This document shows positions 1 to 64,000 of a DNA stretch of 64,000 nucleotides, one piece after another. Source of the stretch: an uncultured Verrucomicrobiae bacterium. Its GTDB lineage: Bacteria; Verrucomicrobiota; Verrucomicrobiia; Chthoniobacterales; UBA10450. Both the position numbers and the translations under genes were made by a program. Position 1 is the stretch's first letter. Every line of letters begins with the position of its first letter. The notes beneath the pieces are model-generated. The model had not been told where the DNA came from and did not search any database. It was given only the letters and a program-made list of their open reading frames with translations. The DNA is taken from positions 96,001-160,000 of the forward strand of contig CAVWPA010000001.1 in assembly GCA_963756875.1 (NCBI GenBank). Reading direction: 5' to 3'.

Positions 1-28
1 AAAAAGAAGCGCGGCCAAAAATTGTGAA

Positions 29-688
29 ATGCAAGCAACGAATCAACATGTCGTCATCGCCATCGACGGACCGGCTGCCTCCGGAAAAAGTAGTGTGGCG
101 CGCGAGCTGGCGGGACGGCTCGATTTTGTCTACGTGAATTCCGGCGCGATGTACCGCGCGCTTACGTGGCATCTTTTGCAACACGGAATCGACCCGCGCG
201 ACGGCGCCGCGGTGGATCGTCAGCTTGCCCGGGCCCGTATCACTTGCGACCTGCAAAACAACGAATCGCGAATCTTAATAGACGATGTCGATCCCGGCGA
301 TCATCTGCGTGACGACGACGTCAACGACAACGTCTCGTTAGTCAGCCGCTGGCCAAAAGTTCGCGAAATTCTGGTCGACAAAATGCGCAGCTACCGTCTC
401 GATCACGATCTGGTCATGGAAGGCCGCGACATCGGCTCGGTCGTCTTTCCCGATACGCCGTACAAGTTTTACATCGATGCTTCTCCCGAAGTGCGTTCGC
501 GCAGGCGCGCCGCCGAGGGATTGAAAGATGAAATCGCGACCCGCGACTACGCCGATTCTTCGAGGCACGCTTCGCCGCTCGTTATCGCGCGCGGTGCGGA
601 TGTGATCGACAGCTCCCATCTCACCATCGAGGGCGTCGTAAACGAAATCGTCGCGCGACTGAAAGTGAAGAAATTGAAGATCGGCTGA
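29..688 (+). CDS. cmk: Cytidylate kinase
   Basis: IAIDGPAASGKS P-loop, SGAMYRA, VMEGRDIGSVVFP and RD..DS.R..SPL motifs. Confidence 0.96.
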   Translation: MQATNQHVVIAIDGPAASGKSSVARELAGRLDFVYVNSGAMYRALTWHLLQHGIDPRDGAAVDRQLARARITCDLQNNESRILIDDVDPGDHLRDDDVNDNVSLVSRWPKVREILVDKMRSYRLDHDLVMEGRDIGSVVFPDTPYKFYIDASPEVRSRRRAAEGLKDEIATRDYADSSRHASPLVIARGADVIDSSHLTIEGVVNEIVARLKVKKLKIG

Positions 689-729
689 ATTGCGCGATCG
701 CCCGCCCTGACGCTTTAACGGTTCAACGA

Positions 730-1341
730 GTGAATTTCTACTACTGGCTTGGTTACAATCTTTCCCGGCTGATCGGGCGTTTGTGTTTCGGATTCCGAGT
801 CGTTCACCGCGAGCGCGTCATCCAGAACGGCCCCGTCATTCTGGCGATGAATCACCAGAGTTTCCTCGACCCGCCACTGGCCGGCACGGCCTGCAACCGC
901 GCAATCTATTTTCTGGCAAAAAAATCGCTGATGGACGTGCCGGTGCTGGGCTGGCTTTTGCCAAAGCTTAACGTCATTCCGGTCAATATCGAAGGTGCCG
1001 ATCGGACCGCGCTGAAGGCGGTGATTCGGGTCCTGCGCGCCGGAGATTGTGCGCTCCTGTTCCCGGAAGGGACGCGCACGCCCGACGGGAATCTGCAGCC
1101 GCCTTTGCCGGGCCTGGGCCTGATCATCGCGAAAACGCTGGCCCCGGTCGTTCCGATGCGAATCTTCGGAGCGTTCGATGCCTGGCCGATTCACGGAAAG
1201 ATTCACTTGTTTCGGCGAATCACTGTCGTCGTTGGCGAACCGCTTGTTTTTAGCGACGCCGAACTCGCTCCGCAGAGAGATCTTTACTCGGGTTTAAGCC
1301 AACGCGTTATGGACGCGATTTCAGCAATCCGCCTCGAATGA
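730..1341 (+). CDS. plsC: 1-acyl-sn-glycerol-3-phosphate (lysophospholipid) acyltransferase
   Basis: NHQSFLD (HX4D) and FPEGTR motifs; follows cmk. Confidence 0.88.
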   Translation: MNFYYWLGYNLSRLIGRLCFGFRVVHRERVIQNGPVILAMNHQSFLDPPLAGTACNRAIYFLAKKSLMDVPVLGWLLPKLNVIPVNIEGADRTALKAVIRVLRAGDCALLFPEGTRTPDGNLQPPLPGLGLIIAKTLAPVVPMRIFGAFDAWPIHGKIHLFRRITVVVGEPLVFSDAELAPQRDLYSGLSQRVMDAISAIRLE

Positions 1342-1405
1342 GCAGATCTGTTCGGGGATCCGATCTTGCCATTGCGCGGAGGAGATCGGTATCGATATTC
1401 ATGGC

Positions 1406-1606
1406 GTGAACCTGCCGGGAACATCGCCGGAAGAATCCGAACCAGCGCGCGTCTCGAAAAACGTTTTTCGCCTGATGGTCGCAATAGTCGTCGCGCTGGC
1501 GCTGGTCGCGCTTTACGCCAATGTGCAGCGCTGGCGCCACGCCAGGATCGAAACCGTGACATTCACCCCGGCAGCCGTAACCTCTCCTTCGCCTGCGCCC
1601 CCTTAA
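1406..1606 (+). CDS. Small single-pass membrane protein, hypothetical
   Basis: 66-aa ORF with one hydrophobic helix (LMVAIVVALALVALYA) and a Pro/Ser/Thr tail; co-oriented with neighbours. Confidence 0.55.
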   Translation: MNLPGTSPEESEPARVSKNVFRLMVAIVVALALVALYANVQRWRHARIETVTFTPAAVTSPSPAPP

Positions 1607-1640
1607 TTTTCGAATAATCAATGCGGACCGCGGTCTAATT

Positions 1641-2174
1641 GTGTCGATGAAATACATTTTTGGTTTGTCGATTTTTGCCCTGCTCGCGGCTTTGTCCGCG
1701 GGGGCGGCGCCAACACCTTCTTCAACGGCAACGGCGGCTTCTTCGCCAACCCCCGGCGTTTCTCCAGCTGCTGCTCCAAGTCCGGCGGCAACGATCGCGG
1801 CGCCGCGCGTTGGCGGGAAATTGCAATCGATGCGAAAACTGATGCGAGAAGAAGGTAAACAGGTGAAAGAACTTCCGACCTCTGCCGCGACAGAAGCTTC
1901 TCCTTCGGCTTCCGGATCGCCCGGCCCGATATTCCCGCATCCGCGACGGAAAATTAAGGCAGGGTCGCCGGCGCCGGGAACCGGTGCGGGCGCGGATAAA
2001 AAGCAAATGAGCAAACAGATGAAGTCGCAGGCGCACAAATTGCACCCGCGGCGGATCGTTCCGTTGGAGTCACCTGCTTCCGCGACTGCATCGCCTTCGC
2101 CTCAAAAGGGGAAACGCCAGAAAAAGAGCACCAAGGCGGGCGAGAGTCCGACTACTTCTTCGCCATTGCCTTGA
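1641..2174 (+). CDS. Secreted low-complexity Pro/Ala/Ser/Lys-rich protein
   Basis: Signal peptide MKYIFGLSIFALLAALSAGA followed by SPxP-rich, basic disordered sequence. Confidence 0.65.
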   Translation: MSMKYIFGLSIFALLAALSAGAAPTPSSTATAASSPTPGVSPAAAPSPAATIAAPRVGGKLQSMRKLMREEGKQVKELPTSAATEASPSASGSPGPIFPHPRRKIKAGSPAPGTGAGADKKQMSKQMKSQAHKLHPRRIVPLESPASATASPSPQKGKRQKKSTKAGESPTTSSPLP

Positions 2175-2323
2175 AGCCCGTTGAGGCGGGGATCTGATTC
2201 ATCGCTGCGTATTTTTATCGCGTCGCCAGTTGGCGGGCACGTTCCAGCGTATCGATCGAGGCAAAACGCGGCCGCGCAAAATTTCAGACCGCGGATTGCG
2301 CTGATAACTCACAGGTCGACCGG

Positions 2324-2362
2324 ATCATGATCAAGAGCAGGAGCATGATTAAGAGCAGGAGG
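2324..2362. repeat. Degenerate hexamer array (GATCAT/GAGCAG type)
   Basis: tcatgatcaagagcaggagcatgattaagagcaggagga; related arrays at 5701-5836 and 22655-22801. Confidence 0.55.
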
Positions 2363-2424
2363 AAGCGGTGGCGCCCGGTGGTGGCATTGACAGGGGAACC
2401 AATACCCAGTTTCATAACGTCCCG

Positions 2425-3021
2425 ATGAAGTTCTGTTTTCCCCTGTTCGTTTTGCTTGTCCTCGGTTGCGGCATGGTGCGGGCCGCGCCTCAGCCGAAAT
2501 TGCTGACGAAAGTGACGCCACTGCCGATGGCGCTCGATACGGACTTCGAATTCCGGAAGGTGAAACTGTACTTTCTGGGCGAAAAACCCGAAGCCCTGCC
2601 TACCAGCCAGAAGGGTTTGCGCAACGGCCAGAACGCACAGGGCCAGCCCGGAAGACTTGCCAAGTCGACGAAGACCGCGACCGGGCAGGACGCTTCGATT
2701 TTATTCGAGCGCCAATACCGCCTTTTTGGGGCTGTGACCAAGCTCGATCAACGCCAGCGCTTCGGAAACTATTTCGATTTCTATTGGCGCGCCAAACGTC
2801 CGGCTAACCTGAAAGTGCGGCTGGAATACCGGCAGGAAAAACTGCACGCCCACGTTCAGGCCCAGGAGGCTTCGTATCCCGACGCGCGCGAAAATTACAA
2901 AACGGAATTTAAAGTGGTGGGAGACGATTATCTCGATGACGGGCGCGTGATCGCGTGGCGCTGTGTGTTGATCGAAAACGGCAAAATCGTAGCGGAAAAA
3001 CGGTCCTACCTGTGGGAATGA
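2425..3021 (+). CDS. Secreted hypothetical protein
   Basis: Signal peptide from MKFCFPLFVLLVLG (ORF track starts at 2368); globular C-terminus ending SYLWE; no family recognised. Confidence 0.7.
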   Translation: MKFCFPLFVLLVLGCGMVRAAPQPKLLTKVTPLPMALDTDFEFRKVKLYFLGEKPEALPTSQKGLRNGQNAQGQPGRLAKSTKTATGQDASILFERQYRLFGAVTKLDQRQRFGNYFDFYWRAKRPANLKVRLEYRQEKLHAHVQAQEASYPDARENYKTEFKVVGDDYLDDGRVIAWRCVLIENGKIVAEKRSYLWE

Positions 3022-3089
3022 AGGCGCTCATTATGTGCGGCGCGGTTTGACAGGCGGGCTTTCGATCTTGTATCTTTGGTAACTCAACC

Positions 3090-3602
3090 GTGCAGTCATC
3101 TATTTTAGTAGGCGTGAACGGTCCGACCGTTTGGATAAAGGTTGAGGGCAAGGGCAGTTTCCTCAACAGCGGGAACTTGAAGGAGTTCGCACGCGAGATG
3201 GTGGATCGTGGGTATCGCGAGTTCGTCATTGACCTCGAGAACTGCGCCATGATGGATTCCACCTTCATGGGGACGATGGCCGGCGTTGCCCTCCGGCTTA
3301 AAGAGCTTGGGCAGGGACATCTTCATGTTATTCATTGCGGCGGACGCAGCCGCGAGCTGCTCTCAGGCCTCGGACTCGACCAGGTTTTCAGTATTCATGT
3401 TGACGGCGCAACCGGTCCGGAATGCAAATCATTCGAGCACGACGCAACCGCTCCGGCAGCCGCAAACAAGACAGAACAGGCGCAGACCATGCTGGAGGCG
3501 CATGAGGCACTTTGCGAAGCCGCGCCGGAGAATATTTTCCGATTCAAAGACGTCCTGGATTATCTAAAACAAGACCTCCATCACGAGACAGTCGAGAAGT
3601 AA
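3090..3602 (+). CDS. STAS-domain anti-sigma-factor antagonist
   Basis: VIDLENCAMMDSTFMG matches the STAS phosphoserine motif; LLSGLGLDQVF; precedes a PP2C phosphatase. Confidence 0.85.
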   Translation: MQSSILVGVNGPTVWIKVEGKGSFLNSGNLKEFAREMVDRGYREFVIDLENCAMMDSTFMGTMAGVALRLKELGQGHLHVIHCGGRSRELLSGLGLDQVFSIHVDGATGPECKSFEHDATAPAAANKTEQAQTMLEAHEALCEAAPENIFRFKDVLDYLKQDLHHETVEK

Positions 3603-3617
3603 ACTGGCCGATTCATC

Positions 3618-5054
3618 ATGTGGCCTATCGTTCTCTCCGGGCTGCTTGTGGCGTCTCTCGCGGGCTGGATTTATACGGCCTACTGCATGGCTCGCCGCGT
3701 TCGCGCCATCGAACGTTCGAAGGAGGAAATCCAGGTCGAGGAAACGCTCGTTTTCGATTTTTTGCACGGACTGGGCGAAGCGTTCACCGAAACGATTCGG
3801 CCTAACGAGTTACACCGGCTCATCGTCGAGGGGGCGGCGCGTATTCTCGACGCGCATGGCGGCGCGCTTTATCTGGCCGATCGCACCGGCGCGAATCTCG
3901 TGCCGGCCTATCTTTCCAAGAGCTGTCCGCCGCTGGTCGATGTTCCGTTGCACATTTTGCAGCAGGCCGCTTCCACTCCGGTCGCGCTCGAAAGCTATCT
4001 TCACCTGCACAACGTCGTCGCAGGTGAGGGGGCCCTCGGCCGGGTCTGGCAAAACGGTCAGCCGCTTTGTTTGACTGACCTTTCGGAAGCGCCCGAGCTG
4101 GCGAAACTGCGCGATACCGCGCATCGTACCGTTTCGGCCATGATCTCCCAGTTGCTGTACGGAAAACAAAACATGGGCGTCCTCGCGGTCGTTAACGGCG
4201 CCACTGGCACCGCATTCTCCCAGGGCGATTTTGTGGTCTTCAAATCGATCGCCGAGCAATCGGCCTTCGCTCTTTACAACGCCATCATTTATTCCGAGGC
4301 CAACGAGAAAAAACGGCTCGATCACGATCTGGAAATCGCGCGCGATATTCAGCGCGTTCTGCTTCCCGCCGAGGCCCCCAGCGTGAATGGTTTTGAAATC
4401 AGCGGAATTAATTTGTCCGCGCGCCAGGTGGGCGGCGATTATTTCGATTACATCAAAGTGGACGACGAGCGGCTGGGCGTGGCCATCGCCGATGTTTCTG
4501 GCAAAGGCGTGCCGGCCTCGCTGGTGATGGCGATTTGTCGCAGCGTCCTGCGCGCAGAGGCCGCGCACAATCCTTCGCCCGCGAATGTTCTGCAGAAGGT
4601 CAATCGCCAGCTTTATCCCGATATCAAGGAAGACATGTTTATCAGCATGGCTTATCTCGTTCTCGACCACGCCCACGGCGGGGTCACTCTCGCCCGCGCC
4701 GGTCATGACGCGCCGTTTCTTTATAAACACTCGACGCAAACCGTCACGCCGCTCAAACCGCCCGGCATGGTCGTGGGCATTGACAGTGGCAGCGTCTTCG
4801 ACAGGTTAACTGTGGATTTCGCCGTTCCTCTCGAGCGCGACGATTGTCTCCTTCTTTACACCGATGGGATAACCGAAGCACTCAACAGTAATGGCGACGA
4901 ATTTGGCGTTGAGCGGACAACGCAGGCAATTCGCGCCAGCGCGATGAACGGGGCCCAGGCCGTGGTCAAGCGCTTGATTGACGATTTGCGCAACTTCGTC
5001 GGTTCGCATCCGCAAAATGACGACATCACCCTGATCGCCATTCGCAAGACATGA
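3618..5054 (+). CDS. GAF + SpoIIE/PP2C serine phosphatase (RsbU-like) with N-terminal TM helix
   Basis: IARDIQRVLLP, VGGDYFD, IADVSGKG, AGH, YTDGITE and DDITL motifs. Confidence 0.92.
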   Translation: MWPIVLSGLLVASLAGWIYTAYCMARRVRAIERSKEEIQVEETLVFDFLHGLGEAFTETIRPNELHRLIVEGAARILDAHGGALYLADRTGANLVPAYLSKSCPPLVDVPLHILQQAASTPVALESYLHLHNVVAGEGALGRVWQNGQPLCLTDLSEAPELAKLRDTAHRTVSAMISQLLYGKQNMGVLAVVNGATGTAFSQGDFVVFKSIAEQSAFALYNAIIYSEANEKKRLDHDLEIARDIQRVLLPAEAPSVNGFEISGINLSARQVGGDYFDYIKVDDERLGVAIADVSGKGVPASLVMAICRSVLRAEAAHNPSPANVLQKVNRQLYPDIKEDMFISMAYLVLDHAHGGVTLARAGHDAPFLYKHSTQTVTPLKPPGMVVGIDSGSVFDRLTVDFAVPLERDDCLLLYTDGITEALNSNGDEFGVERTTQAIRASAMNGAQAVVKRLIDDLRNFVGSHPQNDDITLIAIRKT

Positions 5055-5647
5055 AGAAAATTCCAATCAGAGAATCCGAAGAGACAAACGAGTCTGACGA
5101 CGCGAACAAAAAACCGACTCCGGCGTCCGCCGCAGACGGGAGGGCGTCGGACCCTTCGCAAGTGGTTCGCGGCGATGGCGACGGCGACGATCCAATGGCG
5201 GGAGTGCAGGCCGACCTCGATCGCTTTCGCGATCTGGCCATGCGCACCCAGGCCGACTTTCAGAATTACAAGAAACGCTGCGCGCGCGAAAAGGAGGAAG
5301 CGATCAAGTACGCCAACACTTCCCTGCTCGAACGGCTCGTCGCGATTGTCGATAATTTCGAGCTCGGCCTGGAGGCCGCCCGAAGCGAAGGCGAGAAGTC
5401 GCCCATCTTTTCCGGAATGAGCCTGGTGTTCAAACAACTCCAGGACTTTCTGGCCGATAACGGGTTGCAGCCGATCGAGGCGGTCGGCCAAAAATTCGAC
5501 CCGAATCTGCACGAAGCCATCGGCCACGAACCAAGCGACCAGGTTCGGGAGGGAAGCGTGATCCGCCAGAACCGCCGTGGCTATCGTCTCAAAGACCGCT
5601 TGTTGCGGGCGGCAAGCGTCGTGGTTTCATCCGGCCCGGCTAAATAG
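5051..5647 (+). CDS. grpE: Nucleotide exchange factor GrpE
   Basis: ADFQNYKKR, FDPNLHEAI and GYRLKDRLLRAASVVV; ATGA overlap with the upstream gene. Confidence 0.96.
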   Translation: MKKIPIRESEETNESDDANKKPTPASAADGRASDPSQVVRGDGDGDDPMAGVQADLDRFRDLAMRTQADFQNYKKRCAREKEEAIKYANTSLLERLVAIVDNFELGLEAARSEGEKSPIFSGMSLVFKQLQDFLADNGLQPIEAVGQKFDPNLHEAIGHEPSDQVREGSVIRQNRRGYRLKDRLLRAASVVVSSGPAK

Positions 5648-5700
5648 CTGCTACTTTGTTGTTCCGATCGCGGTTAAGGGACCTCCACTGTTAGAGTGTC

Positions 5701-5836
5701 GATCATGATCACGATCAAGAGATTCCGGGGAGCGCACGCGCCTCGCGTGCTGGTCTCGGCGCCTCGCCGAGACGAACTTTGCTTCGATCACGAGCACGAG
5801 CACGAGCACGAGCATGAGTAAGAGCAAGAGGAAGAG
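5701..5836. repeat. Composite repeat: hexamer array (CACGAG)n around a GGGAGCGCACGCGCC palindromic element (5723-5780)
   Basis: cacgagcacgagcacgagcacgagcatgag; the palindromic element recurs at 40629-40752 and 59565-59624. Confidence 0.75.
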
Positions 5837-5845
5837 CTGAGCGAG

Positions 5846-6997
5846 ATGGCGACGAAGAAAAGAGATTATTACGATATTCTCGGGGTTGAGAAACAGGCTT
5901 CCGAAGAGGAGATCAAACGCTCCTATCGCAAGTTGGCGGTGAAGTTTCATCCCGACAAAAACCCGGACGACCCGCACGCGGAAGAGAAATTCAAGGAACT
6001 GGGCGAAGCGTACGACGTCCTGATGGATGGAGACAAACGCGCCGCGTACGATCGGTTCGGCCACGCCGCGTTTGCGCAGGGGGGTGCCGGTTTCGGCGGC
6101 GGTTTTCACGATCCGTTCGATATTTTCCGGGAAGTTTTCAGCGGTGGCGGCGGTGGTGGTATTGGCGGCGGAATTTTCGAGACATTCTTCGGCGGAGGGG
6201 GCGGCATGCGCGGCGAGGACCGGCAGCGCGGCTCGGATCTTCGTTACGACATGCAAATCACGCTCGAGGAAGCGGCTTTCGGCGTGGACAAGGAAATCGA
6301 GGTGCGCAAGCTCGATGCCTGCGACAAGTGCCACGGCTCGGGCGCGGAACCCGGGTCGCGCTCCATCAAGTGTCCCACCTGCGGCGGCCGCGGCCAGGTG
6401 GTTACTTCGCGCGGATTTTTTCACGTTTCGCAAACGTGTCCCCGTTGCCACGGCGTCGGTCACGTGGTGGAAAAACCATGTCGCGCATGCGGCGGCGAAG
6501 GCCGTGTGGAGAAAACGAGCCGCATTAAATTGAAAATTCCTGCCGGAATCGCCGATGGCTCGCGTCTGCGTTCAGCCCGCAACGGAGAAGCTGGCATTCG
6601 CGGCGGTCCACAGGGCGATCTCTACGTCGTTGTCCACTTGAAGGAGCACGAAATTTTCCAGCGTGAAGAGGACAACCTTTATTGTGAAGTGCCGATTCCG
6701 TTCCCGCTCGCGGCCCTCGGCGGCGAAGTGGAAGTGCCGACCTTGGAAGGAAAAGCGCACGTGAAAGTGCCGGCCGGCACCCAGAGCGGCCAGGTGTTTA
6801 AATTGCGCGGAAAGGGAATCGTCCATGTGAACAGCCGCGAGCGTGGCGACCTGTTGGCGCGCCTGATGGTGGAAGTGCCGACGCGACTGAACGCCGGGCA
6901 ACGCCAAAAGCTGGAGGAATTCGCCAGCTCGTGCGGGGAAGAAAACACCCCGATCCGCAAAACATTTTTCGAGCGCGCAAAAGAATTCTTCAAGTGA
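5846..6997 (+). CDS. dnaJ: Chaperone DnaJ
   Basis: J domain with HPD, G/F-rich region and four CxxCxGxG repeats. Confidence 0.98.
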
Positions 6998-7016
6998 TCC
7001 GCGACCGCGGTCGCGG

Positions 7017-7197
7017 AAGTTCCAAATTCCAAGCACCAACCTCCAAAGAAACAACAAGCACCAAATTTCAAAAGAGGTGATTCGTAGTTGAAGTTTGGGA
7101 TTTGGAGCTTCACTGGGGTTTGGTGCTTGGAACTTGGTGCTTCCGCCGCAGGCGGTTCGTATTTCTTTGGTGCTTGGATGTTGGAGCTTGGAGCTTC
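7017..7197. repeat. Inverted heptamer array (AAGCACC/AAATCCC/AAGCTCC family)
   Basis: Left arm caaattccaagcaccaacctccaa, right arms ttgggatttggagctt and ttggtgcttggaacttggtgctt. Confidence 0.8.
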
Positions 7198-7207
7198 TTA
7201 ATTAAGC

Positions 7208-8068
7208 GTGCACCGATTTTACATTTCGCCTGACGAATGGAATCCCGACGCGCTCGTTCTGAGCGGCCCGGAAGCGCACCATGCCCGGGACGTGTTGCGG
7301 ATGAAGCCGGGTGAAAAAGCGGTGCTTTTTAACGGGCGCGGCCACGAAGTCACCGCCGAGTTGCTCGGTTCCGATAACCGGATCCAACGTCACGTTGGCG
7401 AAATCCGGTTTCGCAAACTGCACGAAGCCAGAACGCCGCCGTTGCGTTGCCGCATCACGCTGGGCCAGGCCATTCCCAAAGGAAAAAACATGGACCTGAT
7501 CGTGCAAAAAGCCGTCGAGATCGGCGCGGCCGAGATCGCGCCGCTGATTTCCGAGCGCACGATCGTGGATCTCGATCCGAAGGAAGCCGCTCAAAAGCAA
7601 CTGAAATGGCAACAGGTGGCGATCGAGGCGGCCAAGCAATGCGGGCAAAACTGGCTGCCGCAGGTACAGCGCCCGAAAAAGCTGAAAGATTTCTTCGCCC
7701 AATTCCCTGTAGAGGCAGGCGTGTCGCCTGCGCGTCCTGCAATTTCGCAGCCGACACGGCTGCCGCCACAGAAGAGCGATCCAAATTTCGAGCTTCGCCT
7801 GATCGGCTCGCTCCAATCCGACGCGAAACATCTGAAGAAAGTCCTGGCTGATTATTCAGCTGAAACTGCCAGTCCGGTCGAAGACTCGCCGTGGAGAGCT
7901 CGGACCGTGCTTATGCTGATCGGCCCGGAAGGCGATTTCACGCCGGCCGAGCTAGCCCTGGCCAAAACCAACGGCTGCCGTCCCATCACGCTCGGCCCCA
8001 TCATCCTCCGTGTCGAGACTGCGGCGATCTACTGCCTCAGCGTTTTATCTTATGAATTGCTCGGCTAA
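7208..8068 (+). CDS. rsmE: 16S rRNA m3U1498 methyltransferase RsmE, with an in-frame palindrome insertion
   Basis: HARDVLRM, QKAVEIG, EAAKQCG, IGPEGDFT and LGPIILRVETAA motifs. Confidence 0.96.
   Translation: MHRFYISPDEWNPDALVLSGPEAHHARDVLRMKPGEKAVLFNGRGHEVTAELLGSDNRIQRHVGEIRFRKLHEARTPPLRCRITLGQAIPKGKNMDLIVQKAVEIGAAEIAPLISERTIVDLDPKEAAQKQLKWQQVAIEAAKQCGQNWLPQVQRPKKLKDFFAQFPVEAGVSPARPAISQPTRLPPQKSDPNFELRLIGSLQSDAKHLKKVLADYSAETASPVEDSPWRARTVLMLIGPEGDFTPAELALAKTNGCRPITLGPIILRVETAAIYCLSVLSYELLG
7707..7771. repeat. GTAG-type REP doublet inside rsmE
   Basis: ctGTAGaggcaggcgtgtcgcctgc...gcagccgacacggctgccgccacag; free-standing intergenic copy at 9979-10043. Confidence 0.85.
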
Positions 8069-8492
8069 GGGGCGTGGAATGGAGCCGCTGGGGAAGCGGC
8101 GACATAGATTGCAAGACCCGAGGGGCGAGGGTGAGCGAGCGGGAGGCGAGCGAATCAAACTCGCCGCGATTCTGGATTCGGCGTTGAGCGTTGGGCGTTG
8201 GACGTTGGACGTTGTTTGCCCATTGTCCAAAAAAGTGGGAGGGCCTGAAGCCCCGACTTTCCCTGGTAGGGGACGCGGCTCGCTTCCGCGGCTCGCTTGC
8301 GAAGGCGGGGCGTCAGACTTGCTCGGGCTGTCGAGCCGGGCAGAATTCCGTAGGAATCCCGTCACGGCTGAATGTCAAAGAAAGCCGGGCAAAATACTGC
8401 AGAAAAGGATTGACTTTTTCCGCGGAACTCCTCAACCTCGGAATCTTCACGGGTAAGGGAAAACAACGGAAAACAGTAATAATTGTAAGCTT

Positions 8493-9881
8493 ATGAAATC
8501 TCTGGGAACTCTCATTAAAGGAACTCTCTGGTGCAGCTTGTTAGGCATTTCGCTCATCGCGATCGAAAACGCTCAGGGCGCGGCGCAAACTTGGGGCAAT
8601 ACAGGCACTGACTTCAATGCCTCAGCAAGCTGGAATGCGGGTGCCGGCCCCGCGCCCGATTCCAACGGCGTCGGTCTTTTTACTACCGCGCCGACGATGC
8701 AGCCAAACGTAACCGCGGACCTTACGATCGCGGGACTTCGTTTTTCTGACGGCAGTTCTGGATACGATTTCACAAACTCCGGTGGCGCTGTGCTCACCCT
8801 TAACGGGGTTGATACGACCGGCTCCGGTGGCACTACGACCGCGAGTGCGACTGCTTTCCGCAACGACAATACGAGCGGCACCACTACAGTTGACGCTCCT
8901 TTGAACCTCGCGCCGTCCACAGGTATTTCCACAATCTATCAGGCCTCAGGAGATGGCAGTACATTGATCTTGAATGGCGACATTGGGCAGACCGGCACGG
9001 TGCATTTGAGCCTGAAGAACGGCACGATTCAACTTAACGGCAACAATTCCTTCACTAATGCAAGCATCGATGCGGCTGGCACGACCGTAGTTGTCGGTAA
9101 CAACAACGGTTTGGGTGCAGGTACCTTTACTATTAACAGCACTTCGGCACTCCAGGCGGGCGGTGGAGCGCGCACGCTTCCCAACAGCGTGGTGGTCGGT
9201 GGCACCACCACGATTAGTGGAAGTAATGCCATTACCTTTAACGGTAGTGTTACGAGTTCAGGTTCCAGTAGCCGCACACTGACAGTTAGCAATACCGGTG
9301 GCGTTACATTCGGCGGCACGGTGAATCTTGAAGAATCAGGCGCGCCCGCGGGGCGGGCGTTCACAATTAATGGAACTTCGGCCGTCAACATGAACGGTAC
9401 GGTGCAGGATGGCAGCGCTCAACCAGCCCTGCTGAAATACACCGGCTCAAATACTCTTACGCTCAATAATGCCAACACCTATTCCGGCGGCACCCAGGAG
9501 ACGATCGCCGGTAGCACGATTGTCGCGGCTCACGACGGCGCGCTCGGGACAGGCAACATCAGCCTCACAACTACAGGGGTGACATTGACCCTGCAGGGCG
9601 GTTCGCTCAACGATTACATCAACAACAACGCCATTTTGAGCTTCGTCACCGGGGATACCGTGAATCTTAACTTTAGCGGTGTGGACGTGATTGGTGGTCT
9701 GACCGTGGACGGTGTTATGCAGGGCCCCGGCCTTTACGGTGCGGGTGGCACCAACCCGGACAGCGCGTTTACCGGGAATGGCTTCCTGCAGATTGTTCCC
9801 GAGCCGGGCACATGGCTGCTGCTTTGCCTGGGTGCCGGGTTGCTCGGTGGCGTGCAGAGACTTCGCCGCAAACACGTCTAA
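8493..9881 (+). CDS. PEP-CTERM surface protein with autotransporter-associated beta-strand repeats
   Basis: Signal peptide; Gly/Thr/Asn-rich repeats (LKYTGSNTLTLNNANTYSGGT); C-terminal VPEP, TM helix and basic tail RLRRKHV. Confidence 0.92.
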   Translation: MKSLGTLIKGTLWCSLLGISLIAIENAQGAAQTWGNTGTDFNASASWNAGAGPAPDSNGVGLFTTAPTMQPNVTADLTIAGLRFSDGSSGYDFTNSGGAVLTLNGVDTTGSGGTTTASATAFRNDNTSGTTTVDAPLNLAPSTGISTIYQASGDGSTLILNGDIGQTGTVHLSLKNGTIQLNGNNSFTNASIDAAGTTVVVGNNNGLGAGTFTINSTSALQAGGGARTLPNSVVVGGTTTISGSNAITFNGSVTSSGSSSRTLTVSNTGGVTFGGTVNLEESGAPAGRAFTINGTSAVNMNGTVQDGSAQPALLKYTGSNTLTLNNANTYSGGTQETIAGSTIVAAHDGALGTGNISLTTTGVTLTLQGGSLNDYINNNAILSFVTGDTVNLNFSGVDVIGGLTVDGVMQGPGLYGAGGTNPDSAFTGNGFLQIVPEPGTWLLLCLGAGLLGGVQRLRRKHV

Positions 9882-9913
9882 GGAATTACCTAAAACTTTC
9901 TCCTTAAGGTCTC

Positions 9914-9952
9914 CCCCGCTACTTGGCAGCAAGTAGCGGGGTTCTTGTTTTC
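9914..9952 (+). terminator. Rho-independent terminator after the PEP-CTERM gene
   Basis: 12-bp perfect stem ccccgctacttg-gcag-caagtagcgggg followed by ttcttgtttt. Confidence 0.8.
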
Positions 9953-9978
9953 CGTCTTCCTCCTTTCTGCCGCTGCCC

Positions 9979-10043
9979 CTGTAGAGGCAGCCGTGTCGGC
10001 TGCAAATCTATGTGAACCGCAGGCGGCACGCCTGCCTCTACAG
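9979..10043. repeat. GTAG-type REP doublet (intergenic copy)
   Basis: ctGTAGaggcagccgtgtcggctgc...gcaggcggcacgcctgcctCTACag, with inverted ends. Confidence 0.85.
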
Positions 10044-10167
10044 TTTATGGAACAATTCGTCGGACAGATCGGAGAACACTTACCTGATGGAGCTGTGCAA
10101 TTCGCGCCTCGCCCAACTCTCAACGAAAGGGCCGCTTGCCGGCCCGTTCTCTCAACTCTCAACTTCC

Positions 10168-10638
10168 TCAGTAAATATACGGCCGCGGAAGCTGGAAGGC
10201 GTTCTGGATCAGTTCCAGCTGCGGTTTGGCGCCTTCGGGCATCAGCACTTCCACCACGTCGAACCGGAAGAAAATATCCGGATTATCGAGCAACCGCAGC
10301 CAGGCCAGGCCGCCCTGCGCGATGCGCCGCTGCTGGTCCCGATGCACCGCTGTCAGCGGACGCCCGAAATCCTGGCTGCCACGCGTTTTGACTTCCACGA
10401 ACACCAGCGTGTCTTGGTCGCGGCAAACGATGTCGATCTGGCCGCCGCGCCGCCCGCGAAAATCGCGATAGAGCACCTTGTAACCGTGCCGGCGTAAAAA
10501 GCGGCAGGCCAGTTTTTCGCCGAGCGCGCCACGCCGAATATGCTCAGGCTTAGGCTTGGGCGATTTCTTCGAGCGCCAGAAGCGGTTGCGCCACCGGCTC
10601 AAAAGAGCGGCGATGGATCGGACAGGGCCCGAATTCAT
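10168..10638 (-). CDS. YraN family (UPF0102) PD-(D/E)xK protein; start uncertain
   Basis: GALGEKLACRFL, GQIDIVC, LVFVEVKTR and RFDVVEV motifs; typical position after rnhB. Confidence 0.88.
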   Translation of the reverse strand: MNSGPVRSIAALLSRWRNRFWRSKKSPKPKPEHIRRGALGEKLACRFLRRHGYKVLYRDFRGRRGGQIDIVCRDQDTLVFVEVKTRGSQDFGRPLTAVHRDQQRRIAQGGLAWLRLLDNPDIFFRFDVVEVLMPEGAKPQLELIQNAFQLPRPYIY

Positions 10639-11194
10639 GGAGCTTGGTGAGGTGCAGTTCTGTGCCGTAACCTTTGTGCCGGCTGAAACAGTATGCGGGG
10701 AATTCACAACAGAAGTCACGCATCATCCGGTCCCGCGTTACCTTGGCGATCACGCTCGCGGCGGCGATGGTCAGGCTGTAACAATCGCCGTCGATGATCG
10801 CCGTCTGCGGAAACGGAAACGGAAAAACCGGCAGCCCATCGAGCAGAACATGGTCGGGTGGCGGCCCGGCCAGCGCAGTGATGGCGATGCGCATCGCTTT
10901 GTGGCTCGCGCGCAAAATGTTGATCCGGTCGATCTCGACGGAATCGACCACACCGATGGCCCATTGGATCCCGGAATTAGAGATTAGTTCGCCGTAGATT
11001 TTTTCCCGCAGCTCGGGTGCGAGTTGTTTGGAATCGTTCAGCTTCCGGTGCCGGAATTTTTCGGGGAGAACGACCGCGGCAGCCACGACAGGTCCGGCCA
11101 GCGCGCCGCGGCCTGCTTCATCGATCCCGGCGATCCGCGCGATACCAGTGGCGCGCAGTTTCTTTTCGTGACGAAATCCGCAGCGCCGGCGCAT
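10550..11194 (-). CDS. rnhB: Ribonuclease HII
   Basis: AGIDEAGRG, LNDSKQL, IAAASVIAKVTRD, HKGYGT and HRRSF motifs. Confidence 0.97.
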   Translation of the reverse strand: MRRRCGFRHEKKLRATGIARIAGIDEAGRGALAGPVVAAAVVLPEKFRHRKLNDSKQLAPELREKIYGELISNSGIQWAIGVVDSVEIDRINILRASHKAMRIAITALAGPPPDHVLLDGLPVFPFPFPQTAIIDGDCYSLTIAAASVIAKVTRDRMMRDFCCEFPAYCFSRHKGYGTELHLTKLHEFGPCPIHRRSFEPVAQPLLALEEIAQA

Positions 11195-11279
11195 CGCGCC
11201 ACTTTATGCACAAATCGTCCGAGTGTTCACAACGAAAAATGGCAAGGGGTAATTGGGCGGCATCGGTGATAGCGTGGCG

Positions 11280-11565
11280 AAGTTCCAAATCCCAACCACC
11301 GGCCGCCTTCGGCGGAAGCGCCAAATCCCAAGCTCCAAACCCCAGGGAAACTTCAAATCCCAAGCTCCAAAATTCAAAAGAGAGGTAGGGACGCCGTCCG
11401 GCAGCCGCCGGAGCCGGCCGATCGGCGCAGCGCGCCGACCCTACCAGACGGAGGCCAATTCCCAACGCCGAATTAAAAGAGACGCGGCACCCGGACAGCT
11501 CCCTGGGTTTTGAAGGTTGAATCTTGGAGCTTCCCTGGTGCTTGGAGGTTGGAGCTTGGTGCTTC
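11280..11565. repeat. Inverted heptamer array enclosing a GTAG REP-like element (11384-11445)
   Basis: aaatcccaagctccaa arms; ttggagcttccctggtgcttggaggttggagcttggtgctt; internal gGTAGggacgcc...cccTACc. Confidence 0.75.
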
Positions 11566-11597
11566 GCGCCTGGGTTTGATGCTCCGGGTAGGCGCGT

Positions 11598-11939
11598 TTA
11601 TTCCCTGACAGCCGTCGCTTCCTTGCCTTTGCGGGTGCGCAGATAATTGAGCCGGGCGCGGCGTGCTTTGCCTGGTTGGTCTACTTCGACCTTGGCGATG
11701 CGCGGCGAATGGACCGGAAACCCGCGCTCCACCCCTTCCCCGTAGGAAATGCGGCGCACGGTGAATGTTTCGTTCAATCCACGGCCCTTGCGGCCGATGA
11801 CGATTCCGGCGAAGATCTGGATCCGCTCCTTGTCCCCTTCCACCACACGCGTGTGCACACGCACGCTGTCACCGACCTTGAAGTTGTTCGCTTCGGTTTT
11901 CTGCTGTTCTTTTTCGATCGCGTCGATGATCCGGTTCAT
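11598..11939 (-). CDS. rplS: 50S ribosomal protein L19
   Basis: [33 protein letters not shown] and RRARLNYLR motifs. Confidence 0.97.
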
Positions 11940-12032
11940 AAAGCTGCCCCTCGAATGTTACTTTGGCTCCGATAACGGGGCCGATATCTTCAGCGCGCGG
12001 GCGAAAAAATCAAATGAAACATGGAGGGGCAG

Positions 12033-12166
12033 CAAGCACCAAGTTCCAAGCACCAAATCCCAAGGAAGCTCCAAGCATCAAGCTTCAAATGAAGTGTTCG
12101 CGATCTCCCATTGTTGTTTGAAGATTGAAGTTTCCCTGGAGCTTGGATGTTGGAGCTTGGGGTTTC
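12033..12166. repeat. Inverted heptamer array
   Basis: aagcaccaagttccaagcaccaaatcccaa...ctggagcttggatgttggagcttggggttt. Confidence 0.8.
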
Positions 12167-12252
12167 GCGCAGGGCATCTCTCTTCGTCGCACCGCATACT
12201 GGAAAATTTTGGCGTGTAAAAGAACGAACGATGGCTAAGTTGCACGCCCTGC

Positions 12253-12326
12253 GCGCCCGTAGCTCAACTGGATAGAGCGTCGGCCTCCGGAGCCGAAGGT
12301 TGTGGGTTCGACCCCCGCCGGGCGCA
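12253..12326 (+). tRNA. tRNA-Arg(CCG)
   Basis: Acceptor gcgcccg/cgggcgc, D arm tagctcaactggatagagc, anticodon arm tcggc-ctCCGga-gccga, T loop ggttcgac; no encoded CCA. Confidence 0.95.
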
Positions 12327-12399
12327 GTTGGGGCTTCGGGACTGCCCAACGCCGGTCGCCAATATCTGGATTGCCGCTCAGCGTTAGTTCAAAGTTTTG

Positions 12400-12620
12400 G
12401 CTATGATAGCTATGGCTATATCGGCGGCAATTGGGCCATCAGCCACAACACGATCCCAAACGTCTGTAACGACGAAGGCGACATTTACGAGCGTGAACGC
12501 TATAGCTCACCCAATCAGGACTTCCGCTCCCTCTTCAATTGCCCGCCGGGGGTCTATCAAGTCGACATCCTGGAGGCCGAGACGTTCATGAACGGGCCTA
12601 ACCAGAGGCGCTGTCCTTAG
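12400..12620 (+). pseudogene. Malectin-like carbohydrate-binding domain fragment
   Basis: DIYERERYS...FNCPPGVYQVDILEAETFMNGPNQR resembles the malectin pattern LYQSERY...G.Y.V.L.FAE......QR; no proper start and truncated. Confidence 0.5.
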
Positions 12621-12806
12621 GAGAGCATTCGGGCAAATCGCTAGTCGCTGCTGGAAAGCGACTTTTACTCAATCGAAAAGCTTGCTTTTGATGACGGTTC
12701 AAGTGCTCCGGTGCAAGGCCAAGAATGTCCGATATCATGACACGAGTGTCCTATTAATAGACATAATTTTGGACGGTAATACGTCCTCCACCTAGGTAAA
12801 GGCGTT

Positions 12807-13316
12807 TTGGTACCGCCGTTGCTAACTGGGATTGGCCATATGTTTCTGCAAAAAACCCTACACATGAGTCAGTCGCTGGAAGAGTGCAAGGCGCGCTTCT
12901 CCAACATTCAGTCATACTGTCGCCAGTCTCTGACGCGTACTGAGGCGACCGTGACATCTTCCAAAACGGTTAACTTCAGTTTTAGCGGACCACTGGGCTT
13001 TCAAGCTCACACGGCGCTTCTGGCGGTCGACACCGAGTCGTCCGACGAATGCGCGTTTGAATCGGCGGGCGGTAACATTGATGTGATGGGCCTGGTTGAC
13101 CTCAGTGAGATCCGACCACACTGGACCGAGGTCACACTCATGGTGCATTACGACATCAAAAACAAGCTATTCGCATGGCTTGATCGGCGGTTGCACTTCG
13201 TCGACGCGTGCTTGAATTCGGAGCTCCGCAGTATCCGAGCACACTTCGAAGGAATTGCAGTGCCACGCGTCGTGCATTTGCCAATGCCACCGGTATTCGA
13301 AGCGTCTGCAATCTAG
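12807..13316 (+). CDS. Hypothetical protein, possibly SRPBCC/polyketide-cyclase-like fold
   Basis: Intact 169-aa ORF; G.V.L..IRPHWTEVTLMVHYD pattern is only suggestive. Confidence 0.55.
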   Translation: MVPPLLTGIGHMFLQKTLHMSQSLEECKARFSNIQSYCRQSLTRTEATVTSSKTVNFSFSGPLGFQAHTALLAVDTESSDECAFESAGGNIDVMGLVDLSEIRPHWTEVTLMVHYDIKNKLFAWLDRRLHFVDACLNSELRSIRAHFEGIAVPRVVHLPMPPVFEASAI

Positions 13317-13367
13317 TGTTCAGCCATTTTATTTCTCTGCTAAGTCCGTTCGAATAAATCGAAGAAC

Positions 13368-14150
13368 ATGATCACACCTCTTGCTGAAATTGAAATCACC
13401 GCGACTAACGAATTCAGCGGCCCGGTTCACTTGGAGCGATTTCGGAGACCGGTCAGCTGCAAAGTTAAAGAAAACGTGCAGCGCTTCGATGCAATGCACG
13501 TCAATCTCGACGAACCAACCACGTCTCTCGAAACGGAGAAGGATCTGCCGCTTGGGCAGGCTTCGGCGCCGCTGCTCGATCCGGGGGTGCCATCGGACCT
13601 TGAATTAATGCATGGGATACAACGTAAAGATCCCAACGCTCTCTCCGAGCTTTATGACCGCTATAGTGGAATAATAAAAGCATTGGTTTTACGCGTAGTG
13701 AATAACGACGCGGAGGCGGATGATTTGCTGCAAGAAATATTTATGGAGATCTGGAATCAGGCCGGGAATTTCTCGGCTGGCAAAGGCAAGCCGCTGGGTT
13801 GGATGGTTACCTTAGCGCGCCGACGCGCCATCGACCGGCTAAGACAAAGACAAGCTTACGCCCGCGCCGGGGAGCGTCTGCAAAACGAGATTGACCAGCG
13901 ACAAAAGGCGTGTGGGAACGATTCCACGGCCGAAATTAACCTCGGCGATAAACGCCAGTTGATTCGCAAGGTGCTCGACTTGCTACCCCATCCGCAAAAG
14001 CAGGCTGTCGAACTTGCATTTTTTTTAGGTATGAGTCAGCGTGAAATCGCCGCGAATACGAATACACCATTAGGGACAGTCAAGACCCGGCTTGAATTAG
14101 GACTAAAAAAAATATATGAAGAGCTCAAAGGGTTAAGAGATGAACTTTGA
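13368..14150 (+). CDS. ECF sigma-70 factor (SigK-like); true start may be downstream
   Basis: ALSELYDRY, ADDLLQEIFMEIW, RRRAIDRLR and SQREIA...PLGTVKTRL motifs. Confidence 0.9.
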   Translation: MITPLAEIEITATNEFSGPVHLERFRRPVSCKVKENVQRFDAMHVNLDEPTTSLETEKDLPLGQASAPLLDPGVPSDLELMHGIQRKDPNALSELYDRYSGIIKALVLRVVNNDAEADDLLQEIFMEIWNQAGNFSAGKGKPLGWMVTLARRRAIDRLRQRQAYARAGERLQNEIDQRQKACGNDSTAEINLGDKRQLIRKVLDLLPHPQKQAVELAFFLGMSQREIAANTNTPLGTVKTRLELGLKKIYEELKGLRDEL

Positions 14151-14376
14151 GGCGTTCCAAAGCTATTCGCGGCTTTATGTGATAGGCACCCTTGAGCCCG
14201 AGGAACTCGAAGAGTTCGAAGAAGCGCGAAAGCATTTTGGTCAGCAAGCCGAAGATTTTATCCGCGACTGCTATGCGTTGCATGAAGCCTTTGCCCTTAG
14301 CCTTAAGCCGGCCAAATCCTCAGCCTCTCTCAAAGATAGGTTAATGTCGATGGTGCGCGAAAAGCAGCGGCGTTAA
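14140..14376 (+). CDS. Short soluble anti-sigma-like protein (N-terminal anti-sigma domain only)
   Basis: Overlaps the sigma stop; LYVIGTLEPEELEEFE...LKDRLM pattern of RskA-type N-termini; no TM helix. Confidence 0.7.
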   Translation: MNFEAFQSYSRLYVIGTLEPEELEEFEEARKHFGQQAEDFIRDCYALHEAFALSLKPAKSSASLKDRLMSMVREKQRR

Positions 14377-14483
14377 TCGCCGGAGTTTCCCGGTATCCAT
14401 TGGTCCACCCAGACTAAAATTCCGCAGGTGAATGGCAGAAGCGTCGGCCCGTTTCTTCTGTCTCTGCACCGCAATCGACTTTG

Positions 14484-15877
14484 TCACAGCTCGATGGCGT
14501 AACGCTTCATTTTGTTATAAAGCGTCGGCCGCCCAATTCCGAGAAGCCGTGCCGCCTTCTTCTTGTTGCCGTGGCATCGCGCGAGCGCTTGCAAAATGGT
14601 CGCGCGCTCAACGTCATCGAGACTTAGCGCTCCATGCCACGGCTCAGTGCCACGCTCACTTTGTTGCAGCACCATTGGCAATTGCACTTCGGCCGGAAGT
14701 TCCTTTACGCCGATGAGATCTTGACGCGCCAACACGACTGCGTATTCCATCGCGTTTTGCAGCTCACGCACGTTGCCGGGCCACGTGTAGTCGAGCAGCT
14801 TTTCGAAAGCATCGGGCGCAATCGCCGGCTCCCGCTTTCCTAGTTGCTGCGCGAATTGTTTTACGAAAGAGGCGATGAGCGGCGGAATATCCTGCTTCCT
14901 ATCACGAAGCGGCGGTACTTCGATCTGAAATGTGTTCAGCCGGTAATACAAATCCGGACGCAAGCGCTTTTCGGCTAACGCTTGAGCAATCGGTCGATTC
15001 GTCGCTGCGATCACGCGGAAATCAACTTTCAGCGTTTCTGTGCTTCCAAGTGGTCGGTATTCACGTTCCTGCAGCACACGGAGAAAACGTGTCTGCAGTT
15101 CGATCGGCATATCAGAGATTTCGTCCAGAAACAGGGTGCTCCCTCCTGCCTCACCAATCATTCCGGTGAAATCGTTGGTCGCGCCGGTGAAAGCACCTTT
15201 TACGTACCGAAAAGCTCTCCTTCGATCATGGCTTGCGGAAACGCCGCGCAATTGAGTTTTACCATCGGCTTGGCCGCGCGGCGGCTGCGATGGTGAATCA
15301 TATTGGCAATCACTTCTTTGCCCACACCACTCTCGCCTGTGATGAGCACATTCGCTTCGGAAGGTGCCATGGCGTTGATTAACTCTTCGATTTCCTGCAT
15401 CGGCTTGCTTTTGAAGACTGGAGTAAGCCGCGTCTCGGCAATCTCGAGACGCTTCTCCAACTGCGCCGTCTTTTCTCGAAGTTCCGCCGTCTCGCGAAGC
15501 AATGTCTGTTTTTCCAACGCTTTCTCGACCAGACTGAGCAATTCCTCCGGAGCGTATGGTTTGCTGATGAAATGATAAGCACCGCGCTTGATCGATTCGA
15601 TCGCGTTGCTCAAAGAATCGTGCGCCGTCAGAATGATGACCGGCGTTTCTGGATGCTCGCTTTTGATTTGGTCGAGCATTTGGAATCCTTCTGCGTCAGG
15701 TAGTTGCAAATCGAGTAACACCAAGTCGGGCGATTTATTCTTCAATGCGCGCAAGCCTGTGGTCGCAGTTGCGGCCGTCTCCGTTTGATAACCGTGTCTG
15801 CCCAGAAGCGCCTCGAGTGTGAGAAGGATCGATCGCTGGTCGTCAACAATCAGGATTCGACGATTCTCCGTCATCAT
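14484..15877 (-). pseudogene. Sigma54-dependent response regulator (NtrC/AtoC family), frameshifted near 15205
   Basis: REC + GESGVGKE + NCAA...ELFG in one frame; YVKGAFTGA, FLDEI, DLYYRLN, WPGNVREL and HTH in another; one base missing in GGT-TAC. Confidence 0.85.
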
Positions 15878-16008
15878 AATGACTGCTTGTGCTCCACCAG
15901 CGGCAACGGCATGCTTGTGAGCAGCGCCAACCCGGGCGGATCATCCCGAGCGCGCAATCCGCTGTTGTGGGCCTCGACAATAACGCGCATGAGATTTAGA
16001 TCAAGATT
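15874..16008 (-). pseudogene. C-terminal remnant of a histidine kinase HATPase domain
   Basis: Minus strand reads NLDLNLMRVIVEAHNSGLRARDDPPG...MPLP..., with its TGA overlapping the regulator ATG. Confidence 0.5.
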
Positions 16009-16204
16009 GTAACAGCCCCAGCCGAACTTGTGAAGTGGCTCGCGATCCTAATTTTCCCGTGGAGGTTGAGCGCCTTTGGGTCCCCGAAGCACGAACACAA
16101 AAAATTACCCGAACGTATGGGGTGATTTCGCGCGAGGCCCTGGCGCTTCGTCCTTGACGGTCGAGGTGAGAGGTTGAGCATCTTCAGCGAAGGTTAAGTT
16201 TTCT

Positions 16205-16417
16205 ATGGCGGCCCCCACCAAGCGTGCAGAGCGGGAACTGATCCGGGCCAAGGAAGCGCTGAAGCGGAGGACCGAGGAACTCGCCAACTCGCTCTTGGGA
16301 GATCTACGCGTGTTCCGGGTGATCGGAACTCTGGTGGGTATCAGCCTGATCTTCAGCGGTGTCTCCAGATTTATGCTTTCAATGGCCATCCGCAGGACAG
16401 GCGCTGCGGCAGCATAA
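16205..16417 (+). pseudogene. Chimeric remnant: kinase-type coiled-coil linker fused to an HdeD/DUF308-like C-terminus
   Basis: KRAERELIRAKEALKRRTEELA joined to IGTLVGISLIFSGVSRFML. Confidence 0.4.
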
Positions 16418-16544
16418 TTTTGGGAGCTCTCGCTCCGCGCGCGCTGCCGGCGAAAGCAGCCCCAGGGAGCGCCTGCGGCCCGTCAACAAACCGTTCAAGA
16501 ATCGCAGGCGACACGCCTGCCGCTACAGCAGAATCGCAGGCGAT

Positions 16545-16875
16545 CTACGCCAGCGCTTCGATCCGGTTGAGCAAATCCTTCTTGCTCGTCATTCCGGTAA
16601 CTTGGTCGCGAAGCTGGCCATTCTTGAAAAGGAGCAGCGAAGGAATGGCCCGGATATTGTCACTTGGAGGAGAGGCTCTGGTTATCGTCCACGTTGACCT
16701 TGGCCACTTTGAGCGCGCCCGCTTTTTCCCTGGCGATTTCGTCGAGCAGCGGCGCAATCAGTTTGCATGGGCCGCACCATTCCGCCCAAAAATCGACCAG
16801 CACCGGCTTGTCGCTATGCACTACTTCCTGGTCAAAATTCGATTCGTTCAGATTAATCGTCTCTGAGTTTTCCAT
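16545..16875 (-). CDS. trxA: Thioredoxin, split by an apparent 1-nt insertion at about 16661
   Basis: [14 protein letters not shown] in one frame and [14 protein letters not shown] in another; AAG-TGAC-AAT where AAG-TAC-AAT (KYN) restores the frame. Confidence 0.9.
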
Positions 16876-17480
16876 CAGGAAATGTAATTCAAGATTTGAA
16901 TAATCAAAACGACCGCGGAGACACCAAGGAGAGCCCAGTAAAATACGCCGGGGACTTCCTCGAAAACCGGGCTGTCACCGGTGCTCGGGCTTGGACCCGC
17001 CTCGCTTGCCGCCGTCGTCATGATCGGTGCGGCGGGCGCGGAGCTCGCGGGCATGTCGATCAGCGGCTGGGTCTTTTTCATCTGCACCGCGGGACCGGCT
17101 GTCTTTACCGGATCCGGGAGCACTGTGATTCGTGCCGTTTCTTTTTTCAGGCTGGTCGCTGAAGGAGTGGCAGGCGCAGGTGCGGGCGCAGCGCTTGAGG
17201 CGGGCGCATTCGACTGACTTGGCGACGCGCCTGGCGGCGGCGGAATAAAACGCGGCGCCTGGACGGGTTTGCTCGGCGCGGGAGGGACCAATGTCCTGGC
17301 CATGGGAGGACGAGGAGCGCCTTCACGAGGCGGATTAGCGGGTGGGAGAGGCGCGCTCACGGGTGGACGCGTCGGTAAAGTGATTCGCACCGTGTCGCGC
17401 CCTTCACCGGCCTTCGCCGGTTGCGGCGGCGGAACCGCGATGCGGACCGTCTCTTTTTTTGGTTCAGTCGGCTCGGCCAT
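16875..17480 (-). CDS. Pro-rich protein with a C-terminal membrane anchor
   Basis: Repeated KKETVRI/RDTVRI/KKETARI motifs in a Pro-rich chain; C-terminal TM helix; stop overlaps the trxA start. Confidence 0.75.
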
Positions 17481-17633
17481 GAGATTGTTAATGCAATTAA
17501 AGATTGCCCGAAAATGCCCGCTTTGTCACTGGTTAACTTAAAAAACAACCTCTTCGCAACCGGCGGAGCCGTGTAATCAATGGCGCAATTCGGAGGCATA
17601 GGGCAGGTGGAGCGCCCGCCCTACAATGATTGC

Positions 17634-19181
17634 TCAGGCGAGCAGATCGTAGCCGCGGCTTCCGGATATTCTTCGGCGCACGAATTCGCCCACGGGCGCC
17701 GCTTCTGACAGAACGACGCGCGCATCGACGTCCGGCGCGTCCGCTTCGGTCCGCGCAATAAGCGGTTGGTCTACCAGTAACTTCAATTCGCAGCCAATCT
17801 TTGCGGAGGCAATTTCGTGCGCGATCTTTTGCTGAAGGGACATCGCGGCCCGGTACCGGGCGTTTTTCGTTTTCGCGGGAACCTGCTCCTCCATCTTCGC
17901 GGCGCGCGAGCCCTCTTCCCGGGAATACTTGAAAATACCGAGTCGTTCGAATCGCGTACGCTCGATAAAATCCATGAGCGTTTCGAATTGCCGGTCTGTT
18001 TCTCCCGGGAAACCAGCGATAAACGTCGTGCGCAACGCCACGCCCGGAATTCCCGCGCGCAATCTGTCGATCAGATTCTCGATGTGTTCTCGCGACGTTT
18101 CCCGGCGCATTTGCGCCAGCATCGTTTCGTCGATGTGCTGAAGCGGGATATCGATGTAACGGGCGACCTTGTCGCATTGCGCGACGGTCTCGATTAATTC
18201 GTCGCTCCAGTGCGCCGGATGAGTGTAAAGAAGCCGCACCCAAAATTCGCCGTCGATCTCCTGTATTTCACGCAACAGTCCGGCAAGGGTCGGGCCACGC
18301 GAAGAATCGACCGCCTGCCGTGGCCCCGCCTTCTCGCTCCACAAGTCCATTCCGTAGTAGGTTGTATCCTGGCTGATCAAATTAATTTCGCGCACGCCTT
18401 CGGCGACGAGCCCGCGGAGTTCCGCCAGCACGGACTCGGGCGAACGGGAGCGATGTTTCCCGCGCATTTGCGGAATCACGCAAAAACTGCACGGATGATT
18501 GCACCCCTCGGCGATTTTTAGATAAGCCGAGTGAGCGGGCGTAAGTCGAAACCGCGGCGTATCGTAATCGGGAATGTAATGGGGACGCGCGGTGACAAAA
18601 TCAAGAGGGCTCTGTTCATCGTGCGAAATAGAAGAAACGCCGAACGTCCAACGCCCAACGTCCAACGCCGAAGTCTGATTCGGCCCGGCGTTGCCTGCGT
18701 TGGGCGTTGGGCGTTCGACGTTGAGCGTTCGGCGTTTGCTTATGATTTTCTCAACAATCGCTCCCAATTCGCTCACCTGGTCCAGCCCGATAAAGGCATC
18801 TACCTCCGGCAGAGCTTCGCGCAATTCCCGCGCAAAGCGCTGCGACATGCAGCCGCTGACGATCAATTTTTGTTCCGGCCGCTTTTGCAGGCCGCGACGT
18901 TGATGCGCTTCAAGGATCGCGTTGATCGATTCTTCCTTGGCGGAATCGATAAACGCACAAGTGTTCACCACCAGAACGTCGGCTTCCTCCGCGCTCGAAG
19001 TGATTTGCATTCCTCGCTGCAACACACTTCCCAGCATGATCTCCGCGTCGACCAGGTTCTTCGCGCAGCCGAGGCTGATCATGCCGACCTTCGGCGGCTT
19101 TGGTGGCAGGCGTGTCGCCTGTTTCCATTCGGGGTTCGCAGCCGACACGGCTGCCTCTACAGAAGAATCATCTTCGCGCAT
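17634..19181 (-). CDS. rimO: Ribosomal protein S12 methylthiotransferase RimO, with two repeat-derived insertions
   Basis: SLGCAKNLVDAE, NTCAFI, EGCNHPCSFC, DIPLQH, LRTTFIAGFPGET and DAPDVD motifs. Confidence 0.96.
   Translation of the reverse strand: MREDDSSVEAAVSAANPEWKQATRLPPKPPKVGMISLGCAKNLVDAEIMLGSVLQRGMQITSSAEEADVLVVNTCAFIDSAKEESINAILEAHQRRGLQKRPEQKLIVSGCMSQRFARELREALPEVDAFIGLDQVSELGAIVEKIISKRRTLNVERPTPNAGNAGPNQTSALDVGRWTFGVSSISHDEQSPLDFVTARPHYIPDYDTPRFRLTPAHSAYLKIAEGCNHPCSFCVIPQMRGKHRSRSPESVLAELRGLVAEGVREINLISQDTTYYGMDLWSEKAGPRQAVDSSRGPTLAGLLREIQEIDGEFWVRLLYTHPAHWSDELIETVAQCDKVARYIDIPLQHIDETMLAQMRRETSREHIENLIDRLRAGIPGVALRTTFIAGFPGETDRQFETLMDFIERTRFERLGIFKYSREEGSRAAKMEEQVPAKTKNARYRAAMSLQQKIAHEIASAKIGCELKLLVDQPLIARTEADAPDVDARVVLSEAAPVGEFVRRRISGSRGYDLLA
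18636..18736. repeat. Inverted heptamer array (AACGYCC) inside rimO
   Basis: aacgccg-aacgtcc-aacgccc-aacgtcc-aacgccg ... cgttggg-cgttggg-cgttcga-cgttgag-cgttcgg; intergenic half copy at 8178-8213. Confidence 0.85.
19101..19162. repeat. GTAG-type REP doublet in the 5' end of rimO
   Basis: ggcaggcgtgtcgcctg...gcagccgacacggctgcctCTACag. Confidence 0.85.
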
Positions 19182-19193
19182 GATCCCGGCCCG

Positions 19194-20156
19194 TTATTCG
19201 ACGGTGACATCGCTGTCGCCTTCCGCGATCAGCTTTCCGTTTTTTCTGATCTGAATCGCGTCGCGATCCAGGACCCGCACGGCGATGTGTTGCCCGCTAA
19301 ATTCCATTGCCCCGTCATCTGGAGAAATCCAACGCTCGAAAGGCGGTTTCTTTGTTCCGCTATCGACCACTACCTTGATGTAAGTTTTCTTGAGCGGCTT
19401 GATTGTTACGTGATTTGGCCCGCCTGATTCAGCGGCCTTCTCGGTCGCGCCGGCTTTCGCCAAATCCTCCGGGCGCACGGGTTCTGCTCGACGGATCACC
19501 GGCTCTTTTGGCGCCGGCGTGGAGATAGGCGCCGCGGTTGCCGCGCTGGCGAGGACAGGAGAATTGGCCGCAACGGGAGCAGCCGCCGTCGGAACGGCCG
19601 TTGGCAAAGGCACAACCTTCCTTGGCGTGTTTGCGGGCGCCACCGCATGCGGCGTCGCGCGAGGCCCGGTAATCACCGGCGGTTGCACGGGCGATGAGAC
19701 TTCGGCTACGCCGATCCGTTCCTCTTTCCGCGGTGCGAGCCTTTGAATATTGAGAAACAATCTCATGAGGAGAAATCCGATGAGAATTGCCCCGACGGCG
19801 ATAATCAGCGGCCACGACGACGAGCGACCCGTTCTGGGACGGCGAACCCGCGGAGCGCGCTCCCTTCGTGACACCGGCGCAGGTTCCTCCTGCAGGTAGG
19901 AATAACCGTCCACCGTCACTTGCGCGGGTGTCTCAAACATCTCCAGATAAGGACTCACGTCGACATCAAGAAACTTTCCATAAATGAGAAGAAAACCCTT
20001 CGCGTAGGCCAAACTGGGAAATCGCGAAAAATCGTCGGCCTCGATCTCCGCCAGACGCGACGGGCGGATCTTGGTCATCCGAGCGGCTTCGTCCAGAGTC
20101 AGGCCTCGAGCCATGCGGGCTTCCTGAAATTTTTTTCCGAGACCTTCGATGGACAT
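19194..20156 (-). CDS. RodZ-like protein (HTH, TM helix, Pro-rich linker, C-terminal beta domain)
   Basis: GKKFQEARMARGLTLDEAA...LAEIEADDF...YAKGFL..Y..FL; lies between ftsK and rimO. Confidence 0.85.
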   Translation of the reverse strand: MSIEGLGKKFQEARMARGLTLDEAARMTKIRPSRLAEIEADDFSRFPSLAYAKGFLLIYGKFLDVDVSPYLEMFETPAQVTVDGYSYLQEEPAPVSRRERAPRVRRPRTGRSSSWPLIIAVGAILIGFLLMRLFLNIQRLAPRKEERIGVAEVSSPVQPPVITGPRATPHAVAPANTPRKVVPLPTAVPTAAAPVAANSPVLASAATAAPISTPAPKEPVIRRAEPVRPEDLAKAGATEKAAESGGPNHVTIKPLKKTYIKVVVDSGTKKPPFERWISPDDGAMEFSGQHIAVRVLDRDAIQIRKNGKLIAEGDSDVTVE

Positions 20157-20174
20157 GTTTTGGGGGCTTTCCGG

Positions 20175-22643
20175 CTAAACGGCGGCGTCAAGATCTACCA
20201 GAATCTCGCGCGGCTTTGCACCTTCGCCGGGACCCAAAATACCGCGCTGCTCGAGAATATCAACGATGCGCGCCGCGCGTGTGTAGCCGAGACGAAGCCG
20301 GCGCTGCAACAATGAGGTGGATGCGCGCTTTTCCTGGCGGATGATTTCGAGACATTTTTCCACAAGCTCTTCGTCTTCGTCGCTCACCTCCTCTGCGGGC
20401 GCCGCAGTGGATTCCAGTTTTTCATGCATGGTCGGGTCGAAAGCGGGGCGGCCCTGCCCGGAAACAAATTCTACGAGGCGCCGGATCTCTTCGTCGGTCA
20501 CCAGGACGCCTTGAGCGCGGGTCAATCGCGAAGCGCTCGGCGGAAGATAAAGCATGTCTCCCTGGCCTAACAAACGGTCCGCGCCGTTCTCATCGAGAAT
20601 CACCCGGCTATCGATCTTGCTCGCGACCTGAAAGGCAATCCGGCTTGGAATGTTGGCTTTGATCACGCCGGTGATGACGTCGGCCCGCGGCGTTTGAGTG
20701 GCGACAATCAAATGAATGCCGGCCGCGCGCGCCATTTGCGTGATCCGCGCAATCGCGCTCTCCACATCGGCCGGCGCCGTTTGCATCAAATCGGCCAGCT
20801 CGTCGATGACGACGACGAAATAAGGTAATTTGTCCGGGATCGGAATTTCAGCTTTTTCCGCTTCTGTAGTGGCAGCCGTGTCGGCTGCGTTTGAAGATTT
20901 TGCAGGCGACACGCCTGCCTCTACAGCATCAGCGTCATGCTTCTTTTTCACTGGTCGCCCGTTAAAACCAATGATGTTACGGACTCCAACCCGCGCGAAA
21001 AGTTTATAGCGCCGCTCCATTTCATCGATGAGCCAGCGCAAGGCGAGCAGCACTTTTTTGGGATCGGTCACGACGGGGAAGGCCAGATGAGGCAGCGAAT
21101 TGTAAAGCTGCATCTCCACAACTTTGGGATCGATCATGATAAAACGCAGTTCTTCCGGTGTGAAACGGAAGAGCATGCTGGCGATGAGCGCGTTGATGCA
21201 GACGCTTTTGCCGCTGCCAGTCGTCCCGGCGACCAGTAAATGCGGCATTTGTCCCAGATCGGTGATGATGGCCTTGCCGTACACGTCTTTGCCCAGAGCG
21301 AGCGGGATTCGCGCGTGCGTTCTCGCTTCCTCCCAGTCCGGCGATTCCAACAGTTCCCGCAGCGTGACAGTCACTTTGCGCGTGTTCGCGAGCTCGATTC
21401 CCACCGTGTCCTTACCCGGGATCGGCGCGAGAATGTTGATCCGCTCAGCGCGAGTGGCCCGGGCCAGGTCGCGTTCGAGGCTGACGATTTTGTCCACCCG
21501 AACCCCCTTGGCCGGATAGACTTCGTAGCGCGTAATTGTCGGTCCTTTGGTAATGTCGCCCGCTGCGACCGCAATTCCGAATTGGCCGAGCGTTTCAATC
21601 AAAGTCTGCTGAACGCGTTGCAGCTCTGCCGGGTCGGCTCCGCCGCGCCCTTCGGGATCGTGTTCGGCGAGCAGGTCGAGCCCGGGGAGCGTGTAAGTTT
21701 TCGGGTCCCAGACCCGGCTCGTTAGGCCAGGCGTCGCCACCGCTCTTTTCCCGCCGCCGCGCAACTCGGCGAGCGACGGTTTCCTGCGTGGCGTCGCTGC
21801 GTCGCTTGGCAGCGCAGTGGTATCGACCACTTTCGGTTTCGGGCGATCGGCCAGTTCTTCAGGCGAAATGAATGTGGCTGCCGGTTCGGGCACCGCGGCA
21901 CCCTTTTTCTTTAATCGTTTCTCAAGCTGGCGGCTTTGCTTTGCCAGCTCCTTTTGGCTGATCTCGAGCTGGCCTTTAAGATCCGATTTTCGCAGTTGCC
22001 GATGCAAACGCCATTCGTGCAATTTGGCGAAGGCCGCGCGTGTGCCCAATACCGTTTGCCTGACCAGATAAATCGGCCGCAGCCCGGTCATAAGAATTAA
22101 CGTTGCAACGTAAACACCGGCGAGAAGAATGAGCGATCCGACTTTGCCCATGGAGCTGAGCAGCAGCGTTTTTCCAAAAAAGTAGCCGATCCAGCCGCCG
22201 GGACCGGGGATATTGAAAGCTGCTTTCCAACCCAGGAGATGGCGTGTCTGCAATTGCAACAGGCAGGCCCCGGACGCGATGAACAAAACCATCCACGGGA
22301 GGCGCCGCGTCACGCGTAAACTCGGGTGGAACAGTTTTGCGGCGCCGAAACCGAGCAGGATCGCCGCGAGCAAGTACGACGCGGCACCAATCATGAAGTA
22401 GCAAATACTTGCCAGGATTGCGCCGAACGGTCCGATGAAGTTCTGGGCCGGCCAGTTGGGCGGGGAGAGATAGCTCCACGGCACCCAGGACGGAAGATCC
22501 TTTGGATTGTACGAAACCAGCGCGAGAAAAGTTACAGTTCCGACGACAAGCAGAATGAGAGCGAAGACTTCGTTCCAGGCGTTGCTTTTTTTTGCGCTGC
22601 GTGCCACCGGCCAAGATAGTAATCCCGTGCTCGCGCCTTTCAA
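20175..22643 (-). CDS. ftsK: DNA translocase FtsK/SpoIIIE
   Basis: N-terminal TM domain; MPHLLVAGTTGSGKS, IDPK, IDELADLM, ATQTP and gamma domain SLLQRRLRLGYTRAAR. Confidence 0.97.
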   Translation of the reverse strand: MKGASTGLLSWPVARSAKKSNAWNEVFALILLVVGTVTFLALVSYNPKDLPSWVPWSYLSPPNWPAQNFIGPFGAILASICYFMIGAASYLLAAILLGFGAAKLFHPSLRVTRRLPWMVLFIASGACLLQLQTRHLLGWKAAFNIPGPGGWIGYFFGKTLLLSSMGKVGSLILLAGVYVATLILMTGLRPIYLVRQTVLGTRAAFAKLHEWRLHRQLRKSDLKGQLEISQKELAKQSRQLEKRLKKKGAAVPEPAATFISPEELADRPKPKVVDTTALPSDAATPRRKPSLAELRGGGKRAVATPGLTSRVWDPKTYTLPGLDLLAEHDPEGRGGADPAELQRVQQTLIETLGQFGIAVAAGDITKGPTITRYEVYPAKGVRVDKIVSLERDLARATRAERINILAPIPGKDTVGIELANTRKVTVTLRELLESPDWEEARTHARIPLALGKDVYGKAIITDLGQMPHLLVAGTTGSGKSVCINALIASMLFRFTPEELRFIMIDPKVVEMQLYNSLPHLAFPVVTDPKKVLLALRWLIDEMERRYKLFARVGVRNIIGFNGRPVKKKHDADAVEAGVSPAKSSNAADTAATTEAEKAEIPIPDKLPYFVVVIDELADLMQTAPADVESAIARITQMARAAGIHLIVATQTPRADVITGVIKANIPSRIAFQVASKIDSRVILDENGADRLLGQGDMLYLPPSASRLTRAQGVLVTDEEIRRLVEFVSGQGRPAFDPTMHEKLESTAAPAEEVSDEDEELVEKCLEIIRQEKRASTSLLQRRLRLGYTRAARIVDILEQRGILGPGEGAKPREILVDLDAAV
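20864..20926. repeat. GTAG-type REP doublet (63 bp) inside ftsK
   Basis: ctGTAGtggcagccgtgtcggctgc...gcaggcgacacgcctgcctCTACag. Confidence 0.9.
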
Positions 22644-22654
22644 TCCCTCTTACG

Positions 22655-22801
22655 AGTTACTCCTGCTCTTGCTCGTGATCGAACCCGCAATTGGATCAGA
22701 GTCGCGCTCCTGCTCCTGCTCATGATCATGCTCCTGCTCCTGATCGATCAGCGGAATTCGATCAGGATCATGAGCAGGATCAGGATCATGATGAGGACCA
22801 G
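22655..22801. repeat. Inverted hexamer arrays (CTCCTG/ATCATG and GAGCAG/GATCAG)
   Basis: ctcctgctcctgctcatgatcatgctcctgctcctg ... gatcaggatcatgagcaggatcaggatcatgatgaggacca. Confidence 0.75.
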
Positions 22802-22862
22802 GAGTCCGCTGCGCTTTCGCCTTGCGTTACCGGCTGCTCGCCCGTTAGTCTCCCTGCGCACT

Positions 22863-23090
22863 ATGCGATTTCGTCTTGGGAAATGCGTCGCGATTCTGGG
22901 TGGCGCGGCGGGAATGCTGATCTTCTGTTCGTGCGAAAAACATCACGTAGGCGAAATGCCGGAGGTGCAGCGAGAACATCCCGATCTGGTTACCGGGTCG
23001 GGGGAGGCTCCGGCTGCGGGTTCGGAAACATCACCATCGCCCTCGCCGTCGGCCAAGCCGACACCGGGTGAGTATTTCCCGGGAACCTAG
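22863..23090 (+). CDS. Small putative lipoprotein
   Basis: MRFRLGK, hydrophobic stretch and lipobox-like FCSC; Ser/Pro-rich tail. The longer ORF start at 22722 lies in a repeat. Confidence 0.6.
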   Translation: MRFRLGKCVAILGGAAGMLIFCSCEKHHVGEMPEVQREHPDLVTGSGEAPAAGSETSPSPSPSAKPTPGEYFPGT

Positions 23091-23111
23091 GACCGTTAGG
23101 CAAATAAGAAC

Positions 23112-24608
23112 ATGGCCAAAGCTCAATACCTGACTACGCCGCCGAAGATCGCCACCATGCCGCCCGGCGTGCCGTACATCGTTGGGAACGAGGCCGCAGA
23201 ACGATTTTCGTATTACGGGATGAATTCCGTCCTGACCATTTTCATGACCACCTATCTCGTAAACAAGGTGGGTCATCTGGATGTAATGGCCCCGGCAAGA
23301 GCCGAAGCGTGGTATCACACTTTTGTTACATCGCTTTACCTGCTGCCAATTCTCGGCGCGGTTCTCGCCGATGCGATCTTCGGCAAATTCTGGGTCGTGT
23401 TTTGGCTGTCGATCGTTTACTGCGGGGGACATCTCACCCTGGCTCTGATGGGTTCCTCGGTCGCGCACGCGATTGAGCCGCGCTATCTTCTCGCGATCGG
23501 TCTTCTCTTGATCGCGCTCGGCGCCGGCGGAATTAAACCCTGCGTTTCAACAAACGTCGGCGATCAGTTCGGCGAATCGAACAAGCACTTACTGACTCGG
23601 GTGTTTAACTGGTTTTATTTTTCCATCAACGCCGGGTCCGCCATTTCGACGTTGCTCATTCCATGGCTCCTGGCGCCGGCAAGCGGGCTTCCAAACTGGC
23701 TCACGAATTTGTTGCCGACTTCCGTCTCAAATTTCCTGGTGAGTCCGCAACTGCACAGCCCGGACTTCGCATTTGGCCTTCCGGGCGTTTTCATGGCCAT
23801 CGCCACGGTCATTTTCTGGATGGGACGCAAGAAATTTGTCCATATCCCGCCAGTTGGGCTGCGACCGTACGGACGCGAGATTTTCAGCAAGGAAACATTC
23901 AAGATCCTGCTCAACATTTTGCTGCCTGTCCCGTTTATGGCCATGTTTTGGGCTTTATGGCAGCAGAATTTTTCCTCATGGATCGTTCAAGCGCAGTCAA
24001 TGGATCGACATCTCTTCGGGATTAACTGGCTGTCGTCGCAAATCCAGACCGTTAATCCGATTTTCATTCTGGTCATGCTGCCGCTCTTTTCCTATTTCCT
24101 TTATCCCGCCGTCGAGAAGCTGATTCCGCTGAGTCCGCTGCGGAAGATGGGCGCCGGATTATTTGTCGCTGCGGCATCGTTTTTTTTGGTGGCGATGATT
24201 CAAACGCGCATTGACGGCGGCGCGCGACCCAGCATCATCTGGCAGATTTGGGCGTTTGTGATCTTAACGGCCTCTGAAACGCTGGCCTCGCCGACTCACC
24301 TTGAGTTCTCCTACACGCAAGGACCAGTCAAGCTCAAGTCGCTTTGCATGTGTACCTATTTGCTCGCGATCTCACTCGGGAATGCTTTCACCGCCGGAGT
24401 CAATTTCTTCATCGAAAATCCGGACGGATCCGTGAAGCTGCAGGGAGCGAGTTACTTTATGTTCTTTTTCTGGATCATGCTGGGAACGGCGGTGCTGTTT
24501 GCCATCGTGACGCCGTTTTACAAGGGCCGGACGTATCTGCAGGATCAAACGAAGGTTACCGGTGACGCGGAGCCGGCGGTGGGATTTGCGGTTCAACCGG
24601 AGTCATAG
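23112..24608 (+). CDS. POT/PTR family proton-dependent oligopeptide transporter
   Basis: EAAERFSYYGM (ExxERFxYYG), GGIKPCVS..GDQF and FYFSINAG motifs. Confidence 0.95.
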   Translation: MAKAQYLTTPPKIATMPPGVPYIVGNEAAERFSYYGMNSVLTIFMTTYLVNKVGHLDVMAPARAEAWYHTFVTSLYLLPILGAVLADAIFGKFWVVFWLSIVYCGGHLTLALMGSSVAHAIEPRYLLAIGLLLIALGAGGIKPCVSTNVGDQFGESNKHLLTRVFNWFYFSINAGSAISTLLIPWLLAPASGLPNWLTNLLPTSVSNFLVSPQLHSPDFAFGLPGVFMAIATVIFWMGRKKFVHIPPVGLRPYGREIFSKETFKILLNILLPVPFMAMFWALWQQNFSSWIVQAQSMDRHLFGINWLSSQIQTVNPIFILVMLPLFSYFLYPAVEKLIPLSPLRKMGAGLFVAAASFFLVAMIQTRIDGGARPSIIWQIWAFVILTASETLASPTHLEFSYTQGPVKLKSLCMCTYLLAISLGNAFTAGVNFFIENPDGSVKLQGASYFMFFFWIMLGTAVLFAIVTPFYKGRTYLQDQTKVTGDAEPAVGFAVQPES

Positions 24609-24615
24609 CATCAAA

Positions 24616-26349
24616 ATGAAAAGAACGGTTCTCGCAGCGATGCTTTTTGTGCTGCTATCGATCCCCGTGGCCAACGCGAATCCCAAGGACGACGCGTTCG
24701 AGAAAATCGCCAGGGATTATGTGGAAGGGTATCTCGCCGAGCATCCCGAACGGGCCACCGAGCTTGGCGACCATCGTTTTGACGATCAACTGAGCGATTA
24801 CTCGGCCGCCACGCGAACCCGGCAGCTGGCCCGGGCAAAACAGTTTCGCGAAGAGCTAAAAAAATTCGACGATTACACTCAGCTAACGGGCCCGAATCGG
24901 GTGGATGTCCGCATCCTGCGCGACAACGTCGATAACGAAATCTTCCAGTTGGAAGAGTTGAAGGAACCCGATTGGAACCCATTGGTTTACACTCAGAGCC
25001 TCGCCGACAGCCTTTATCTCATTGTCGCACGCGAATTCGACACGCCGGAAAATCGCATTCCGAACCTGCGCAAACGCATGGAAGCGATCCCGCTTGTGAT
25101 CGAGGAAGCCGAGAAAAATCTGCAGCATCCGCCGCGTATCCACACGGAGACGGCGATCGAACAGACCGAAGGCGCAATCAAACTGGTGCGCGAGGGGCTC
25201 TCACCGCTTCTGGATCGGGCGCCGCAAATGAAGAAAGATCTCGCGCCGGTCCAGGAAAAAACAGCGAAGGCGTTGGAGGCCTACAAGAAGTGGTTGCAAA
25301 ACGATCTGCTTAAACGTTCCGACGGCAACTTCCGCCTCGGCGCTGAGAAGTACCGTAAGAAATTGCATTTCGCGCTCGCCTCGGACCTGTCGATGGAAGA
25401 AATCATGAAACGGGCGCAAACCGATCTGCATCAAACGCAGGACGCTCTTTATGAAACGGCGCTTCCGCTTTACAAAAAATATTTTCCGAAGGCCGATCAG
25501 GCAGCGCTCAACGACAAAAAGAAAGTCACGACTGCGGTCTTGAACAAGCTGGCCGAGCAGCGCCCGGACGACAACACGATCGTCGGGTTCTGCCAGAAGG
25601 TGGTCAGCGAGGCGACTAATTTTGTAAAGTCACACAACCTTGTCACCGTCCCGAACACACCGCTCGATGTGATTATCATGCCCGAATTCAAGCGGGGCGC
25701 GGCGGTTGCGTATTGCGACGCCGCGGGGCCGCTTGAGAAGCACGGCAAGACGTTTTTCGCCGTGGCGCCGACGCCTGACGATTGGTCGAAGGAACGAAAG
25801 GAATCTTTTTTCCGCGAATATAACAATTACATGATCCGCGATCTTACGGTGCACGAGGCGATGCCCGGGCATTATCTCCAGCTTGCTCATGCCAACGAGT
25901 TTCACGCTCCGACCCTGGTGCGCGCGATTTTCGAGAGCGGCACGTTCATCGAAGGCTGGGCGGTTTACTGCGAGCAGATGATGGCCCAGCAGGGCTATGG
26001 CGGACCCGATGTGAAAATGCAGCAGCTAAAGATGCGGCTGCGCGTCGATTGCAACGCCATTCTCGATCAGAGTATCCACGCTGGAAACATGACCGAAAAG
26101 GAAGCAATGGATTTAATGATGAAGGAAGGATACCAGCAGGAGGGCGAGGCGGTTGCGAAATGGAAACGCGCCCAGCTCACCTCCGCGCAGCTCTCCACCT
26201 ACTTTGTCGGAGTGAGCGAGCATCTCGATCTCCGCGCGGCTGCGGAAAAGAAGCTGGGCAAGGATTTCGATCTGGAGAAGTACAACGACCAGGTGATTTC
26301 ATACGGCAGCCCGCCGGTAAAATACGTCCGCGAATTGATGGGGCTGTGA
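24616..26349 (+). CDS. DUF885 family secreted putative metallopeptidase
   Basis: Signal peptide MKRTVLAAML; HEAMPGHYLQ and FIEGWAVY motifs. Confidence 0.88.
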   Translation: MKRTVLAAMLFVLLSIPVANANPKDDAFEKIARDYVEGYLAEHPERATELGDHRFDDQLSDYSAATRTRQLARAKQFREELKKFDDYTQLTGPNRVDVRILRDNVDNEIFQLEELKEPDWNPLVYTQSLADSLYLIVAREFDTPENRIPNLRKRMEAIPLVIEEAEKNLQHPPRIHTETAIEQTEGAIKLVREGLSPLLDRAPQMKKDLAPVQEKTAKALEAYKKWLQNDLLKRSDGNFRLGAEKYRKKLHFALASDLSMEEIMKRAQTDLHQTQDALYETALPLYKKYFPKADQAALNDKKKVTTAVLNKLAEQRPDDNTIVGFCQKVVSEATNFVKSHNLVTVPNTPLDVIIMPEFKRGAAVAYCDAAGPLEKHGKTFFAVAPTPDDWSKERKESFFREYNNYMIRDLTVHEAMPGHYLQLAHANEFHAPTLVRAIFESGTFIEGWAVYCEQMMAQQGYGGPDVKMQQLKMRLRVDCNAILDQSIHAGNMTEKEAMDLMMKEGYQQEGEAVAKWKRAQLTSAQLSTYFVGVSEHLDLRAAAEKKLGKDFDLEKYNDQVISYGSPPVKYVRELMGL

Positions 26350-26397
26350 GATTGTAGGGCGTTCGCCGCGGCGAACGCCCTACAATTTGATCGTATC

Positions 26398-27036
26398 ATG
26401 CCGAACCTGGTCACATGGCTGCGCGAGAAGGACGTGAAATGGTTTCAACCGTTTTTCGCAAAGCACCCCGGCCTTCGCATTTGCAACGTCCGGGAAAATA
26501 CCGTGGTCCTGGAAGAAATGGAGGGCTTGCTTTTGACCGGAGGCTCCGATATCGCTCCGGAATTTCTTCGGCAGGAGGTTGTTGATCCCGGCGTGCTTGA
26601 GAAAGATGTCGACCCGGAACGGGACCGCTGGGAATTCGAAGCCCTCGAGCTGGCGATCGCGCAGGGGATCCCGATCCTGGCTATTTGCAAAGGCCTGCAG
26701 GTTCTTAATGTAGCGCTCGGCGGCACGCTCAAACTCGACATTCAAGGCCACAACCTGCCGGAACAAAAAGAGCGCGACATCCAGCCGCTGCGGCACGATG
26801 TCCGGGCGCAGCATCGGTTTGAGAAAGTGAACAGCCTGCATCATCAGGCGATTGACCGGTTGGGCAACGAGCTGGAGATCGAAGCCTGGTGCGCCGCCGA
26901 CGATATCATCGAACAGGTCCGGCTGCGCGATCATCCGTTTGCCGTGGGAGTGCAATATCATCCGGAACGCGGAAAGATTTACGACGGACTATTCGAGGAT
27001 TTCTTTTCGCATGTAAGAAATCTGTTGAATCGTTAG
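26398..27036 (+). CDS. Peptidase C26 / gamma-glutamyl-gamma-aminobutyrate hydrolase family
   Basis: GLLLTGGSD, LAICKGLQ, VNSLHHQAI and VQYHPE (Cys-His-Glu triad). Confidence 0.9.
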   Translation: MPNLVTWLREKDVKWFQPFFAKHPGLRICNVRENTVVLEEMEGLLLTGGSDIAPEFLRQEVVDPGVLEKDVDPERDRWEFEALELAIAQGIPILAICKGLQVLNVALGGTLKLDIQGHNLPEQKERDIQPLRHDVRAQHRFEKVNSLHHQAIDRLGNELEIEAWCAADDIIEQVRLRDHPFAVGVQYHPERGKIYDGLFEDFFSHVRNLLNR

Positions 27037-27092
27037 ACTCGAAAGACGGAACCATGTAACCATATAACGGTTTAACGAATCACGTTTCTGTC

Positions 27093-27974
27093 ATGTCCAC
27101 GCCGCAAAATACCATCGCCATCGTTTACGATTACGATCAAACGCTCAGTCCCAGTTACATGCAGGACGAGGTGCTCTTTCCCCGGTTTGGAATTGATGGC
27201 GGAAAGTTTTGGAAACGTTGCACCGAGCTCGTGCGCGAGGGGAACTACGATAACGAGCTCGCTTACATGAAAGTGCTCCTCGACACGCTCGGCATGGACA
27301 GGCCGACCAATGCGGAGCTGGAAAAGCTTGGCGCGAATTTGAATTTTTACAAAGGACTTCCAGAGATGTTCGAGGAGTTCCGCGACGGCCTGTTAAGCGC
27401 GGAACACAAAGCACATGGCGTTACCGTCGAGCATTACATCATCTCATCGGGCCTGAAGGTGCTGCTCGATGGAAGCCGCCTTCAGCCCTACGTGCGGGCC
27501 ATCTTCGGCTGCGAATTTGCCGAGGACGAACAGGGTCGAATCACGTTTCCGAAGCGCGTCATCAGTCACACGCAGAAGACGCAGTTTTTGTTTCGAATTA
27601 ACAAGGGCCTGCTCGACATGGCGCAGGACGTCAACGATCACATGGAGCAGGATATCCGTCCGGTGCCGTTCCTGAACATGATTTACGTCGGTGACGGCCC
27701 CACCGACGTCCCCTGCTTCACAGTAATGAAGAAAAACGGCGGGCAGGCCATCGCCGTTTATAATCCTGACGATCCGCAGCGTGCCGGTTTTAAAAAGTGT
27801 TACCAGCTTTCGACCCATGCGGACCGGGTCAAACACATCGCGCCGTCGGATTATCGGCCGAACACGCACCTGCGCATGCTGCTCGAACAAATGGTGGAAG
27901 AAATTGCCGACCGTATCGTCGAACAGCGCAAGACCGCGATCGAGACCGGCACCGTCCACGCGCCGAAACACTGA
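27093..27974 (+). CDS. HAD-superfamily hydrolase
   Basis: YDYDQTL (motif I), ISSG, K and YVGDGPTD (motif IV). Confidence 0.88.
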   Translation: MSTPQNTIAIVYDYDQTLSPSYMQDEVLFPRFGIDGGKFWKRCTELVREGNYDNELAYMKVLLDTLGMDRPTNAELEKLGANLNFYKGLPEMFEEFRDGLLSAEHKAHGVTVEHYIISSGLKVLLDGSRLQPYVRAIFGCEFAEDEQGRITFPKRVISHTQKTQFLFRINKGLLDMAQDVNDHMEQDIRPVPFLNMIYVGDGPTDVPCFTVMKKNGGQAIAVYNPDDPQRAGFKKCYQLSTHADRVKHIAPSDYRPNTHLRMLLEQMVEEIADRIVEQRKTAIETGTVHAPKH

Positions 27975-28041
27975 CGTGGCACCGGCATCTTGCCGATGAC
28001 TCATGGGTTGGCCTCCGGCTCGGAGAGAAGCCCATGCCACA
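27974..28041. repeat. GTGG-type palindromic repeat (second copy at 28821-28872)
   Basis: acgtggcaycggcatcttgycgatrastcatggg...aagcccatgccaca is shared by both copies. Confidence 0.75.
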
Positions 28042-28189
28042 GCCGTCCGTCGATTTTCCGCAAGCGGGGAAAGCGAACAGAATAAGTCGGACATCTCGGA
28101 GAGATGTCCCTGCCTGCGGTCAGACGCCTTACAGAGGCGTGGCTGCAGGCGCAATTTTCCGGCGGTGGTGGGGTACCCCCCTGTGAAAA

Positions 28190-28696
28190 CTAATTGCCTG
28201 TTGGCGGCCGAGGGACGCTCGATTGCATCATTTGTCTGACAGCTTGTCCCTTGAGCGTCTCCACGTTTACGTTGTCATTAACGACTCTGCCCTTGTCGTC
28301 GACTTCGACCCAGCGATCGCCGCCAATGTGCGTTCCTGTCTGCGCCGGGACATACACCAAATGCGTTTTCGTCGCGACCTTATCCTTTTTTAAATCGAAG
28401 TTGAGCGTTGCCGGTTTACCCGAACGCGCACTCGCATTTAGAATCGATGCTTTGACCGTTCCTTTAACGATCAGGGTCACTTTGTAGGATATTCCGAGCG
28501 CCATCCGATCTGAAAAATAATGGCCACGAGCGTCCGTCTTAACGGTCTTGGAGAATGTTCCGGTTCTTGCTTCAATCTTAACGTCCGCTCCTTTTATGGG
28601 ATGCCCGCTGGCATCTTTCACAATACCTTCAAGCGCGGGAGTTCCAGCGAACGCGACCGAACTCAATAGGAAAAAACAGATAGTGGTGAGTTTCAT
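28190..28696 (-). CDS. Secreted carboxypeptidase-regulatory-like (beta-sandwich) domain protein
   Basis: Signal peptide; LEGIVKDASGHPIKGADV...TDARGHY pattern. Confidence 0.8.
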   Translation of the reverse strand: MKLTTICFFLLSSVAFAGTPALEGIVKDASGHPIKGADVKIEARTGTFSKTVKTDARGHYFSDRMALGISYKVTLIVKGTVKASILNASARSGKPATLNFDLKKDKVATKTHLVYVPAQTGTHIGGDRWVEVDDKGRVVNDNVNVETLKGQAVRQMMQSSVPRPPTGN

Positions 28697-28875
28697 AGTT
28701 CCTCGATTTCTGGATCAATGGAACCATCTTTCCGCGCAGCAAAGCAAGGACTTTTAATCCACAAAATCCAATAAAGATGGGGTTAAACACAGGCCGCCGC
28801 TTTTTTCGCGGGGAGACTCGACGTGGCATCGGCATCTTGTCGATAAGTCATGGGCTGGAAGCCCATGCCACAACC

Positions 28876-29535
28876 TCACACGCCGCGCTGCGTGGGCGAC
28901 CAGATGAACTTGTGCATCTGGAGCTGAAAACGGACGTCCAGCTTGTCGGCCAGGATCCATTCCACGATCTGGCGGGGATCGATTCGGCCGAAAATCGGCG
29001 AGAAGAGAACCGCGCGACAACGCTTGACCAAATCAAAGCGTTGCACCTTGTCGCGGGACCATTCGTAATCTTCCCGCGAGCCCATTACGAATTTTACTTC
29101 GTCACCCGCCGTAAGATGATCGAGGTTCGACCAGAGGTTTTTGCCGGCTTCATCGCTGCCCGGCGTTTTCAGGTCCATGATCCGATGAACACGCGGATCG
29201 ACCGCCGAAATATCGTGCGCGCCGCTCGTTTCTAGCAGCACCGTATGTCCCGCGTCGCACAGCATCGACATCAACGGCAGCACATTTTTTTGCAGAAGCG
29301 GTTCGCCGCCGGTGATCTCGACCAGTGGACATTGAAAGGTCGCAACACGATCCATGATCTCCGGCAACGACATTTTTTCTCCTTCGTAAAATGCGTATTC
29401 GGTGTCGCAGTAACTACAGCGCAAATCGCAGAAAGTCAGCCGGACAAAAACGCAACGTTCTCCCGCCCAGGTGCTCTCTCCCTGGATGGACTCGTAGATC
29501 TCGTTAATGGTGAGCGTCTGTTCGCGGTTTGCCAT
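28876..29535 (-). CDS. queE: 7-carboxy-7-deazaguanine synthase (radical SAM)
   Basis: EIYESIQGE, FVRLTFCDLRCSYCDT, ITGGEPLLQ, LETSG and QLQMHKFIW motifs. Confidence 0.92.
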   Translation of the reverse strand: MANREQTLTINEIYESIQGESTWAGERCVFVRLTFCDLRCSYCDTEYAFYEGEKMSLPEIMDRVATFQCPLVEITGGEPLLQKNVLPLMSMLCDAGHTVLLETSGAHDISAVDPRVHRIMDLKTPGSDEAGKNLWSNLDHLTAGDEVKFVMGSREDYEWSRDKVQRFDLVKRCRAVLFSPIFGRIDPRQIVEWILADKLDVRFQLQMHKFIWSPTQRGV

Positions 29536-29674
29536 TGGTTTGTAGGGCGTCTGTTTCAGACGCCAGCGGTAATAGCCATCTCACAGAGACGGCCTACAAT
29601 ACCACGCAAAATATGGTCCCGCGCAGCAATTGGGCGTTGAACGTTACGCTTTCTGTCTTGAGAGTTCCAGCGCT

Positions 29675-30523
29675 GTGAATAACCGGATCGACAACTGCTT
29701 CGCGCAATTGCGCTCGGGCAAACGCAAAGGATTTATTCCCTACATTTGCGCGGGCGATCCGACGCTCGAGACAACCGTTGATCTGGCGCTGGCACTGGAA
29801 AAAGCCGGCGCCGATCTTCTCGAGCTGGGCCTGCCCTTCTCCGATCCGCTGGCCGACGGCATCGTGAATCAGCTTGCAGCCCAGCGCGCCCTGGCTGGCG
29901 GCGCCACCGTTCACGGCGTCCTCGATTGCGTCTCCGAAATCCGTCGCCGCTCGCAAATTCCAATTGTCCTCTACACTTATCTGAACCCCATCTTTCAAGT
30001 CGGGCTCGACCGCTTTCACAGCGAAGCGAAGGCTGCCGGTGTGGATGGACTGCTCATCCTTGACCTGCCGCCAGAGGAAGACGCGAAGGTCAGCAAACTT
30101 GACTGCTTAAAGCAGTCAAGTTTGAAAGCCGAGAATCATCGTGCCACCGATGTTGACAGTGTGTTTCACATTCGATTGATTGCGCCGACAACTTCACCCG
30201 AGCGCGTCGCGAAAATTGCGGCGACTGCGCAAGGCTTTCTTTATTACGTCTCGCGGGAAGGTGTGACGGGCGCGCGGGACAAGGTGGCTTCTTCGTTAGC
30301 CGAAAAAATCGCGGCGCTTCGAAAATTATCGGATCTCCCGATTGCGGTCGGCTTTGGGATTTCAAATGCCGAGCAGGCTCGCGAAGTCGCTCGTTCTGCC
30401 GATGCGGTTGTCGTCGGCAGCGCGATTGTGGATTTGATCGCGAAGTACGGGAACAAAGCGGAATTGCCCGAGAAGATCGGTGCGTTTGCGCGAGAGTTAG
30501 CCGGCGCAATCAAATCGGTCTGA
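29675..30523 (+). CDS. trpA: Tryptophan synthase alpha subunit, with a loop insertion; start approximate
   Basis: FIPYICAGDP, ELGLPFSDPLADG, YLNP, DLPPEE, YYVSREGVTG, VGFGIS and VVGSA motifs. Confidence 0.96.
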   Translation: MNNRIDNCFAQLRSGKRKGFIPYICAGDPTLETTVDLALALEKAGADLLELGLPFSDPLADGIVNQLAAQRALAGGATVHGVLDCVSEIRRRSQIPIVLYTYLNPIFQVGLDRFHSEAKAAGVDGLLILDLPPEEDAKVSKLDCLKQSSLKAENHRATDVDSVFHIRLIAPTTSPERVAKIAATAQGFLYYVSREGVTGARDKVASSLAEKIAALRKLSDLPIAVGFGISNAEQAREVARSADAVVVGSAIVDLIAKYGNKAELPEKIGAFARELAGAIKSV

Positions 30524-30620
30524 AGCTGGAGGGCGCTGCGCCGTCAGCGCCTATGAATTGGGACACGACCCGCCTTCGCCAAGGCTACGGTGCGACAAGC
30601 GGCGCGTGTCCCTCCATTTC

Positions 30621-31415
30621 TTAGTCCGATCCGCACTTGCGCGTCGCTTCGGCGAAGTTCGAGCGTTTCCGAAGTAGCGAAGCGAGATAATGGTCGACGA
30701 CTGGCACGTCGTTGATGCGCGAAAGATTCTCCGGGTGCTGAAGCCGCGAGAAAATCGCGTGCGCGATTTTGTTCCGCGGCACGGTTTTCTCGCCATAACC
30801 GGCCGGAATGTTGCTCGACCAGTAGCGGACATATTCCATTCCGAAATGGCTTTCTGTTCCCATGAAAATACAGGAGTGCCCGTGTTCGTTTCGGCCAACG
30901 CTCCGGGACCAGAAAATTTTCATAAAATCACCCGGGCGCGCCTCTGTGAAATCATCGAAGTTTGGGCCGAGCCCGATCTCGTGAAAGAGGCGTGCGGTGC
31001 CTGGGCCGTTGGCGTTCCAGCGGCCCCAGATGCCTTCTCCATCGCGCTGGTTACGAATCATGAGTTGTTCGAGCGTGGCGAAATCGAGATGAAGCCGTCC
31101 GCGCGCGCGCAAGGCCTCGATGGTCCTGATGAAGACGAGATAGGTTGCTCCCGAGCAAAAACTCGGTGACGCTGCCGACGGCAAAAGGAAAAACTTTCCC
31201 GATTCAAAATGAGCGGCGGATTGCAGGCGGATATTCGCAAAATGCGAAGTCGAATAACGCCCGCCTCGCGGCATTTTTCTTACCTGTTCTAGAACAAGCG
31301 CATTGAGGTCTTCGGCAAAAACCCGGACTGCGCTAAATGCCAGAAGAACGGCACATGAAAACCCGATTACCCTGGACACGGACAAACAAGTAAGCATCGA
31401 ATCCCCGAAGAGCAA
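30621..31415 (-). CDS. Secreted hypothetical protein, putative NlpC/P60-like Cys-His hydrolase
   Basis: Signal-like N-terminus; FCSG ... RPGDFMKIFW ... HGHSCIFMG order resembles DCSG/PGDLVFF/HVGIY. Confidence 0.6.
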   Translation of the reverse strand: MLFGDSMLTCLSVSRVIGFSCAVLLAFSAVRVFAEDLNALVLEQVRKMPRGGRYSTSHFANIRLQSAAHFESGKFFLLPSAASPSFCSGATYLVFIRTIEALRARGRLHLDFATLEQLMIRNQRDGEGIWGRWNANGPGTARLFHEIGLGPNFDDFTEARPGDFMKIFWSRSVGRNEHGHSCIFMGTESHFGMEYVRYWSSNIPAGYGEKTVPRNKIAHAIFSRLQHPENLSRINDVPVVDHYLASLLRKRSNFAEATRKCGSD

Positions 31416-31459
31416 CGCCTGCCCTTGGATTTGCGACCAAGCTGTGCTAAACGAAAAAC

Positions 31460-32263
31460 ATGCTGCGCTTCATTAAAATGAACGGCGCCGGAAACGATTT
31501 TGTCATGGTCGACAACCGGGCGGGCGACGTGCGTTTGAGCCCCGGGCAAATCGCGCGGATTTGCGATCGCCATCGCGGTGTGGGCGCGGACGGAATTTTG
31601 TTGCTGGAAAAAGCGGATAACGGCGCGGATTTCCGAATGCGCTATTTCAATCGCGACGGCGGCGAGGCCGAAATGTGCGGGAACGGCGCGCGCTGTTTCG
31701 CGCGATTTGCCAATAAAGTTGCCGGCGGCCGCGAGAAGATTTCGTTCGAGACGCCGGCAGGGGTAATTGGCGCAGAGCTTCGTGACGGGCTGGTCACGTT
31801 GCGAATGAGCGAGCCGAAAGACTTGCGGCTCGGGATCGAGTTGGATGTCGCTGGAAACAAGGAGCATGTGCACTTCATCAACAGTGGGGTGCCGCATGCA
31901 GTCGTACCGGTGGCACGAGTAGAAGGGGTTGATGTCCGCGCCAGGGGCGCGGCCATTCGGCGGCACGAACTGTTTTCACCGAGTGGCGCGAACGTAAATT
32001 TCATGGAAAAACGCGGCCCAAAAAAAGTTGCTCTGCGCACTTATGAACGGGGCGTCGAAGACGAAACGCTGGCGTGCGGGACCGGCGTCGTGGCCAGCGC
32101 TTTGATCTTTGCCGCGACAGACAAGGTGGACGGACCCATCAGCGTCATCGTGCGCAGCGGAAGCGAGTTAAGCGTCGGCTTCGAGCGAGCGGGAGATGGA
32201 TTTCGCAATGTTACGCTCACGGGGCCTGCGGAATTTGTGTTCGAAGGGACCATGGAGATCTAG
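31460..32263 (+). CDS. dapF: Diaminopimelate epimerase
   Basis: KMNGAGNDF, GVGADG, EMCGNGARC and ERGVEDETLACGTG motifs. Confidence 0.97.
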   Translation: MLRFIKMNGAGNDFVMVDNRAGDVRLSPGQIARICDRHRGVGADGILLLEKADNGADFRMRYFNRDGGEAEMCGNGARCFARFANKVAGGREKISFETPAGVIGAELRDGLVTLRMSEPKDLRLGIELDVAGNKEHVHFINSGVPHAVVPVARVEGVDVRARGAAIRRHELFSPSGANVNFMEKRGPKKVALRTYERGVEDETLACGTGVVASALIFAATDKVDGPISVIVRSGSELSVGFERAGDGFRNVTLTGPAEFVFEGTMEI

Positions 32264-32305
32264 AAAAAAAGTGCGACGGTCATAGACCGCCGCTACAGCA
32301 AAGCA

Positions 32306-33184
32306 ATGTTTCACGGTACCTTCACTGCTCTGGTTACTCCCTTTCGCAACGGCGCGATCGATCTTTCGGCGCTGGAAAAATTGATCGAGCAGCAGATCGC
32401 CGCCGGAATCACCGGCATCGTCGCGGTCGGTACCACGGGTGAATCGCCGACGCTCACACATGAGGAACGGGAAAAAGTCATTCAAACTGCGGTGAAAGTT
32501 GCAAATGGCAGGTGCCAGGTCCTTGCGGGGACCGGTTCCTACTCGACCCGCGACGCAATCGAAGCGACCAGGGCGGCTGAAAAAACCGGCGTCGATGGAG
32601 TGTTAGTGGTCTCGCCATATTACAACAAGCCGAGCCAGGAAGGGCTCTTCCGCCATTTTCAGGCGATTGCTCAAGCCACGCCGCTATCGATCCTGCTCTA
32701 TAATATACCCGGCCGATGCGGCGTGGATATCGGTCCTGAGACAGTGGCCCGACTTGCGGAATCGTGTCGCACGATCGTTTCGATCAAGGAAGCCGGCGGC
32801 AATGTCGAGCGGGTAAGCGAATTGCGACGGCGCCTGCCGGATTCATTTACCATCTTGAGCGGCGACGATTCACTGACTCTGCCATTCATGTCGGTCGGCG
32901 CGGCCGGCGTGGTCAGTGTGGCTTCGAATTTATTTCCGGCGGAGATTTGTGCACTGGTTCGCGCTTATGAAGCGGGCGATGCGAAAACGGCGGAGAAGTT
33001 GCATCGGCGATTGTTCCCGCTTTTCAAAGATCTGTTCATCGAGCCGAACCCGGTGCCAGTAAAAGCGGCGCTTGGCTGGCGCGGGGCGATGTCGGGGGAG
33101 GTTCGCCTGCCTTTGTGCGAAATGAGCGAGGCCAATCAAGCGCGCCTGCGCAAAACGCTGGAACAATTCGAGCGGGGCAAGTAA
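32306..33184 (+). CDS. dapA: 4-hydroxy-tetrahydrodipicolinate synthase
   Basis: ALVTPF, GTTGES, PYYNKP, YNIPGR, IKEA, SGDD and PNPVPVK motifs. Confidence 0.97.
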   Translation: MFHGTFTALVTPFRNGAIDLSALEKLIEQQIAAGITGIVAVGTTGESPTLTHEEREKVIQTAVKVANGRCQVLAGTGSYSTRDAIEATRAAEKTGVDGVLVVSPYYNKPSQEGLFRHFQAIAQATPLSILLYNIPGRCGVDIGPETVARLAESCRTIVSIKEAGGNVERVSELRRRLPDSFTILSGDDSLTLPFMSVGAAGVVSVASNLFPAEICALVRAYEAGDAKTAEKLHRRLFPLFKDLFIEPNPVPVKAALGWRGAMSGEVRLPLCEMSEANQARLRKTLEQFERGK

Positions 33185-33216
33185 GGCCGCGCTTCTGTCG
33201 CGCGCGAAGCGTTTTC

Positions 33217-33356
33217 TCTGGGGAGCACAGGCTGCCAGCCTGTCGTTGGCGGCAGGCTGCCGCCAGCAATTCTCCCCGCGCCGCGAGTTCGAACTCCGAA
33301 CAGATGCGTTCGGCAAGCTGCCGAACGCTACAGGCTGGCAGCCTGTGCTCCCCAGA
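33217..33356. mobile_element. 140-bp MITE/REPIN-like element with 27-bp perfect terminal inverted repeats
   Basis: tctggggagcacaggctgccagcctgt (33217-33243) is the exact reverse complement of 33330-33356; internal hairpins. Confidence 0.75.
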
Positions 33357-33439
33357 ACCCAAACCAGAGGGGCCGCCAGCCGGGGCGGGCGCCACCTCTT
33401 TCTTGCAAACGTCGGAGGCAGGCTGAGAGTTTCGCCGCC

Positions 33440-34174
33440 ATGAAGGAATCTCGCGTTCGCGTGCTGCTTGTTGGATCGGCCGGCCGCATGGGGAAAACGA
33501 TTGCCGATGTCGCCAGGCAACATCCGGATATCGATATCGTGGCCTCATGCGATGTGGGCGATCCGCTTGAGCCGGCGATTTCGCACGCCAACGTCGTGAT
33601 CGATTTCAGTCACGCCGGCGCGATCGGCGAAATTTGTCGCGTCGCGTCGCAACATAAACAGCCAGTGGTCATCGGCACGACCGGGCATTCGACGGAGCAA
33701 CTTCGCCAGATCGAAAAATGCGCCGAATCGGTCCCGGTAGTTCTTGCATCCAATTTCAGCGTTGGAGTGAATGCTCTCTTCTGGCTTACGCGCAAAGCGG
33801 CGAAAATGCTCGGGCCGGAGTTCGATATCGAGATCGTCGAGATGCATCACCGTATGAAAAAGGACGCGCCAAGCGGGACGGCCAAGACATTGGCGGAGAT
33901 TTTAAAAGAGGCGCGAAAGATCGGCAATATCCGCCATGGACGGGAAGGCAATGTTGGCGAGCGCGCCGGCGACGAGATCGGCATTCATTCTATTCGTGGC
34001 GGCGACGTGGTTGGCGATCACACCGTGATCTTCGCCGGGGCGGGCGAACGCCTCGAGCTGACACATCGAGCGAGCCGTCGCGAAACATTTGCGCATGGCG
34101 CCTTGCGCGCCGCGCAATGGATCATCGGAAAACCGCCCGGGCTCTACACGATGGGAGATGTGCTGGGACTTTGA
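33440..34174 (+). CDS. dapB: 4-hydroxy-tetrahydrodipicolinate reductase
   Basis: GSAGRMG, VIDFS, VIGTTG, SNFSVG, EMHHRMKKDAPSGTA and FAHGAL motifs. Confidence 0.97.
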   Translation: MKESRVRVLLVGSAGRMGKTIADVARQHPDIDIVASCDVGDPLEPAISHANVVIDFSHAGAIGEICRVASQHKQPVVIGTTGHSTEQLRQIEKCAESVPVVLASNFSVGVNALFWLTRKAAKMLGPEFDIEIVEMHHRMKKDAPSGTAKTLAEILKEARKIGNIRHGREGNVGERAGDEIGIHSIRGGDVVGDHTVIFAGAGERLELTHRASRRETFAHGALRAAQWIIGKPPGLYTMGDVLGL

Positions 34175-34177
34175 ATT

Positions 34178-34238
34178 TGTAGCGGCGCTCTATGAGCGTC
34201 GGAAGAATTAATGCGACGGTCATAGACCGCCGCTACAG
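34178..34238. repeat. GTAG-type REP doublet (GTAGCGGCG family)
   Basis: tgcgacggtcatagaccgccgctacag is identical at 32272-32298 and 34212-34238; related copy near 49324. Confidence 0.8.
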
Positions 34239-34264
34239 ATGAATAAGTTGCGGCGACGTGAAAT

Positions 34265-34777
34265 ATGAGAACGGGTGTTGCGCTTGGATCCAATCTCGGT
34301 GATCGCCTCACCAATTTGCGCGCTGCGCTAAAAGCAATCGTGACCCTGGACGGCGTCATGCCGCCGGTTCTGGCGTCGCCCGTTTATGAGACCGAGCCGG
34401 TCGATTGTGAGCCCGGAGCCGGAAAATTCCTGAATGCGGTCATCGAGTTCGATTACAGGAGTGATCCGGGGGAATTGCTCGGGAAGCTGGCGCAAATCGA
34501 GGAGTCGCTGGGCAGGGAGCGTCATCCTGTTCGGAATGTCTCGCGTCGAATCGATATCGACCTTCTTTACTGCGGAACGCTGGAGATCGACAATGAAACG
34601 TTGCGCCTGCCACATCCGCGTATGCCCCGGCGACGATTCGTTCTTCAACCGCTGGCGGATATTCGGCCGGAATTGGTCCTGCCCGGACAGACAAAAACTG
34701 TGGGCGAGCTGCTCGCGCAGCTCGATGAATCGAGTAAAGTGGTGCGCCTGGACGGAAACAACTGGCTGCTTCCATGA
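34265..34777 (+). CDS. folK: 2-amino-4-hydroxy-6-hydroxymethyldihydropteridine diphosphokinase
   Basis: ALGSNLGDR, YETEP, FLNAV, RRIDIDLL and LPHPRM..RRFVL.PL motifs. Confidence 0.96.
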   Translation: MRTGVALGSNLGDRLTNLRAALKAIVTLDGVMPPVLASPVYETEPVDCEPGAGKFLNAVIEFDYRSDPGELLGKLAQIEESLGRERHPVRNVSRRIDIDLLYCGTLEIDNETLRLPHPRMPRRRFVLQPLADIRPELVLPGQTKTVGELLAQLDESSKVVRLDGNNWLLP

Positions 34778-35562
34778 AAGACTTTCGCGAGATGAAAAAG
34801 CGAGGTGAGAAAATCACCGCGCTGACCGCTTACGATTATCCGACGGCGCGGTTGTTGGATGAGAGCGGGATCGACATCATCCTGGTCGGCGATTCGCTGG
34901 GTATGGTCGTGCTCGGTTACGACGATACAACACAGGTAACGCTCGATGAGATGTTGCATCACACTCGCGCGGTGGCCCGCGGAGTGAAGCGGGCGTTGCT
35001 GGTGGCCGATATGCCGATTCATTCCTATGAGACTCCGGAAATGGCGTTGGCGACGGCGAAACGGCTCGTCGATGCGGGCGCGCAGGCGGTGAAGCTCGAG
35101 GGAGGCGCCAGTCACGTCGCCCAGATCGAGGCGATCACGCGGGCCGGGATCCCGTTCATGGCGCATATCGGCATGCTGCCTCAAAGCGTTCGCCAGGAAG
35201 GCGGCTACAAGGTGAAAGGCAAGACGCAACCGGAAGCTGATGCGCTCATTGAGGATGCGCGCGCCGTGGAAAATGCCGGCGCATTTTCCGTCGTCCTCGA
35301 AATCGTGACTGCCGATCTCGCCCGGCTCATCACAGCGGCGATCGGCATTCCCACTATCGGGATCGGGTCCGGCGAGCATTGCGACGGCCAAATTTTGGTC
35401 ACGCACGATCTGATCGGGCTGTTCCCGTGGTTCACCCCGAAGTTTGTGTCACCGGAAGCGCGCGTAGCCGATGAGATCCGGAACGCAGCCCGGGCATTCA
35501 TAGAACGAACGCGCGGCGGAAGCGCGTTGTCTAATCGAAACAACCAGTTGCAGGCGGGATGA
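34774..35562 (+). CDS. panB: 3-methyl-2-oxobutanoate hydroxymethyltransferase
   Basis: LTAYD, LVGDSLGMV, ADMP, VKLEG, HIGMLPQ and IGIGSG..CDGQILV motifs. Confidence 0.97.
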   Translation: MKDFREMKKRGEKITALTAYDYPTARLLDESGIDIILVGDSLGMVVLGYDDTTQVTLDEMLHHTRAVARGVKRALLVADMPIHSYETPEMALATAKRLVDAGAQAVKLEGGASHVAQIEAITRAGIPFMAHIGMLPQSVRQEGGYKVKGKTQPEADALIEDARAVENAGAFSVVLEIVTADLARLITAAIGIPTIGIGSGEHCDGQILVTHDLIGLFPWFTPKFVSPEARVADEIRNAARAFIERTRGGSALSNRNNQLQAG

Positions 35563-36647
35563 GAGTTTCCGATTTCCAGGATATCGACGACATCGAGCAT
35601 GAGGCACTTCTGACCGGCAGCCAGCAGCGCAGCTGGATTTGGTTCGGGTTGCTTGTTTCGTTGTCTCTGCACGTTGCGCTTTGCGCCTATTTTTACCGTA
35701 CCCGCTTCGAGCCGGCTGTGGCGATGATGTACCAAGGCAGGGAAACTCCCCTGTTTCATGTCAAGCGGGTCGACCTGAAAGAGCAGGACCTGGACAAAGC
35801 CAGCATGGATCAAACGAACGCGGCGGCAAAGCCCGAGCCGGACAAGACCGACGTGCAGTTGCCCAAGGAAAAGAAATCGTTCGAGAAACTACTGGAAGAC
35901 GTCCGGGCCAGCTCTGCGATGCCGGACGATGTGCGCGATGCGTTGCCGGACCAGCCCAAAGTGGAGCAGACCAACGTGAATTCCGTTATCAATGAGATCG
36001 AGCGTACGACCGACCAGAGTCTATCGAGCGATCCGAACGCGACCCGCCCGCAATCTTTATTGAGCGACAGCGCTGTCTCGGGCCGGCCCCAACCGGCGCT
36101 GAGCGGGACGGAGCTGGCGACGAGCACGATCATCAAGAGGCCGAATAATTTCACCAGCAGAATCCCCGGAGACAGCGCCGGTCCGAACAAGAAGGGAGCG
36201 CCCGGTTTCAGCGACATCGATCAGCTTCTGTCGCAGAAAGGGCCGTTGGGATCGGGAACGCAAATTCGGATGCCGGACGACCAGTTGTTTGGGTTCGACA
36301 GCGCGGAGCTGCGGCCCTCGGAGATTTTGCAAAAGCTTGTTATGCTGCTGAAGCGGAACCCGAAAGCGACATTTACGATCGAAGGCTATACCGATTCGAT
36401 CGGGACGGACGAATACAATCTCGACTTGAGCCAGCGTCGCGCCGACAGCGTGAAGCAATATTTGGTGGGCTTGCTCGGAATCGACCCGGCGCAGATCGAG
36501 ACGCGCGGTTACGGGGCAAGGCGGTTTCTGGTTCCGCCGCGTCCGTTCGCGCTGAATGCTTCGCAAGCGGACCTGGACACGGAGATCCAGCGCCAGCGTC
36601 TGAACCGCCGGGTCGTGATCGTGGTAAACACGAACGAGAAACGGTAG
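35559..36647 (+). CDS. Membrane-anchored OmpA/MotB-type peptidoglycan-binding protein
   Basis: N-terminal TM helix; LFGFDSAEL, IEGYTDSIG...YNLDLSQRRADSV and NRRV motifs. Confidence 0.9.
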   Translation: MRVSDFQDIDDIEHEALLTGSQQRSWIWFGLLVSLSLHVALCAYFYRTRFEPAVAMMYQGRETPLFHVKRVDLKEQDLDKASMDQTNAAAKPEPDKTDVQLPKEKKSFEKLLEDVRASSAMPDDVRDALPDQPKVEQTNVNSVINEIERTTDQSLSSDPNATRPQSLLSDSAVSGRPQPALSGTELATSTIIKRPNNFTSRIPGDSAGPNKKGAPGFSDIDQLLSQKGPLGSGTQIRMPDDQLFGFDSAELRPSEILQKLVMLLKRNPKATFTIEGYTDSIGTDEYNLDLSQRRADSVKQYLVGLLGIDPAQIETRGYGARRFLVPPRPFALNASQADLDTEIQRQRLNRRVVIVVNTNEKR

Positions 36648-36659
36648 GGAGTGATCGAT

Positions 36660-36805
36660 TGCGGAGTGCGGAGTGTGGAGTGTGGAGTGTGGATTGCCAA
36701 ATCCTCGATCAGGTAGGGACGCACCTCCGGGGCGTCTGTGATATTCGGGATCGCATTGACGGAGAAGAAGAGAATTAGTCGGACATCTCGGAGAGATGTC
36801 CCTAC
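36660..36805. repeat. Heptamer array (GGAGTGY) plus GTAGGGAC REP doublet
   Basis: gcggagtgcggagtgtggagtgtggagtgtgg; agtcggacatctcggagagatgtccct is identical to 28085-28111. Confidence 0.75.
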
Positions 36806-37493
36806 CAGTTTGTGATCCACTGATTTCGATCGGCCGCGCTTCCGCTTGTTGTGCCGCCGGTGCTCCACAGATCAAAGGTTGGATTGTAACCCGCTGCGGA
36901 GCCGGCATTTGGATTTGCATCTGGATCTTTGAAGTCGAATACCCGTAGCTGTTCCCGAACGGGTCGCTTATAGAAGTGACTTTGTTCGAGGAGCTGACAG
37001 GCGTCGAACGGGTTTGCCTTCGCCAGCATTTGCGGCTTGAACGAAATATATGTCTTCGTCGCGGTAGAACTCCCATCGTGTGTGGTGTCTCCCGTTAGGG
37101 CCTTGTATAGATCTAGCGTTGCATTGGCGTAACTCCCGTTAACCGGATCGTTGTTAACGGGCCCCGTCGCTGCTAGCGAAACCGTGTTTGTGCGTCGCTC
37201 GGGTAAACCCCGTTATCGGCCTTGTAACTTTCGCACGCGGCGGATATGGCGGCGATTTCCGTTTCGGCGCGGGAACGCGCGCCTTTTTTCTGCACGTAGC
37301 CGGTGGTGCTCAGAATCAATCCGGCCAGGATGATGATGACAGTAATGACGACGAGCAGTTCGATGAGGGTGAACGCAGCTGCGCCTTCGGCGCGAAATGA
37401 CGAATGACGAATGGCGAATGACGAAGGAATTTTAAAATGACGAGTGTTGAAGAGTTCCCGGTTTGAGTTCGTCATTAATTTGGCATTCGTCAT
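36802..37493 (-). pseudogene. GspG-like pseudopilin / type IV pilin, split by about three frameshifts
   Basis: A|FTLIELLVVITVIIILAG, YKADNGVYP, DPFGNSYGY and GYNPTFDLWSTGG...WITNW lie in different reading frames. Confidence 0.8.
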
Positions 37494-37523
37494 TCGTGCT
37501 TTGTCATTTCCGCCTTTAGCGGA

Positions 37524-38816
37524 TCACGTTTGCTCCTGCAAACCGCTGATGATGCTGATCAGCGGCATGAACAGTGCGATCACGATCGTTCCCACGATGA
37601 GCGCGAGGAAAACGATCATGATCGGCTCGAGCGCCGCGGTCATCGCGGCCACGGAATTATCGACTTCGTCGTCGTAAACATCGGCGACTTTCAAAAGCAT
37701 ATCGGGCAGTTGACCTGTTTCCTCGCCGACGTCGATCATGCTGATGACCATTGGCGGAAAGGCGCCGCTTGCCTCGAGCGGTTGCACGATCGATTCGCCT
37801 TCCTTCACCCTGTCGTGCACTTTGCTGATCGCGTCTGCGATGACCGTGTTGCCGGCGGTGTCCCGGGTTATATGGAGCGCCTGTAAAATCGGCACACCGC
37901 TGGTGACCAGCGTCCCAAGCGTGCGCGAGAAACGAGAGATCGCGGTTTTCCGAATCACATCTCCAAAAAGAGGAAGGCGAAGTTTTACCCGGTCGATGGT
38001 CAACCTCCCGCGCGTTGTTCGGTTGGCAAACTTGTATCCGGCGACAAGCGCGATGATCGCTCCGAGCAAAACCAGCCAGTGGCCCTGCACAAACCGGCTC
38101 GTGCCGATGACGAAGCGCGTAACCGTTGGCAACGGTTTGTCGCCGAGCATGTCGTGAAAGATCGCCTCGAACTTCGGCACGATGAACACGAGCAGAAAGC
38201 TCAGAATAACGATGGCGAGCATCACCACAATGAGCGGATAGACCATCGCGGCGATGACCTTGTTTTTAATTTTTGCGGCTTTTTCCTGAAATTCAGCCAA
38301 CCGGCCCAGCACCAGTTCAAGCACGCCACCGAGCTCGCCCGCTTTCACCATGTTGACATACAGGTTGTTAAAAATGCGCGGATGCTGCGCCAGGCTCTCC
38401 GAGAATGTGCCGCCCCCTTGGACGCCGTCGGCGAGCTTGTTGATCGTCCTTTTCAGAACCGGGTCACGTTCCTGCTTGGCTAAAACGTTGAGGCCGCGCA
38501 ACAACGGCAAACCGGAGTCGACCAGTGTCGCCAGCTGGCGCGTAAAGATCATCAAGATCTTCGGCTTTACGGTCTTTCGCTGGAAAAGCGTGATTTCCTT
38601 GCTGGCCAGACCGGTCCGCGCGGGGCGCGCGGTTTTCGCCGCCTTTCGGGCCGCCTTGCCATCGGGACCGCCGCCTTTGCCTTCCTCATAGACACTGGTC
38701 GGGAAATAGCCCGCCTGGCGAAGTTGACCGATGGCCTCGTTGGTCGATCCGGCTTCAACCAGGCCTGTCGATTCCTGCCCGCGAGCATCGAGAGCTACGT
38801 AAGTGTAACGCGGCAT
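37524..38816 (-). CDS. pilC: T2SS protein F / type IV pilus platform protein PilC
   Basis: FTRQLATLVDSG, AGELGGVL, AMVYP, VGEETGQL and LEPIMI motifs. Confidence 0.93.
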   Translation of the reverse strand: MPRYTYVALDARGQESTGLVEAGSTNEAIGQLRQAGYFPTSVYEEGKGGGPDGKAARKAAKTARPARTGLASKEITLFQRKTVKPKILMIFTRQLATLVDSGLPLLRGLNVLAKQERDPVLKRTINKLADGVQGGGTFSESLAQHPRIFNNLYVNMVKAGELGGVLELVLGRLAEFQEKAAKIKNKVIAAMVYPLIVVMLAIVILSFLLVFIVPKFEAIFHDMLGDKPLPTVTRFVIGTSRFVQGHWLVLLGAIIALVAGYKFANRTTRGRLTIDRVKLRLPLFGDVIRKTAISRFSRTLGTLVTSGVPILQALHITRDTAGNTVIADAISKVHDRVKEGESIVQPLEASGAFPPMVISMIDVGEETGQLPDMLLKVADVYDDEVDNSVAAMTAALEPIMIVFLALIVGTIVIALFMPLISIISGLQEQT

Positions 38817-38825
38817 AAACCTAAG

Positions 38826-38903
38826 CCACAGATTGACACAGATGAAACACAGATTGAAGGCAAATCCATTTCTGAATCCGTGAAAATCTGTGTTCGTCTG
38901 TGG
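38826..38903. repeat. Inverted ACACAGAT nonamer array
   Basis: ccacagattgacacagatgaaacacagat ... atccgtgaaaatctgtgttcgtctgtgg. Confidence 0.7.
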
Positions 38904-38904
38904 C

Positions 38905-40593
38905 TCATGTATATTTTAGGACTTCCTCGATGGTGGTGTCACCGGCGAAAATGCTGCGCAAACCGTCCTGGCGCAGGGTGACCATGCCGAGCTCGATCGC
39001 CTTTTGCTTGAGGACGACCGTTGGCGCGCGCTCATTAATTAATTCGCGAACCGGATCGGTGATCTTCATCAATTCGTAAATGCCTTTACGGCCCCTGTAT
39101 CCGGTGTGGTTGCAGACGTCGCAGCCCTTACCGTAAAAGAATTGCCGGTCACCGATTTGGCGCCGCGACAGTTCCAATTGCGCGAGCAGCGATTCGCTCG
39201 GCTGGTAGGTGGCGCGACAATTTGAGCAGATGCTGCGCAGCAGGCGTTGGCCGAGCACCGCTTCCAATGTTGACGAAATTAGGAACGGCTCGACGCCCAT
39301 GTCGATTAAACGCGTGATTGCGCCTGGCGCATCGTTCGTGTGCAGCGTGGTAAAGACGAGGTGTCCGGTGAGCGAAGCCTGGATGGAGATTTGGGCCGTT
39401 TCGAGATCGCGCGTTTCACCGACCATGATGCGATCGGGGTCCTGCCGCAAAAACGCGCGCAAGATGCGGGCAAAGGTAAGGTCGATGGCATCGTTCACGG
39501 GCACTTGCACGATGCCTTCCAGGTCGTATTCGACCGGTTCTTCCGCGGTGAGCAATTTGGAATCGATCGTGTTGATCTTGCGCAAACAGGAATAAAGCGT
39601 GGTGGTTTTTCCCGAACCGGTCGGCCCGGTTACGATGAAAATTCCATTCGGTCGCTCGATGATTTCCAGGATGTAATCGTGAATGTAGTCGGGCATGCCG
39701 AGCATCTCGAGATCGAGATTCACGGTGGAGCGATCGAGCACCCGCAGGACGACGCTCTCGCCAAACTGTGTTGGCAAAGTGGAGACGCGAAGGTCGACTG
39801 GACGTCCCGCGATGTTTTTCTGAATGCGGCCATCCTGGGGCAGTCGGCGTTCTGCGATGTTCATGTTCGCCATGACTTTGACGCGCGAAATCACCGGCAA
39901 CGCAAGATGTCGCGGCGGTGGAGACATTTCATAAAGCGCGCCATCGACACGGTAGCGAATTTTGAATTCGTTCTCGAACGGTTCGAAATGAATGTCGCTG
40001 GCGCGGTCCTGGATGGCCTGATACAAAATCAGATCGACAAAGCGAATGATCGGCGTGGCGTTCGCTTCGGCTTCAACCGCTGCGGCTGTCTCCCCATCGC
40101 CGCGGATCTGCAACATATCCCCGGCTTCGCCGAGTTGTTTGAGCACCTCTTCCATACTGGAGGTGTCGGTGCCGTAAAACTCCTTGATTCGCTCTTCGAT
40201 CTGCTCGGTCGGGGCGACAACAACATCGACGTTCTTGCCCAACGCGAAGCGCAGATCTTCCGCCGCGCTCGGATCGATCGGATCGGCCAACGCAACGCGC
40301 AAAGTGTTTCCGCTCATTCCGATAGGCAACGCGCGGTGCAGCCGGGCGAGGCCGCTTGGAATCAATTTCAGGACGGCAGGCGGAATTTCTCTGTCTTTCA
40401 GATCGACATATTCAGTGCCGAGCGCTGCGGCGATGGTCTGGTAAAAGCCGTGTTCGTCGACGAATCCACCATCGATCATTGCCTGCTCAATCGTTTTTCC
40501 GTTCAGCTGCGCTTCGCTGAGCACATCTTCCGCCTGCGACGGCTGCAAGACGTGTTGCTCGATGAAAAGTTCGGCGACCTGTTTATCGTTCAT
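38905..40593 (-). CDS. GspE/PilB family secretion ATPase (copy 2)
   Basis: ASDIHFEP, RLPQDGRI, GPTGSGKTTT, LRQDPD, TGHLVFTTLHTN and CxxC pairs. The ORF-track extension to 40869 is repeat-derived. Confidence 0.95.
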   Translation of the reverse strand: MNDKQVAELFIEQHVLQPSQAEDVLSEAQLNGKTIEQAMIDGGFVDEHGFYQTIAAALGTEYVDLKDREIPPAVLKLIPSGLARLHRALPIGMSGNTLRVALADPIDPSAAEDLRFALGKNVDVVVAPTEQIEERIKEFYGTDTSSMEEVLKQLGEAGDMLQIRGDGETAAAVEAEANATPIIRFVDLILYQAIQDRASDIHFEPFENEFKIRYRVDGALYEMSPPPRHLALPVISRVKVMANMNIAERRLPQDGRIQKNIAGRPVDLRVSTLPTQFGESVVLRVLDRSTVNLDLEMLGMPDYIHDYILEIIERPNGIFIVTGPTGSGKTTTLYSCLRKINTIDSKLLTAEEPVEYDLEGIVQVPVNDAIDLTFARILRAFLRQDPDRIMVGETRDLETAQISIQASLTGHLVFTTLHTNDAPGAITRLIDMGVEPFLISSTLEAVLGQRLLRSICSNCRATYQPSESLLAQLELSRRQIGDRQFFYGKGCDVCNHTGYRGRKGIYELMKITDPVRELINERAPTVVLKQKAIELGMVTLRQDGLRSIFAGDTTIEEVLKYT

Positions 40594-40628
40594 GAGGCGG
40601 TTGAAGCGGGAGATCGTTGAACCGTAAA

Positions 40629-40752
40629 TCCGGGGAGCGCACGCGCCTCGCGTGCAGCGTTCGGCGCCCTCGCCGGACGCACCTTTGGGGTCAGCTGCAA
40701 TGGTTCGCGGCGAGGGCGCCGCGAACGGCACGCGAGGGCGCGTGCGCTTTCC
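40629..40752. repeat. GGGAGCGCACGCGCC palindromic doublet
   Basis: ggggagcgcacgcgcctcgcgtg ... cacgcgagggcgcgtgcgctttcc, with inverted ends. Confidence 0.8.
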
Positions 40753-40786
40753 GTAAAGCCTGCGAGGTGCGCGATCGGAGTCATAA

Positions 40787-42490
40787 CTAGCTAACGTCTC
40801 CAATTGTGATGGAAATGACTTCCTCGGCCGAGGTGAGGCCGGCGAGGACCTTGCGTACTCCATCTTCACGCAGGGTGCGCATGCCGAGCTCGCGCGCCCG
40901 CTGTCGCAATTGAACGGTCGACGTCCGCTTGTTAATCATGTGTCGCACTTCATCATCGATCCCGAAGATTTCGAAAATGCCCATCCGGCCTTTGTAACCG
41001 GTGCCGCGGCACTGCTCGCACCCGATCGGTTTCATCACCTGGGCGTCGCTTAACTGGCCCGGTTCGATGTTCAGCGCGCGCATTTCCGTCTCGCTGATTT
41101 CGCCTGGCCGCCGGCAATTGACGCAGAGTCGCCTGACCAGCCGTTGCGCCATGATTGCGCGGACGGAGGAGGCGACAAGGAACGGTTGCACTCCAATGTC
41201 AACCAAACGCGCCACAGCCGACGGAGCGTCATTAGTGTGGAGCGTGCTGAAAACAAGATGGCCGGTAAGGCTCGCGTTTGTGGCAATGCTCGCGGTCTCC
41301 AGATCGCGAATTTCTCCGATCATGATGATATTAGGCGCCTGACGAAGAATCGAGCGAAGCGCGGCTGGAAACGTCATCCCGATTTCCGGATTGACCTGCA
41401 CCTGATTGATGCCGGTCATTTGATATTCGACCGGCTCCTCGACCGTGATGATTTTGCGGTCCGGCTTGTTGATGTAATTAAGGCAGGCGTAAAGCGTGCT
41501 GGTCTTTCCGGAACCTGTTGGCCCTGTTACCAGCAGGATCCCATCCGGCAGTTGAATCAAGCGCTCGAATGTTTCCTGGTCGTCGCTGAAGAATCCGAGC
41601 TCCGGCAAGCCGAGCATAAGGCTCGATTTGTCGAGCACACGCATGACCACGCTCTCTCCGTGGTTGGTCGGAATCGTGGAAACACGCAAATCGATGGGCT
41701 TCTTTTTTATTTTTACCTGGATGCGGCCATCCTGGGGCAGACGTTTTTCCGCGATACTCATCGAGCCGGTCATGATTTTGATGCGGCTGATAATGGCCGA
41801 TTGCAAACGTTTGGGCGGCGCCTGCATCTCCTGTAACACACCGTCGATCCGAAACCGGACACGAAATTTTTTGTCGAGCGGCTCGAGATGAATATCGCTG
41901 GCGCCCAGCCGGTGCGCCTCGACTAATAACATCGACACCATGCGAATGATTGGCGCATCGCCCTCATCGCCTTCGGCAAGTTGTGAGCCATCGCCGATTT
42001 CGAGGCCGAGATCGACATCTTCGCCAATCTGTTCCTGGATTACGTCGGCTGCTTCATCCGCGGTGCCGTAATATTTGATCAGGGCCTCGCGAATTTTTTC
42101 AGGGCTGGTGCAAACGAGTTCGAGTTCCCGCTGCAACATGAAGCTGAGGCTGTCGATCGTATCGATGTCGAGCGGATCGCTTACCGCAACGATCAGTCCC
42201 GTCTCGCCGAACGCGACCGGGATGACCTTGTAACGGCGCGCGTCTTCGGCCCGGATTTGTTTGATCACTTCCGGCGGAATGACCATGGTGGAAATGTCGA
42301 TCCAGTCCATGTGCGCCTGCGCGGCGAGAGCGCGAGAAATGTCGGCCTCGGAAACAGCGCCATCCCGGACCAGGACATCAACCACGTTGTCCGCGCCATT
42401 CAATTGTGCGCGGGCGCCGTCAATTTGTTTGCGCGTCACCAGTCCTACATCTTGCAGGACTCGCAGGACATAATCTTCGTTCTGTTGCAC
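40787..42490 (-). CDS. GspE/PilB family secretion ATPase (copy 1)
   Basis: ASDIHLEP, GPTGSGKTST, LRQAPN, GEIRD and TGHLVFSTLHTN motifs. Confidence 0.95.
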   Translation of the reverse strand: MQQNEDYVLRVLQDVGLVTRKQIDGARAQLNGADNVVDVLVRDGAVSEADISRALAAQAHMDWIDISTMVIPPEVIKQIRAEDARRYKVIPVAFGETGLIVAVSDPLDIDTIDSLSFMLQRELELVCTSPEKIREALIKYYGTADEAADVIQEQIGEDVDLGLEIGDGSQLAEGDEGDAPIIRMVSMLLVEAHRLGASDIHLEPLDKKFRVRFRIDGVLQEMQAPPKRLQSAIISRIKIMTGSMSIAEKRLPQDGRIQVKIKKKPIDLRVSTIPTNHGESVVMRVLDKSSLMLGLPELGFFSDDQETFERLIQLPDGILLVTGPTGSGKTSTLYACLNYINKPDRKIITVEEPVEYQMTGINQVQVNPEIGMTFPAALRSILRQAPNIIMIGEIRDLETASIATNASLTGHLVFSTLHTNDAPSAVARLVDIGVQPFLVASSVRAIMAQRLVRRLCVNCRRPGEISETEMRALNIEPGQLSDAQVMKPIGCEQCRGTGYKGRMGIFEIFGIDDEVRHMINKRTSTVQLRQRARELGMRTLREDGVRKVLAGLTSAEEVISITIGDVS

Positions 42491-42616
42491 CGGTAAAAAA
42501 TCGCGGGTGTCTAATCTATCTCAATCCAAGCGCCGCGGAAATCGCGATTTTCCTTTGGAGAAACGGCCAATTCAGGGCTGTAGCGGCAGACCCCTGGGCG
42601 GCGCGGCGCGCGCGAT

Positions 42617-44473
42617 CTACTCCACTGTCACGCTCTTAGCCAGGTTGCGGGGCTTGTCCACGTCGCGCCCGAGCTCGACCGCGAGATGGTAGGCGAGAAG
42701 CTGAAGCGGAACAACGGTGAGGATCGGGCTCACGCAATCAGGGACGTCCGGGACTTCGATGATGTCGTTGGCGAGGTTCTTTAGTTGTTTTGCCCCGCTG
42801 CCCGAGGTGACGGCGATGATCGGTCCTTTGCGCGCTTTCACCTGTTCCATGTTGTTGATATTTTTTGAAAGAATCGCGTCGTCCGGTGCGATAAAGACCG
42901 AAGGAAGTTCCGGTCTGACGAGCGCGATGATGCCGTGTTTGAGTTCGGCGCTGGGGTGGCCTTCGGCGAAGAGATAGGTGATCTCTTTCATCTTCAGTGC
43001 GCCCTCCAAAGCGATGGGGAAATTGAACTGGCGTCCAAAAAAGAGCATTCCGCTCACGCCTGCATACTTTTTCGCGATCGCTTTGATGTGATCGCTCAGT
43101 TTAAGCGTATCCTCAATCTGCTGTGGCAAAGCGTCGAGTGCTTCGATGATTCGGCTTCCTTCGGCTGTGGAAAGTTGCCGCATCCGGCCGAGTAGAAGAC
43201 CGATGAGCGTGAGAATCACGAGCTGCGATGTGAACGATTTTGTCGCCGCCACGCCAATCTCGGGCCCGGCGTGCATATAAACGCCGCCATCGCTCTCGCG
43301 CGCGATGGTACTCGCGACGTTGTTGCAGATGCCGAGCGTCCGATGTCCCTTGCGGCGGCTCTCGCGCAAAGCGCCGAGCGTGTCGGCGGTCTCACCGCTC
43401 TGGCTAATGGCGAAGACAAGCGTGTTCGGCGTCATGGGCGTATTGCGATGGCGGAACTCGCTCGCGTATTCCACTTCGACAGGAATGTTGGCCAGTCTTT
43501 CGATGAGATACTCGCCGACCATGCCGGCGTGCAGAGCGGTGCCGCAGCCGGTAAGCACGATACGGGCGACGTCGCGCAGCTCAGCCGGCGTCATATTCAA
43601 ACCGCCGAGTTTGGCGGTGCATTCGTCGTACGTGAGACGGCCGCGCATGGCGTCACGGACTGAATCCGGCTGCTCAAAGATTTCCTTCAGCATGTAATGC
43701 GGGTAATCGCCTTTCCGGATGTCTTCGGCGCTGAACTCAACCTTGCTGACGGCGTATTGTCCGCCGGCACCATCGACCGAGCTGATTTCGAACTTGTCGC
43801 GCTCGACGGCCACGACGTCGAAATCGTTCAAGTAAATGGCGTCGCGCGTGTGGGCGACGATCGCGCTGACATCGCTAGCCAGAAAATTTTCGTCTTTGCC
43901 GACGCCGAGAACGAGTGGGCTGCCGCGGCGGGCGCCCACGATGAAATCTGGAATGTCGGCATGTACGAGCGCAATCCCGTAGGTGCCGATCACCTGTTTC
44001 AATGCCGACCGGACGGCATTGACCAGACGGGCCTTGGAATCCTTGCCGCCGAGCTGCCGGTAAATGCTGCCGATGAGATGTGCGAGAACTTCGGTATCGG
44101 TGTCGGAACGGAAATTCGTGTCTCCGTTTTGAATCAGCTGCTCCTTGAGCGCCTGGTAATTCTCAACGACGCCGTTGTGCACGAGAGCGATTTTGCCGCT
44201 GGCATCGAAGTGCGGATGCGCGTTTTCGTCGTTAACCTTCCCGTGCGTGGCCCAGCGGGTGTGACTGATGCCAAAGGAGCCGGCGGCCGGCTTTTGCGAC
44301 ACCAATTTTGCGAGAGAAGCGATACGGCCCGCGCACTTGCGTGTCTCGACATGGTCACCGTTGACAATCGCGATGCCGGCGGAGTCGTAGCCGCGATACT
44401 CGAGGCGGCGCAAGCCGTCGAGCAAGATCGGCGCGGCCTCCGAGCGCCCGACGTAACCGACAATTCCGCACAT
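42617..44473 (-). CDS. glmS: Glutamine--fructose-6-phosphate aminotransferase (isomerizing)
   Basis: MCGIVG, LEYRGYDSAG, HTRWATHG, SQSGETADT and DKPRNLAKSVTVE motifs. Confidence 0.98.
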   Translation of the reverse strand: MCGIVGYVGRSEAAPILLDGLRRLEYRGYDSAGIAIVNGDHVETRKCAGRIASLAKLVSQKPAAGSFGISHTRWATHGKVNDENAHPHFDASGKIALVHNGVVENYQALKEQLIQNGDTNFRSDTDTEVLAHLIGSIYRQLGGKDSKARLVNAVRSALKQVIGTYGIALVHADIPDFIVGARRGSPLVLGVGKDENFLASDVSAIVAHTRDAIYLNDFDVVAVERDKFEISSVDGAGGQYAVSKVEFSAEDIRKGDYPHYMLKEIFEQPDSVRDAMRGRLTYDECTAKLGGLNMTPAELRDVARIVLTGCGTALHAGMVGEYLIERLANIPVEVEYASEFRHRNTPMTPNTLVFAISQSGETADTLGALRESRRKGHRTLGICNNVASTIARESDGGVYMHAGPEIGVAATKSFTSQLVILTLIGLLLGRMRQLSTAEGSRIIEALDALPQQIEDTLKLSDHIKAIAKKYAGVSGMLFFGRQFNFPIALEGALKMKEITYLFAEGHPSAELKHGIIALVRPELPSVFIAPDDAILSKNINNMEQVKARKGPIIAVTSGSGAKQLKNLANDIIEVPDVPDCVSPILTVVPLQLLAYHLAVELGRDVDKPRNLAKSVTVE

Positions 44474-44595
44474 AATCAGGGGAAAGTGAGCCTGATACTA
44501 ACGTCTCCGCAGGGTTGTAGCAACCGGCCCCGTGCCGCTTCATCTGTCTGCGCAAAAGATTTGCTCGAAGCCTCAGACGCTGAGTTATTGACGAT

Positions 44596-45936
44596 GTGAA
44601 GACAAGTGACGGTCCACGGAGCGACGTAAATCTGTTGTCGACGTCGGCGCCCTTGCTTCCCCCTGGCATTACACAGCGAACCCTTGCCATCATCATGGGG
44701 GGCGGCGCGGGAACGCGGCTGTTTCCGTTGACTAAAGACCGCGCGAAGCCGGCGGTCCCGCTCGGTGGAAAGTATCGTATCGTCGATATCCCCATCAGCA
44801 ATTGTCTGAACTCCGGTTTGCGATCGATCTACGTGCTCACGCAGTTCAACAGCATGTCGCTGCATCGGCATATTCAGGCCAGCTACAAGTTCGATCATTT
44901 CTCCCGTAGCTTTATCGATCTTCTCGCGGCGCAACAAACTCCCGAGGGTTCGCAGTGGTACCAGGGAACCGCCGATGCTGTCCGGCAAAACATGCGCTAC
45001 TTTCTCGAGCGGCCGTTTGAGTATTACCTCATCCTGAGCGGCGATCAGCTTTATCGCATGGATTTTCGCGTGCTGCTGCATCAACACATTCAATCGGGAG
45101 CCGATATTACGCTGGCGACCAAGCCGATTGAGCGGCATCGGGTTTCCGAATTTGGCATTATGCAGAGCGGAGTGGACCGGCGCATTACCCGCTTTGTGGA
45201 AAAGCCGAAGGACGAAGCGGTGCTTGGCGAAATGAAAATGAGCGGCGAGTTGCTCGCCGCCGTCGGCCTGAACGAACAGGATGAATTATTCCAGGCTTCG
45301 ATGGGGATTTACATTTTCAATCGGGACGTTCTCGTTAAATGCCTGGACAATGAGCTGGTCGATTTTGGAAAGCACATCATCCCGCAGTCGATCGCCGACC
45401 GGCATGTGAGCGCATTTATCTTCAAGGGCTATTGGGAGGATATCGGCACGGTGCGCGCCTTTTATGAAGCAAACCTGGATCTGACGGATCTTGTCCCCGA
45501 GTACAGCTTCTTTGACACGGAGGCGCCGATTTACACGCACCCCCGCTTTTTACCCGGGAGCAAGGTCAACGGCGCGACGCTGCGCCAGGCGATTATCTCG
45601 GACGGGTGCATCATCTCGGATGCGCATTTGGAGAGAAGCGTGATCGGCATCCGCAGCATCATTCAAAGCGGTGCCACGATTCGCGACAGCATTATCATGG
45701 GAGCGGATTACTTCGAACAAAACCGGCACGAGCATTCGGACCTGCCGGCCATCGGGATTGGACGCAACTGCGTGATTGACCGCGCCATTATCGACAAGAA
45801 CGCGCGCATCGCAGACGGCGTAGTCATTACACCGGAGGGAAAATCAGCGAATCTGGACGCGGAAAATTACTTTATCCGCGACGGGATTGTGGTGGTCCCG
45901 AAGAATGCCGTGATCCCGGCGGGATTCTGGATCTGA
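44596..45936 (+). CDS. glgC: Glucose-1-phosphate adenylyltransferase
   Basis: GGGAGTRLFPLTKDRAKPAVPLGG, WYQGTADAV, LSGDQLY, SMGIY and YWEDIGT motifs. Confidence 0.97.
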   Translation: MKTSDGPRSDVNLLSTSAPLLPPGITQRTLAIIMGGGAGTRLFPLTKDRAKPAVPLGGKYRIVDIPISNCLNSGLRSIYVLTQFNSMSLHRHIQASYKFDHFSRSFIDLLAAQQTPEGSQWYQGTADAVRQNMRYFLERPFEYYLILSGDQLYRMDFRVLLHQHIQSGADITLATKPIERHRVSEFGIMQSGVDRRITRFVEKPKDEAVLGEMKMSGELLAAVGLNEQDELFQASMGIYIFNRDVLVKCLDNELVDFGKHIIPQSIADRHVSAFIFKGYWEDIGTVRAFYEANLDLTDLVPEYSFFDTEAPIYTHPRFLPGSKVNGATLRQAIISDGCIISDAHLERSVIGIRSIIQSGATIRDSIIMGADYFEQNRHEHSDLPAIGIGRNCVIDRAIIDKNARIADGVVITPEGKSANLDAENYFIRDGIVVVPKNAVIPAGFWI

Positions 45937-46000
45937 TCGGCTTGCGATGCGGCATGCCGCGGTCGTCGTCGCCAGAACGCTGCGTAAGAGTGGGCGACGC

Positions 46001-46213
46001 TTAGTGCGCCCTGTCGGTCACCCCTGCGAGCGGTCCGCCCACTTCCCATTGTTCCTGTTTGTCCCAGGGGATCTGGGAGTCGTTATGGGTTTCGGGATCC
46101 TTCACCACGGAGGCCGTCTCTTTCGGTGTAGCGCAGGACACCAGCGTGAAGGTGCTCGCAAACAGAAGGCCGAGCACGACTGCTTTTCCCAGCTTAAGAA
46201 TTTGTGCCAGCAT
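46001..46213 (-). CDS. Small putative lipoprotein
   Basis: Signal peptide with lipobox LVSC; IPWDKQEQWE. Confidence 0.65.
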   Translation of the reverse strand: MLAQILKLGKAVVLGLLFASTFTLVSCATPKETASVVKDPETHNDSQIPWDKQEQWEVGGPLAGVTDRAH

Positions 46214-46994
46214 AAATAACAGTATCTCCAGGTTGCACCTGCACCCCTCGTGCCAAAGTGCTGGTGATTATATCGCCGATAGCCGTAGCCGGTTCAACTG
46301 AAGAAATACGAATTTTGCCGATGAAACTGCCGTCGCGCAAAACGAGCATTTCCGAGTTGGCTTCGACCCCCTCGCGCCCTCCCAGATTCAGAACGACGAA
46401 ATTGTAAGCCTGGTTGACCGCCAGCACGGTGCCACGAAGACCGACCTGTCTTGCGGAAGCAGCCGGCCGCTTCCTCTTTTCTTCCGCCAGCCGCGAAGAA
46501 CGCTCTTCGAGTGATTGCAGCTTGTCGGAAAGGAAGGATTTCTCCCGCTCCGCATCGTCGAGTTGCCGCCTGGCGTCATCGAGTTGGGCCTGTAATTCCT
46601 GTGCAGATGGAGCGCCCGGATTGGCGGAGCCGGGCTTGGCTTCATCAATTTGTTTTTGAAGATTGGCGATTTCGGTTTCGTTGGCCGTCAACTTGGCTTG
46701 TAGATCGTCCTTTTCCTTCTGCGTCTTCACGATCTCTGCCTCGGCGCTTGCCACCTGCTTCTCGTTATCGGCAATCTTCGCTTTTTCTGCGGCAATGGCT
46801 GCCTCTCGGGCCTTGATTTGCTTTTGTTCAGCCGCGCGCCGCAGTTCGGCTGTCTTACGGGCGTTATTGGCCTCTGCTGCCGCTGCATGCAACGATTTTG
46901 TCTTGAACGTGTTAAGAACGCCAAACACTGCCGCCAACCCCAGGAGCGCGACTGAAGCGGCAATTAACGTCTTGGGCGTTGCGGAAATTGCCAT
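46194..46994 (-). CDS. Membrane-anchored coiled-coil protein with C-terminal beta domain
   Basis: N-terminal TM helix, long heptad region and GTVLAVN..YNFVVLNLG...GDTV domain. Confidence 0.8.
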   Translation of the reverse strand: MAISATPKTLIAASVALLGLAAVFGVLNTFKTKSLHAAAAEANNARKTAELRRAAEQKQIKAREAAIAAEKAKIADNEKQVASAEAEIVKTQKEKDDLQAKLTANETEIANLQKQIDEAKPGSANPGAPSAQELQAQLDDARRQLDDAEREKSFLSDKLQSLEERSSRLAEEKRKRPAASARQVGLRGTVLAVNQAYNFVVLNLGGREGVEANSEMLVLRDGSFIGKIRISSVEPATAIGDIITSTLARGVQVQPGDTVIYAGTNS

Positions 46995-47128
46995 GGAATA
47001 ACAAAAAACAGACCGATCCTTTTAAACGGGATCCATCTGGAAATGCAATCCCGGATTTATGTTTGAAGCGGATTTTTTTCGACGACCTGTCGGGACAGTC
47101 TCCTTGCGCTTGGCTCTTTCGCAGCTAT

Positions 47129-47275
47129 ATGCAGTCCGTGAGCCAGCAACATCGTGTGCAGGAAAAGCGCAAGCGACGCAAAGCCTATCTCAAACGGAAA
47201 AGGGTCGCTACGAAGGCGGCACGACCGCGGCCCGCAAAAGCAAAGAGCAAGAAGCAACCGGCATCGGCGGAGTAA
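47129..47275 (+). CDS. Small highly basic protein
   Basis: SQQHRVQEKRKRRKAYLKRKR...; start ATG 47129 or GTG 47138. Confidence 0.55.
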   Translation: MQSVSQQHRVQEKRKRRKAYLKRKRVATKAARPRPAKAKSKKQPASAE

Positions 47276-47326
47276 GGTGGGCGGTGGTCATCTCGCGCAC
47301 CGGCGAAGGATGCCGTATCATTCCGG

Positions 47327-47749
47327 ATGCGCCGGCGCTATTTGATCGTCGATGGACACAGCGTGATTTTCGCCTGGAGCGCCCTGCGCAAATTGCATGG
47401 AAGACGGACATCTTTGGGTCGCGAGGCGTTGATTAAACAGCTTCGTGATTACCAGGACCGCACCGGAACCAGGGTGGTGGTCGTTTTCGATGGCAAAGGG
47501 GAATGCATCAGCGAGACGTCGTTTCCCGGCGAGGTGCATGTCTTTTACTCTCGCCGCGGACAGTCGGCGGATGCCATCGTTGAGCGGCTCGCCAGCAAAT
47601 ATGCCGCGCGATTCGACCTCACGGTGGTCACGTCAGATTCGTTGGAGCGGGAAACAGTGCATGCATGCGGCGCGGCGTGCATTTCGCCCGAAGCATTGCG
47701 CGGCCTTATCGAGGAAGCGCGAGGTGCCTGTTCGGGAGACAGGCTATAA
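47327..47749 (+). CDS. NYN-domain (YacP/Rae1-like) ribonuclease
   Basis: LIVDGHSV, VVVFDG, SADAIVE and VVTSD motifs. Confidence 0.88.
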   Translation: MRRRYLIVDGHSVIFAWSALRKLHGRRTSLGREALIKQLRDYQDRTGTRVVVVFDGKGECISETSFPGEVHVFYSRRGQSADAIVERLASKYAARFDLTVVTSDSLERETVHACGAACISPEALRGLIEEARGACSGDRL

Positions 47750-47753
47750 ACAC

Positions 47754-48203
47754 TCAGGCGGCGCCGACCAAAGCGTGATGCGGCTGGCCGCCCGAACTTC
47801 GAGCGGCGGTCCGATGCCGGCAGGTGGCGAGCACACGCGCCAGCACGCAATAAAGTTGTTCGATTGGCAGGTTCTTGCTCACGTAACCATTGGCTCCGGC
47901 TTGCAAGGCCGCATGCATTTGCTCCTCGTCGTAGCCGACGCCGGTGAAAACCACGATCGGGATATAGCCGTTGATCTCGCGGATGAAAGAAATGAGCGAA
48001 ATACCATCCACTTTTGGCATCTTGAGATCGACAATCACGACGTCGCAATCGTGGCGGGCGAGCCAGGCAGCCGTCTGGAAGCCGTCGGTGATGGAATGGC
48101 AGGTATGTCCGCGTTGCCGGAGGTAGGCGACCAGGAATTTGGCGATACCGGGGTCATCGTCGATGATAAGAAACTGAGAGAAATCGCGGGTTTGCGTTGT
48201 CAT
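47754..48203 (-). CDS. Single-domain response regulator
   Basis: IIDDD, IVDLKMPKVDG, FTG and YVSK motifs; no output domain. Confidence 0.9.
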   Translation of the reverse strand: MTTQTRDFSQFLIIDDDPGIAKFLVAYLRQRGHTCHSITDGFQTAAWLARHDCDVVIVDLKMPKVDGISLISFIREINGYIPIVVFTGVGYDEEQMHAALQAGANGYVSKNLPIEQLYCVLARVLATCRHRTAARSSGGQPHHALVGAA

Positions 48204-48228
48204 TGGCTATAATTTCCATAATCAATTA

Positions 48229-48244
48229 AGCACTAACCTTGCCA
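48229..48244 (-). promoter_or_regulatory. Putative sigma54 (-24/-12) promoter
   Basis: Minus strand TGGCAAGGTTAGTGCT (GG-N10-GC), 25 nt upstream of the ATG at 48203. Confidence 0.6.
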
Positions 48245-48302
48245 ACTTCACCCAGGCTATTTGCTTTTTGCCAGCCGCCGGACCGGGTCGGGTCGGCCAA
48301 GC

Positions 48303-49319
48303 CTACGACTCCAGCTTTTCTTCAATGGCTTTGACCCGGGCGAACAGCTTTCCGAGCCGATGAATCCAGGCAATCTGCCGTTTTGCGTTGGCAAAGGGTA
48401 CGGCTGGAGAACCGAACCAGACGCCTCCACGGGTGTCCTTCGTGATTCCGCTTTGCGCTGCGATCATGGTCCCGTCACCGATCTCAATGTGACCTATGAC
48501 GCCCACCTGGCCGGCCATCATGACGCGCTCGCCGAGGCGGGTACTGCCTGATACTCCCGCTTGCGCCGCGATCACGGAATGTTTGCCGATCACAACGTTG
48601 TGCGCCACCTGCACCAGATTATCGATCTTCACCCCCTCCTGTATCCAGGTGCGGCCAAAGCGGGCGCGATCGACGGTCGTGTTGGCCCCGATTTCCACGT
48701 CGTTATCGATCTGCACGATTCCGACCTGTTGAATTTTCCGCTGGCGGCCATCGACGAATTCGAAGCCAAAACCATCCGCCCCGATCACCGCGCCGCTATG
48801 AATAATGACGCGGGCGCCGATACGTGTCCGTTCGCGAATCGCGACATGGGGATAGATGGTACATTCCGGGCCGATTACGGTTTCATGGCCCACATAGGTT
48901 TGCGCTCCAATCACCGTGTCATCCCCGATGCTCGCCCCGGCCTCGATTACCGCGTACGGTTGCACCGAGACGCGCGCGCCCAGTTTTGCGCTCGGATCCA
49001 CGATCGCACTCGGGTGAACTCCTGGCGGAAACACCACAGGTTTCGGGGCCAGTCGCAGAACGATTTGTTCGAATGCCTTGGATGGATTTGAAACGTGAAT
49101 TTGTGCGGCTGGGATCGTTTCGGAGAAATCAACCGGCACGAAAACCGCGGAAGCGCGGGTCTTTTGCACCAGGGAAGCGTATCTGGGATCGGCAAAAAAC
49201 GTGATTTCACCCGGTTCGGCTTCCGCGAGCGACGCCGCCCCGGTTATTTTCCCGGCGGGATCACCGTGCAACTCGCCACCGGTGATCTTCGCGATTTCCT
49301 GGAGAGTAAAAGTCATCAA
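48303..49319 (-). CDS. lpxD: UDP-3-O-(3-hydroxyacyl)glucosamine N-acyltransferase
   Basis: Hexapeptide repeats; IGADGFGF, VEIGANTTVDRA and KIDNLVQVAHNV motifs. Confidence 0.96.
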   Translation of the reverse strand: MMTFTLQEIAKITGGELHGDPAGKITGAASLAEAEPGEITFFADPRYASLVQKTRASAVFVPVDFSETIPAAQIHVSNPSKAFEQIVLRLAPKPVVFPPGVHPSAIVDPSAKLGARVSVQPYAVIEAGASIGDDTVIGAQTYVGHETVIGPECTIYPHVAIRERTRIGARVIIHSGAVIGADGFGFEFVDGRQRKIQQVGIVQIDNDVEIGANTTVDRARFGRTWIQEGVKIDNLVQVAHNVVIGKHSVIAAQAGVSGSTRLGERVMMAGQVGVIGHIEIGDGTMIAAQSGITKDTRGGVWFGSPAVPFANAKRQIAWIHRLGKLFARVKAIEEKLES

Positions 49320-49459
49320 TTACTGTAGCGGTGCTTTACGAGCGTCGCTAAAATTTATGCCCGAAATAGTCCGACAGTCGTAGATCGCGAAAGAGTCTAG
49401 GAATTGAGCTCCGGATTCCAAGCTCCAACATCCTCTTTGGGATCCCCGGGCCTGGAATT

Positions 49460-51463
49460 CTACCGTTGCTCGGTCCCTGGCAGCAGCACACTGACCGACG
49501 TGCCTTGAGGGCCCGAATCGATGTCCACCCTCCCGTTGTGATCGAAGATCGTGCGCTTCACAATCGGCAATCCTAATCCCATCCCGCGCGGCTTGGTGGT
49601 GCAAAAAGGAGAAAATATTTTCTCCTTCAACTCCGGCGCGATTCCTTTGCCGTTGTCCCGCACAGTAATCACAACTCCGCCGGGCCCGTCGTTTTCACGG
49701 AGTGGTTTTACCGAAAGCGCGATGCGGCGTTTCTTTTGATGGGAAAGAGCCTCGGCCGCGTTGGCCACCAGGTGAGCAAACGCTTCGGCAAGGGCTTCTT
49801 CATCGCCAAGCACGTGTGGCAGGTTGCCAGGCAGCGACGTTTCCACTTCAATCCCGCCATTTACCCCGAAGCGCGACCGGGCGATTTCGAGGCCTTTCTT
49901 TACCGGTGCGCGCACGTCGATGGACTTCAGAACAATTTCGGGCGGATGCGCGAAGCTATTGATCTGGGTAATGATCCTGTCCAGGCGATCGACCTCTTTA
50001 ACTACGATTTTGTTGAATTCCTTGCGGAAGTCGGCGTCCTCGAAGCGTTCGGGAAGAAGTTGGGCAAAAGTTTTTATGGCAACCAGCGGGTTGCGGATCT
50101 CGTGCGACATGCTGGCAGCGAGATCGGTCCAGAAGGCGGCTCGATCGAGCAGCGCCTGTTTTTCGCGCGTCGTTACTTCGGTGGTCAGATCGTGCAGAAC
50201 AGCCACGGCCCCAAGGGGCGTGCGCTGGTCTGCCAGGCGGCGCACCTCAACCGACAGCGGGCGACGCGTGTTATTGTCGGTCCACTGCCGCGCCGGCAGA
50301 TTCGCTTTCGAATCGAGGGCGTCGCGCAGGAACGAGGCCAGACGGGTTCCCAGTGCTTCCACAGGTTTGTTCACGGCATTTGAGCTCGACACTCCGAGAA
50401 GTTGCTCAGCCGTCGGGTTAAACCAACGCACGACTCCATCCTCATCGGTGGCTACGATGCCTGACGGAATCGATTTGAGAAGAGTTTCAGCCAGCGTTTT
50501 TTGCAGCGTTACTTCCTCGTAAAGCAGGGAGTTCTCCAGCACGGTTGAGACCTGTTCAGCCAGCAGCATCAGGGCTTCAAGATCGCGGTAATCGAACGGC
50601 TGGCCGGCGATCCGATGTCCGAAAAATAACCAGCCGATGATACGACCGCGTGCGTAAAGGGGCACAATGACTTCCGCGCCAAAAGCGTCCAGGGCGCGCC
50701 GCATCACCTGACGCGTTCTCTGATCCGCGGCTTGCGCAAGATTTGCGCGTGCGATCAGGGAGGCGTTCGATTCGAACCAGCGGACCAGCGCATCGCGCTC
50801 GCCAAATTCCATTTCGTGCGTTTCGGGCAGGCAGCGCAACCCCGCCCGTAGCCGGTAATCTTCGCCCTGGCGCCCGCGTGAAAAAATACCCACTCGCGCT
50901 ACACCGGCCGCGTCCGCCACGCCTTCCACAATGCTCCCGAGCAAAGCGTCGATATTTTCAAACCGGCGAAAAACCCGGGGAAAACGCATCATCACCGCAG
51001 ACGACGCGCCATAACGCTCCGCAGCAACCTCCGGTCGATGCAGTGGCTGGGCCACAGGGACCATGGCGGATGTTTCCCGCAAGTCCCGATTTTCCTGCAA
51101 AGCTTTGAGATAATCGAAAGCCCGGCCGGCCAAAGCCTGGAACCGGCGGCGATCCAACTCGAGATCTTCCGCTGCGTAAATTCCAAATTGTTCCGCTTCA
51201 CGCAGCGGTTCCGAGCGCATGACGCCGAGCGCTATGATCAGTACGTCCTGCCATTCCTGTTGAACTTGTTCGATGAGATCGCGGCATTCTTTGGCGCGGA
51301 GATCTGCAATCAGCAGGCAGGCGCCGACTTGCTGAAGAACCGCGTCCAGACGATCCGGCTCGCTGACGTGCCGTACTTGTGCGGCCATACGCAGGTACGC
51401 CCTGACCCGCCGGCTCAGATCGGAATCCTGCGTATATAAGATGCAGACCGGCGGGGGAATCAT
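49460..51463 (-). CDS. Cytoplasmic histidine kinase: degenerate receiver, GAF, PAS, HisKA, HATPase
   Basis: MSHEIRNPL, NAAEA, DNGKGI, FSPFCTTK and GMGLGL motifs. The ORF-track extension to 51625 is repeat-derived. Confidence 0.92.
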   Translation of the reverse strand: MIPPPVCILYTQDSDLSRRVRAYLRMAAQVRHVSEPDRLDAVLQQVGACLLIADLRAKECRDLIEQVQQEWQDVLIIALGVMRSEPLREAEQFGIYAAEDLELDRRRFQALAGRAFDYLKALQENRDLRETSAMVPVAQPLHRPEVAAERYGASSAVMMRFPRVFRRFENIDALLGSIVEGVADAAGVARVGIFSRGRQGEDYRLRAGLRCLPETHEMEFGERDALVRWFESNASLIARANLAQAADQRTRQVMRRALDAFGAEVIVPLYARGRIIGWLFFGHRIAGQPFDYRDLEALMLLAEQVSTVLENSLLYEEVTLQKTLAETLLKSIPSGIVATDEDGVVRWFNPTAEQLLGVSSSNAVNKPVEALGTRLASFLRDALDSKANLPARQWTDNNTRRPLSVEVRRLADQRTPLGAVAVLHDLTTEVTTREKQALLDRAAFWTDLAASMSHEIRNPLVAIKTFAQLLPERFEDADFRKEFNKIVVKEVDRLDRIITQINSFAHPPEIVLKSIDVRAPVKKGLEIARSRFGVNGGIEVETSLPGNLPHVLGDEEALAEAFAHLVANAAEALSHQKKRRIALSVKPLRENDGPGGVVITVRDNGKGIAPELKEKIFSPFCTTKPRGMGLGLPIVKRTIFDHNGRVDIDSGPQGTSVSVLLPGTEQR

Positions 51464-51554
51464 GCCGCCGTCGCTCCTGGAATACTCCGGTTCGGAGACT
51501 TTTTGGTGCCTGGTGTCGGGAAAGTGGAATTTCCCATTAGATCGCGACGGAAGG

Positions 51555-51762
51555 ACCAAATCCCAAGCACCAAATCCCAAAGAAACTTCAAGCTCCAATC
51601 TCCAAAGGGCGGTCTCGCGCAGCAATCTAACCTACGGGTCTCACCAATGATTGGCCAAACACCCGCTAAAGACATCGCGCTGTTACCGGACGCGATACGC
51701 GATATTTGAGTATTGGTATTTGGAGATTCCCTGGAGCTTGGGCTTTGGGATTTGAGGCTTCC
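51555..51762. repeat. Inverted heptamer array between the two kinase genes
   Basis: caaatcccaagcaccaaatcccaaagaaacttcaagctccaa ... ttggagattccctggagcttgggctttgggatttgaggctt. Confidence 0.75.
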
Positions 51763-51773
51763 GGTCATCGGTT

Positions 51774-54305
51774 TCATGCCGCCGCCACCTCGCTGCCAAA
51801 TCTAACGAGGGGAAGCAGAATGTGAAAAGCTGTTCCTTTTTTAAGTTCGCTCTCGACCTCGATCTGTCCCTCGTGCTCCTGAATGATTCCATGCACTACC
51901 GACAGGCCCAGTCCGGTCCCGTAATCCTTTGTCGTGAAGAAAGGATCAAAGACATGCGGGATATCCTGCTTGCGAATTCCATCGCCCGTATCGCGGATCG
52001 TGATTCGCAAAACCTCTATTTCCGCCGCACCGCCGTTGCCTTGGGCCATTGAAGAGGCCCATCTCTTTTGCGTTTGAATCTGGGTATTAACGACCAGTTC
52101 GCCGCCGTTTTTCATCGCGTCCATGGCATTCAGAAAGAAATTGAGAAAGACTTGCTCGAGCTGGTCGGCATCGCCGCGGATTGTATCAACATTTGCCTCC
52201 CAAGAGCGAGTTAATTTGATTTCTTTTTGATATAACCGGTGGCCGACCAGCATGAGCGATTTTTCCAGCGCTTCATGTGCGTGCATCTTCTTAAGATGCG
52301 GTTTGGCCGGGCGAGCAAAGCGAAGCAGCTGGTTAACCAGCGAATCGATCCGGTCGATCTCGTGTCCGATCAGGTTCGAGAAAGTCTCACGGAAATCGGA
52401 ATCCTGATAACGCTCCGGTAACAACTGCGCGAATGTTTTGATCGAAACCAGCGGATTCTTGATTTCGTGGGCCATGCCGGCCGAGAGCGTGCCGAGGCTG
52501 GCCAGCCGATCGCTGCGGCGAATTTGCGATTCGAGTCGCTTGAGCGCCGTGATATCGGTCAGCACCATCAGCGCACCGAGCATCTCTCCATTTTGATCGT
52601 GAAAGATGGACGTGCTTGTGCGCGCGACCCTCGCCTCGTCCCCAGACTGCAGGGCCAGCTCGTTGTTCTCCCGGCCCTGCCCGGTGTTCAAAGTTTCGCG
52701 CAACGTATCGCGCAACGGGCCGGGGAGCGCTCCAAGGGAAATGCCGGGAATTTCGTCGGCCTTGAGTCCCGTGATTCGTCCGGCTTCGTTGTTGAATACG
52801 GTAATAAGCTCGTCGGCGCCCGTGGCGATGACGCCAGTGGTCAGATTTTCCAGCAAAGTCTCGTTGTAAATCTTTGCGTTCTGCACCTCGGTAAAGAGCT
52901 CGGCATTTTCAATTGCCACCGCGAGCTGGCCGCATAAAACCTGCAAGGCGCTTTGCTCGACGCTTCCGTAAATGCGTCCCGATTTCCGTGCGCCGAGCAG
53001 CATCACGCCGGCCAGATGATCGCGAGCGAAGATTCCCATGGCCACCGCGACCTGGAGCGAGTTCAACTGTCTCATTACACTCTGGAGTTGCTCGGTGGGC
53101 CGCACGCGGCGCAGCTCGTCCATGACGACCGGCTCGTGCTCGGATTCAAGTTGCACGATCGTTGCCTGGTCGCGTGTCAATTCCAGCCGTTGGCGGGAAC
53201 CGGGCTCGACCATCGGATATTGCTGCGAAAATCCCTGTCTGTCCGGCAAAAGGATGAAGATCCGCTCGGTGCCGACGGCTCCGGCTACCGTATTGGCGAA
53301 TTTGTCCAACAGGTCTCTCAGAGTTGTAACGGAACTTAATATTTTGGCGGCCTTGCTTACGGTCGCGCGAAAATCGAGCTGATGGGAACCGATGAAAAGC
53401 CGTTCTGCAAATCGTTGCGAAACACCGCGTGCCGGCGCCATTGCAAACGCGATAACGATGGCCGCTACGACGTGCGCAATGGCGTGGGAATTCCCCGCCG
53501 AAGAATGCAATGCGGTCGCAACGAGCCACCAGACCAGCGCATAAAGGCTGAGCAGGTAAACCGTGAGTAAGCTATAAGAGATAACGCGACGAAGAAGGAC
53601 GCCGACGTCCATGATTTTTCGGGTCGCGATGCCGTAAGCGACTACCAGACTAAACAAAACGATTCGAAACGGGCCTAGCCAAGTCAACCTCGACGTATCT
53701 ACGAAGAGGCTTAAAAGAAGGTACAAAGGAATGGAAAGCAGAAGGGCTACAACAGCACCCATGATAACGAGTGCCATTTCTGATTTCTCAGGGCCCGAAA
53801 CTCGACGTAGGTCGAGTGACAAGAGGATGATTAAAGCGACGATCGCGCCCGCGAAGCACATCGCGAACAAATGAAAGCCCGGCCCATAAGAAGGGACGGG
53901 GAAAGATGAGGCATGCCCGGCCTCGTGACTTAGATGAACCCCTTTTAGAAAAAACTTAGTCTGACAAAGGATCGCGATGGCGATGCTACCTAAGAACCAT
54001 GGAAGCGCTCGCCGCAGGAGGGCGCGCCACCTTTCTTTTCCCCTGCGAATGGAGAGACGAAGAAGATTAACAGTCGCCAGAATGAACGCGCCCACGGCGG
54101 AGGCCTGTCGAATGCAAAACTCGGCGACCCCTAGGTTGTTCGTCAGTAGCCCGTAATAAAGGTTTGCCAGCCATCCGGTAATGGCGAGCGAAAGAAATAA
54201 GAAACACTGGTTGGATTTTCGCTTCGGGTTGGCTTGGAAGACGACCAGTCCTAAGCCCACCTGGATGAGAATCGCTGCAAGGGCTGGTAAGCCAGCGCTA
54301 GTCAT
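51774..54305 (-). CDS. Membrane sensor histidine kinase: multi-TM (HisKA_7TM-like), GAF, PAS, HisKA, HATPase
   Basis: About 9 hydrophobic helices starting ...NPKRKSNQCF; QLAVAIENAELF; MAHEIKNPL; FDPFFTTK; GTGLGL. Confidence 0.93.
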   Translation of the reverse strand: MTSAGLPALAAILIQVGLGLVVFQANPKRKSNQCFLFLSLAITGWLANLYYGLLTNNLGVAEFCIRQASAVGAFILATVNLLRLSIRRGKERWRALLRRALPWFLGSIAIAILCQTKFFLKGVHLSHEAGHASSFPVPSYGPGFHLFAMCFAGAIVALIILLSLDLRRVSGPEKSEMALVIMGAVVALLLSIPLYLLLSLFVDTSRLTWLGPFRIVLFSLVVAYGIATRKIMDVGVLLRRVISYSLLTVYLLSLYALVWWLVATALHSSAGNSHAIAHVVAAIVIAFAMAPARGVSQRFAERLFIGSHQLDFRATVSKAAKILSSVTTLRDLLDKFANTVAGAVGTERIFILLPDRQGFSQQYPMVEPGSRQRLELTRDQATIVQLESEHEPVVMDELRRVRPTEQLQSVMRQLNSLQVAVAMGIFARDHLAGVMLLGARKSGRIYGSVEQSALQVLCGQLAVAIENAELFTEVQNAKIYNETLLENLTTGVIATGADELITVFNNEAGRITGLKADEIPGISLGALPGPLRDTLRETLNTGQGRENNELALQSGDEARVARTSTSIFHDQNGEMLGALMVLTDITALKRLESQIRRSDRLASLGTLSAGMAHEIKNPLVSIKTFAQLLPERYQDSDFRETFSNLIGHEIDRIDSLVNQLLRFARPAKPHLKKMHAHEALEKSLMLVGHRLYQKEIKLTRSWEANVDTIRGDADQLEQVFLNFFLNAMDAMKNGGELVVNTQIQTQKRWASSMAQGNGGAAEIEVLRITIRDTGDGIRKQDIPHVFDPFFTTKDYGTGLGLSVVHGIIQEHEGQIEVESELKKGTAFHILLPLVRFGSEVAAA

Positions 54306-55545
54306 CGCCTGAAATACGGTTCGCAATCATCGTGCACGCACTGCCTCCGAGGCCTCTGACATTGATAAGGGTGCAGCCTACCTTCGTTTTGCGAGGGCGG
54401 GACGGAACGAAATCGAGGTCGCAATCGGCATCCCCGGTTTCGAAGTTTGCCGTTGGCGCGATGATCTGATCGCGAATGCTAAGGGCACACGTGGCCAGTT
54501 GCAATGGGCCTCCGGCAGCCAACGGGTTTCCAGTGACGCCTTTAATGGAGTTGACTGGAATTTCGTAGGCTCGCTCGCGAAAAACCTCCTTTATAAACCG
54601 CACTTCCGCCGCGTCCAAAGTTCGATCGCTTGGACCGTACGCAGAGATGTAGTCAACGTCTTCGGTGGAACGCACCGCGTTCGCCAGTGCAAGCCTCATT
54701 GAGTCGACCAAACCGGAACCGGGTCTCTCGGGATCGAGATCGCGCCGCTTCGCATAACCGCATATTTCGAGATAAGCGCGCGCTCCCCGAGCTTCTGCGT
54801 GCTCCAGATTTTCAAGGATGAAAATACATGCGCCCTCCGCGAGAACACCACATTGTCTCTCGGAATCAAAAGGTCGGCTGGCTTTCTCAGGTTCCCCATT
54901 CGTGGTCGAACAAAGTCCGCTTCCTATGAAACTCGCCATCGTTAACGGTGTTATAGGAGCGTCTGCCCCGCCGGCGACGGCAATCTCTGCTTCTCCCATG
55001 CGGATCATGGCAGCCGCGTCAGCCACCGCATCGAGACCGGATGGGCAAGCCGAAGAAACCGTCACCGCGTTGGCGCACGCGCCCAGTCGATCAGCGATAA
55101 GGTTTGCCGGCGCTTGAGGAATTGAAGCGGCCGATGCGCTCGCGGGCGCGCGGTTCGGCCCGCGGTCCCGCAGGGCGAAATAAACACTTTCGATCACATC
55201 TATCGCGCTGGTGCTTATTCCGATCACCACCGGAGTCGGGCTGGGTAATTCGAGATTGTCGGGATCCAGTCCCGCGTCTCGTAGCGCCATCATTGTTGCC
55301 GCGTAGGCAAACTGCGTGTGCCGCGCCATCCGCTTGGGTTTCAACTCCGGCTCAATGTAATCCAGCGGATCGAAGTTCTTTACCTCACCGGCAATGCGAC
55401 TCTTGAAACCAGTCGCATCGAACAACGTGATCGGCCCAATCCCGCTGCGACTGGCGAGGAGCGACTCCCAAAATGGCTCAATGCCAATCCCGTTCGGGGC
55501 TAGAATTCCCATGCCAGTGATAACAACGCGATTTCTCCTGGTCAT
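54298..55545 (-). CDS. FabF-like beta-ketoacyl synthase with a non-canonical active site
   Basis: RVVITGMG, SSACPSG, SRPFD and EGA motifs; YISAYG and KGVTGN replace the canonical YINAHG and KSMTGH. Confidence 0.9.
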   Translation of the reverse strand: MTRRNRVVITGMGILAPNGIGIEPFWESLLASRSGIGPITLFDATGFKSRIAGEVKNFDPLDYIEPELKPKRMARHTQFAYAATMMALRDAGLDPDNLELPSPTPVVIGISTSAIDVIESVYFALRDRGPNRAPASASAASIPQAPANLIADRLGACANAVTVSSACPSGLDAVADAAAMIRMGEAEIAVAGGADAPITPLTMASFIGSGLCSTTNGEPEKASRPFDSERQCGVLAEGACIFILENLEHAEARGARAYLEICGYAKRRDLDPERPGSGLVDSMRLALANAVRSTEDVDYISAYGPSDRTLDAAEVRFIKEVFRERAYEIPVNSIKGVTGNPLAAGGPLQLATCALSIRDQIIAPTANFETGDADCDLDFVPSRPRKTKVGCTLINVRGLGGSACTMIANRISGDD

Positions 55546-55760
55546 ATTATTCTATTCCATTTCGAGAAATGGTGGTTCATAGTGCCGACAATGCGGGTGA
55601 CTCGATCTCTGCGGCAGAGAAATTTCGCTGCGGTGGTTATAAACCCAAAGTAATGGCCGGTCACACTGGACACGAGCGGATCACGACCGATTCTAAACGC
55701 TACATTAAATCCAGTCATTATATTTTTCTGCCACTTTCAGCCCGACTTATTCACCAAATT

Positions 55761-55782
55761 TGCAACTTATCCACAAGTTGCA
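55761..55782. promoter_or_regulatory. Inverted repeat, candidate activator site, overlapping a TTATCCACA DnaA-box consensus
   Basis: tgcaactt-atccac-aagttgca in an AT-rich divergent intergenic region. Confidence 0.45.
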
Positions 55783-55868
55783 TCTTGCGCGCCAACTGTT
55801 TTCATTTCAGCTTCTTTACTCCGTTTTCTATGCTTCCGCGGCCTTTTTTTTCATCTCGTCACCCTCCT

Positions 55869-55884
55869 CGGCACGCGCCTAGCT
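55869..55884 (+). promoter_or_regulatory. Putative sigma54 (-24/-12) promoter
   Basis: CGGCACGCGCCTAGCT versus consensus TGGCACG-N4-TTGCW; 20 nt upstream of the ATG at 55905. Confidence 0.55.
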
Positions 55885-55904
55885 GTTAACCCGCTCGGTC
55901 ATAC

Positions 55905-57059
55905 ATGACTGCCTCAACCGAATTGCCTCAAATTCTCGTTATTGACGATGAAATGGGACCGCGGGAAAGCCTGCGCATGCTGCTAAAACCGAACTACCAG
56001 GTTCACACGGCCGATTGCGTCGAGGCGGGTCTCAAACTGCTCAAGGAAAAATCTCCCGACACGATCGTCATGGATATCCGCATGCCTGGTATGACCGGAA
56101 TCGATGGCTTGCGAAAGATCCGCGAGATCGATCCGCATCTTTCCGTCATTATGCTCACCGGTTTTGGAGCGCTTGATACGGCAAAAGAGGCCCTGCGCCT
56201 GGGCGCCAACGATTATATCAGCAAACCGTTTGATGCGCGCGAAATGCAGGAAGTAATCGGCCGTAACGTGGAACGCACCCGCGTTCAACGAACCGCGGAT
56301 CATGCCGCTGAAGAAATCAAGGAGCTAAACAACCGCCTGCTCAAAGAACTGGCTCAAAAGGAAAGACTGGCGTCCCTCGGTCAAGCCTCGGCCGAATTCG
56401 TGCATGATCTCGGTAACCCGCTGACCATTGTCTGGGGTTATGTGCAGCTGCTGGCCAAGCGGCTGGAAAAATCCGAAAACAGCGATACTGCTACCCAAAA
56501 TGCGACCTCGGTTAAAGAGCTCAATATTATCGAACAGAACGTCCGTCTGTGCCGTGAGCTTCTTACAATGTGGCAAAGTTACGGCAGCGTCGAAGCGTCT
56601 CCGCCCAAGCCCCTCTCCGTGTCGGAAATCCTCCGGGAAATCATCAAAGGCATCAGCGCGGTGGCAACTCAGAGCGGCGTGGAACTAAATGCCACCATCT
56701 GCGAAGACCCGTGCATTCTGCTCGGCGACGCCGTGCAAGTGAGACGCGCGATTCAAAACGTGGTGATTAACGCGGTGCAAGCTTCCGCGGAGAAAAAAGG
56801 GTCGGTCAAAGTCACCTGCACAAAAAAAGATTTCTACGTCGATCTTCTCATCGAAGACAACGGACCCGGAATTGCTCCCGCGGAACTGAACAGAATTTTC
56901 GACCCTTATTTCACGACCAAGCAGGCGAAGAGCGGCACCGGTCTTGGACTGTATATCACGAAAAAAGTCGTCCAGGATCACAATGGTTCGATCAAGGTGG
57001 ACACCACGCCCGGTGTCGGCAGTATTTTCACAATCCGTTTGCCGCTCTCGAATAAGTAG
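55905..57059 (+). CDS. Hybrid response regulator / histidine kinase (REC, HisKA, HATPase)
   Basis: VIDDE, MDIRMP, YISKPF, FVHDLGNPL, DNGPGI and GTGLGL motifs. Confidence 0.93.
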   Translation: MTASTELPQILVIDDEMGPRESLRMLLKPNYQVHTADCVEAGLKLLKEKSPDTIVMDIRMPGMTGIDGLRKIREIDPHLSVIMLTGFGALDTAKEALRLGANDYISKPFDAREMQEVIGRNVERTRVQRTADHAAEEIKELNNRLLKELAQKERLASLGQASAEFVHDLGNPLTIVWGYVQLLAKRLEKSENSDTATQNATSVKELNIIEQNVRLCRELLTMWQSYGSVEASPPKPLSVSEILREIIKGISAVATQSGVELNATICEDPCILLGDAVQVRRAIQNVVINAVQASAEKKGSVKVTCTKKDFYVDLLIEDNGPGIAPAELNRIFDPYFTTKQAKSGTGLGLYITKKVVQDHNGSIKVDTTPGVGSIFTIRLPLSNK

Positions 57060-57217
57060 TAACGGCGGAGACGTCGGCAACGAATCTATGCGTTGTAGAG
57101 GCGTCCGTGCCGGCGCAAACTTGCGACCAAGCGACATCGTAGGGTAATTCACGCTTCCGGCGTGCGGTTTCGCGATATCCCCGCCGCGGCAGCACGCGAT
57201 ATGGGCGTGCGCTTCGC

Positions 57218-59545
57218 GTGCGCTCTTCTCCAGATTTAAGAATTGCTACTGCGCGGGCGTTTCGTTTTCCTGAACGCGTGCCATCTGCTTATCAAGTCGC
57301 ACCGATTTTTTTGATCCGGATGGCGGGAGTTCCTTTCGAGCGAATTGAACACCTTGCCACTCGGGAGACGGCCGCGACCGCTCGCGAACTGGTCTCGAAG
57401 GTGAATAAATTGAACTCTGAAGACGAAGCACGCCTGCTTACAGCGCTTCAAATCGAACTGGAGAGATCGAGGAAATCGCTTTTTGAGGCCGCGCGCACGG
57501 TCCTTCCGCATTATTTGGTTTTTGCAGGCGAAGGCATGCAGGAGAGAGCAGCCTCTTTGATTGAAGGGCTAGTCACCCAGGACAATACGTTGCCCGCGCG
57601 CAACAGTCGCAATCGGGATCGTGAGCGCCACTTGGTTCTTTATCTTCAACGAATCGCAGCCAAGAACGACACTTTTGGTGAGTTCGGTCCCTCAGGCTGG
57701 GGCAGGATTGACGGCAATCGTACCGGCGTAAAGATCGACGTCGTACCTGGCGTTGCAGCGCGGGAGGTATTTCTCGAACGCTGGACCGCGCACGCGATCG
57801 CCGGCGTTATCAACGCCGATCCTGACATTCAGCCCGAACTTTGTCCGCGGCTGAATCCAAACGGCCGGATTGAAGGGCTAGCTTTCGTTTTTGCCGATTC
57901 CGGCGAAAAAGTGGTGCTGGATCAGGCCACGCTCGATCTCGTCAAACGATGCGATGGGCGAACGCCGGTTCATTCGTTAGGCGTACCGGTCGAGAACATT
58001 TACGCCCTTGTGGAAAAGAAATTCCTGCGCTGCGCGATGGAAGTTCCCGCTCTTGATCCACATGCGTTCGCGATCCTGTGTGATGATGTCAGGAAATGGC
58101 GTGCTGGGCCGGTGCGCGACAAGTGGTTGTCGATATTGCAGCCAATTTCGGAGCTACCGCAGGCGTTTGTCACCGCATCTAAAACGAAAGATCGACATGC
58201 AATTATCGATGAAGCGCGGGCCCGTCTTCTCTCGGCGGGGGCTGTCCACAAGCCGGGCGACCGGTTCTTGTACTCGGCAAGCAACCCGATCGGCGAGGAA
58301 TGTTTTCGTGAATGCGGTATCTCGATCGACGCAGCCTTGATCAATGAGGTCGCGACGGAGGCCGAACCCTGGATCGATTTCTGGCGCGATTCCTACGCCT
58401 TTGTCGCGTCGCGCGTCGCGGGCGGTTTGCGACAGATAATGGAAAAGGCCGGCGCCCAAAATGGACCGATTCCGTTGCCTGCATTTCTCAGTGCCTGCGA
58501 AGCGGCGAAACTCTCGCTTAGCGGTCCGGGACTTGTCGCCTTCGCGGTCATGGCCTTTCAAGAAGTAAAAGCCGCTTTCCGGCAGCGCCTGAAACCACAT
58601 GTCGATTGCGCCGAGTACGAGCTCACGGTCGAAGACTGCCATGTCGTGCGCAATAACTTCCAGTACCCGCTCTTCGACGAATACACATATCCGTCGGCCG
58701 ATCTGCAAATTGCAGCAAAATCTGCTGACGCGATTGCGCGCGGCGATTATCAATGGATTTTGGCCGAATTGCATCCGCCGGCGGCATTGCTGCATCATTG
58801 CATGTATTGGAGTTGTCCGGACAAACCGGCCCTCAACAGGGCGATGGCCAGCGTCGTATTTGGTCGCCCCAATTTTCACTTCGGGTTTTTTGCCGCCGAT
58901 TTTACTTCGCATACGGCAGTACGCTTGTTCGACGCGCTTCCCGAATTTTCCAACTTTGTCGCGCCGCAACGGGGAAATCCAAACTGGCGCACCGTTCCGC
59001 CATCTCAGGCCGAAGTTTATGTCGATCCCGAGAGCGGAGATGTTTGTCTGCGCAAGATCGACAATCAGGAATACCTCGGCTCATTTGCACGGGCCTGGAT
59101 CATTCCGCTCGGTTTCCACCCGTTCCAATTTGGAGTGGCTCCGCAGACGCCGCGGTTGCGGTGCGGTAAAGTGATCGTCCAACGGCGCGCCTGGGTAGTG
59201 ACCGTCGCTGAAATCCCGCCTGGAAATTATACCGGCGTATCGCGCAACCTTGTCCTGGCGATCGAGCGGTTGCGCGCGAAAAGAGATTTGCCGCGCTATA
59301 TTTACATTCGCCCGACCGAACAGGCGCTTCGCCGCAGCGGCGCGGAAGGTCGCGATAAAGACACCAAACCGGTGTTTATCGATCTGGAGAGCTATCTTTT
59401 TCTCGAAATCTTCTATCGCTGGCTTACGAAAGCCGGCGAGTTGGAGGTGACCGAAATGCTCCCGGACCCGGAGCATTTGCCATGGAAAGAGCCGGATGGC
59501 CGGCACACGTTTGAGCTGCGCACGCTCATCGTTCCGCGCGCATGA
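57218..59545 (+). CDS. LanB glutamylation-domain-only protein (PEARL, peptide aminoacyl-tRNA ligase-like)
   Basis: YLQRIAAKNDTFGEFGP, SADLQIAA, LAELHP, PRLRCGKVIVQRRAW, LPRYIYIR, KPVFID and EMLP...GRHTFELR end; no elimination domain. Confidence 0.85.
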   Translation: MRSSPDLRIATARAFRFPERVPSAYQVAPIFLIRMAGVPFERIEHLATRETAATARELVSKVNKLNSEDEARLLTALQIELERSRKSLFEAARTVLPHYLVFAGEGMQERAASLIEGLVTQDNTLPARNSRNRDRERHLVLYLQRIAAKNDTFGEFGPSGWGRIDGNRTGVKIDVVPGVAAREVFLERWTAHAIAGVINADPDIQPELCPRLNPNGRIEGLAFVFADSGEKVVLDQATLDLVKRCDGRTPVHSLGVPVENIYALVEKKFLRCAMEVPALDPHAFAILCDDVRKWRAGPVRDKWLSILQPISELPQAFVTASKTKDRHAIIDEARARLLSAGAVHKPGDRFLYSASNPIGEECFRECGISIDAALINEVATEAEPWIDFWRDSYAFVASRVAGGLRQIMEKAGAQNGPIPLPAFLSACEAAKLSLSGPGLVAFAVMAFQEVKAAFRQRLKPHVDCAEYELTVEDCHVVRNNFQYPLFDEYTYPSADLQIAAKSADAIARGDYQWILAELHPPAALLHHCMYWSCPDKPALNRAMASVVFGRPNFHFGFFAADFTSHTAVRLFDALPEFSNFVAPQRGNPNWRTVPPSQAEVYVDPESGDVCLRKIDNQEYLGSFARAWIIPLGFHPFQFGVAPQTPRLRCGKVIVQRRAWVVTVAEIPPGNYTGVSRNLVLAIERLRAKRDLPRYIYIRPTEQALRRSGAEGRDKDTKPVFIDLESYLFLEIFYRWLTKAGELEVTEMLPDPEHLPWKEPDGRHTFELRTLIVPRA

Positions 59546-59722
59546 AAATTGTCGCCATCGCAAATTCCGGGGAGCGCACGCGCCGCCGCGTGCTGGCGAT
59601 GGCGCCACCGCCATCGCGAACTTTTTCTTCTGAAGGATTTTCTCTTGATCGAACTGGGGATCGATGTCCCTCGGATGTATTCGTGGGCGTCACGACCAAA
59701 TGAAAATTGTCGCCATCGCAAA
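59542..59722 (+). repeat. 23-bp direct repeat of the parA start flanking a palindromic element
   Basis: atgaaaattgtcgccatcgcaaa at 59542-59564 and 59700-59722. Confidence 0.9.
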
Positions 59723-60482
59723 CCAGAAAGGGGGCGTGGGCAAGACCACCACGGCCGTGAACCTGAGTGTAGCACTCGCTGAAAAACGGTTGCGGATTCT
59801 GCTTGTTGACCTCGATCCTCAGGCGAACGCAACCAGTTCGCTCGGGATGCAGGAAAGCGAGGGCGAAAGCATTTACGCTTCGCTGCTGGGCGAAAATTCG
59901 ATTGCTGAAAAAGTGTTGCCCACGCGCATCGATCGCTTGTTTCTTGTGCCTGCCGATCTCGATCTGGCCGGCGCTGAAATCGAGATTGCGCGGATGAGCG
60001 ATCATCTCACGCGGTTGGCTGGGGCTTTATCGATCTTTCGTTCGGACGAAACCTTCGACTTCATCCTGATTGATTGTCCTCCTTCGCTGGGCATTTTGAT
60101 GACGAACGCTCTTGCCGCCGCGGATGAGATCCTGACACCAATCCAGTGCGAATATTTTGCACTGGAAGGTCTGGTAAAAATCGTGCGCGTGGTCGAGCAG
60201 GTGCGCGACTCCGGCGCGAACGATCACGTCGAGATCGGCGGCATCGTGATGACCATGTTCGATAGCCGGACAAATTTGAGCGCGCAGGTCGTCACGGAAG
60301 TTCGCCAGCATTTCGGTCAACGCGTTTATCAAACGGTTATTCCGCGCACGGTTCGCCTCAGCGAAGCGCCCAGCTTTGGCAAATCGATTCTCGAACATGA
60401 CCCGAGTGGGACCGGCGCCAACGCTTACCGCGCTCTGGCGCGCGAATTTATCAAGCGTCACGGCTTGTCAGCCAGCCGGTAG
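59700..60482 (+). CDS. parA: ParA/Soj family ATPase
   Basis: IANQKGGVGKTTT, DLDPQANAT, IDCPPSLG, PIQCEY and EAPSFG motifs. Confidence 0.95.
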   Translation: MKIVAIANQKGGVGKTTTAVNLSVALAEKRLRILLVDLDPQANATSSLGMQESEGESIYASLLGENSIAEKVLPTRIDRLFLVPADLDLAGAEIEIARMSDHLTRLAGALSIFRSDETFDFILIDCPPSLGILMTNALAAADEILTPIQCEYFALEGLVKIVRVVEQVRDSGANDHVEIGGIVMTMFDSRTNLSAQVVTEVRQHFGQRVYQTVIPRTVRLSEAPSFGKSILEHDPSGTGANAYRALAREFIKRHGLSASR

Positions 60483-60587
60483 CAAGTGGCATTGGCTTGC
60501 AGCCAATGTTTCATCGGGCGAGAAATTCAATCCCTGCCGCGCGAAATGAATACGAATACCGCGTGACGTGCGGTTCATAATCGGAGG

Positions 60588-60710
60588 ATGCAAACAGACA
60601 TCAAGGAATACGCGCGACCGGCCACGCCGCCCGACACGTCAAGTCTGGCGACGGTACGTGAGGCCGCATGCGCGTGCGAGGCTTGCCTAAACGATAGCGA
60701 CTCGATCTAA
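60588..60710 (+). pseudogene. N-terminal remnant of a family-4 uracil-DNA glycosylase (UdgX-like)
   Basis: MQTDIKEYARPATPPDTSSLATVREAACACEACL then a stop; SL..VREAA..C.AC matches the first Fe-S ligand pair. Confidence 0.5.
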
Positions 60711-60720
60711 TAGCTCCACG

Positions 60721-61020
60721 ATGAAATTAAGAACCCTATTCAGCGCAGTGGCAGCCTTAAGTCTTGCTCTTAACAGCCTGGCTTTGGCAGCCGGTCCGAA
60801 AACGTATCAAGTGACAGGGCCAGTCCTCGAGATGACTGACACGATGATCACCGTTCAGAAGGGGAAAGACCGATGGGAGATTGCACGCGATTCGGCTACA
60901 AAAGTCACCGGCGACCTGAAAGTCGGCGCGAAAGTGACCATCACCTACACCATGACAGCGACGGATGTGCAGGTGAAAGCCGAGAAAGCCGCGAAAGCCG
61001 CGGGCGCCAAGAAAAAATAG
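60721..61020 (+). CDS. Small secreted protein (OB-like beta fold), hypothetical
   Basis: Signal peptide ending ALA; TYQVTGPV...GDLKVGAKVTITY; Lys/Ala tail. Confidence 0.8.
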   Translation: MKLRTLFSAVAALSLALNSLALAAGPKTYQVTGPVLEMTDTMITVQKGKDRWEIARDSATKVTGDLKVGAKVTITYTMTATDVQVKAEKAAKAAGAKKK

Positions 61021-61071
61021 GCCCGGGCAAAGATCAGTTTCCCGATCGTTTGAGACGGGAGGGAATCGAAA

Positions 61072-61102
61072 CCCGCGGTGGGCTTCGCCACCGCGGGATT
61101 TT
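61072..61102. terminator. Hairpin terminator between convergent genes
   Basis: cccgcggtgg-gcttcg-ccaccgcggg followed by atttt. Confidence 0.65.
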
Positions 61103-61122
61103 GATTGCTTACAGCCGAAGGA

Positions 61123-61629
61123 TTACGGCTTGGCCGAAGCGGATGCTGCGGGAGAGGCTGCCGCGGCTTTCTCCTTCTTTGCGGCTCGCTTTTCCTTGCG
61201 AGCTTCTGCCGCGGCTTTCTCCTCTTCGGTCAACGGCCCGAGTTTCACAGTCCGGGCTTCCAGCGTGCCGTCGGCGTGCTTCCAGTAGGAGCCGCGCGCT
61301 TCCTCGTTTGCGACAACGTCTTTTATCGTTGCGGAATTGCCCGCTTTGGTGAGGACGGTTTTGTCTGTGATCATGAAGACGCGCGACTTCTCCTTGCCGG
61401 CGATGGTGAATGTCTTGGCCTTTGCGTCAACGGCTGAGATCATTCCATGGAAAGGAATGGCTCGCTGCGGTTTTGCCGTTGCCGACGCCGTCGCGCTGGC
61501 GGCCGGCGAAGCACTTGCCCCGGAAGAAGGCGAAGCGGTCTTCTTCGCGCGGGCCGAAGCGGTGAGCGGCAGATTAATCGCAAGCAGTGCGATGACGGCG
61601 AAACTGACAAGTGGTGCTTTGTATTTCAT
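61123..61629 (-). CDS. Secreted hypothetical protein (DUF5666-like beta domain, basic tail)
   Basis: Signal peptide; PFHGMISAVDAKAKTFTI...ITDKT...GTLEARTV. Confidence 0.8.
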   Translation of the reverse strand: MKYKAPLVSFAVIALLAINLPLTASARAKKTASPSSGASASPAASATASATAKPQRAIPFHGMISAVDAKAKTFTIAGKEKSRVFMITDKTVLTKAGNSATIKDVVANEEARGSYWKHADGTLEARTVKLGPLTEEEKAAAEARKEKRAAKKEKAAAASPAASASAKP

Positions 61630-61795
61630 AGTTTTTATTTTTACGGGATTCGTTATCGAGTCCGCCGATATTGACGAGGGCGGACCAGATTCTCTTCAAC
61701 CGATTTAATCGTTTGGCCCAAAGGATGACAATCGCCTTTTTGGCGAAACGCCGGAGACCCGGGCCTCATGCTTGCATTCGGTTCTTTGCCGTGCC

Positions 61796-61878
61796 TGCCG
61801 GGTCGAAGCTCGACACGTTCGTTTGGCAGGGTGAAAGATCCCCCTTCGTCCCGCAGGCGCGGGACTACGGCGCGACAG
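61796..61878. repeat. Imperfect direct repeat (partner at 62212-62286) flanking the GIY-YIG gene
   Basis: tgccgrgtcgaagctcgmcrcgttcgtttggcarggtgaaaga...ccttcg...ctwcggcgcgacag is present in both copies. Confidence 0.8.
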
Positions 61879-61954
61879 CCCCGAAAGCCTTCGGGGCTCA
61901 AGGTAAGGGGATTACGCTCCCGCTAGTGCATCCAATAGTGAAGCCCGCTATGAG

Positions 61955-62200
61955 TCAAAGATGCTTCTTTATGAAGACCCGTCCCGAGGACGACTTCAGA
62001 TAAGCTTCCAAACGCTTTGCGCGGTCCACATTAGAGAATGCAATGTACGTTTTGATCTTCCACGGTTTCCACTTTGATGTGTGGCGGATTTCTCCACTGT
62101 TATGGCGAGCAAATCGTTTACGGAGATTACCTGTGCAGCCCGTATAAAATCGCGCGGGATCGATTTCGCTCTGCAAAATGTACGCGTATGTGAACTTCAT
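61955..62200 (-). CDS. Small GIY-YIG nuclease family protein
   Basis: YAYILQS...FYTGCTGNLRKRFARHNSG...TSKWKPW...LEAYLKS motifs. Confidence 0.9.
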   Translation of the reverse strand: MKFTYAYILQSEIDPARFYTGCTGNLRKRFARHNSGEIRHTSKWKPWKIKTYIAFSNVDRAKRLEAYLKSSSGRVFIKKHL

Positions 62201-62319
62201 ACTGGCTGGCATGCCGAGTCGAAGCTCGCCGCGTTCGTTTGGCAAGGTGAAAGACGTCCGCCTTCGCTATGGCTTCGGCGCGACAGTCTACGCTCTCCGC
62301 CACCGCTGCGAGCGTAGAC

Positions 62320-62392
62320 TGGAGGTAAGGGGATTCGAACCCCTGGCCTTCTCATTGCGAACGAGACGCTCTACCAGCTGAGCTATACCCCC
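62320..62392 (-). tRNA. tRNA-Ala(CGC)
   Basis: gggggta/tacctcc acceptor with G3:U70, tagctcagctggtagagc, anticodon loop ttCGCaa and ggttcgaatcc. Confidence 0.95.
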
Positions 62393-62695
62393 GAAATCTT
62401 TCAACTGCCGAGACTTAACGCGTGAAATCAGCTTGGTCAAAAACCTGCCACCCCACCCGTTTTGCCCCCCCCGATGATTTTCCGTCAGTCCACTCCTGTC
62501 CAGAAAGTCAGGGTCGAACATTGTGAGAATCGGTTCATACTTCATCTCAAAACGCTCAACTGCGAGGGAAAAGTATCAAGGTGGAGCGGGATTTTACAAG
62601 TGAGAAGGGTCGGGTAGAGCATTTTCGTATTGCGATCTTGCTTTACGGTCATGAAAATTATCGCGATGCGCGCATTTGGAGCAATGAGCAAACGC

Positions 62696-63409
62696 TCAAA
62701 GTCGGAAGACAGAGTGTTTGTACTTCAAAAGGTTCAACCGGCTCTGCTCGGGCTGCCGGGTCCTCTCAATTTTGATGCGACGCTCATGGTCTTCGCGCCG
62801 TTTTTGTTCCTCCTCATATTGGCGGTGCCATTCCTCGTGCTCTAGCCGGCGCACTTTGAGTGCGGCTGAGGCTGCCGCCACTCCGTCCAGAAATTCCGCG
62901 AGAACGTCCTCCAAGCGCTACCTCTTTCCATCAGACCACGAGCGGCGCATCCCGCTAGGGAGCCAATCGGTGATTTGCAAGGTGAGCCTCCCACTGTCTT
63001 CGTATTTGAACTTCGGTTTCCAATACGACCATGCTTTTTCCTCTTTTGTGGATGGCAGCTCAATCCGATCCGTTTGCTCCACCATTGAAAAGCTCACTGG
63101 ATCATCTGCGATCTTGATACGGGATCCCTGTTTTTCGTTCTTCCCCTCGACCGCCCACCCGGCCTTTTCAGCTGCCCGAATAATGGCCTCCAAGAGTCGC
63201 AATGCTCGTGGCAGTGCGCTTTTGCTCACGCGCAGATTAAGAATCCCCAATATTGGTTCCGGTGCCGAATAGGGTTCCGTCAGTTTAGGCCGATAAAATT
63301 GTGCCTGGCGCGTTTTGGTTATGATCGGGTGGCAGCCGTGTAGGTCTTCCGGGATTTGAATGTCGTAGTCCATCCCGTCATCCTGAACCAGCGCGGAGAG
63401 TGGAGACAA
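62696..63409 (-). pseudogene. Degraded hypothetical gene with an in-frame TAG at 62918-62920
   Basis: Two ORFs in the same frame read through as WSDGKR*RLEDVLAEF; the 5' end appears truncated. Confidence 0.6.
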
Positions 63410-63490
63410 GGGCCGTTGCTGGCTCAGAGTTCGGGCGGGTAACAGGGAGGGAGCAGGATCGGCACGCCAATGGCTCTACAGAGACGAGAC

Positions 63491-64000
63491 ATGGCCAAAG
63501 TATTCGGCGAAGCAGGTCGCAACGCGGCGGAGCAGTTTCACCTACGCACGAAGCGATTGCTTATTGCCGGATTTACCGGGATCGCAGCTCTCGCTCTTAT
63601 CGGCGGATACGCTATTGGCGCAGCATTCCCGATCCGGGGCTTTCCGCTCACGTGGGTTTTGCTAATCAGCGTCTTAATGGCCGTTCTTATTTGGCTCATC
63701 GGAAAGTGGGCGAGCGACAAGATTGACACGATTGATCGAGAACGAATGGCGTGGCGCAAAGGCGTGATCGGTGAGGCCCTCGTGGCGTTAACGCTTCAAG
63801 AATTGTCAGACAATTTCGTTGTCGTGAACGATGTTTCGAAGCGATTCGCAAATATTGACCATGTAGTGATCGGTCCTACCGGCGTTTACGTGGTGGACGC
63901 GAAGTATTGGAGAGGAACAGTTGAGGCTAACGGACAGGGGGACCTTATGCTCAACGGGCAGGCTTTAGACAAGCCGGCGGTCAAGAGTTTGCTCGGCTCA
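63491..64000 (+). CDS. Membrane-anchored NERD (nuclease-related domain) protein, runs off the window end
   Basis: Own translation: MAKVFGEAG, two TM helices, WRKGVIGEALV, VVVND, NIDHVVIGPTGVYVVDAKYW. Confidence 0.85.
   Translation, partial: MAKVFGEAGRNAAEQFHLRTKRLLIAGFTGIAALALIGGYAIGAAFPIRGFPLTWVLLISVLMAVLIWLIGKWASDKIDTIDRERMAWRKGVIGEALVALTLQELSDNFVVVNDVSKRFANIDHVVIGPTGVYVVDAKYWRGTVEANGQGDLMLNGQALDKPAVKSLLGS

Follow-up and report, generated by a model that had tools for sequence, protein, structure and literature searches.

The locus and its genes

The window, a term used here for the whole 64,000-nucleotide stretch of DNA analysed, contains a gene for a ketosynthase-like (KS-like) protein which is followed on the minus strand by genes for two sensor kinases and faces a divergent gene for a third kinase, a REC-HisKA-HATPase protein which we refer to as the REC-kinase (Table 1). 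The KS-like gene ends at 54300-54298 in the series GAT GAC TAG, and the kinase 1 ATG at 54305-54303 begins inside GAT. A preliminary description of this DNA had proposed such an 8-nt overlap with a kinase start at 54305, and the minus-strand reading bears it out, as do kinase 1 homologues, which align from the Met of MTSAGLPALA. The two genes are taken to be co-transcribed, and the overlap suggests that their translation is coupled.

Table 1. Features of the KS-like/kinase locus, in positions of the window
Feature	Position	Strand	Description	Basis
Sensor kinase 2	49460..51625	-	soluble; GAF, PAS, HisKA, HATPase_c	Pfam, related loci
Sensor kinase 1	51774..54305	-	843 aa from ATG; HisKA_7TM, GAF, PAS, HisKA, HATPase_c	Pfam, hydrophobicity scan, AF2
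Start/stop overlap, 8 nt	54298..54305	-	ATGACTAG; KS-like stop and kinase 1 start	sequence read
KS-like protein	54298..55545	-	415 aa, FabF/KAS II fold	translation, Pfam PF00109 + PF02801, AF2 model
Divergent intergenic region, KS-like / REC-kinase	55546..55904	.		ORF list
REC-HisKA-HATPase protein (REC-kinase)	55905..57059	+	384 aa, divergent, no DNA-binding domain	Pfam
775-aa protein	57218..59545	+	weak Lant_dehydr_N match, Pfam E=9e-16; no NCBIfam match

The membrane part of kinase 1 has nine predicted helices joined by short loops in residues 5-308, according to a hydrophobicity scan and an AF2 model of residues 1-320 (pLDDT 89.4). It matches the HisKA_7TM family (PF16927) marginally, with 29.7 bits against a gathering score of 28.6, and the available text of PMC5847659 gives no function for this domain. 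Foldseek returned only weak matches to GPCR-like helix bundles for the membrane domain (TM 0.36-0.55, rmsd 4.5-9.3 Å), which we do not take for homology. Kinase 2, in which the scan detected no hydrophobic segment, probably starts at the ATG at 51463 (Met55 of the listed ORF); in related loci it comes after kinase 1, at 42-73% identity. The REC-kinase is 67-88% identical in loci of the same family and 40-51% identical in distant modules.

Within the divergent intergenic region, a low-complexity ORF at 55569-55889 (106 aa) is probably not a gene; it has tblastn matches of 44-56% in some family loci. The region has no strict sigma-54 motif, and scans of 48.0-56.2 kb for sigma-70 promoters and terminators performed no better than on shuffled sequence. 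The gene order REC-kinase, 775-aa protein, ParA is conserved only within the window's own family. The downstream LpxD gene was not counted as part of the module, being conserved only within the family and sometimes separated by another gene.

A FabF-type fold with a remodelled active site

The AF2 model of the KS-like protein (pLDDT 95.8) has the KAS I/II thiolase fold, with a Foldseek TM of 0.95 to Bacillus subtilis FabF (4LS7), and both a PDB sequence search and Foldseek found FabF-type neighbours only. Identity to FabFs is 36-40%. The best NCBIfam matches are all of fabF/fabB types, yet the score against the fabF profile TIGR03150 is 340.2 bits, below the family cut-off of 493.75; NCBIfam holds no family specific to the KS-like clade, and all eight representatives tested fall below the fabF cut-off. 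Its Pfam composition is that of KAS I/II enzymes and not of the KAS III (FabH-like) family. Nor does it resemble a chain-length factor (KS-beta) of type II polyketide synthases, defined by replacement of the active-site Cys, usually by Gln, and by an adjacent KS-alpha gene: the equivalent of Cys167 is kept in all 131 relatives collected, and the window has no adjoining second KS gene.

The translation contains the motifs SSACPSG, YISAYGPSD, KGVTGNPL and NVRGLGG, and in the columns aligned to the last three the FabF encoded in the same genome (L001:1489-2739) has YINAHATST, KSMTGHLL and NSFGFGG. The preliminary description had reported a FabF-like protein that keeps the Cys and has lost both catalytic His residues; the translation and alignments to three FabFs agree, and the residue map reveals a wider change in which the whole surround of the active site is remodelled. 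From Escherichia coli K-12 FabF to the KS-like protein the map runs C163=C167, H303=Y303, K335=K335, H340=N340, F398=R397, F400=L399 and N404=A403, in agreement with the B. subtilis FabF alignment, so that the FabF triad C163/H303/H340 corresponds to Cys167, Tyr303 and Asn340. The gating loops, defined with the roles of their residues as in the available text of bioRxiv 10.1101/644518, are also altered: FabF has GFGG with Phe400, Asn404 and a loop 2 of the form D-A-Y-H-I/M-T-A-P, whereas the KS-like protein has GLGG, Ala403 and a loop 2 shorter by 4 aa, the equivalents of H268-S271 being deleted. Retained are the Cys nucleophile, Lys335, Asp265, Asp311, Glu314, Asn396 and the loop 1 glycines; absent are FabF His303, His340, Phe398, Phe400, Asn404, Arg206 and Phe229. 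The window's protein has Asp at 307 and no His at 303, 340 or 398, and nothing in it stands out as a general base that could serve release or transfer. Of the six basic residues by which E. coli FabF docks ACP, three are lost as well (K65E, K128G/A, R206G), which makes the acyl donor uncertain too.

The Cys/Tyr/Asn/Arg state is common to 87 of the 131 relatives, which disposes of the concern, raised with the preliminary description, that the substitutions might be strain-specific; full-length relatives at 72-92% identity make up more than 120 database clusters. Among the relatives dN/dS has a median of 0.07 (range 0.03-0.20, 212 pairs), a ratio by which the substitutions are conserved under purifying selection and are not decay. 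Changes found in all or nearly all members of the clade are R206G, F229G, deletion of H268-S271, T305P, T307H/D, S336G, H340N, L341P, F398H/R and F400L, to which the His-less (Tyr) branch adds H303Y, K65E, K128G/A and N404A, and active-site states differ among lineages (His/Asn/His, Asn/His/His and Tyr/Asn/Arg). In the tree the KS-like clade is split from FabF with an SH-aLRT of 100; the module genes of His/Asn/His type enclose the Tyr/Arg group, which has 14 rows and a support of 100. By this topology the His-less form is derived from within a wider FabF-like clade, characterised by Cys, His303, Asn340 and a His at FabF position 398, and the window's branch is one that lost His303 and His398. 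The ESM Atlas contains a look-alike cluster labelled Thermodesulfobacteriota, which we regard as a lead only.

Linkage to kinases and a fuller module in other classes of the phylum

The preliminary description had coupled the KS-like gene to a multi-transmembrane kinase, and this linkage proved to be conserved across families of the phylum. Kinase 1 is the next gene after the KS-like gene in 124 of the 127 loci with enough downstream DNA (at least 600 nt). The loci with context all belong to a single phylum, and related ones among them are not independent observations. In the three sets of loci its start lies at most 400 nt past the KS-like gene in 26/28, 68/69 and 30/30 cases, covering many family codes, and the linkage holds down to identities of 44-50% for the KS-like protein and about 30-45% for the kinase. 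In the loci examined the KS-like gene never adjoins fab genes.

In other classes of the phylum the locus is fuller: genes for FadL, the REC-kinase, and a methyltransferase or FAD oxidase lie divergent from an operon of the KS-like gene, kinase 1, kinase 2 and, at its end, a sigma-54 regulator of NtrC type. FadL is divergent in 18 of the 19 callable 19-kb loci and a FAD_binding_4 oxidase occurs in 8 of the 19; the other genes include a class-I methyltransferase (5 loci), an O-methyltransferase (3) and a GNAT/FeeM-like protein (3). A strict sigma-54 -24/-12 motif lies upstream on the divergent strand in 17 of 56 non-Tyr loci versus 0 of 60 Tyr loci; over 26 loci, 894 kb of strand contained only 14 such motifs. 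This sigma-54-type promoter faces the FadL side, and the KS-like gene sits instead in the sensor operon.

The genome of the window has the KS-like gene and the three kinases; of the fuller module it lacks FadL, the methyltransferase, the FAD oxidase and the sigma-54 regulator. FadL was not found in this genome, but completeness is 87.6%, and a gene that escaped the search could lie in the part that is missing. Two further statements of the preliminary description, that neither an ACP gene nor a chain-length factor gene lies nearby, agree with our searches: a whole-genome search with PF00550 gave two matches, both on other contigs, and no second ketosynthase or short-chain reductase occurs among the 23 ORFs scanned with Pfam in 37.5-64 kb of the window. 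A canonical fabF, whose existence elsewhere in the genome had been left as a question, is present at G000:C3:1034554-1035774, with 635.7 bits against the TIGR03150 cut-off given above.

Possible roles of the KS-like protein

The residues and the genomic context together point to a dedicated, non-condensing protein, most likely not a fatty-acid elongase. Our preferred reading, held tentatively, is a lipid-linked two-component module in which the KS-like protein, as an acyl-Cys enzyme without condensing activity, provides the membrane kinase with a lipid ligand. An acyl chain from acyl-ACP or acyl-CoA would be loaded onto Cys167; being unable to decarboxylate malonyl-ACP in the way of FabF, the protein would pass the chain on or free it as a hydrophobic ligand, which kinase 1 would read within the membrane, and the phosphoryl signal would run onward via kinase 2 and the REC-kinase. 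This chemistry is deduced from residues. The fuller module could then form a full signal loop, with a Cys/His/Asn/His KS-like protein, tailoring enzymes (an O- or class-I methyltransferase and a FAD oxidase), FadL as outer-membrane channel and a sigma-54-type promoter served by its own NtrC-type regulator. The FadL, methyltransferase and FAD-oxidase genes of the relatives fit a small hydrophobic signal. A point against this reading is the placement of the KS-like gene in the sensor operon, outside the sigma-54-driven one, which also fits a sensory role. The window's family would be a stripped version that has lost FadL, the tailoring enzymes and the NtrC-type regulator along with the His residues that other lineages keep, and its module probably works inside the cell on an endogenous acyl compound. 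The synthase and receptor pair of the preliminary description is thus upheld in part: the evidence against elongation, the linkage and the FadL, methyltransferase and FAD-oxidase genes of relatives speak for it, and the absence of those genes from the window's genome and the loss of His303 and His398 speak against it. Together with the missing sigma-54 regulator gene, these losses make a cell-internal or direct co-sensor role about as likely as the quorum sensing first suggested.

The main alternative, somewhat unlikely, is that no signal is made and that the KS-like protein is a covalent acyl co-sensor. Its Cys167 would be acylated from the acyl-ACP or acyl-CoA pool of the cell, and any of the three kinases would read the acylated or free state through protein contact. 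What the module reports would then be the status of fatty acids or envelope lipids, or that imported fatty acids have arrived. The overlapping start and stop codons and the constant gene order suggest that the proteins are made in equal doses, as members of protein complexes are; lineages differ in the residues needed for turnover but all keep the Cys; the window's family has kept just the KS-like gene and the kinases after its gene losses; and the KS-like gene belongs to the sensor operon, while the sigma-54 promoter drives the FadL side. Contact between the KS-like protein and the kinases is putative, however, and pure sensing leaves the recurring methyltransferase, FAD-oxidase and GNAT genes of the fuller modules unexplained. 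Co-folding of the KS-like protein with kinase 1 residues 1-585 gave scores of 0.01 and 0.00, with the mark at 0.32, and counts neither for nor against such contact. In a stricter form, which we consider unlikely, the protein would be a ketosynthase-fold receptor, a pseudo-enzyme left with no chemistry but the self-acylation of Cys167 by the acyl-ACP/acyl-CoA pool and whose state directly gates the co-translated kinases. We know of no ketosynthase-fold receptor, and met none in our literature searches, which had other aims.

Systems that take up hydrophobic nutrients also commonly pair FadL with a sigma-54 regulator, an arrangement typical of substrate-induced uptake as in TodS/TodT with TodX. 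The kinases might accordingly sense an exogenous hydrophobic compound imported by FadL and induce its uptake via the sigma-54 regulator, the KS-like protein being merely a co-transcribed metabolic enzyme acting on that compound. The near-constant divergent FadL gene behind a sigma-54-type motif, and the NtrC-type regulator at the end of the operon, would suit such control, but we judge it improbable. Genes for catabolism (beta-oxidation, acyl-CoA ligase, oxygenases) do not recur in the loci, O-methyltransferases have no catabolic role, the window's family retains the KS-like gene and kinases in a genome where no FadL was found, and it is the kinase, not FadL, to which the KS-like gene is tightly coupled. 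Hardly credible at all is an ordinary or decaying FabF, altered by sequencing errors or strain-specific decay, or still elongating. The overall FabF fold and the level of identity would agree with it, but the shared state of the 87 relatives, the low dN/dS, the many database clusters, the canonical fabF and the loss of both His residues, the Phe400 gate and loop 2 refute it as far as sequence can do so.

Among known systems, FabF/KAS II (TIGR03150; E. coli FabF and B. subtilis 4LS5-4LS8) shares the fold and both Pfam halves with the KS-like protein, which differs in its active site and gating loops and in preceding a sensor kinase rather than adjoining fab genes. The KS0 domains of trans-AT polyketide synthases keep the Cys, have no catalytic His and perform acyl transfer only; they lie inside megasynthases beside ACP domains, whereas the KS-like protein stands alone with no ACP gene in the window. 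PqsD, DarB and PpyS, the last two being the comparators of the preliminary description, illustrate that thiolase-fold enzymes can make signals; they are KAS III-type, which we take to be another branch of the thiolase fold than that of the KAS II-type KS-like protein. In CqsA/CqsS, LqsA/LqsS and RpfF/RpfC a synthase gene stands beside that of a kinase whose membrane helices sense a hydrophobic ligand, and RpfF has a fatty-acid-enzyme fold, acts on acyl-ACP and is bound by its kinase. The folds of these enzymes differ from that of the KS-like protein (PLP acyltransferase, crotonase), and for the latter both product and kinase binding are putative. A precedent for the gene layout is the Ralstonia phcBSRQ operon, which in the available text of PMC8578825 combines a lipid-signal methyltransferase (PhcB), a membrane sensor kinase (PhcS) and a soluble receiver plus kinase protein without DNA-binding domain (PhcR) in one locus. 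Methyltransferase genes recur in the fuller KS-like modules too. The likeness is one of layout: PhcB is not a ketosynthase, the KS-like module is larger by two kinases, FadL and a sigma-54 regulator, and in the window's own family the locus is without a methyltransferase.

Soil and water are rich in Verrucomicrobiota, and to our knowledge almost nothing is known of their signalling. Our searches of the literature on ketosynthases, HisKA_7TM and Verrucomicrobia signalling found no published description of a KS-like/kinase module, and a lipid-linked signalling module of this kind is most likely undescribed. Its several genes are conserved together, and the product of the first has a fatty-acid-synthase fold apparently turned by selection from chain extension. 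If a lipid signal is made, the clade would be a new family of autoinducer synthases and would point to a candidate ligand of the HisKA_7TM sensor domain, which is still uncharacterised; a covalent acyl sensor would represent a new coupling of lipid metabolism to two-component signalling, and a true receptor would let bacteria read the status of fatty acids or envelope lipids covalently and feed it into a phosphorelay of several kinases. The active sites found in nature, His/Asn/His, Asn/His/His and Tyr/Asn/Arg, provide ready variants for asking which half-reaction matters.

Active site and ancestry of the KS-like protein

The ketosynthase-like (KS-like) protein has the fold of FabF, its AF2 model (pLDDT 95.8) superposing on FabF structures with a TM score of 0.95, and every motif quoted for it in the preliminary description was found in the translated protein, where they align with the catalytic motifs in three FabFs, the genome's own and those of B. 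subtilis and E. coli. Mapped onto E. coli FabF numbering, and with residue roles taken from a portion of bioRxiv 10.1101/644518, it retains C163 (Cys167 in its own numbering), D265, D311, E314, K335, N396 and the loop-1 glycines, and has lost condensation residues. The catalytic H303 and H340 are Tyr and Asn, F398 is Arg, the F400 gate is Leu, N404 is Ala and F229 is Gly; gating loop 2 lacks four residues, H268 and T270 among them, and three of the six basic residues that dock ACP have been replaced (K65E, K128G/A, R206G). The window contains no ACP gene, as had been described. Whether a canonical fabF exists elsewhere was answered by a gene at G000:C3:1034554-1035774 in the window's genome, which scores 635.7 bits on TIGR03150; the KS-like protein reaches 340 bits against a cut-off of 493.75. 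The same genome carries two ketosynthase paralogues side by side (L002:356-2718; G000:C3, about 921.9-924.2 kb), resembling a KS/chain-length-factor pair and with Gly aligned at the Cys position of the second, and two further paralogues (L004 and L005) each stand alone.

A search of 1.84 billion representatives places the protein in a FabF-like clade with the signature A-H-G-P-[GS]-[HD], K-G-x-x-G-N-P and N-x-H-G-x-G-G plus the loop-2 deletion, for which NCBIfam holds no specific model; over 120 full-length protein clusters match the KS-like query at 72-92% identity. At E < 1e-100, a cut placed in the gap between 5e-97 and 6e-107, matches occur in 39 of 401 genomes sampled from the phylum, including 3/3 of the window's family and 0/7 of other families of its order; none is labelled 'same class', the remainder being labelled 'same phylum'. 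Among 131 full-length relatives, extracted from fetched loci and not de-replicated, the Cys is invariant (131/131), and positions 303/340/398 read Tyr/Asn/Arg in 87, His/Asn/His in 39, Asn/His/His in two and single variants in three. The gene is under purifying selection, with a median dN/dS in the Tyr group of 0.07 (range 0.03-0.20; 212 pairs, dS 0.05-1.5). In a fast maximum-likelihood analysis (99 rows, LG+G4, SH-aLRT values only, no bootstraps) the clade separates from ten FabFs with support of 100, and the 14 Tyr/Arg rows form a group (support 100) within His/Asn/His module genes (support 96), so the histidine losses are derived and of single origin. One family (L162 and L166; genomes G038 and G089) has the reversed Asn303/His340/His398 state with Lys335 replaced by Arg, and the last gene of its operon encodes a REC-HTH_8 regulator without an AAA+ domain.

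Linkage to the kinases

Features of the window, in and beyond the KS-like locus
Feature	Coordinates	Strand	Position or remark
KS-like, 415 aa	54298-55545	minus	
Kinase 1, sensor kinase, 843 aa	51774-54305	minus	after KS-like
Kinase 2, soluble GAF-PAS kinase	49460-51625	minus	after kinase 1
lpxD	48303-49319	minus	after kinase 2
REC-HisKA-HATPase gene (REC-kinase)	55905-57059	plus	divergent
775-aa gene	57218-59545	plus	divergent; weak match to C-terminal part of Lant_dehydr_N (E=9e-16)
parA		plus	divergent side, beyond 775-aa gene
106-aa ORF	55569-55889	plus	divergent intergenic region
Split sigma-54-dependent response regulator (REC + AAA+)	14484-15877	minus	overlapping ORFs 14484-15251 and 15200-15877
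Two tandem T2SSE/MshEN ATPase genes and a T2SSF gene	37524-42490	minus	

The KS-like gene is coupled in an operon with kinase 1, its stop overlapping the kinase ATG by the 8 nt originally reported (ATGACTAG). The membrane bundle of kinase 1 is predicted to comprise nine helices joined by short loops, one of which (120-140) forms a small beta-hairpin. The question of whether homologues keep a multi-helix kinase alongside was settled in favour of linkage: counting loci with at least 600 nt downstream, and requiring the N-terminus of that kinase to begin no more than 400 nt past the KS-like gene, it holds in 26/28 loci from species-representative genomes (L008-L036), 68/69 metagenome loci retrieved with the clade alignment (L059-L138) and 30/30 of the best 30 matches in the 401 genomes (L139-L168), all loci with context being from one phylum, Verrucomicrobiota, with kin among them not independent. 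The misses are L034 and L036, where genes are fragmented, and L122. The last (212-4315), a Trp303 clade member and the sole metagenome locus lacking a downstream 7TM kinase, adjoins a convergent Ser/Thr kinase-TPR gene.

The fuller module and its possible working

A fuller module was read from 19-kb stretches of 20 genomes (19 callable) and two long metagenome loci, genes being called by a simple longest-ORF rule that sometimes chose antisense frames. Typically one strand carries (FAD oxidase), REC-kinase and FadL in that order and the other carries, divergently, KS-like, kinase 1, kinase 2 and then an NtrC-type sigma-54 regulator. Divergent FadL is present in 18/19 loci, a REC-kinase adjoining it in 12/19, a FAD_binding_4 oxidase in 8/19, and the NtrC-type regulator after kinase 2 in 7/19, with a REC-HTH_8 protein there in three. 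Class-I SAM methyltransferases occur in five loci and O-methyltransferases in three; near the module in three genomes (L177:472-2094, L187 and L191), a class-V (PhnW/AepZ-like) aminotransferase is fused to an N-acyl amino acid synthase domain of GNAT/FeeM-like type. In 26 loci, 894 kb of strand yielded just 14 strict sigma-54 -24/-12 patterns, 11 of which, by eye, immediately precede the first divergent gene. Among all loci with upstream DNA, 17/56 non-Tyr loci and 0/60 Tyr loci have such a pattern no more than 1.8 kb away on the divergent strand. This placement suggests that the FadL operon is probably the module's local output.

The window's module is a stripped version, in which the KS-like gene and three kinases are left, all conserved. 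Its genome (87.6% complete) has no match to PF03349 (FadL), a sole match to the module O-methyltransferase at 26% identity, and no sigma-54 activator above 39% identity to module regulators; the latter share 45-100% identity with one another.

Systems that may be comparable include CqsA/CqsS, RpfF/RpfC, KS0 domains, PqsD, DarB and PpyS, and our literature searches found no published description of a KS-like/kinase module. The closest described logic, judging from excerpts of PMC8578825, is the Ralstonia phcBSRQ operon, which encodes a lipid-signal methyltransferase, a sensor kinase and a REC-plus-kinase protein without a DNA-binding domain; the title of PMC9938287 has FadL involved with long-chain AHL signals.

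We tentatively propose that the KS-like protein is an acyl-Cys167 enzyme that has ceased to condense, and that it hands over or releases a hydrophobic acyl compound for the membrane helix bundle of kinase 1 to read. In the fuller module this compound would be tailored, would cross the outer membrane via FadL and, acting through the sigma-54 regulator, would switch on the FadL operon; in the window's family the circuit would stay cell-internal. The main rival, which we consider rather unlikely, makes acylation of Cys167 the signal, to be sensed through protein contact. This reading would account for an invariant Cys among drifting would-be catalytic residues and for a KS-like gene that stays with the kinases after all else is lost, but leaves the tailoring genes unexplained. 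FadL and sigma-54 would also fit a role in nutrient uptake, an improbable reading that explains neither the methyltransferases nor the FadL-less family. To the extent that sequence can decide, the protein is neither an ordinary FabF nor a product of decay, and we give such a reading almost no credence.

Minor observations

The 775-aa gene, lying between the REC-kinase gene and parA, is conserved in the window's family only; its product has no NCBIfam match, Lant_dehydr_N being its sole family match. The 106-aa ORF has a low-complexity translation and tblastn matches of 44-56% in some family loci; the stretch is better read as a conserved regulatory region than as a gene. The split response regulator reflects either a frameshift or an assembly error near 15206-15212, and the T2SSE/MshEN and T2SSF genes resemble those of a type IV pilus or of type II secretion.

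Follow-up and report, generated by a model that had tools for sequence, protein, structure and literature searches.

The described enzymes closest to the protein considered here are the PEARLs, for which an origin from ATP-grasp enzymes has been proposed (PMC11117183). They consist of a LanB_N region alone, some 750–900 aa long, with an RRE-like insert and no elimination domain, and they share the motifs K-N-[DE]-T, S-x-D, E-x-H and a C-terminal E-[IL]-R. The group includes TglB, BhaB1/5/7, AmmB2/3 and TmoB, together with SnaE and SinB1/2. Two phosphorylation residues, an Asp (542 in TglB, 558 in BhaB7) and an Arg (803 in TglB, 815 in BhaB7), are reported to occur only in PEARLs and to separate them from the lanthipeptide dehydratases, and split LanBs carry Tyr and Leu at these positions. 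In Fig. S12 of the supplement to PMC11212132 the corresponding segments read S-P-D and E-[IL]-R in six PEARLs, as against E-F-L in TbtB, and the alignment in the same supplement has K-N-[DE]-T in both PEARL rows displayed (TglB and BhaB7). A literature search returned nothing linking lantibiotic dehydratases or PEARLs with Chthoniobacter, Verrucomicrobia or histidine kinases, the nearest item being one review that merely has both terms.

The 64-kb stretch of Chthoniobacterales DNA that we analysed (hereafter the window) contains a gene with this architecture, and the initial annotation had placed it correctly between a hybrid kinase and parA. It had also described the gene as stand-alone and its surroundings as housekeeping-like, and neither description survives comparison with related genomes, as the gene is the last of a rigid, co-inherited module of five genes that includes three sensor kinases and an atypical ketosynthase, and only the flanking parA and lpxD are housekeeping neighbours. 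The genes of the region are as follows.

48303..49319, minus strand: LpxD, the neighbour on the other flank (Pfam), adjoining the module in those relatives whose contigs extend there
49460..51463, minus strand: soluble GAF-PAS-HisKA-HATPase kinase (Pfam), whose conserved start is M55 of the longest ORF (MIPPPVCILYT, 51463)
51464..51773, no strand: genome-specific insertion of ~310 nt between the two kinase genes (locus comparison)
51774..54326, minus strand: HisKA_7TM-GAF-PAS-HisKA-HATPase sensor kinase, 850 aa (Pfam)
54298..55545, minus strand: FabF-fold ketosynthase-like protein (Pfam), overlapping the 7TM kinase gene by 29 nt
55905..57059, plus strand: REC-HisKA-HATPase hybrid kinase (Pfam), first gene of the PEARL operon
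57218..59545, plus strand: PEARL-like LanB_N-only protein, 775 aa, GTG start
59664..60482, plus strand: ParA/Soj-type ATPase, a housekeeping neighbour (Pfam, relatives)

Within one Chthoniobacterales family, 19 of 21 genomes, the unpublished G368 among them, carry the PEARL-like gene, and none of 179 genomes from 15 other families of the same order does. A comparison of synteny across relatives, which had been proposed as a check, revealed a module, with an identical gene order in 15 of 15 loci and likewise in further loci compared; the hybrid kinase is 73–83% identical in all 15 relatives. Conversely, orthologues of the hybrid kinase, the 7TM kinase and the ketosynthase-like gene, the three that were searched for, are missing from 5/5 genomes that lack the PEARL-like gene. 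When genome contigs were scanned for homologue contexts, all 80 returned loci were of the Chthoniobacterales type, as were 78 of the 80 returned from metagenomes. The module is vertically inherited in one family, and such near-universal, vertical inheritance is unlike that of a secondary-metabolite cluster. In relatives the start codon of the soluble-kinase gene overlaps the stop codon of the 7TM kinase gene (ATGA or GTGA); here the two are separated by the insertion, which holds two copies of a dispersed ~60-nt repeat. In many relatives parA abuts or overlaps the stop of the PEARL-like gene. We considered parA as a module member and rejected it, as it is single-copy in this genome (parB is located elsewhere), is conserved at 57–76% identity in genomes without the module, is displaced by 1.3–2.6 kb in three loci (L107, L115 and L117) and was not found within 2.9 kb in a fourth (L105).

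The 775-aa reading frame was confirmed together with every motif that had been listed for it: KNDTFGEFGP (149–158), PSADLQ (492–497), ELHP (517–520), PRLRCGKVIVQRRAW (645–659), KPVFID (717–722), EMLP (746–749) and FELRT (765–769). The public call for this gene (P0002) is shorter, at 741 aa, and starts at M36. We favour the longer reading because conservation begins at about residue 9 and R34 is near-invariant. Lant_dehydr_N is the sole Pfam family in the protein (57.6 bits against a cut-off of 28) and Lant_dehydr_C is absent from it, as an HMM search was expected to find; NCBIfam has no family for it, and a search of the ESM Atlas returned generic Lant_dehydr_N clusters only. The AF2 model (pLDDT 92.8, pTM 0.92) matched in Foldseek the LanB glutamylation domains of TbtB, MibB, NisB, GodF and MadB (E 8e-24 to 5e-19, TM 0.56–0.67), and the closest solved structure is TbtB, a glutamylase (E 8e-24, TM 0.67). 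Most members also contain a winged-helix, RRE-like insert, here at approximately residues 204–275. Fused forms of LanB_N among the distant homologues are confined to four NRPS-LanB_N proteins of 23–35% identity.

The residues that would form the two substrate sites, each encoded on the plus strand, are these.

Y142/R145/K149/T152: predicted tRNA site (alignment of homologues)
R34, D495, E517, H519, K717, E766 and R768: predicted ATP/acyl-phosphate site (homologue alignment and literature)

Across all 47 diverse homologues, with identities as low as 21%, D495, E517, K717, E766 and R768 never vary, and R34 and H519 almost never do. Residues Y142, R145, K149, T152 and E766, which correspond to those binding the tRNA 3' end and phosphate, are conserved as well, and the homologue profile aligns to TbtB across the tRNA-site and E766 regions. 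D495 (in P-S-A-D-L-Q-I-A) and R768 (in F-E-L-R-T) match the Asp and Arg peculiar to PEARLs, and the protein has S-A-D, E-L-R and K-N-D-T where PEARLs have their motifs; likewise, the ATP-site list of BhaB7 (R34, D558, E575, H577, K763, E813, R815) is matched in order and spacing. This residue correspondence was drawn by motif and spacing against printed alignments and figure legends, and not by computed alignment with reference PEARLs.

Although split LanB subunits (TbtB, GodF) and full-length LanBs (NisB, MibB, MadB) are the best structural matches, and share the site for the aminoacyl-tRNA 3' end (an Arg/Lys motif after YxxR, K717 and E766), they need an elimination domain or partner, carry Tyr and Leu at the positions of D495 and R768, and use no ATP. 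The elimination domain PF14028 has no match in this genome (87.6% complete) or in four module-bearing relatives (97–100% complete), whereas in genome G304, our positive control, it identified two full-length LanBs at 236 bits. The absence of an elimination domain, claimed earlier for the protein, therefore extends to the genome and to these relatives, and of the two findings that had been said to count against a PEARL, an elimination partner encoded elsewhere and a loss of the tRNA- and ATP-binding residues, neither was made: Asp and Arg stand in place of Tyr and Leu, and both the PEARL-only and the shared tRNA-site residues are conserved. On its sequence the protein does not appear to be a split LanB glutamylation subunit. 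We infer that it is an active enzyme, and we hold its assignment to the PEARL class and to the module, taken together, with good confidence. It could instead be no C-terminus ligase at all, acting as a Glu-tRNA-dependent Ser/Thr glutamylase without elimination, which would leave a stable glutamyl ester as a mark on a module protein, or as a silent tRNA-binding or scaffold subunit of a kinase complex. The fold and tRNA-site residues held in common with LanB glutamylation domains, and TbtB as the closest structure, would fit such a role; however, the invariance of the PEARL-only Asp and Arg speaks against a glutamylase, and strong conservation of the whole ATP-site set against a silent scaffold, and we regard both as improbable.

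The setting of the gene differs from that of described PEARLs, as it lies outside any biosynthetic cluster, has no adjoining scaffold peptide, tailoring enzyme, protease or exporter, and is instead fixed in a three-kinase module that is near-core in one family. In agreement with the initial annotation, a Pfam scan of the 56 ORFs of the window revealed no LanC, YcaO or transporter-type RiPP partner, and the only peptidase-family match, a Peptidase_C26 (26398–27036), is ~30 kb away. The lack of a nearby precursor was also borne out, in that none of the small ORFs within ~10 kb of the gene, to either side, is conserved across 15 loci. Three individual candidates were discarded. ORF 55569–55889 (106 aa) covers a stretch that is conserved in differing frames and interrupted by stops in relatives, and so is conserved DNA and not a peptide; Rfam has nothing at this position. 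ORF 60588–60710 (40 aa), which follows parA, is all that remains, at the N-terminus, of a family-4 uracil-DNA glycosylase whose gene relatives have kept whole, and the conserved 'ORFs' at 62178–62545 are a tRNA-Ala(CGC) at 62320–62392. The locus is thus no pearlin cluster in the usual sense of adjoining scaffold peptide, tailoring enzymes and releasing protease.

A PEARL acting on a small, pearlin-type scaffold peptide encoded elsewhere, with the kinases merely regulating or sensing the product, must nevertheless be weighed, as the characterised peptide-acting PEARLs all use carriers of ~40–80 residues, most members here have the RRE-like insert, and the conserved-ORF comparison spanned loci of ~20 kb, so that a precursor gene could sit elsewhere. 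Distant relatives in cluster-like settings point the same way. The only two metagenome loci that are not of the Chthoniobacterales type, both on short contigs, are of this kind: L135 has tandem PEARL-like paralogues, and in L161 an AMP-binding enzyme follows the PEARL-like gene. Set against this are the missing small ORF, the lack of adjoining pearlin-type protease, transporter or tailoring genes, the pattern of inheritance described above, and the dispensability of the insert in some lineages, and we consider a scaffold peptide rather unlikely.

The ketosynthase-like protein matches the thiolase fold over its full length (E 9e-79 to B. subtilis FabF), yet it has Cys-Tyr-Asn where FabF (KAS II) has Cys-His-His. 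Every one of 101 sequences retains Cys167 and Lys335 and has Tyr303 and Asn340 in place of the two catalytic His residues. The protein scores 340.2 bits with the NCBIfam fabF model TIGR03150, below the cut-off of 493.75, and the same genome has a separate housekeeping FabF of 36% identity. Judged by its triad and by the equivalog cut-off, it does not appear to be a FabF, and since both His are lost, decarboxylative condensation is unlikely.

The constancy of this protein in the module, with Cys167 and Lys335 in every sequence, speaks for a different proposal, that the ligase acts on the carboxylate of a small molecule or lipid, together with the Cys-only ketosynthase-like protein, and so makes an N-acyl-amino-acid-like signal or envelope lipid that is sensed by the 7TM kinase. 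PEARL chemistry on small molecules has precedents in SnaE, which acts on an NRPS-PKS product (PMC11212132), and in SinB1 and SinB2, which act on nucleosides (preprint 10.64898/2026.05.21.726688); the four distant NRPS-LanB_N fusions and the frequent proximity of lpxD also speak for it. However, the module encodes no acyl carrier protein and no acyl-CoA ligase, thioesterase or exporter; PEARL chemistry calls for a free carboxylate, which a thioester on Cys does not offer; and a protein in which condensation is unlikely has no obvious product. We judge this proposal unlikely, a little more so than a scaffold peptide.

The two arms of the module diverge from an intergenic region with several conserved elements, none of them assigned to a strand.

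55546..55904: divergent intergenic region with conserved DNA boxes (comparison with relatives)
55690–55727: conserved box (comparison with relatives)
55746 and 55766: direct repeat CTTATTCAC/CTTATCCAC, overlapping a palindrome at 55760–55782
55870–55884: sigma-54-type -24/-12 element GGCACGCGCCTAGCT, a motif match upstream of 55905

The pattern GGCACG-N4-T[TA]GC[AT] has a single match in the 64 kb, at 55870, where by our own arithmetic ~0.1 would be expected by chance, and this element is conserved in relatives. As the genome has rpoN and several enhancer-binding proteins, the module is probably read from this predicted sigma-54-type promoter.

The earlier suggestion of C-terminal aminoacylation of a full-size protein gained a concrete candidate substrate in the C-terminus of the 7TM kinase.

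51777–51806, minus strand: codons of the 7TM kinase C-terminal tail, VRFGSEVAAA (translation)

This tail (...VRFxxEVAAA) is 10 residues long in 79 of the 80 loci with the anchor, and the final tripeptides of the kinase are of only three kinds (AAA in 50, VAA in 26, AVA in 4), whereas the ketosynthase-like protein, the soluble and hybrid kinases, ParA and the PEARL-like protein each end in 33–79 distinct tripeptides. It is the only fixed, conserved C-terminus of the module, and no other ORF of at least 200 aa in the genome ends in E[VIL][AV][AV]A. All four Ala codons or Val codons are used at positions -2 and -3, and there is synonymous variation at R(-9) and F(-8) too, which argues for selection on the protein. 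On the other hand, part of the conservation is explicable at the nucleotide level. The last tail codon is GCA (53) or GCG (7), and the TGA that comes after it in all 61 loci forms the ATGA/GTGA at which the next kinase gene begins; codon -5 is GAG in 46 of 61, giving a Shine-Dalgarno-like GAGG 10 nt upstream of that start.

The ending ...EVAAA is small and hydrophobic, as are the known PEARL scaffold ends (...PLALA, ...VFA and ...RVA). BhaB7 is reported to require no more than a C-terminal 12-mer, and with a 14-mer tag it labels whole proteins (PMC11962472). Of 168 loci, 7 have lost the RRE-like insert, and the kinase tail is kept in 4/4 of those with data, which fits recognition of the tail rather than of a leader. 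A complex prediction for the PEARL-like protein with the last 150 residues of the kinase (paired 35-row alignments), run without controls, scored 0.00 and weighs neither for nor against the pairing. The tail resembles the ssrA and WVAAA types of C-terminal degradation tag, and its function could have nothing to do with the ligase, for instance as a degron or docking site. Of single substrates, the tail is the most likely and our leading candidate.

We therefore propose a model, to which we assign a probability of roughly 35% as a whole, in which a PEARL-type enzyme has been recruited from natural-product clusters into a signalling module that is passed on vertically, and has the tail of the 7TM kinase, an 850-aa membrane protein, as its substrate. 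It draws on the fold, the conservation of catalytic residues, the lack of an elimination partner, the co-inheritance of the module and the conserved tail. The enzyme would phosphorylate a carboxylate and let the amine of an aminoacyl-tRNA condense with the resulting acyl-phosphate, thereby adding one amino acid to the free, invariant-length C-terminus of the kinase (...LLPLVRFxxEVAAA-COOH), and the added residue could alter the stability or the partner binding of the kinase. More specifically, and more doubtfully, such a tRNA-dependent, ribosome-independent extension of a sensor histidine kinase might mask or create a degron or docking site and so link the supply of aminoacyl-tRNA and ATP to signalling. 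Against the model, PEARLs are reported on small scaffold peptides or small molecules, with no natural full-size protein substrate in the literature examined, and it leaves the role of the ketosynthase-like protein unexplained.

Two known types of protein ligase have features in common with the proposed reaction. ATP-grasp C-terminal ligases, such as RimK, which acts on ribosomal protein S6, and tubulin tyrosine ligase, follow the same logic of an ATP-activated C-terminal carboxylate to which an amino acid is added; they use free amino acids and not aminoacyl-tRNA, and lack the LanB_N fold. The aminoacyl-tRNA protein transferases of the N-degron pathways (Aat, Bpt and ATE1) likewise use tRNA, and not the ribosome, to add a single residue to one end of a protein, with regulation or degradation as the result; they differ in working at N-termini, in their GNAT-like fold and in needing no ATP.

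In the literature examined, PEARLs are reported only as natural-product enzymes acting on carrier peptides or small molecules, and here the gene for a PEARL-type enzyme is near-core in a family of Verrucomicrobia that is widespread in soil. Its tie to three sensor kinases and to a ketosynthase-fold protein whose active site has been rebuilt suggests that tRNA-dependent ligation has a physiological or regulatory use. If the kinase tail is the substrate, this would be a new class of bacterial post-translational modification and a natural protein-tagging pair, with the first natural protein substrate and the first regulatory, non-biosynthetic role of a PEARL, and a C-terminal counterpart of Aat and ATE1. 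Otherwise the module still marks an undescribed pathway, of a signal or of a lipid, in these bacteria.

The PEARL-like gene P0001 encodes a protein with the N-terminal domain of LanB (lanthipeptide dehydratase) only, and was described in the initial annotation as standing alone. This is not borne out: the gene order around it is identical in 15 of 15 relatives compared over 20-kb loci, and reads lpxD <- soluble GAF-PAS kinase <- 7TM-GAF-PAS kinase <- ketosynthase-like gene and, divergently, REC-kinase hybrid -> LanB_N -> parA. Contig reach permitting, the same order recurs in further loci, both on genome contigs (80 loci) and on metagenome contigs (78 of 80). Five genomes without the PEARL-like gene, two of genus g113 in the window's own family (f1) and three of other families, were searched for the partners. 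Orthologues of the hybrid kinase, 7TM kinase and ketosynthase-like protein were found in none of the five, which hold only paralogues with 26-40% identity; ParA is present in all five (57-76% identity). Because the gene order is fixed and the members searched share their presence and absence, the PEARL-like gene belongs to a five-gene module, with parA and lpxD as housekeeping flanks. ParA is the sole Soj-type ATPase in the window's genome, parB lies on another contig, and parA is displaced or missing in a few module loci. Elsewhere the window carries ordinary housekeeping genes (cmk, dnaJ/grpE, ftsK, miaB, dap genes, glmS, glgC and secretion ATPases). At L084:5505-10036, and also in locus L144, the hybrid kinase and PEARL-like genes are separated by an insertion of about 4.5 kb, with ORFs of 595 and 265 aa that have no Pfam family.

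Features of P0001 and of the ketosynthase-like gene
57218-59545, + strand: P0001 ORF, GTG start, 775 aa
P0001 residues 149-158: motif KNDTFGEFGP
P0001 residues 492-497: motif PSADLQ
P0001 residues 517-520: motif ELHP
P0001 residues 645-659: motif PRLRCGKVIVQRRAW
P0001 residues 717-722: motif KPVFID
P0001 residues 746-749: motif EMLP
P0001 residues 765-769: motif FELRT
54298-55545, - strand: ketosynthase-like protein, 29-nt overlap with the 7TM kinase gene

All motifs quoted for P0001 in the initial annotation were found in the translation, at confirmed positions. In the public annotation the protein (P0002, 741 aa) begins at M36 of this frame; we prefer the 775-aa reading because conservation among relatives already starts at about residue 9 and includes a near-invariant R34. 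Lant_dehydr_N is the sole Pfam family in the protein (E 9.2e-16; score 57.6 bits, cut-off 28), with no elimination domain detected by Pfam, and no NCBIfam model matches it. An AlphaFold2 model built with 47 homologues as input is confident (mean pLDDT 92.8, pTM 0.92), and in a Foldseek search of the PDB all of its top ten matches are to LanB glutamylation domains (TbtB, MibB, NisB, GodF and MadB; E 8e-24 to 5e-19, TM 0.56-0.67), with weak local matches to RiPP recognition elements (RREs) and ATP-grasp ligases.

Residue conservation provides further insight into whether P0001 is a PEARL (peptide aminoacyl-tRNA ligase) or part of a dehydratase. In an alignment of 47 homologues with identities down to 21%, R145, K149, G157, P158, D495, E517, R646, R656, P692, K717, D722, E746, E766 and R768 are invariant, and R34, Y142, Q144, T152 and H519 are at least 90% conserved. 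Arg743, Phe783 and Glu851 of TbtB are described in PMC11117183 as common to all these enzymes. In the printed alignment of PMC11212132 (supplement, Fig. S12) the PEARL rows have S-P-D and a C-terminal E-[IL]-R, the latter replaced by E-F-L in TbtB and D-V-V in NisB, and both PEARL rows displayed (TglB and BhaB7) have K-N-[DE]-T; P0001 has K-N-D-T, S-A-D and E-L-R at these sites. The ATP site of BhaB7, as given in PMC12945691 and PMC11962472, comprises R34, D558, E575, H577, K763, E813 and R815, and maps in identical order and with nearly identical spacing onto R34, D495, E517, H519, K717, E766 and R768 of P0001, the motifs throughout this comparison with PEARLs having been matched by eye.

A split LanB with its elimination domain (PF14028) encoded elsewhere had been named beforehand as the reading that would speak against a PEARL. 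It does not hold, because PF14028 has no match in the window's genome (2.69 Mb on 3 contigs, 87.6% complete) or in four module-bearing relatives (97-100% complete), in a search made valid by its positive control, two full-length LanBs in the module-bearing genome G304 (236 bits). These two class I LanB genes (G304:C3:89444-90751 and G304:C2:86376-87197; open frames of 1114 and 1126 aa) lie elsewhere in that genome and are unrelated to the module. P0001 is very likely (a probability of roughly 0.8) a catalytically competent PEARL-type ligase, as predicted here, acting within the kinase module; a non-PEARL role is highly improbable.

Among the genomes sampled from its order, the PEARL-like gene is confined to one family. 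It occurs in 2 of 201 genomes of the phylum sample and 20 of 201 of the order sample, where it is carried by 19 of 21 f1 genomes other than the window's own (a count resting partly on the unpublished genome G368) and by none of 179 genomes from 15 other families; the two f1 members without it are both of genus g113. The protein has many homologues. Of 8000 candidates scored in a word-based search, 1054 matched; the top 120 are 58-100% identical and, where named, come from Verrucomicrobiota or Chthoniobacterales MAGs. When representatives clustered at 50% identity were searched, 1931 matches reached E <= 1e-3 and 145 reached E <= 1e-30. Some homologues with 36-46% identity lie outside Verrucomicrobia, one being named as an Anaeromyxobacter MAG. 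Fused forms are distant NRPS-LanB_N proteins only, and differing gene contexts were found on two short metagenome contigs, L135 and L161. These fusions and contexts fit an origin among natural-product PEARLs, with later recruitment into a signalling module. L135 (78% G+C) has tandem PEARL-like paralogues (L135:650-3160 and L135:3175-5574), both with a C-terminal FELRT, the first missed by Pfam at E <= 0.001. On L161 the end of the PEARL-like gene (L161:19-2439), which has 46% identity to P0001, overlaps a gene for an AMP-binding (adenylate-forming) enzyme (L161:2403-3611), in a cluster-like context.

A sigma-54-type -24/-12 element, GGCACGCGCCTAGCT, is situated at 55870 in the divergent intergenic region and is the sole match to this pattern in the whole window; the genome also encodes RpoN and several enhancer-binding proteins. 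Non-coding DNA in this promoter region (55690-55782) holds strongly conserved boxes, ATTCTAA-N-C-N-CTACATTAAATCCAGTCATTATATTTTT and a direct repeat, CTTATTCAC/CTTATCCAC, which overlaps the palindrome TTGCAACTT-N5-AAGTTGCA. The boxes have no Rfam match and are probably regulator-binding sites. The nearest enhancer-binding protein to this sigma-54-like promoter, an NtrC-type response regulator (REC, sigma-54 activator, HTH_8; 14484-15877, - strand), is split into overlapping ORFs (14484-15251 and 15200-15877) with the stop codon inside the Sigma54_activat match; the split reflects either a frameshift in a pseudogene or a fault in the assembly.

Of the module kinases, only the 7TM kinase has transmembrane segments as predicted by a simple hydropathy scan. 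The soluble kinase (49460-51463, - strand) has a conserved N-terminal stretch of about 170 aa without a Pfam match, whose pattern CILYTQD...LLIADLR resembles that of a degenerate receiver domain. Its conserved start is separated from the 7TM kinase stop by an insert of about 310 nt (51464-51773) where relatives have an ATGA overlap; the insert contains two copies of a REP/MITE-like repeat of about 60 nt, present in dozens of copies over all three contigs. The ketosynthase-like protein aligns full-length to FabF (E 9e-79 to that of B. subtilis) and falls under the NCBIfam fabF cut-off; a second, separate FabF in the genome is 36% identical to it. It retains the active-site Cys167 and Lys335, and both catalytic histidines are replaced, by Tyr303 and Asn340, in 101 of 101 orthologues. 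A small-molecule or lipid carboxylate that this protein would produce or retain is an unlikely candidate substrate of P0001.

No small ORF around the PEARL-like gene is conserved as a protein. A 106-aa ORF was rejected as a peptide, being conserved DNA whose reading frame shifts among relatives, as were a 40-aa ORF after parA (60588-60710, + strand), an N-terminal remnant of a family-4 uracil-DNA glycosylase, and a remaining conserved pair on opposite strands, which are shadows of tRNA-Ala (CGC) (62320-62392, - strand). In relatives the glycosylase gene is intact downstream of parA and codes for about 213-260 aa; it appears truncated or lost here. A scaffold peptide encoded at an unlinked site is a somewhat doubtful alternative.

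The C-termini of module proteins were compared across loci. Past its last domain strand the 7TM kinase has a tail (consensus VRFxxEVAAA) that is 10 residues long in 79 of 80 loci, with three distinct final tripeptides (AAA 50, VAA 26, AVA 4); the tails of the ketosynthase-like protein, soluble kinase, hybrid kinase, ParA and PEARL-like protein are variable, with 33-79 distinct final tripeptides. Among ORFs of at least 200 aa in the genome, only the 7TM kinase ends in E[VIL][AV][AV]A. The codon evidence cuts both ways. Against protein-level selection, in all of 61 loci the last codon (GCA/GCG) and TGA supply the ATGA/GTGA at which the next gene starts in overlap, and codon -5 is GAG in 46 of 61, giving a GAGG ribosome-binding-like site; in its favour, R(-9) and F(-8) vary synonymously, and all Ala or Val codons are in use at positions -2 and -3.

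A protein tail is plausible as a PEARL substrate because, according to PMC11962472, a C-terminal 12-mer suffices for BhaB7, a 14-mer tag leads to labelling of GFP, lysozyme and MBP, and the RRE is dispensable for substrate engagement, and because known PEARL scaffolds include the ends ...PLALA, ...VFA and ...RVA. The RRE-like insert of the P0001 family (about residues 204-272) is deleted in 7 of 168 loci, and the kinase tail is kept in all four of these with data. As the carboxylate that P0001 would activate we tentatively propose, at less than even odds, that of the 7TM kinase tail, the likeliest of the candidate substrates. In E. coli, non-polar Ala-rich C-termini such as ssrA ...LAA and the WVAAA tail act as degradation signals, and this likeness suggests that one residue added to the kinase tail could matter.

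The literature search found no paper linking lantibiotic dehydratases with Chthoniobacter or Verrucomicrobia, and only a general review in which both peptide aminoacyl-tRNA ligase and histidine kinase occur. The kind of enzyme is itself already known; what is new in this case is its fixed tie to three kinases and a Cys-Tyr-Asn ketosynthase fold, together with its near-core status in one family and a candidate protein substrate.
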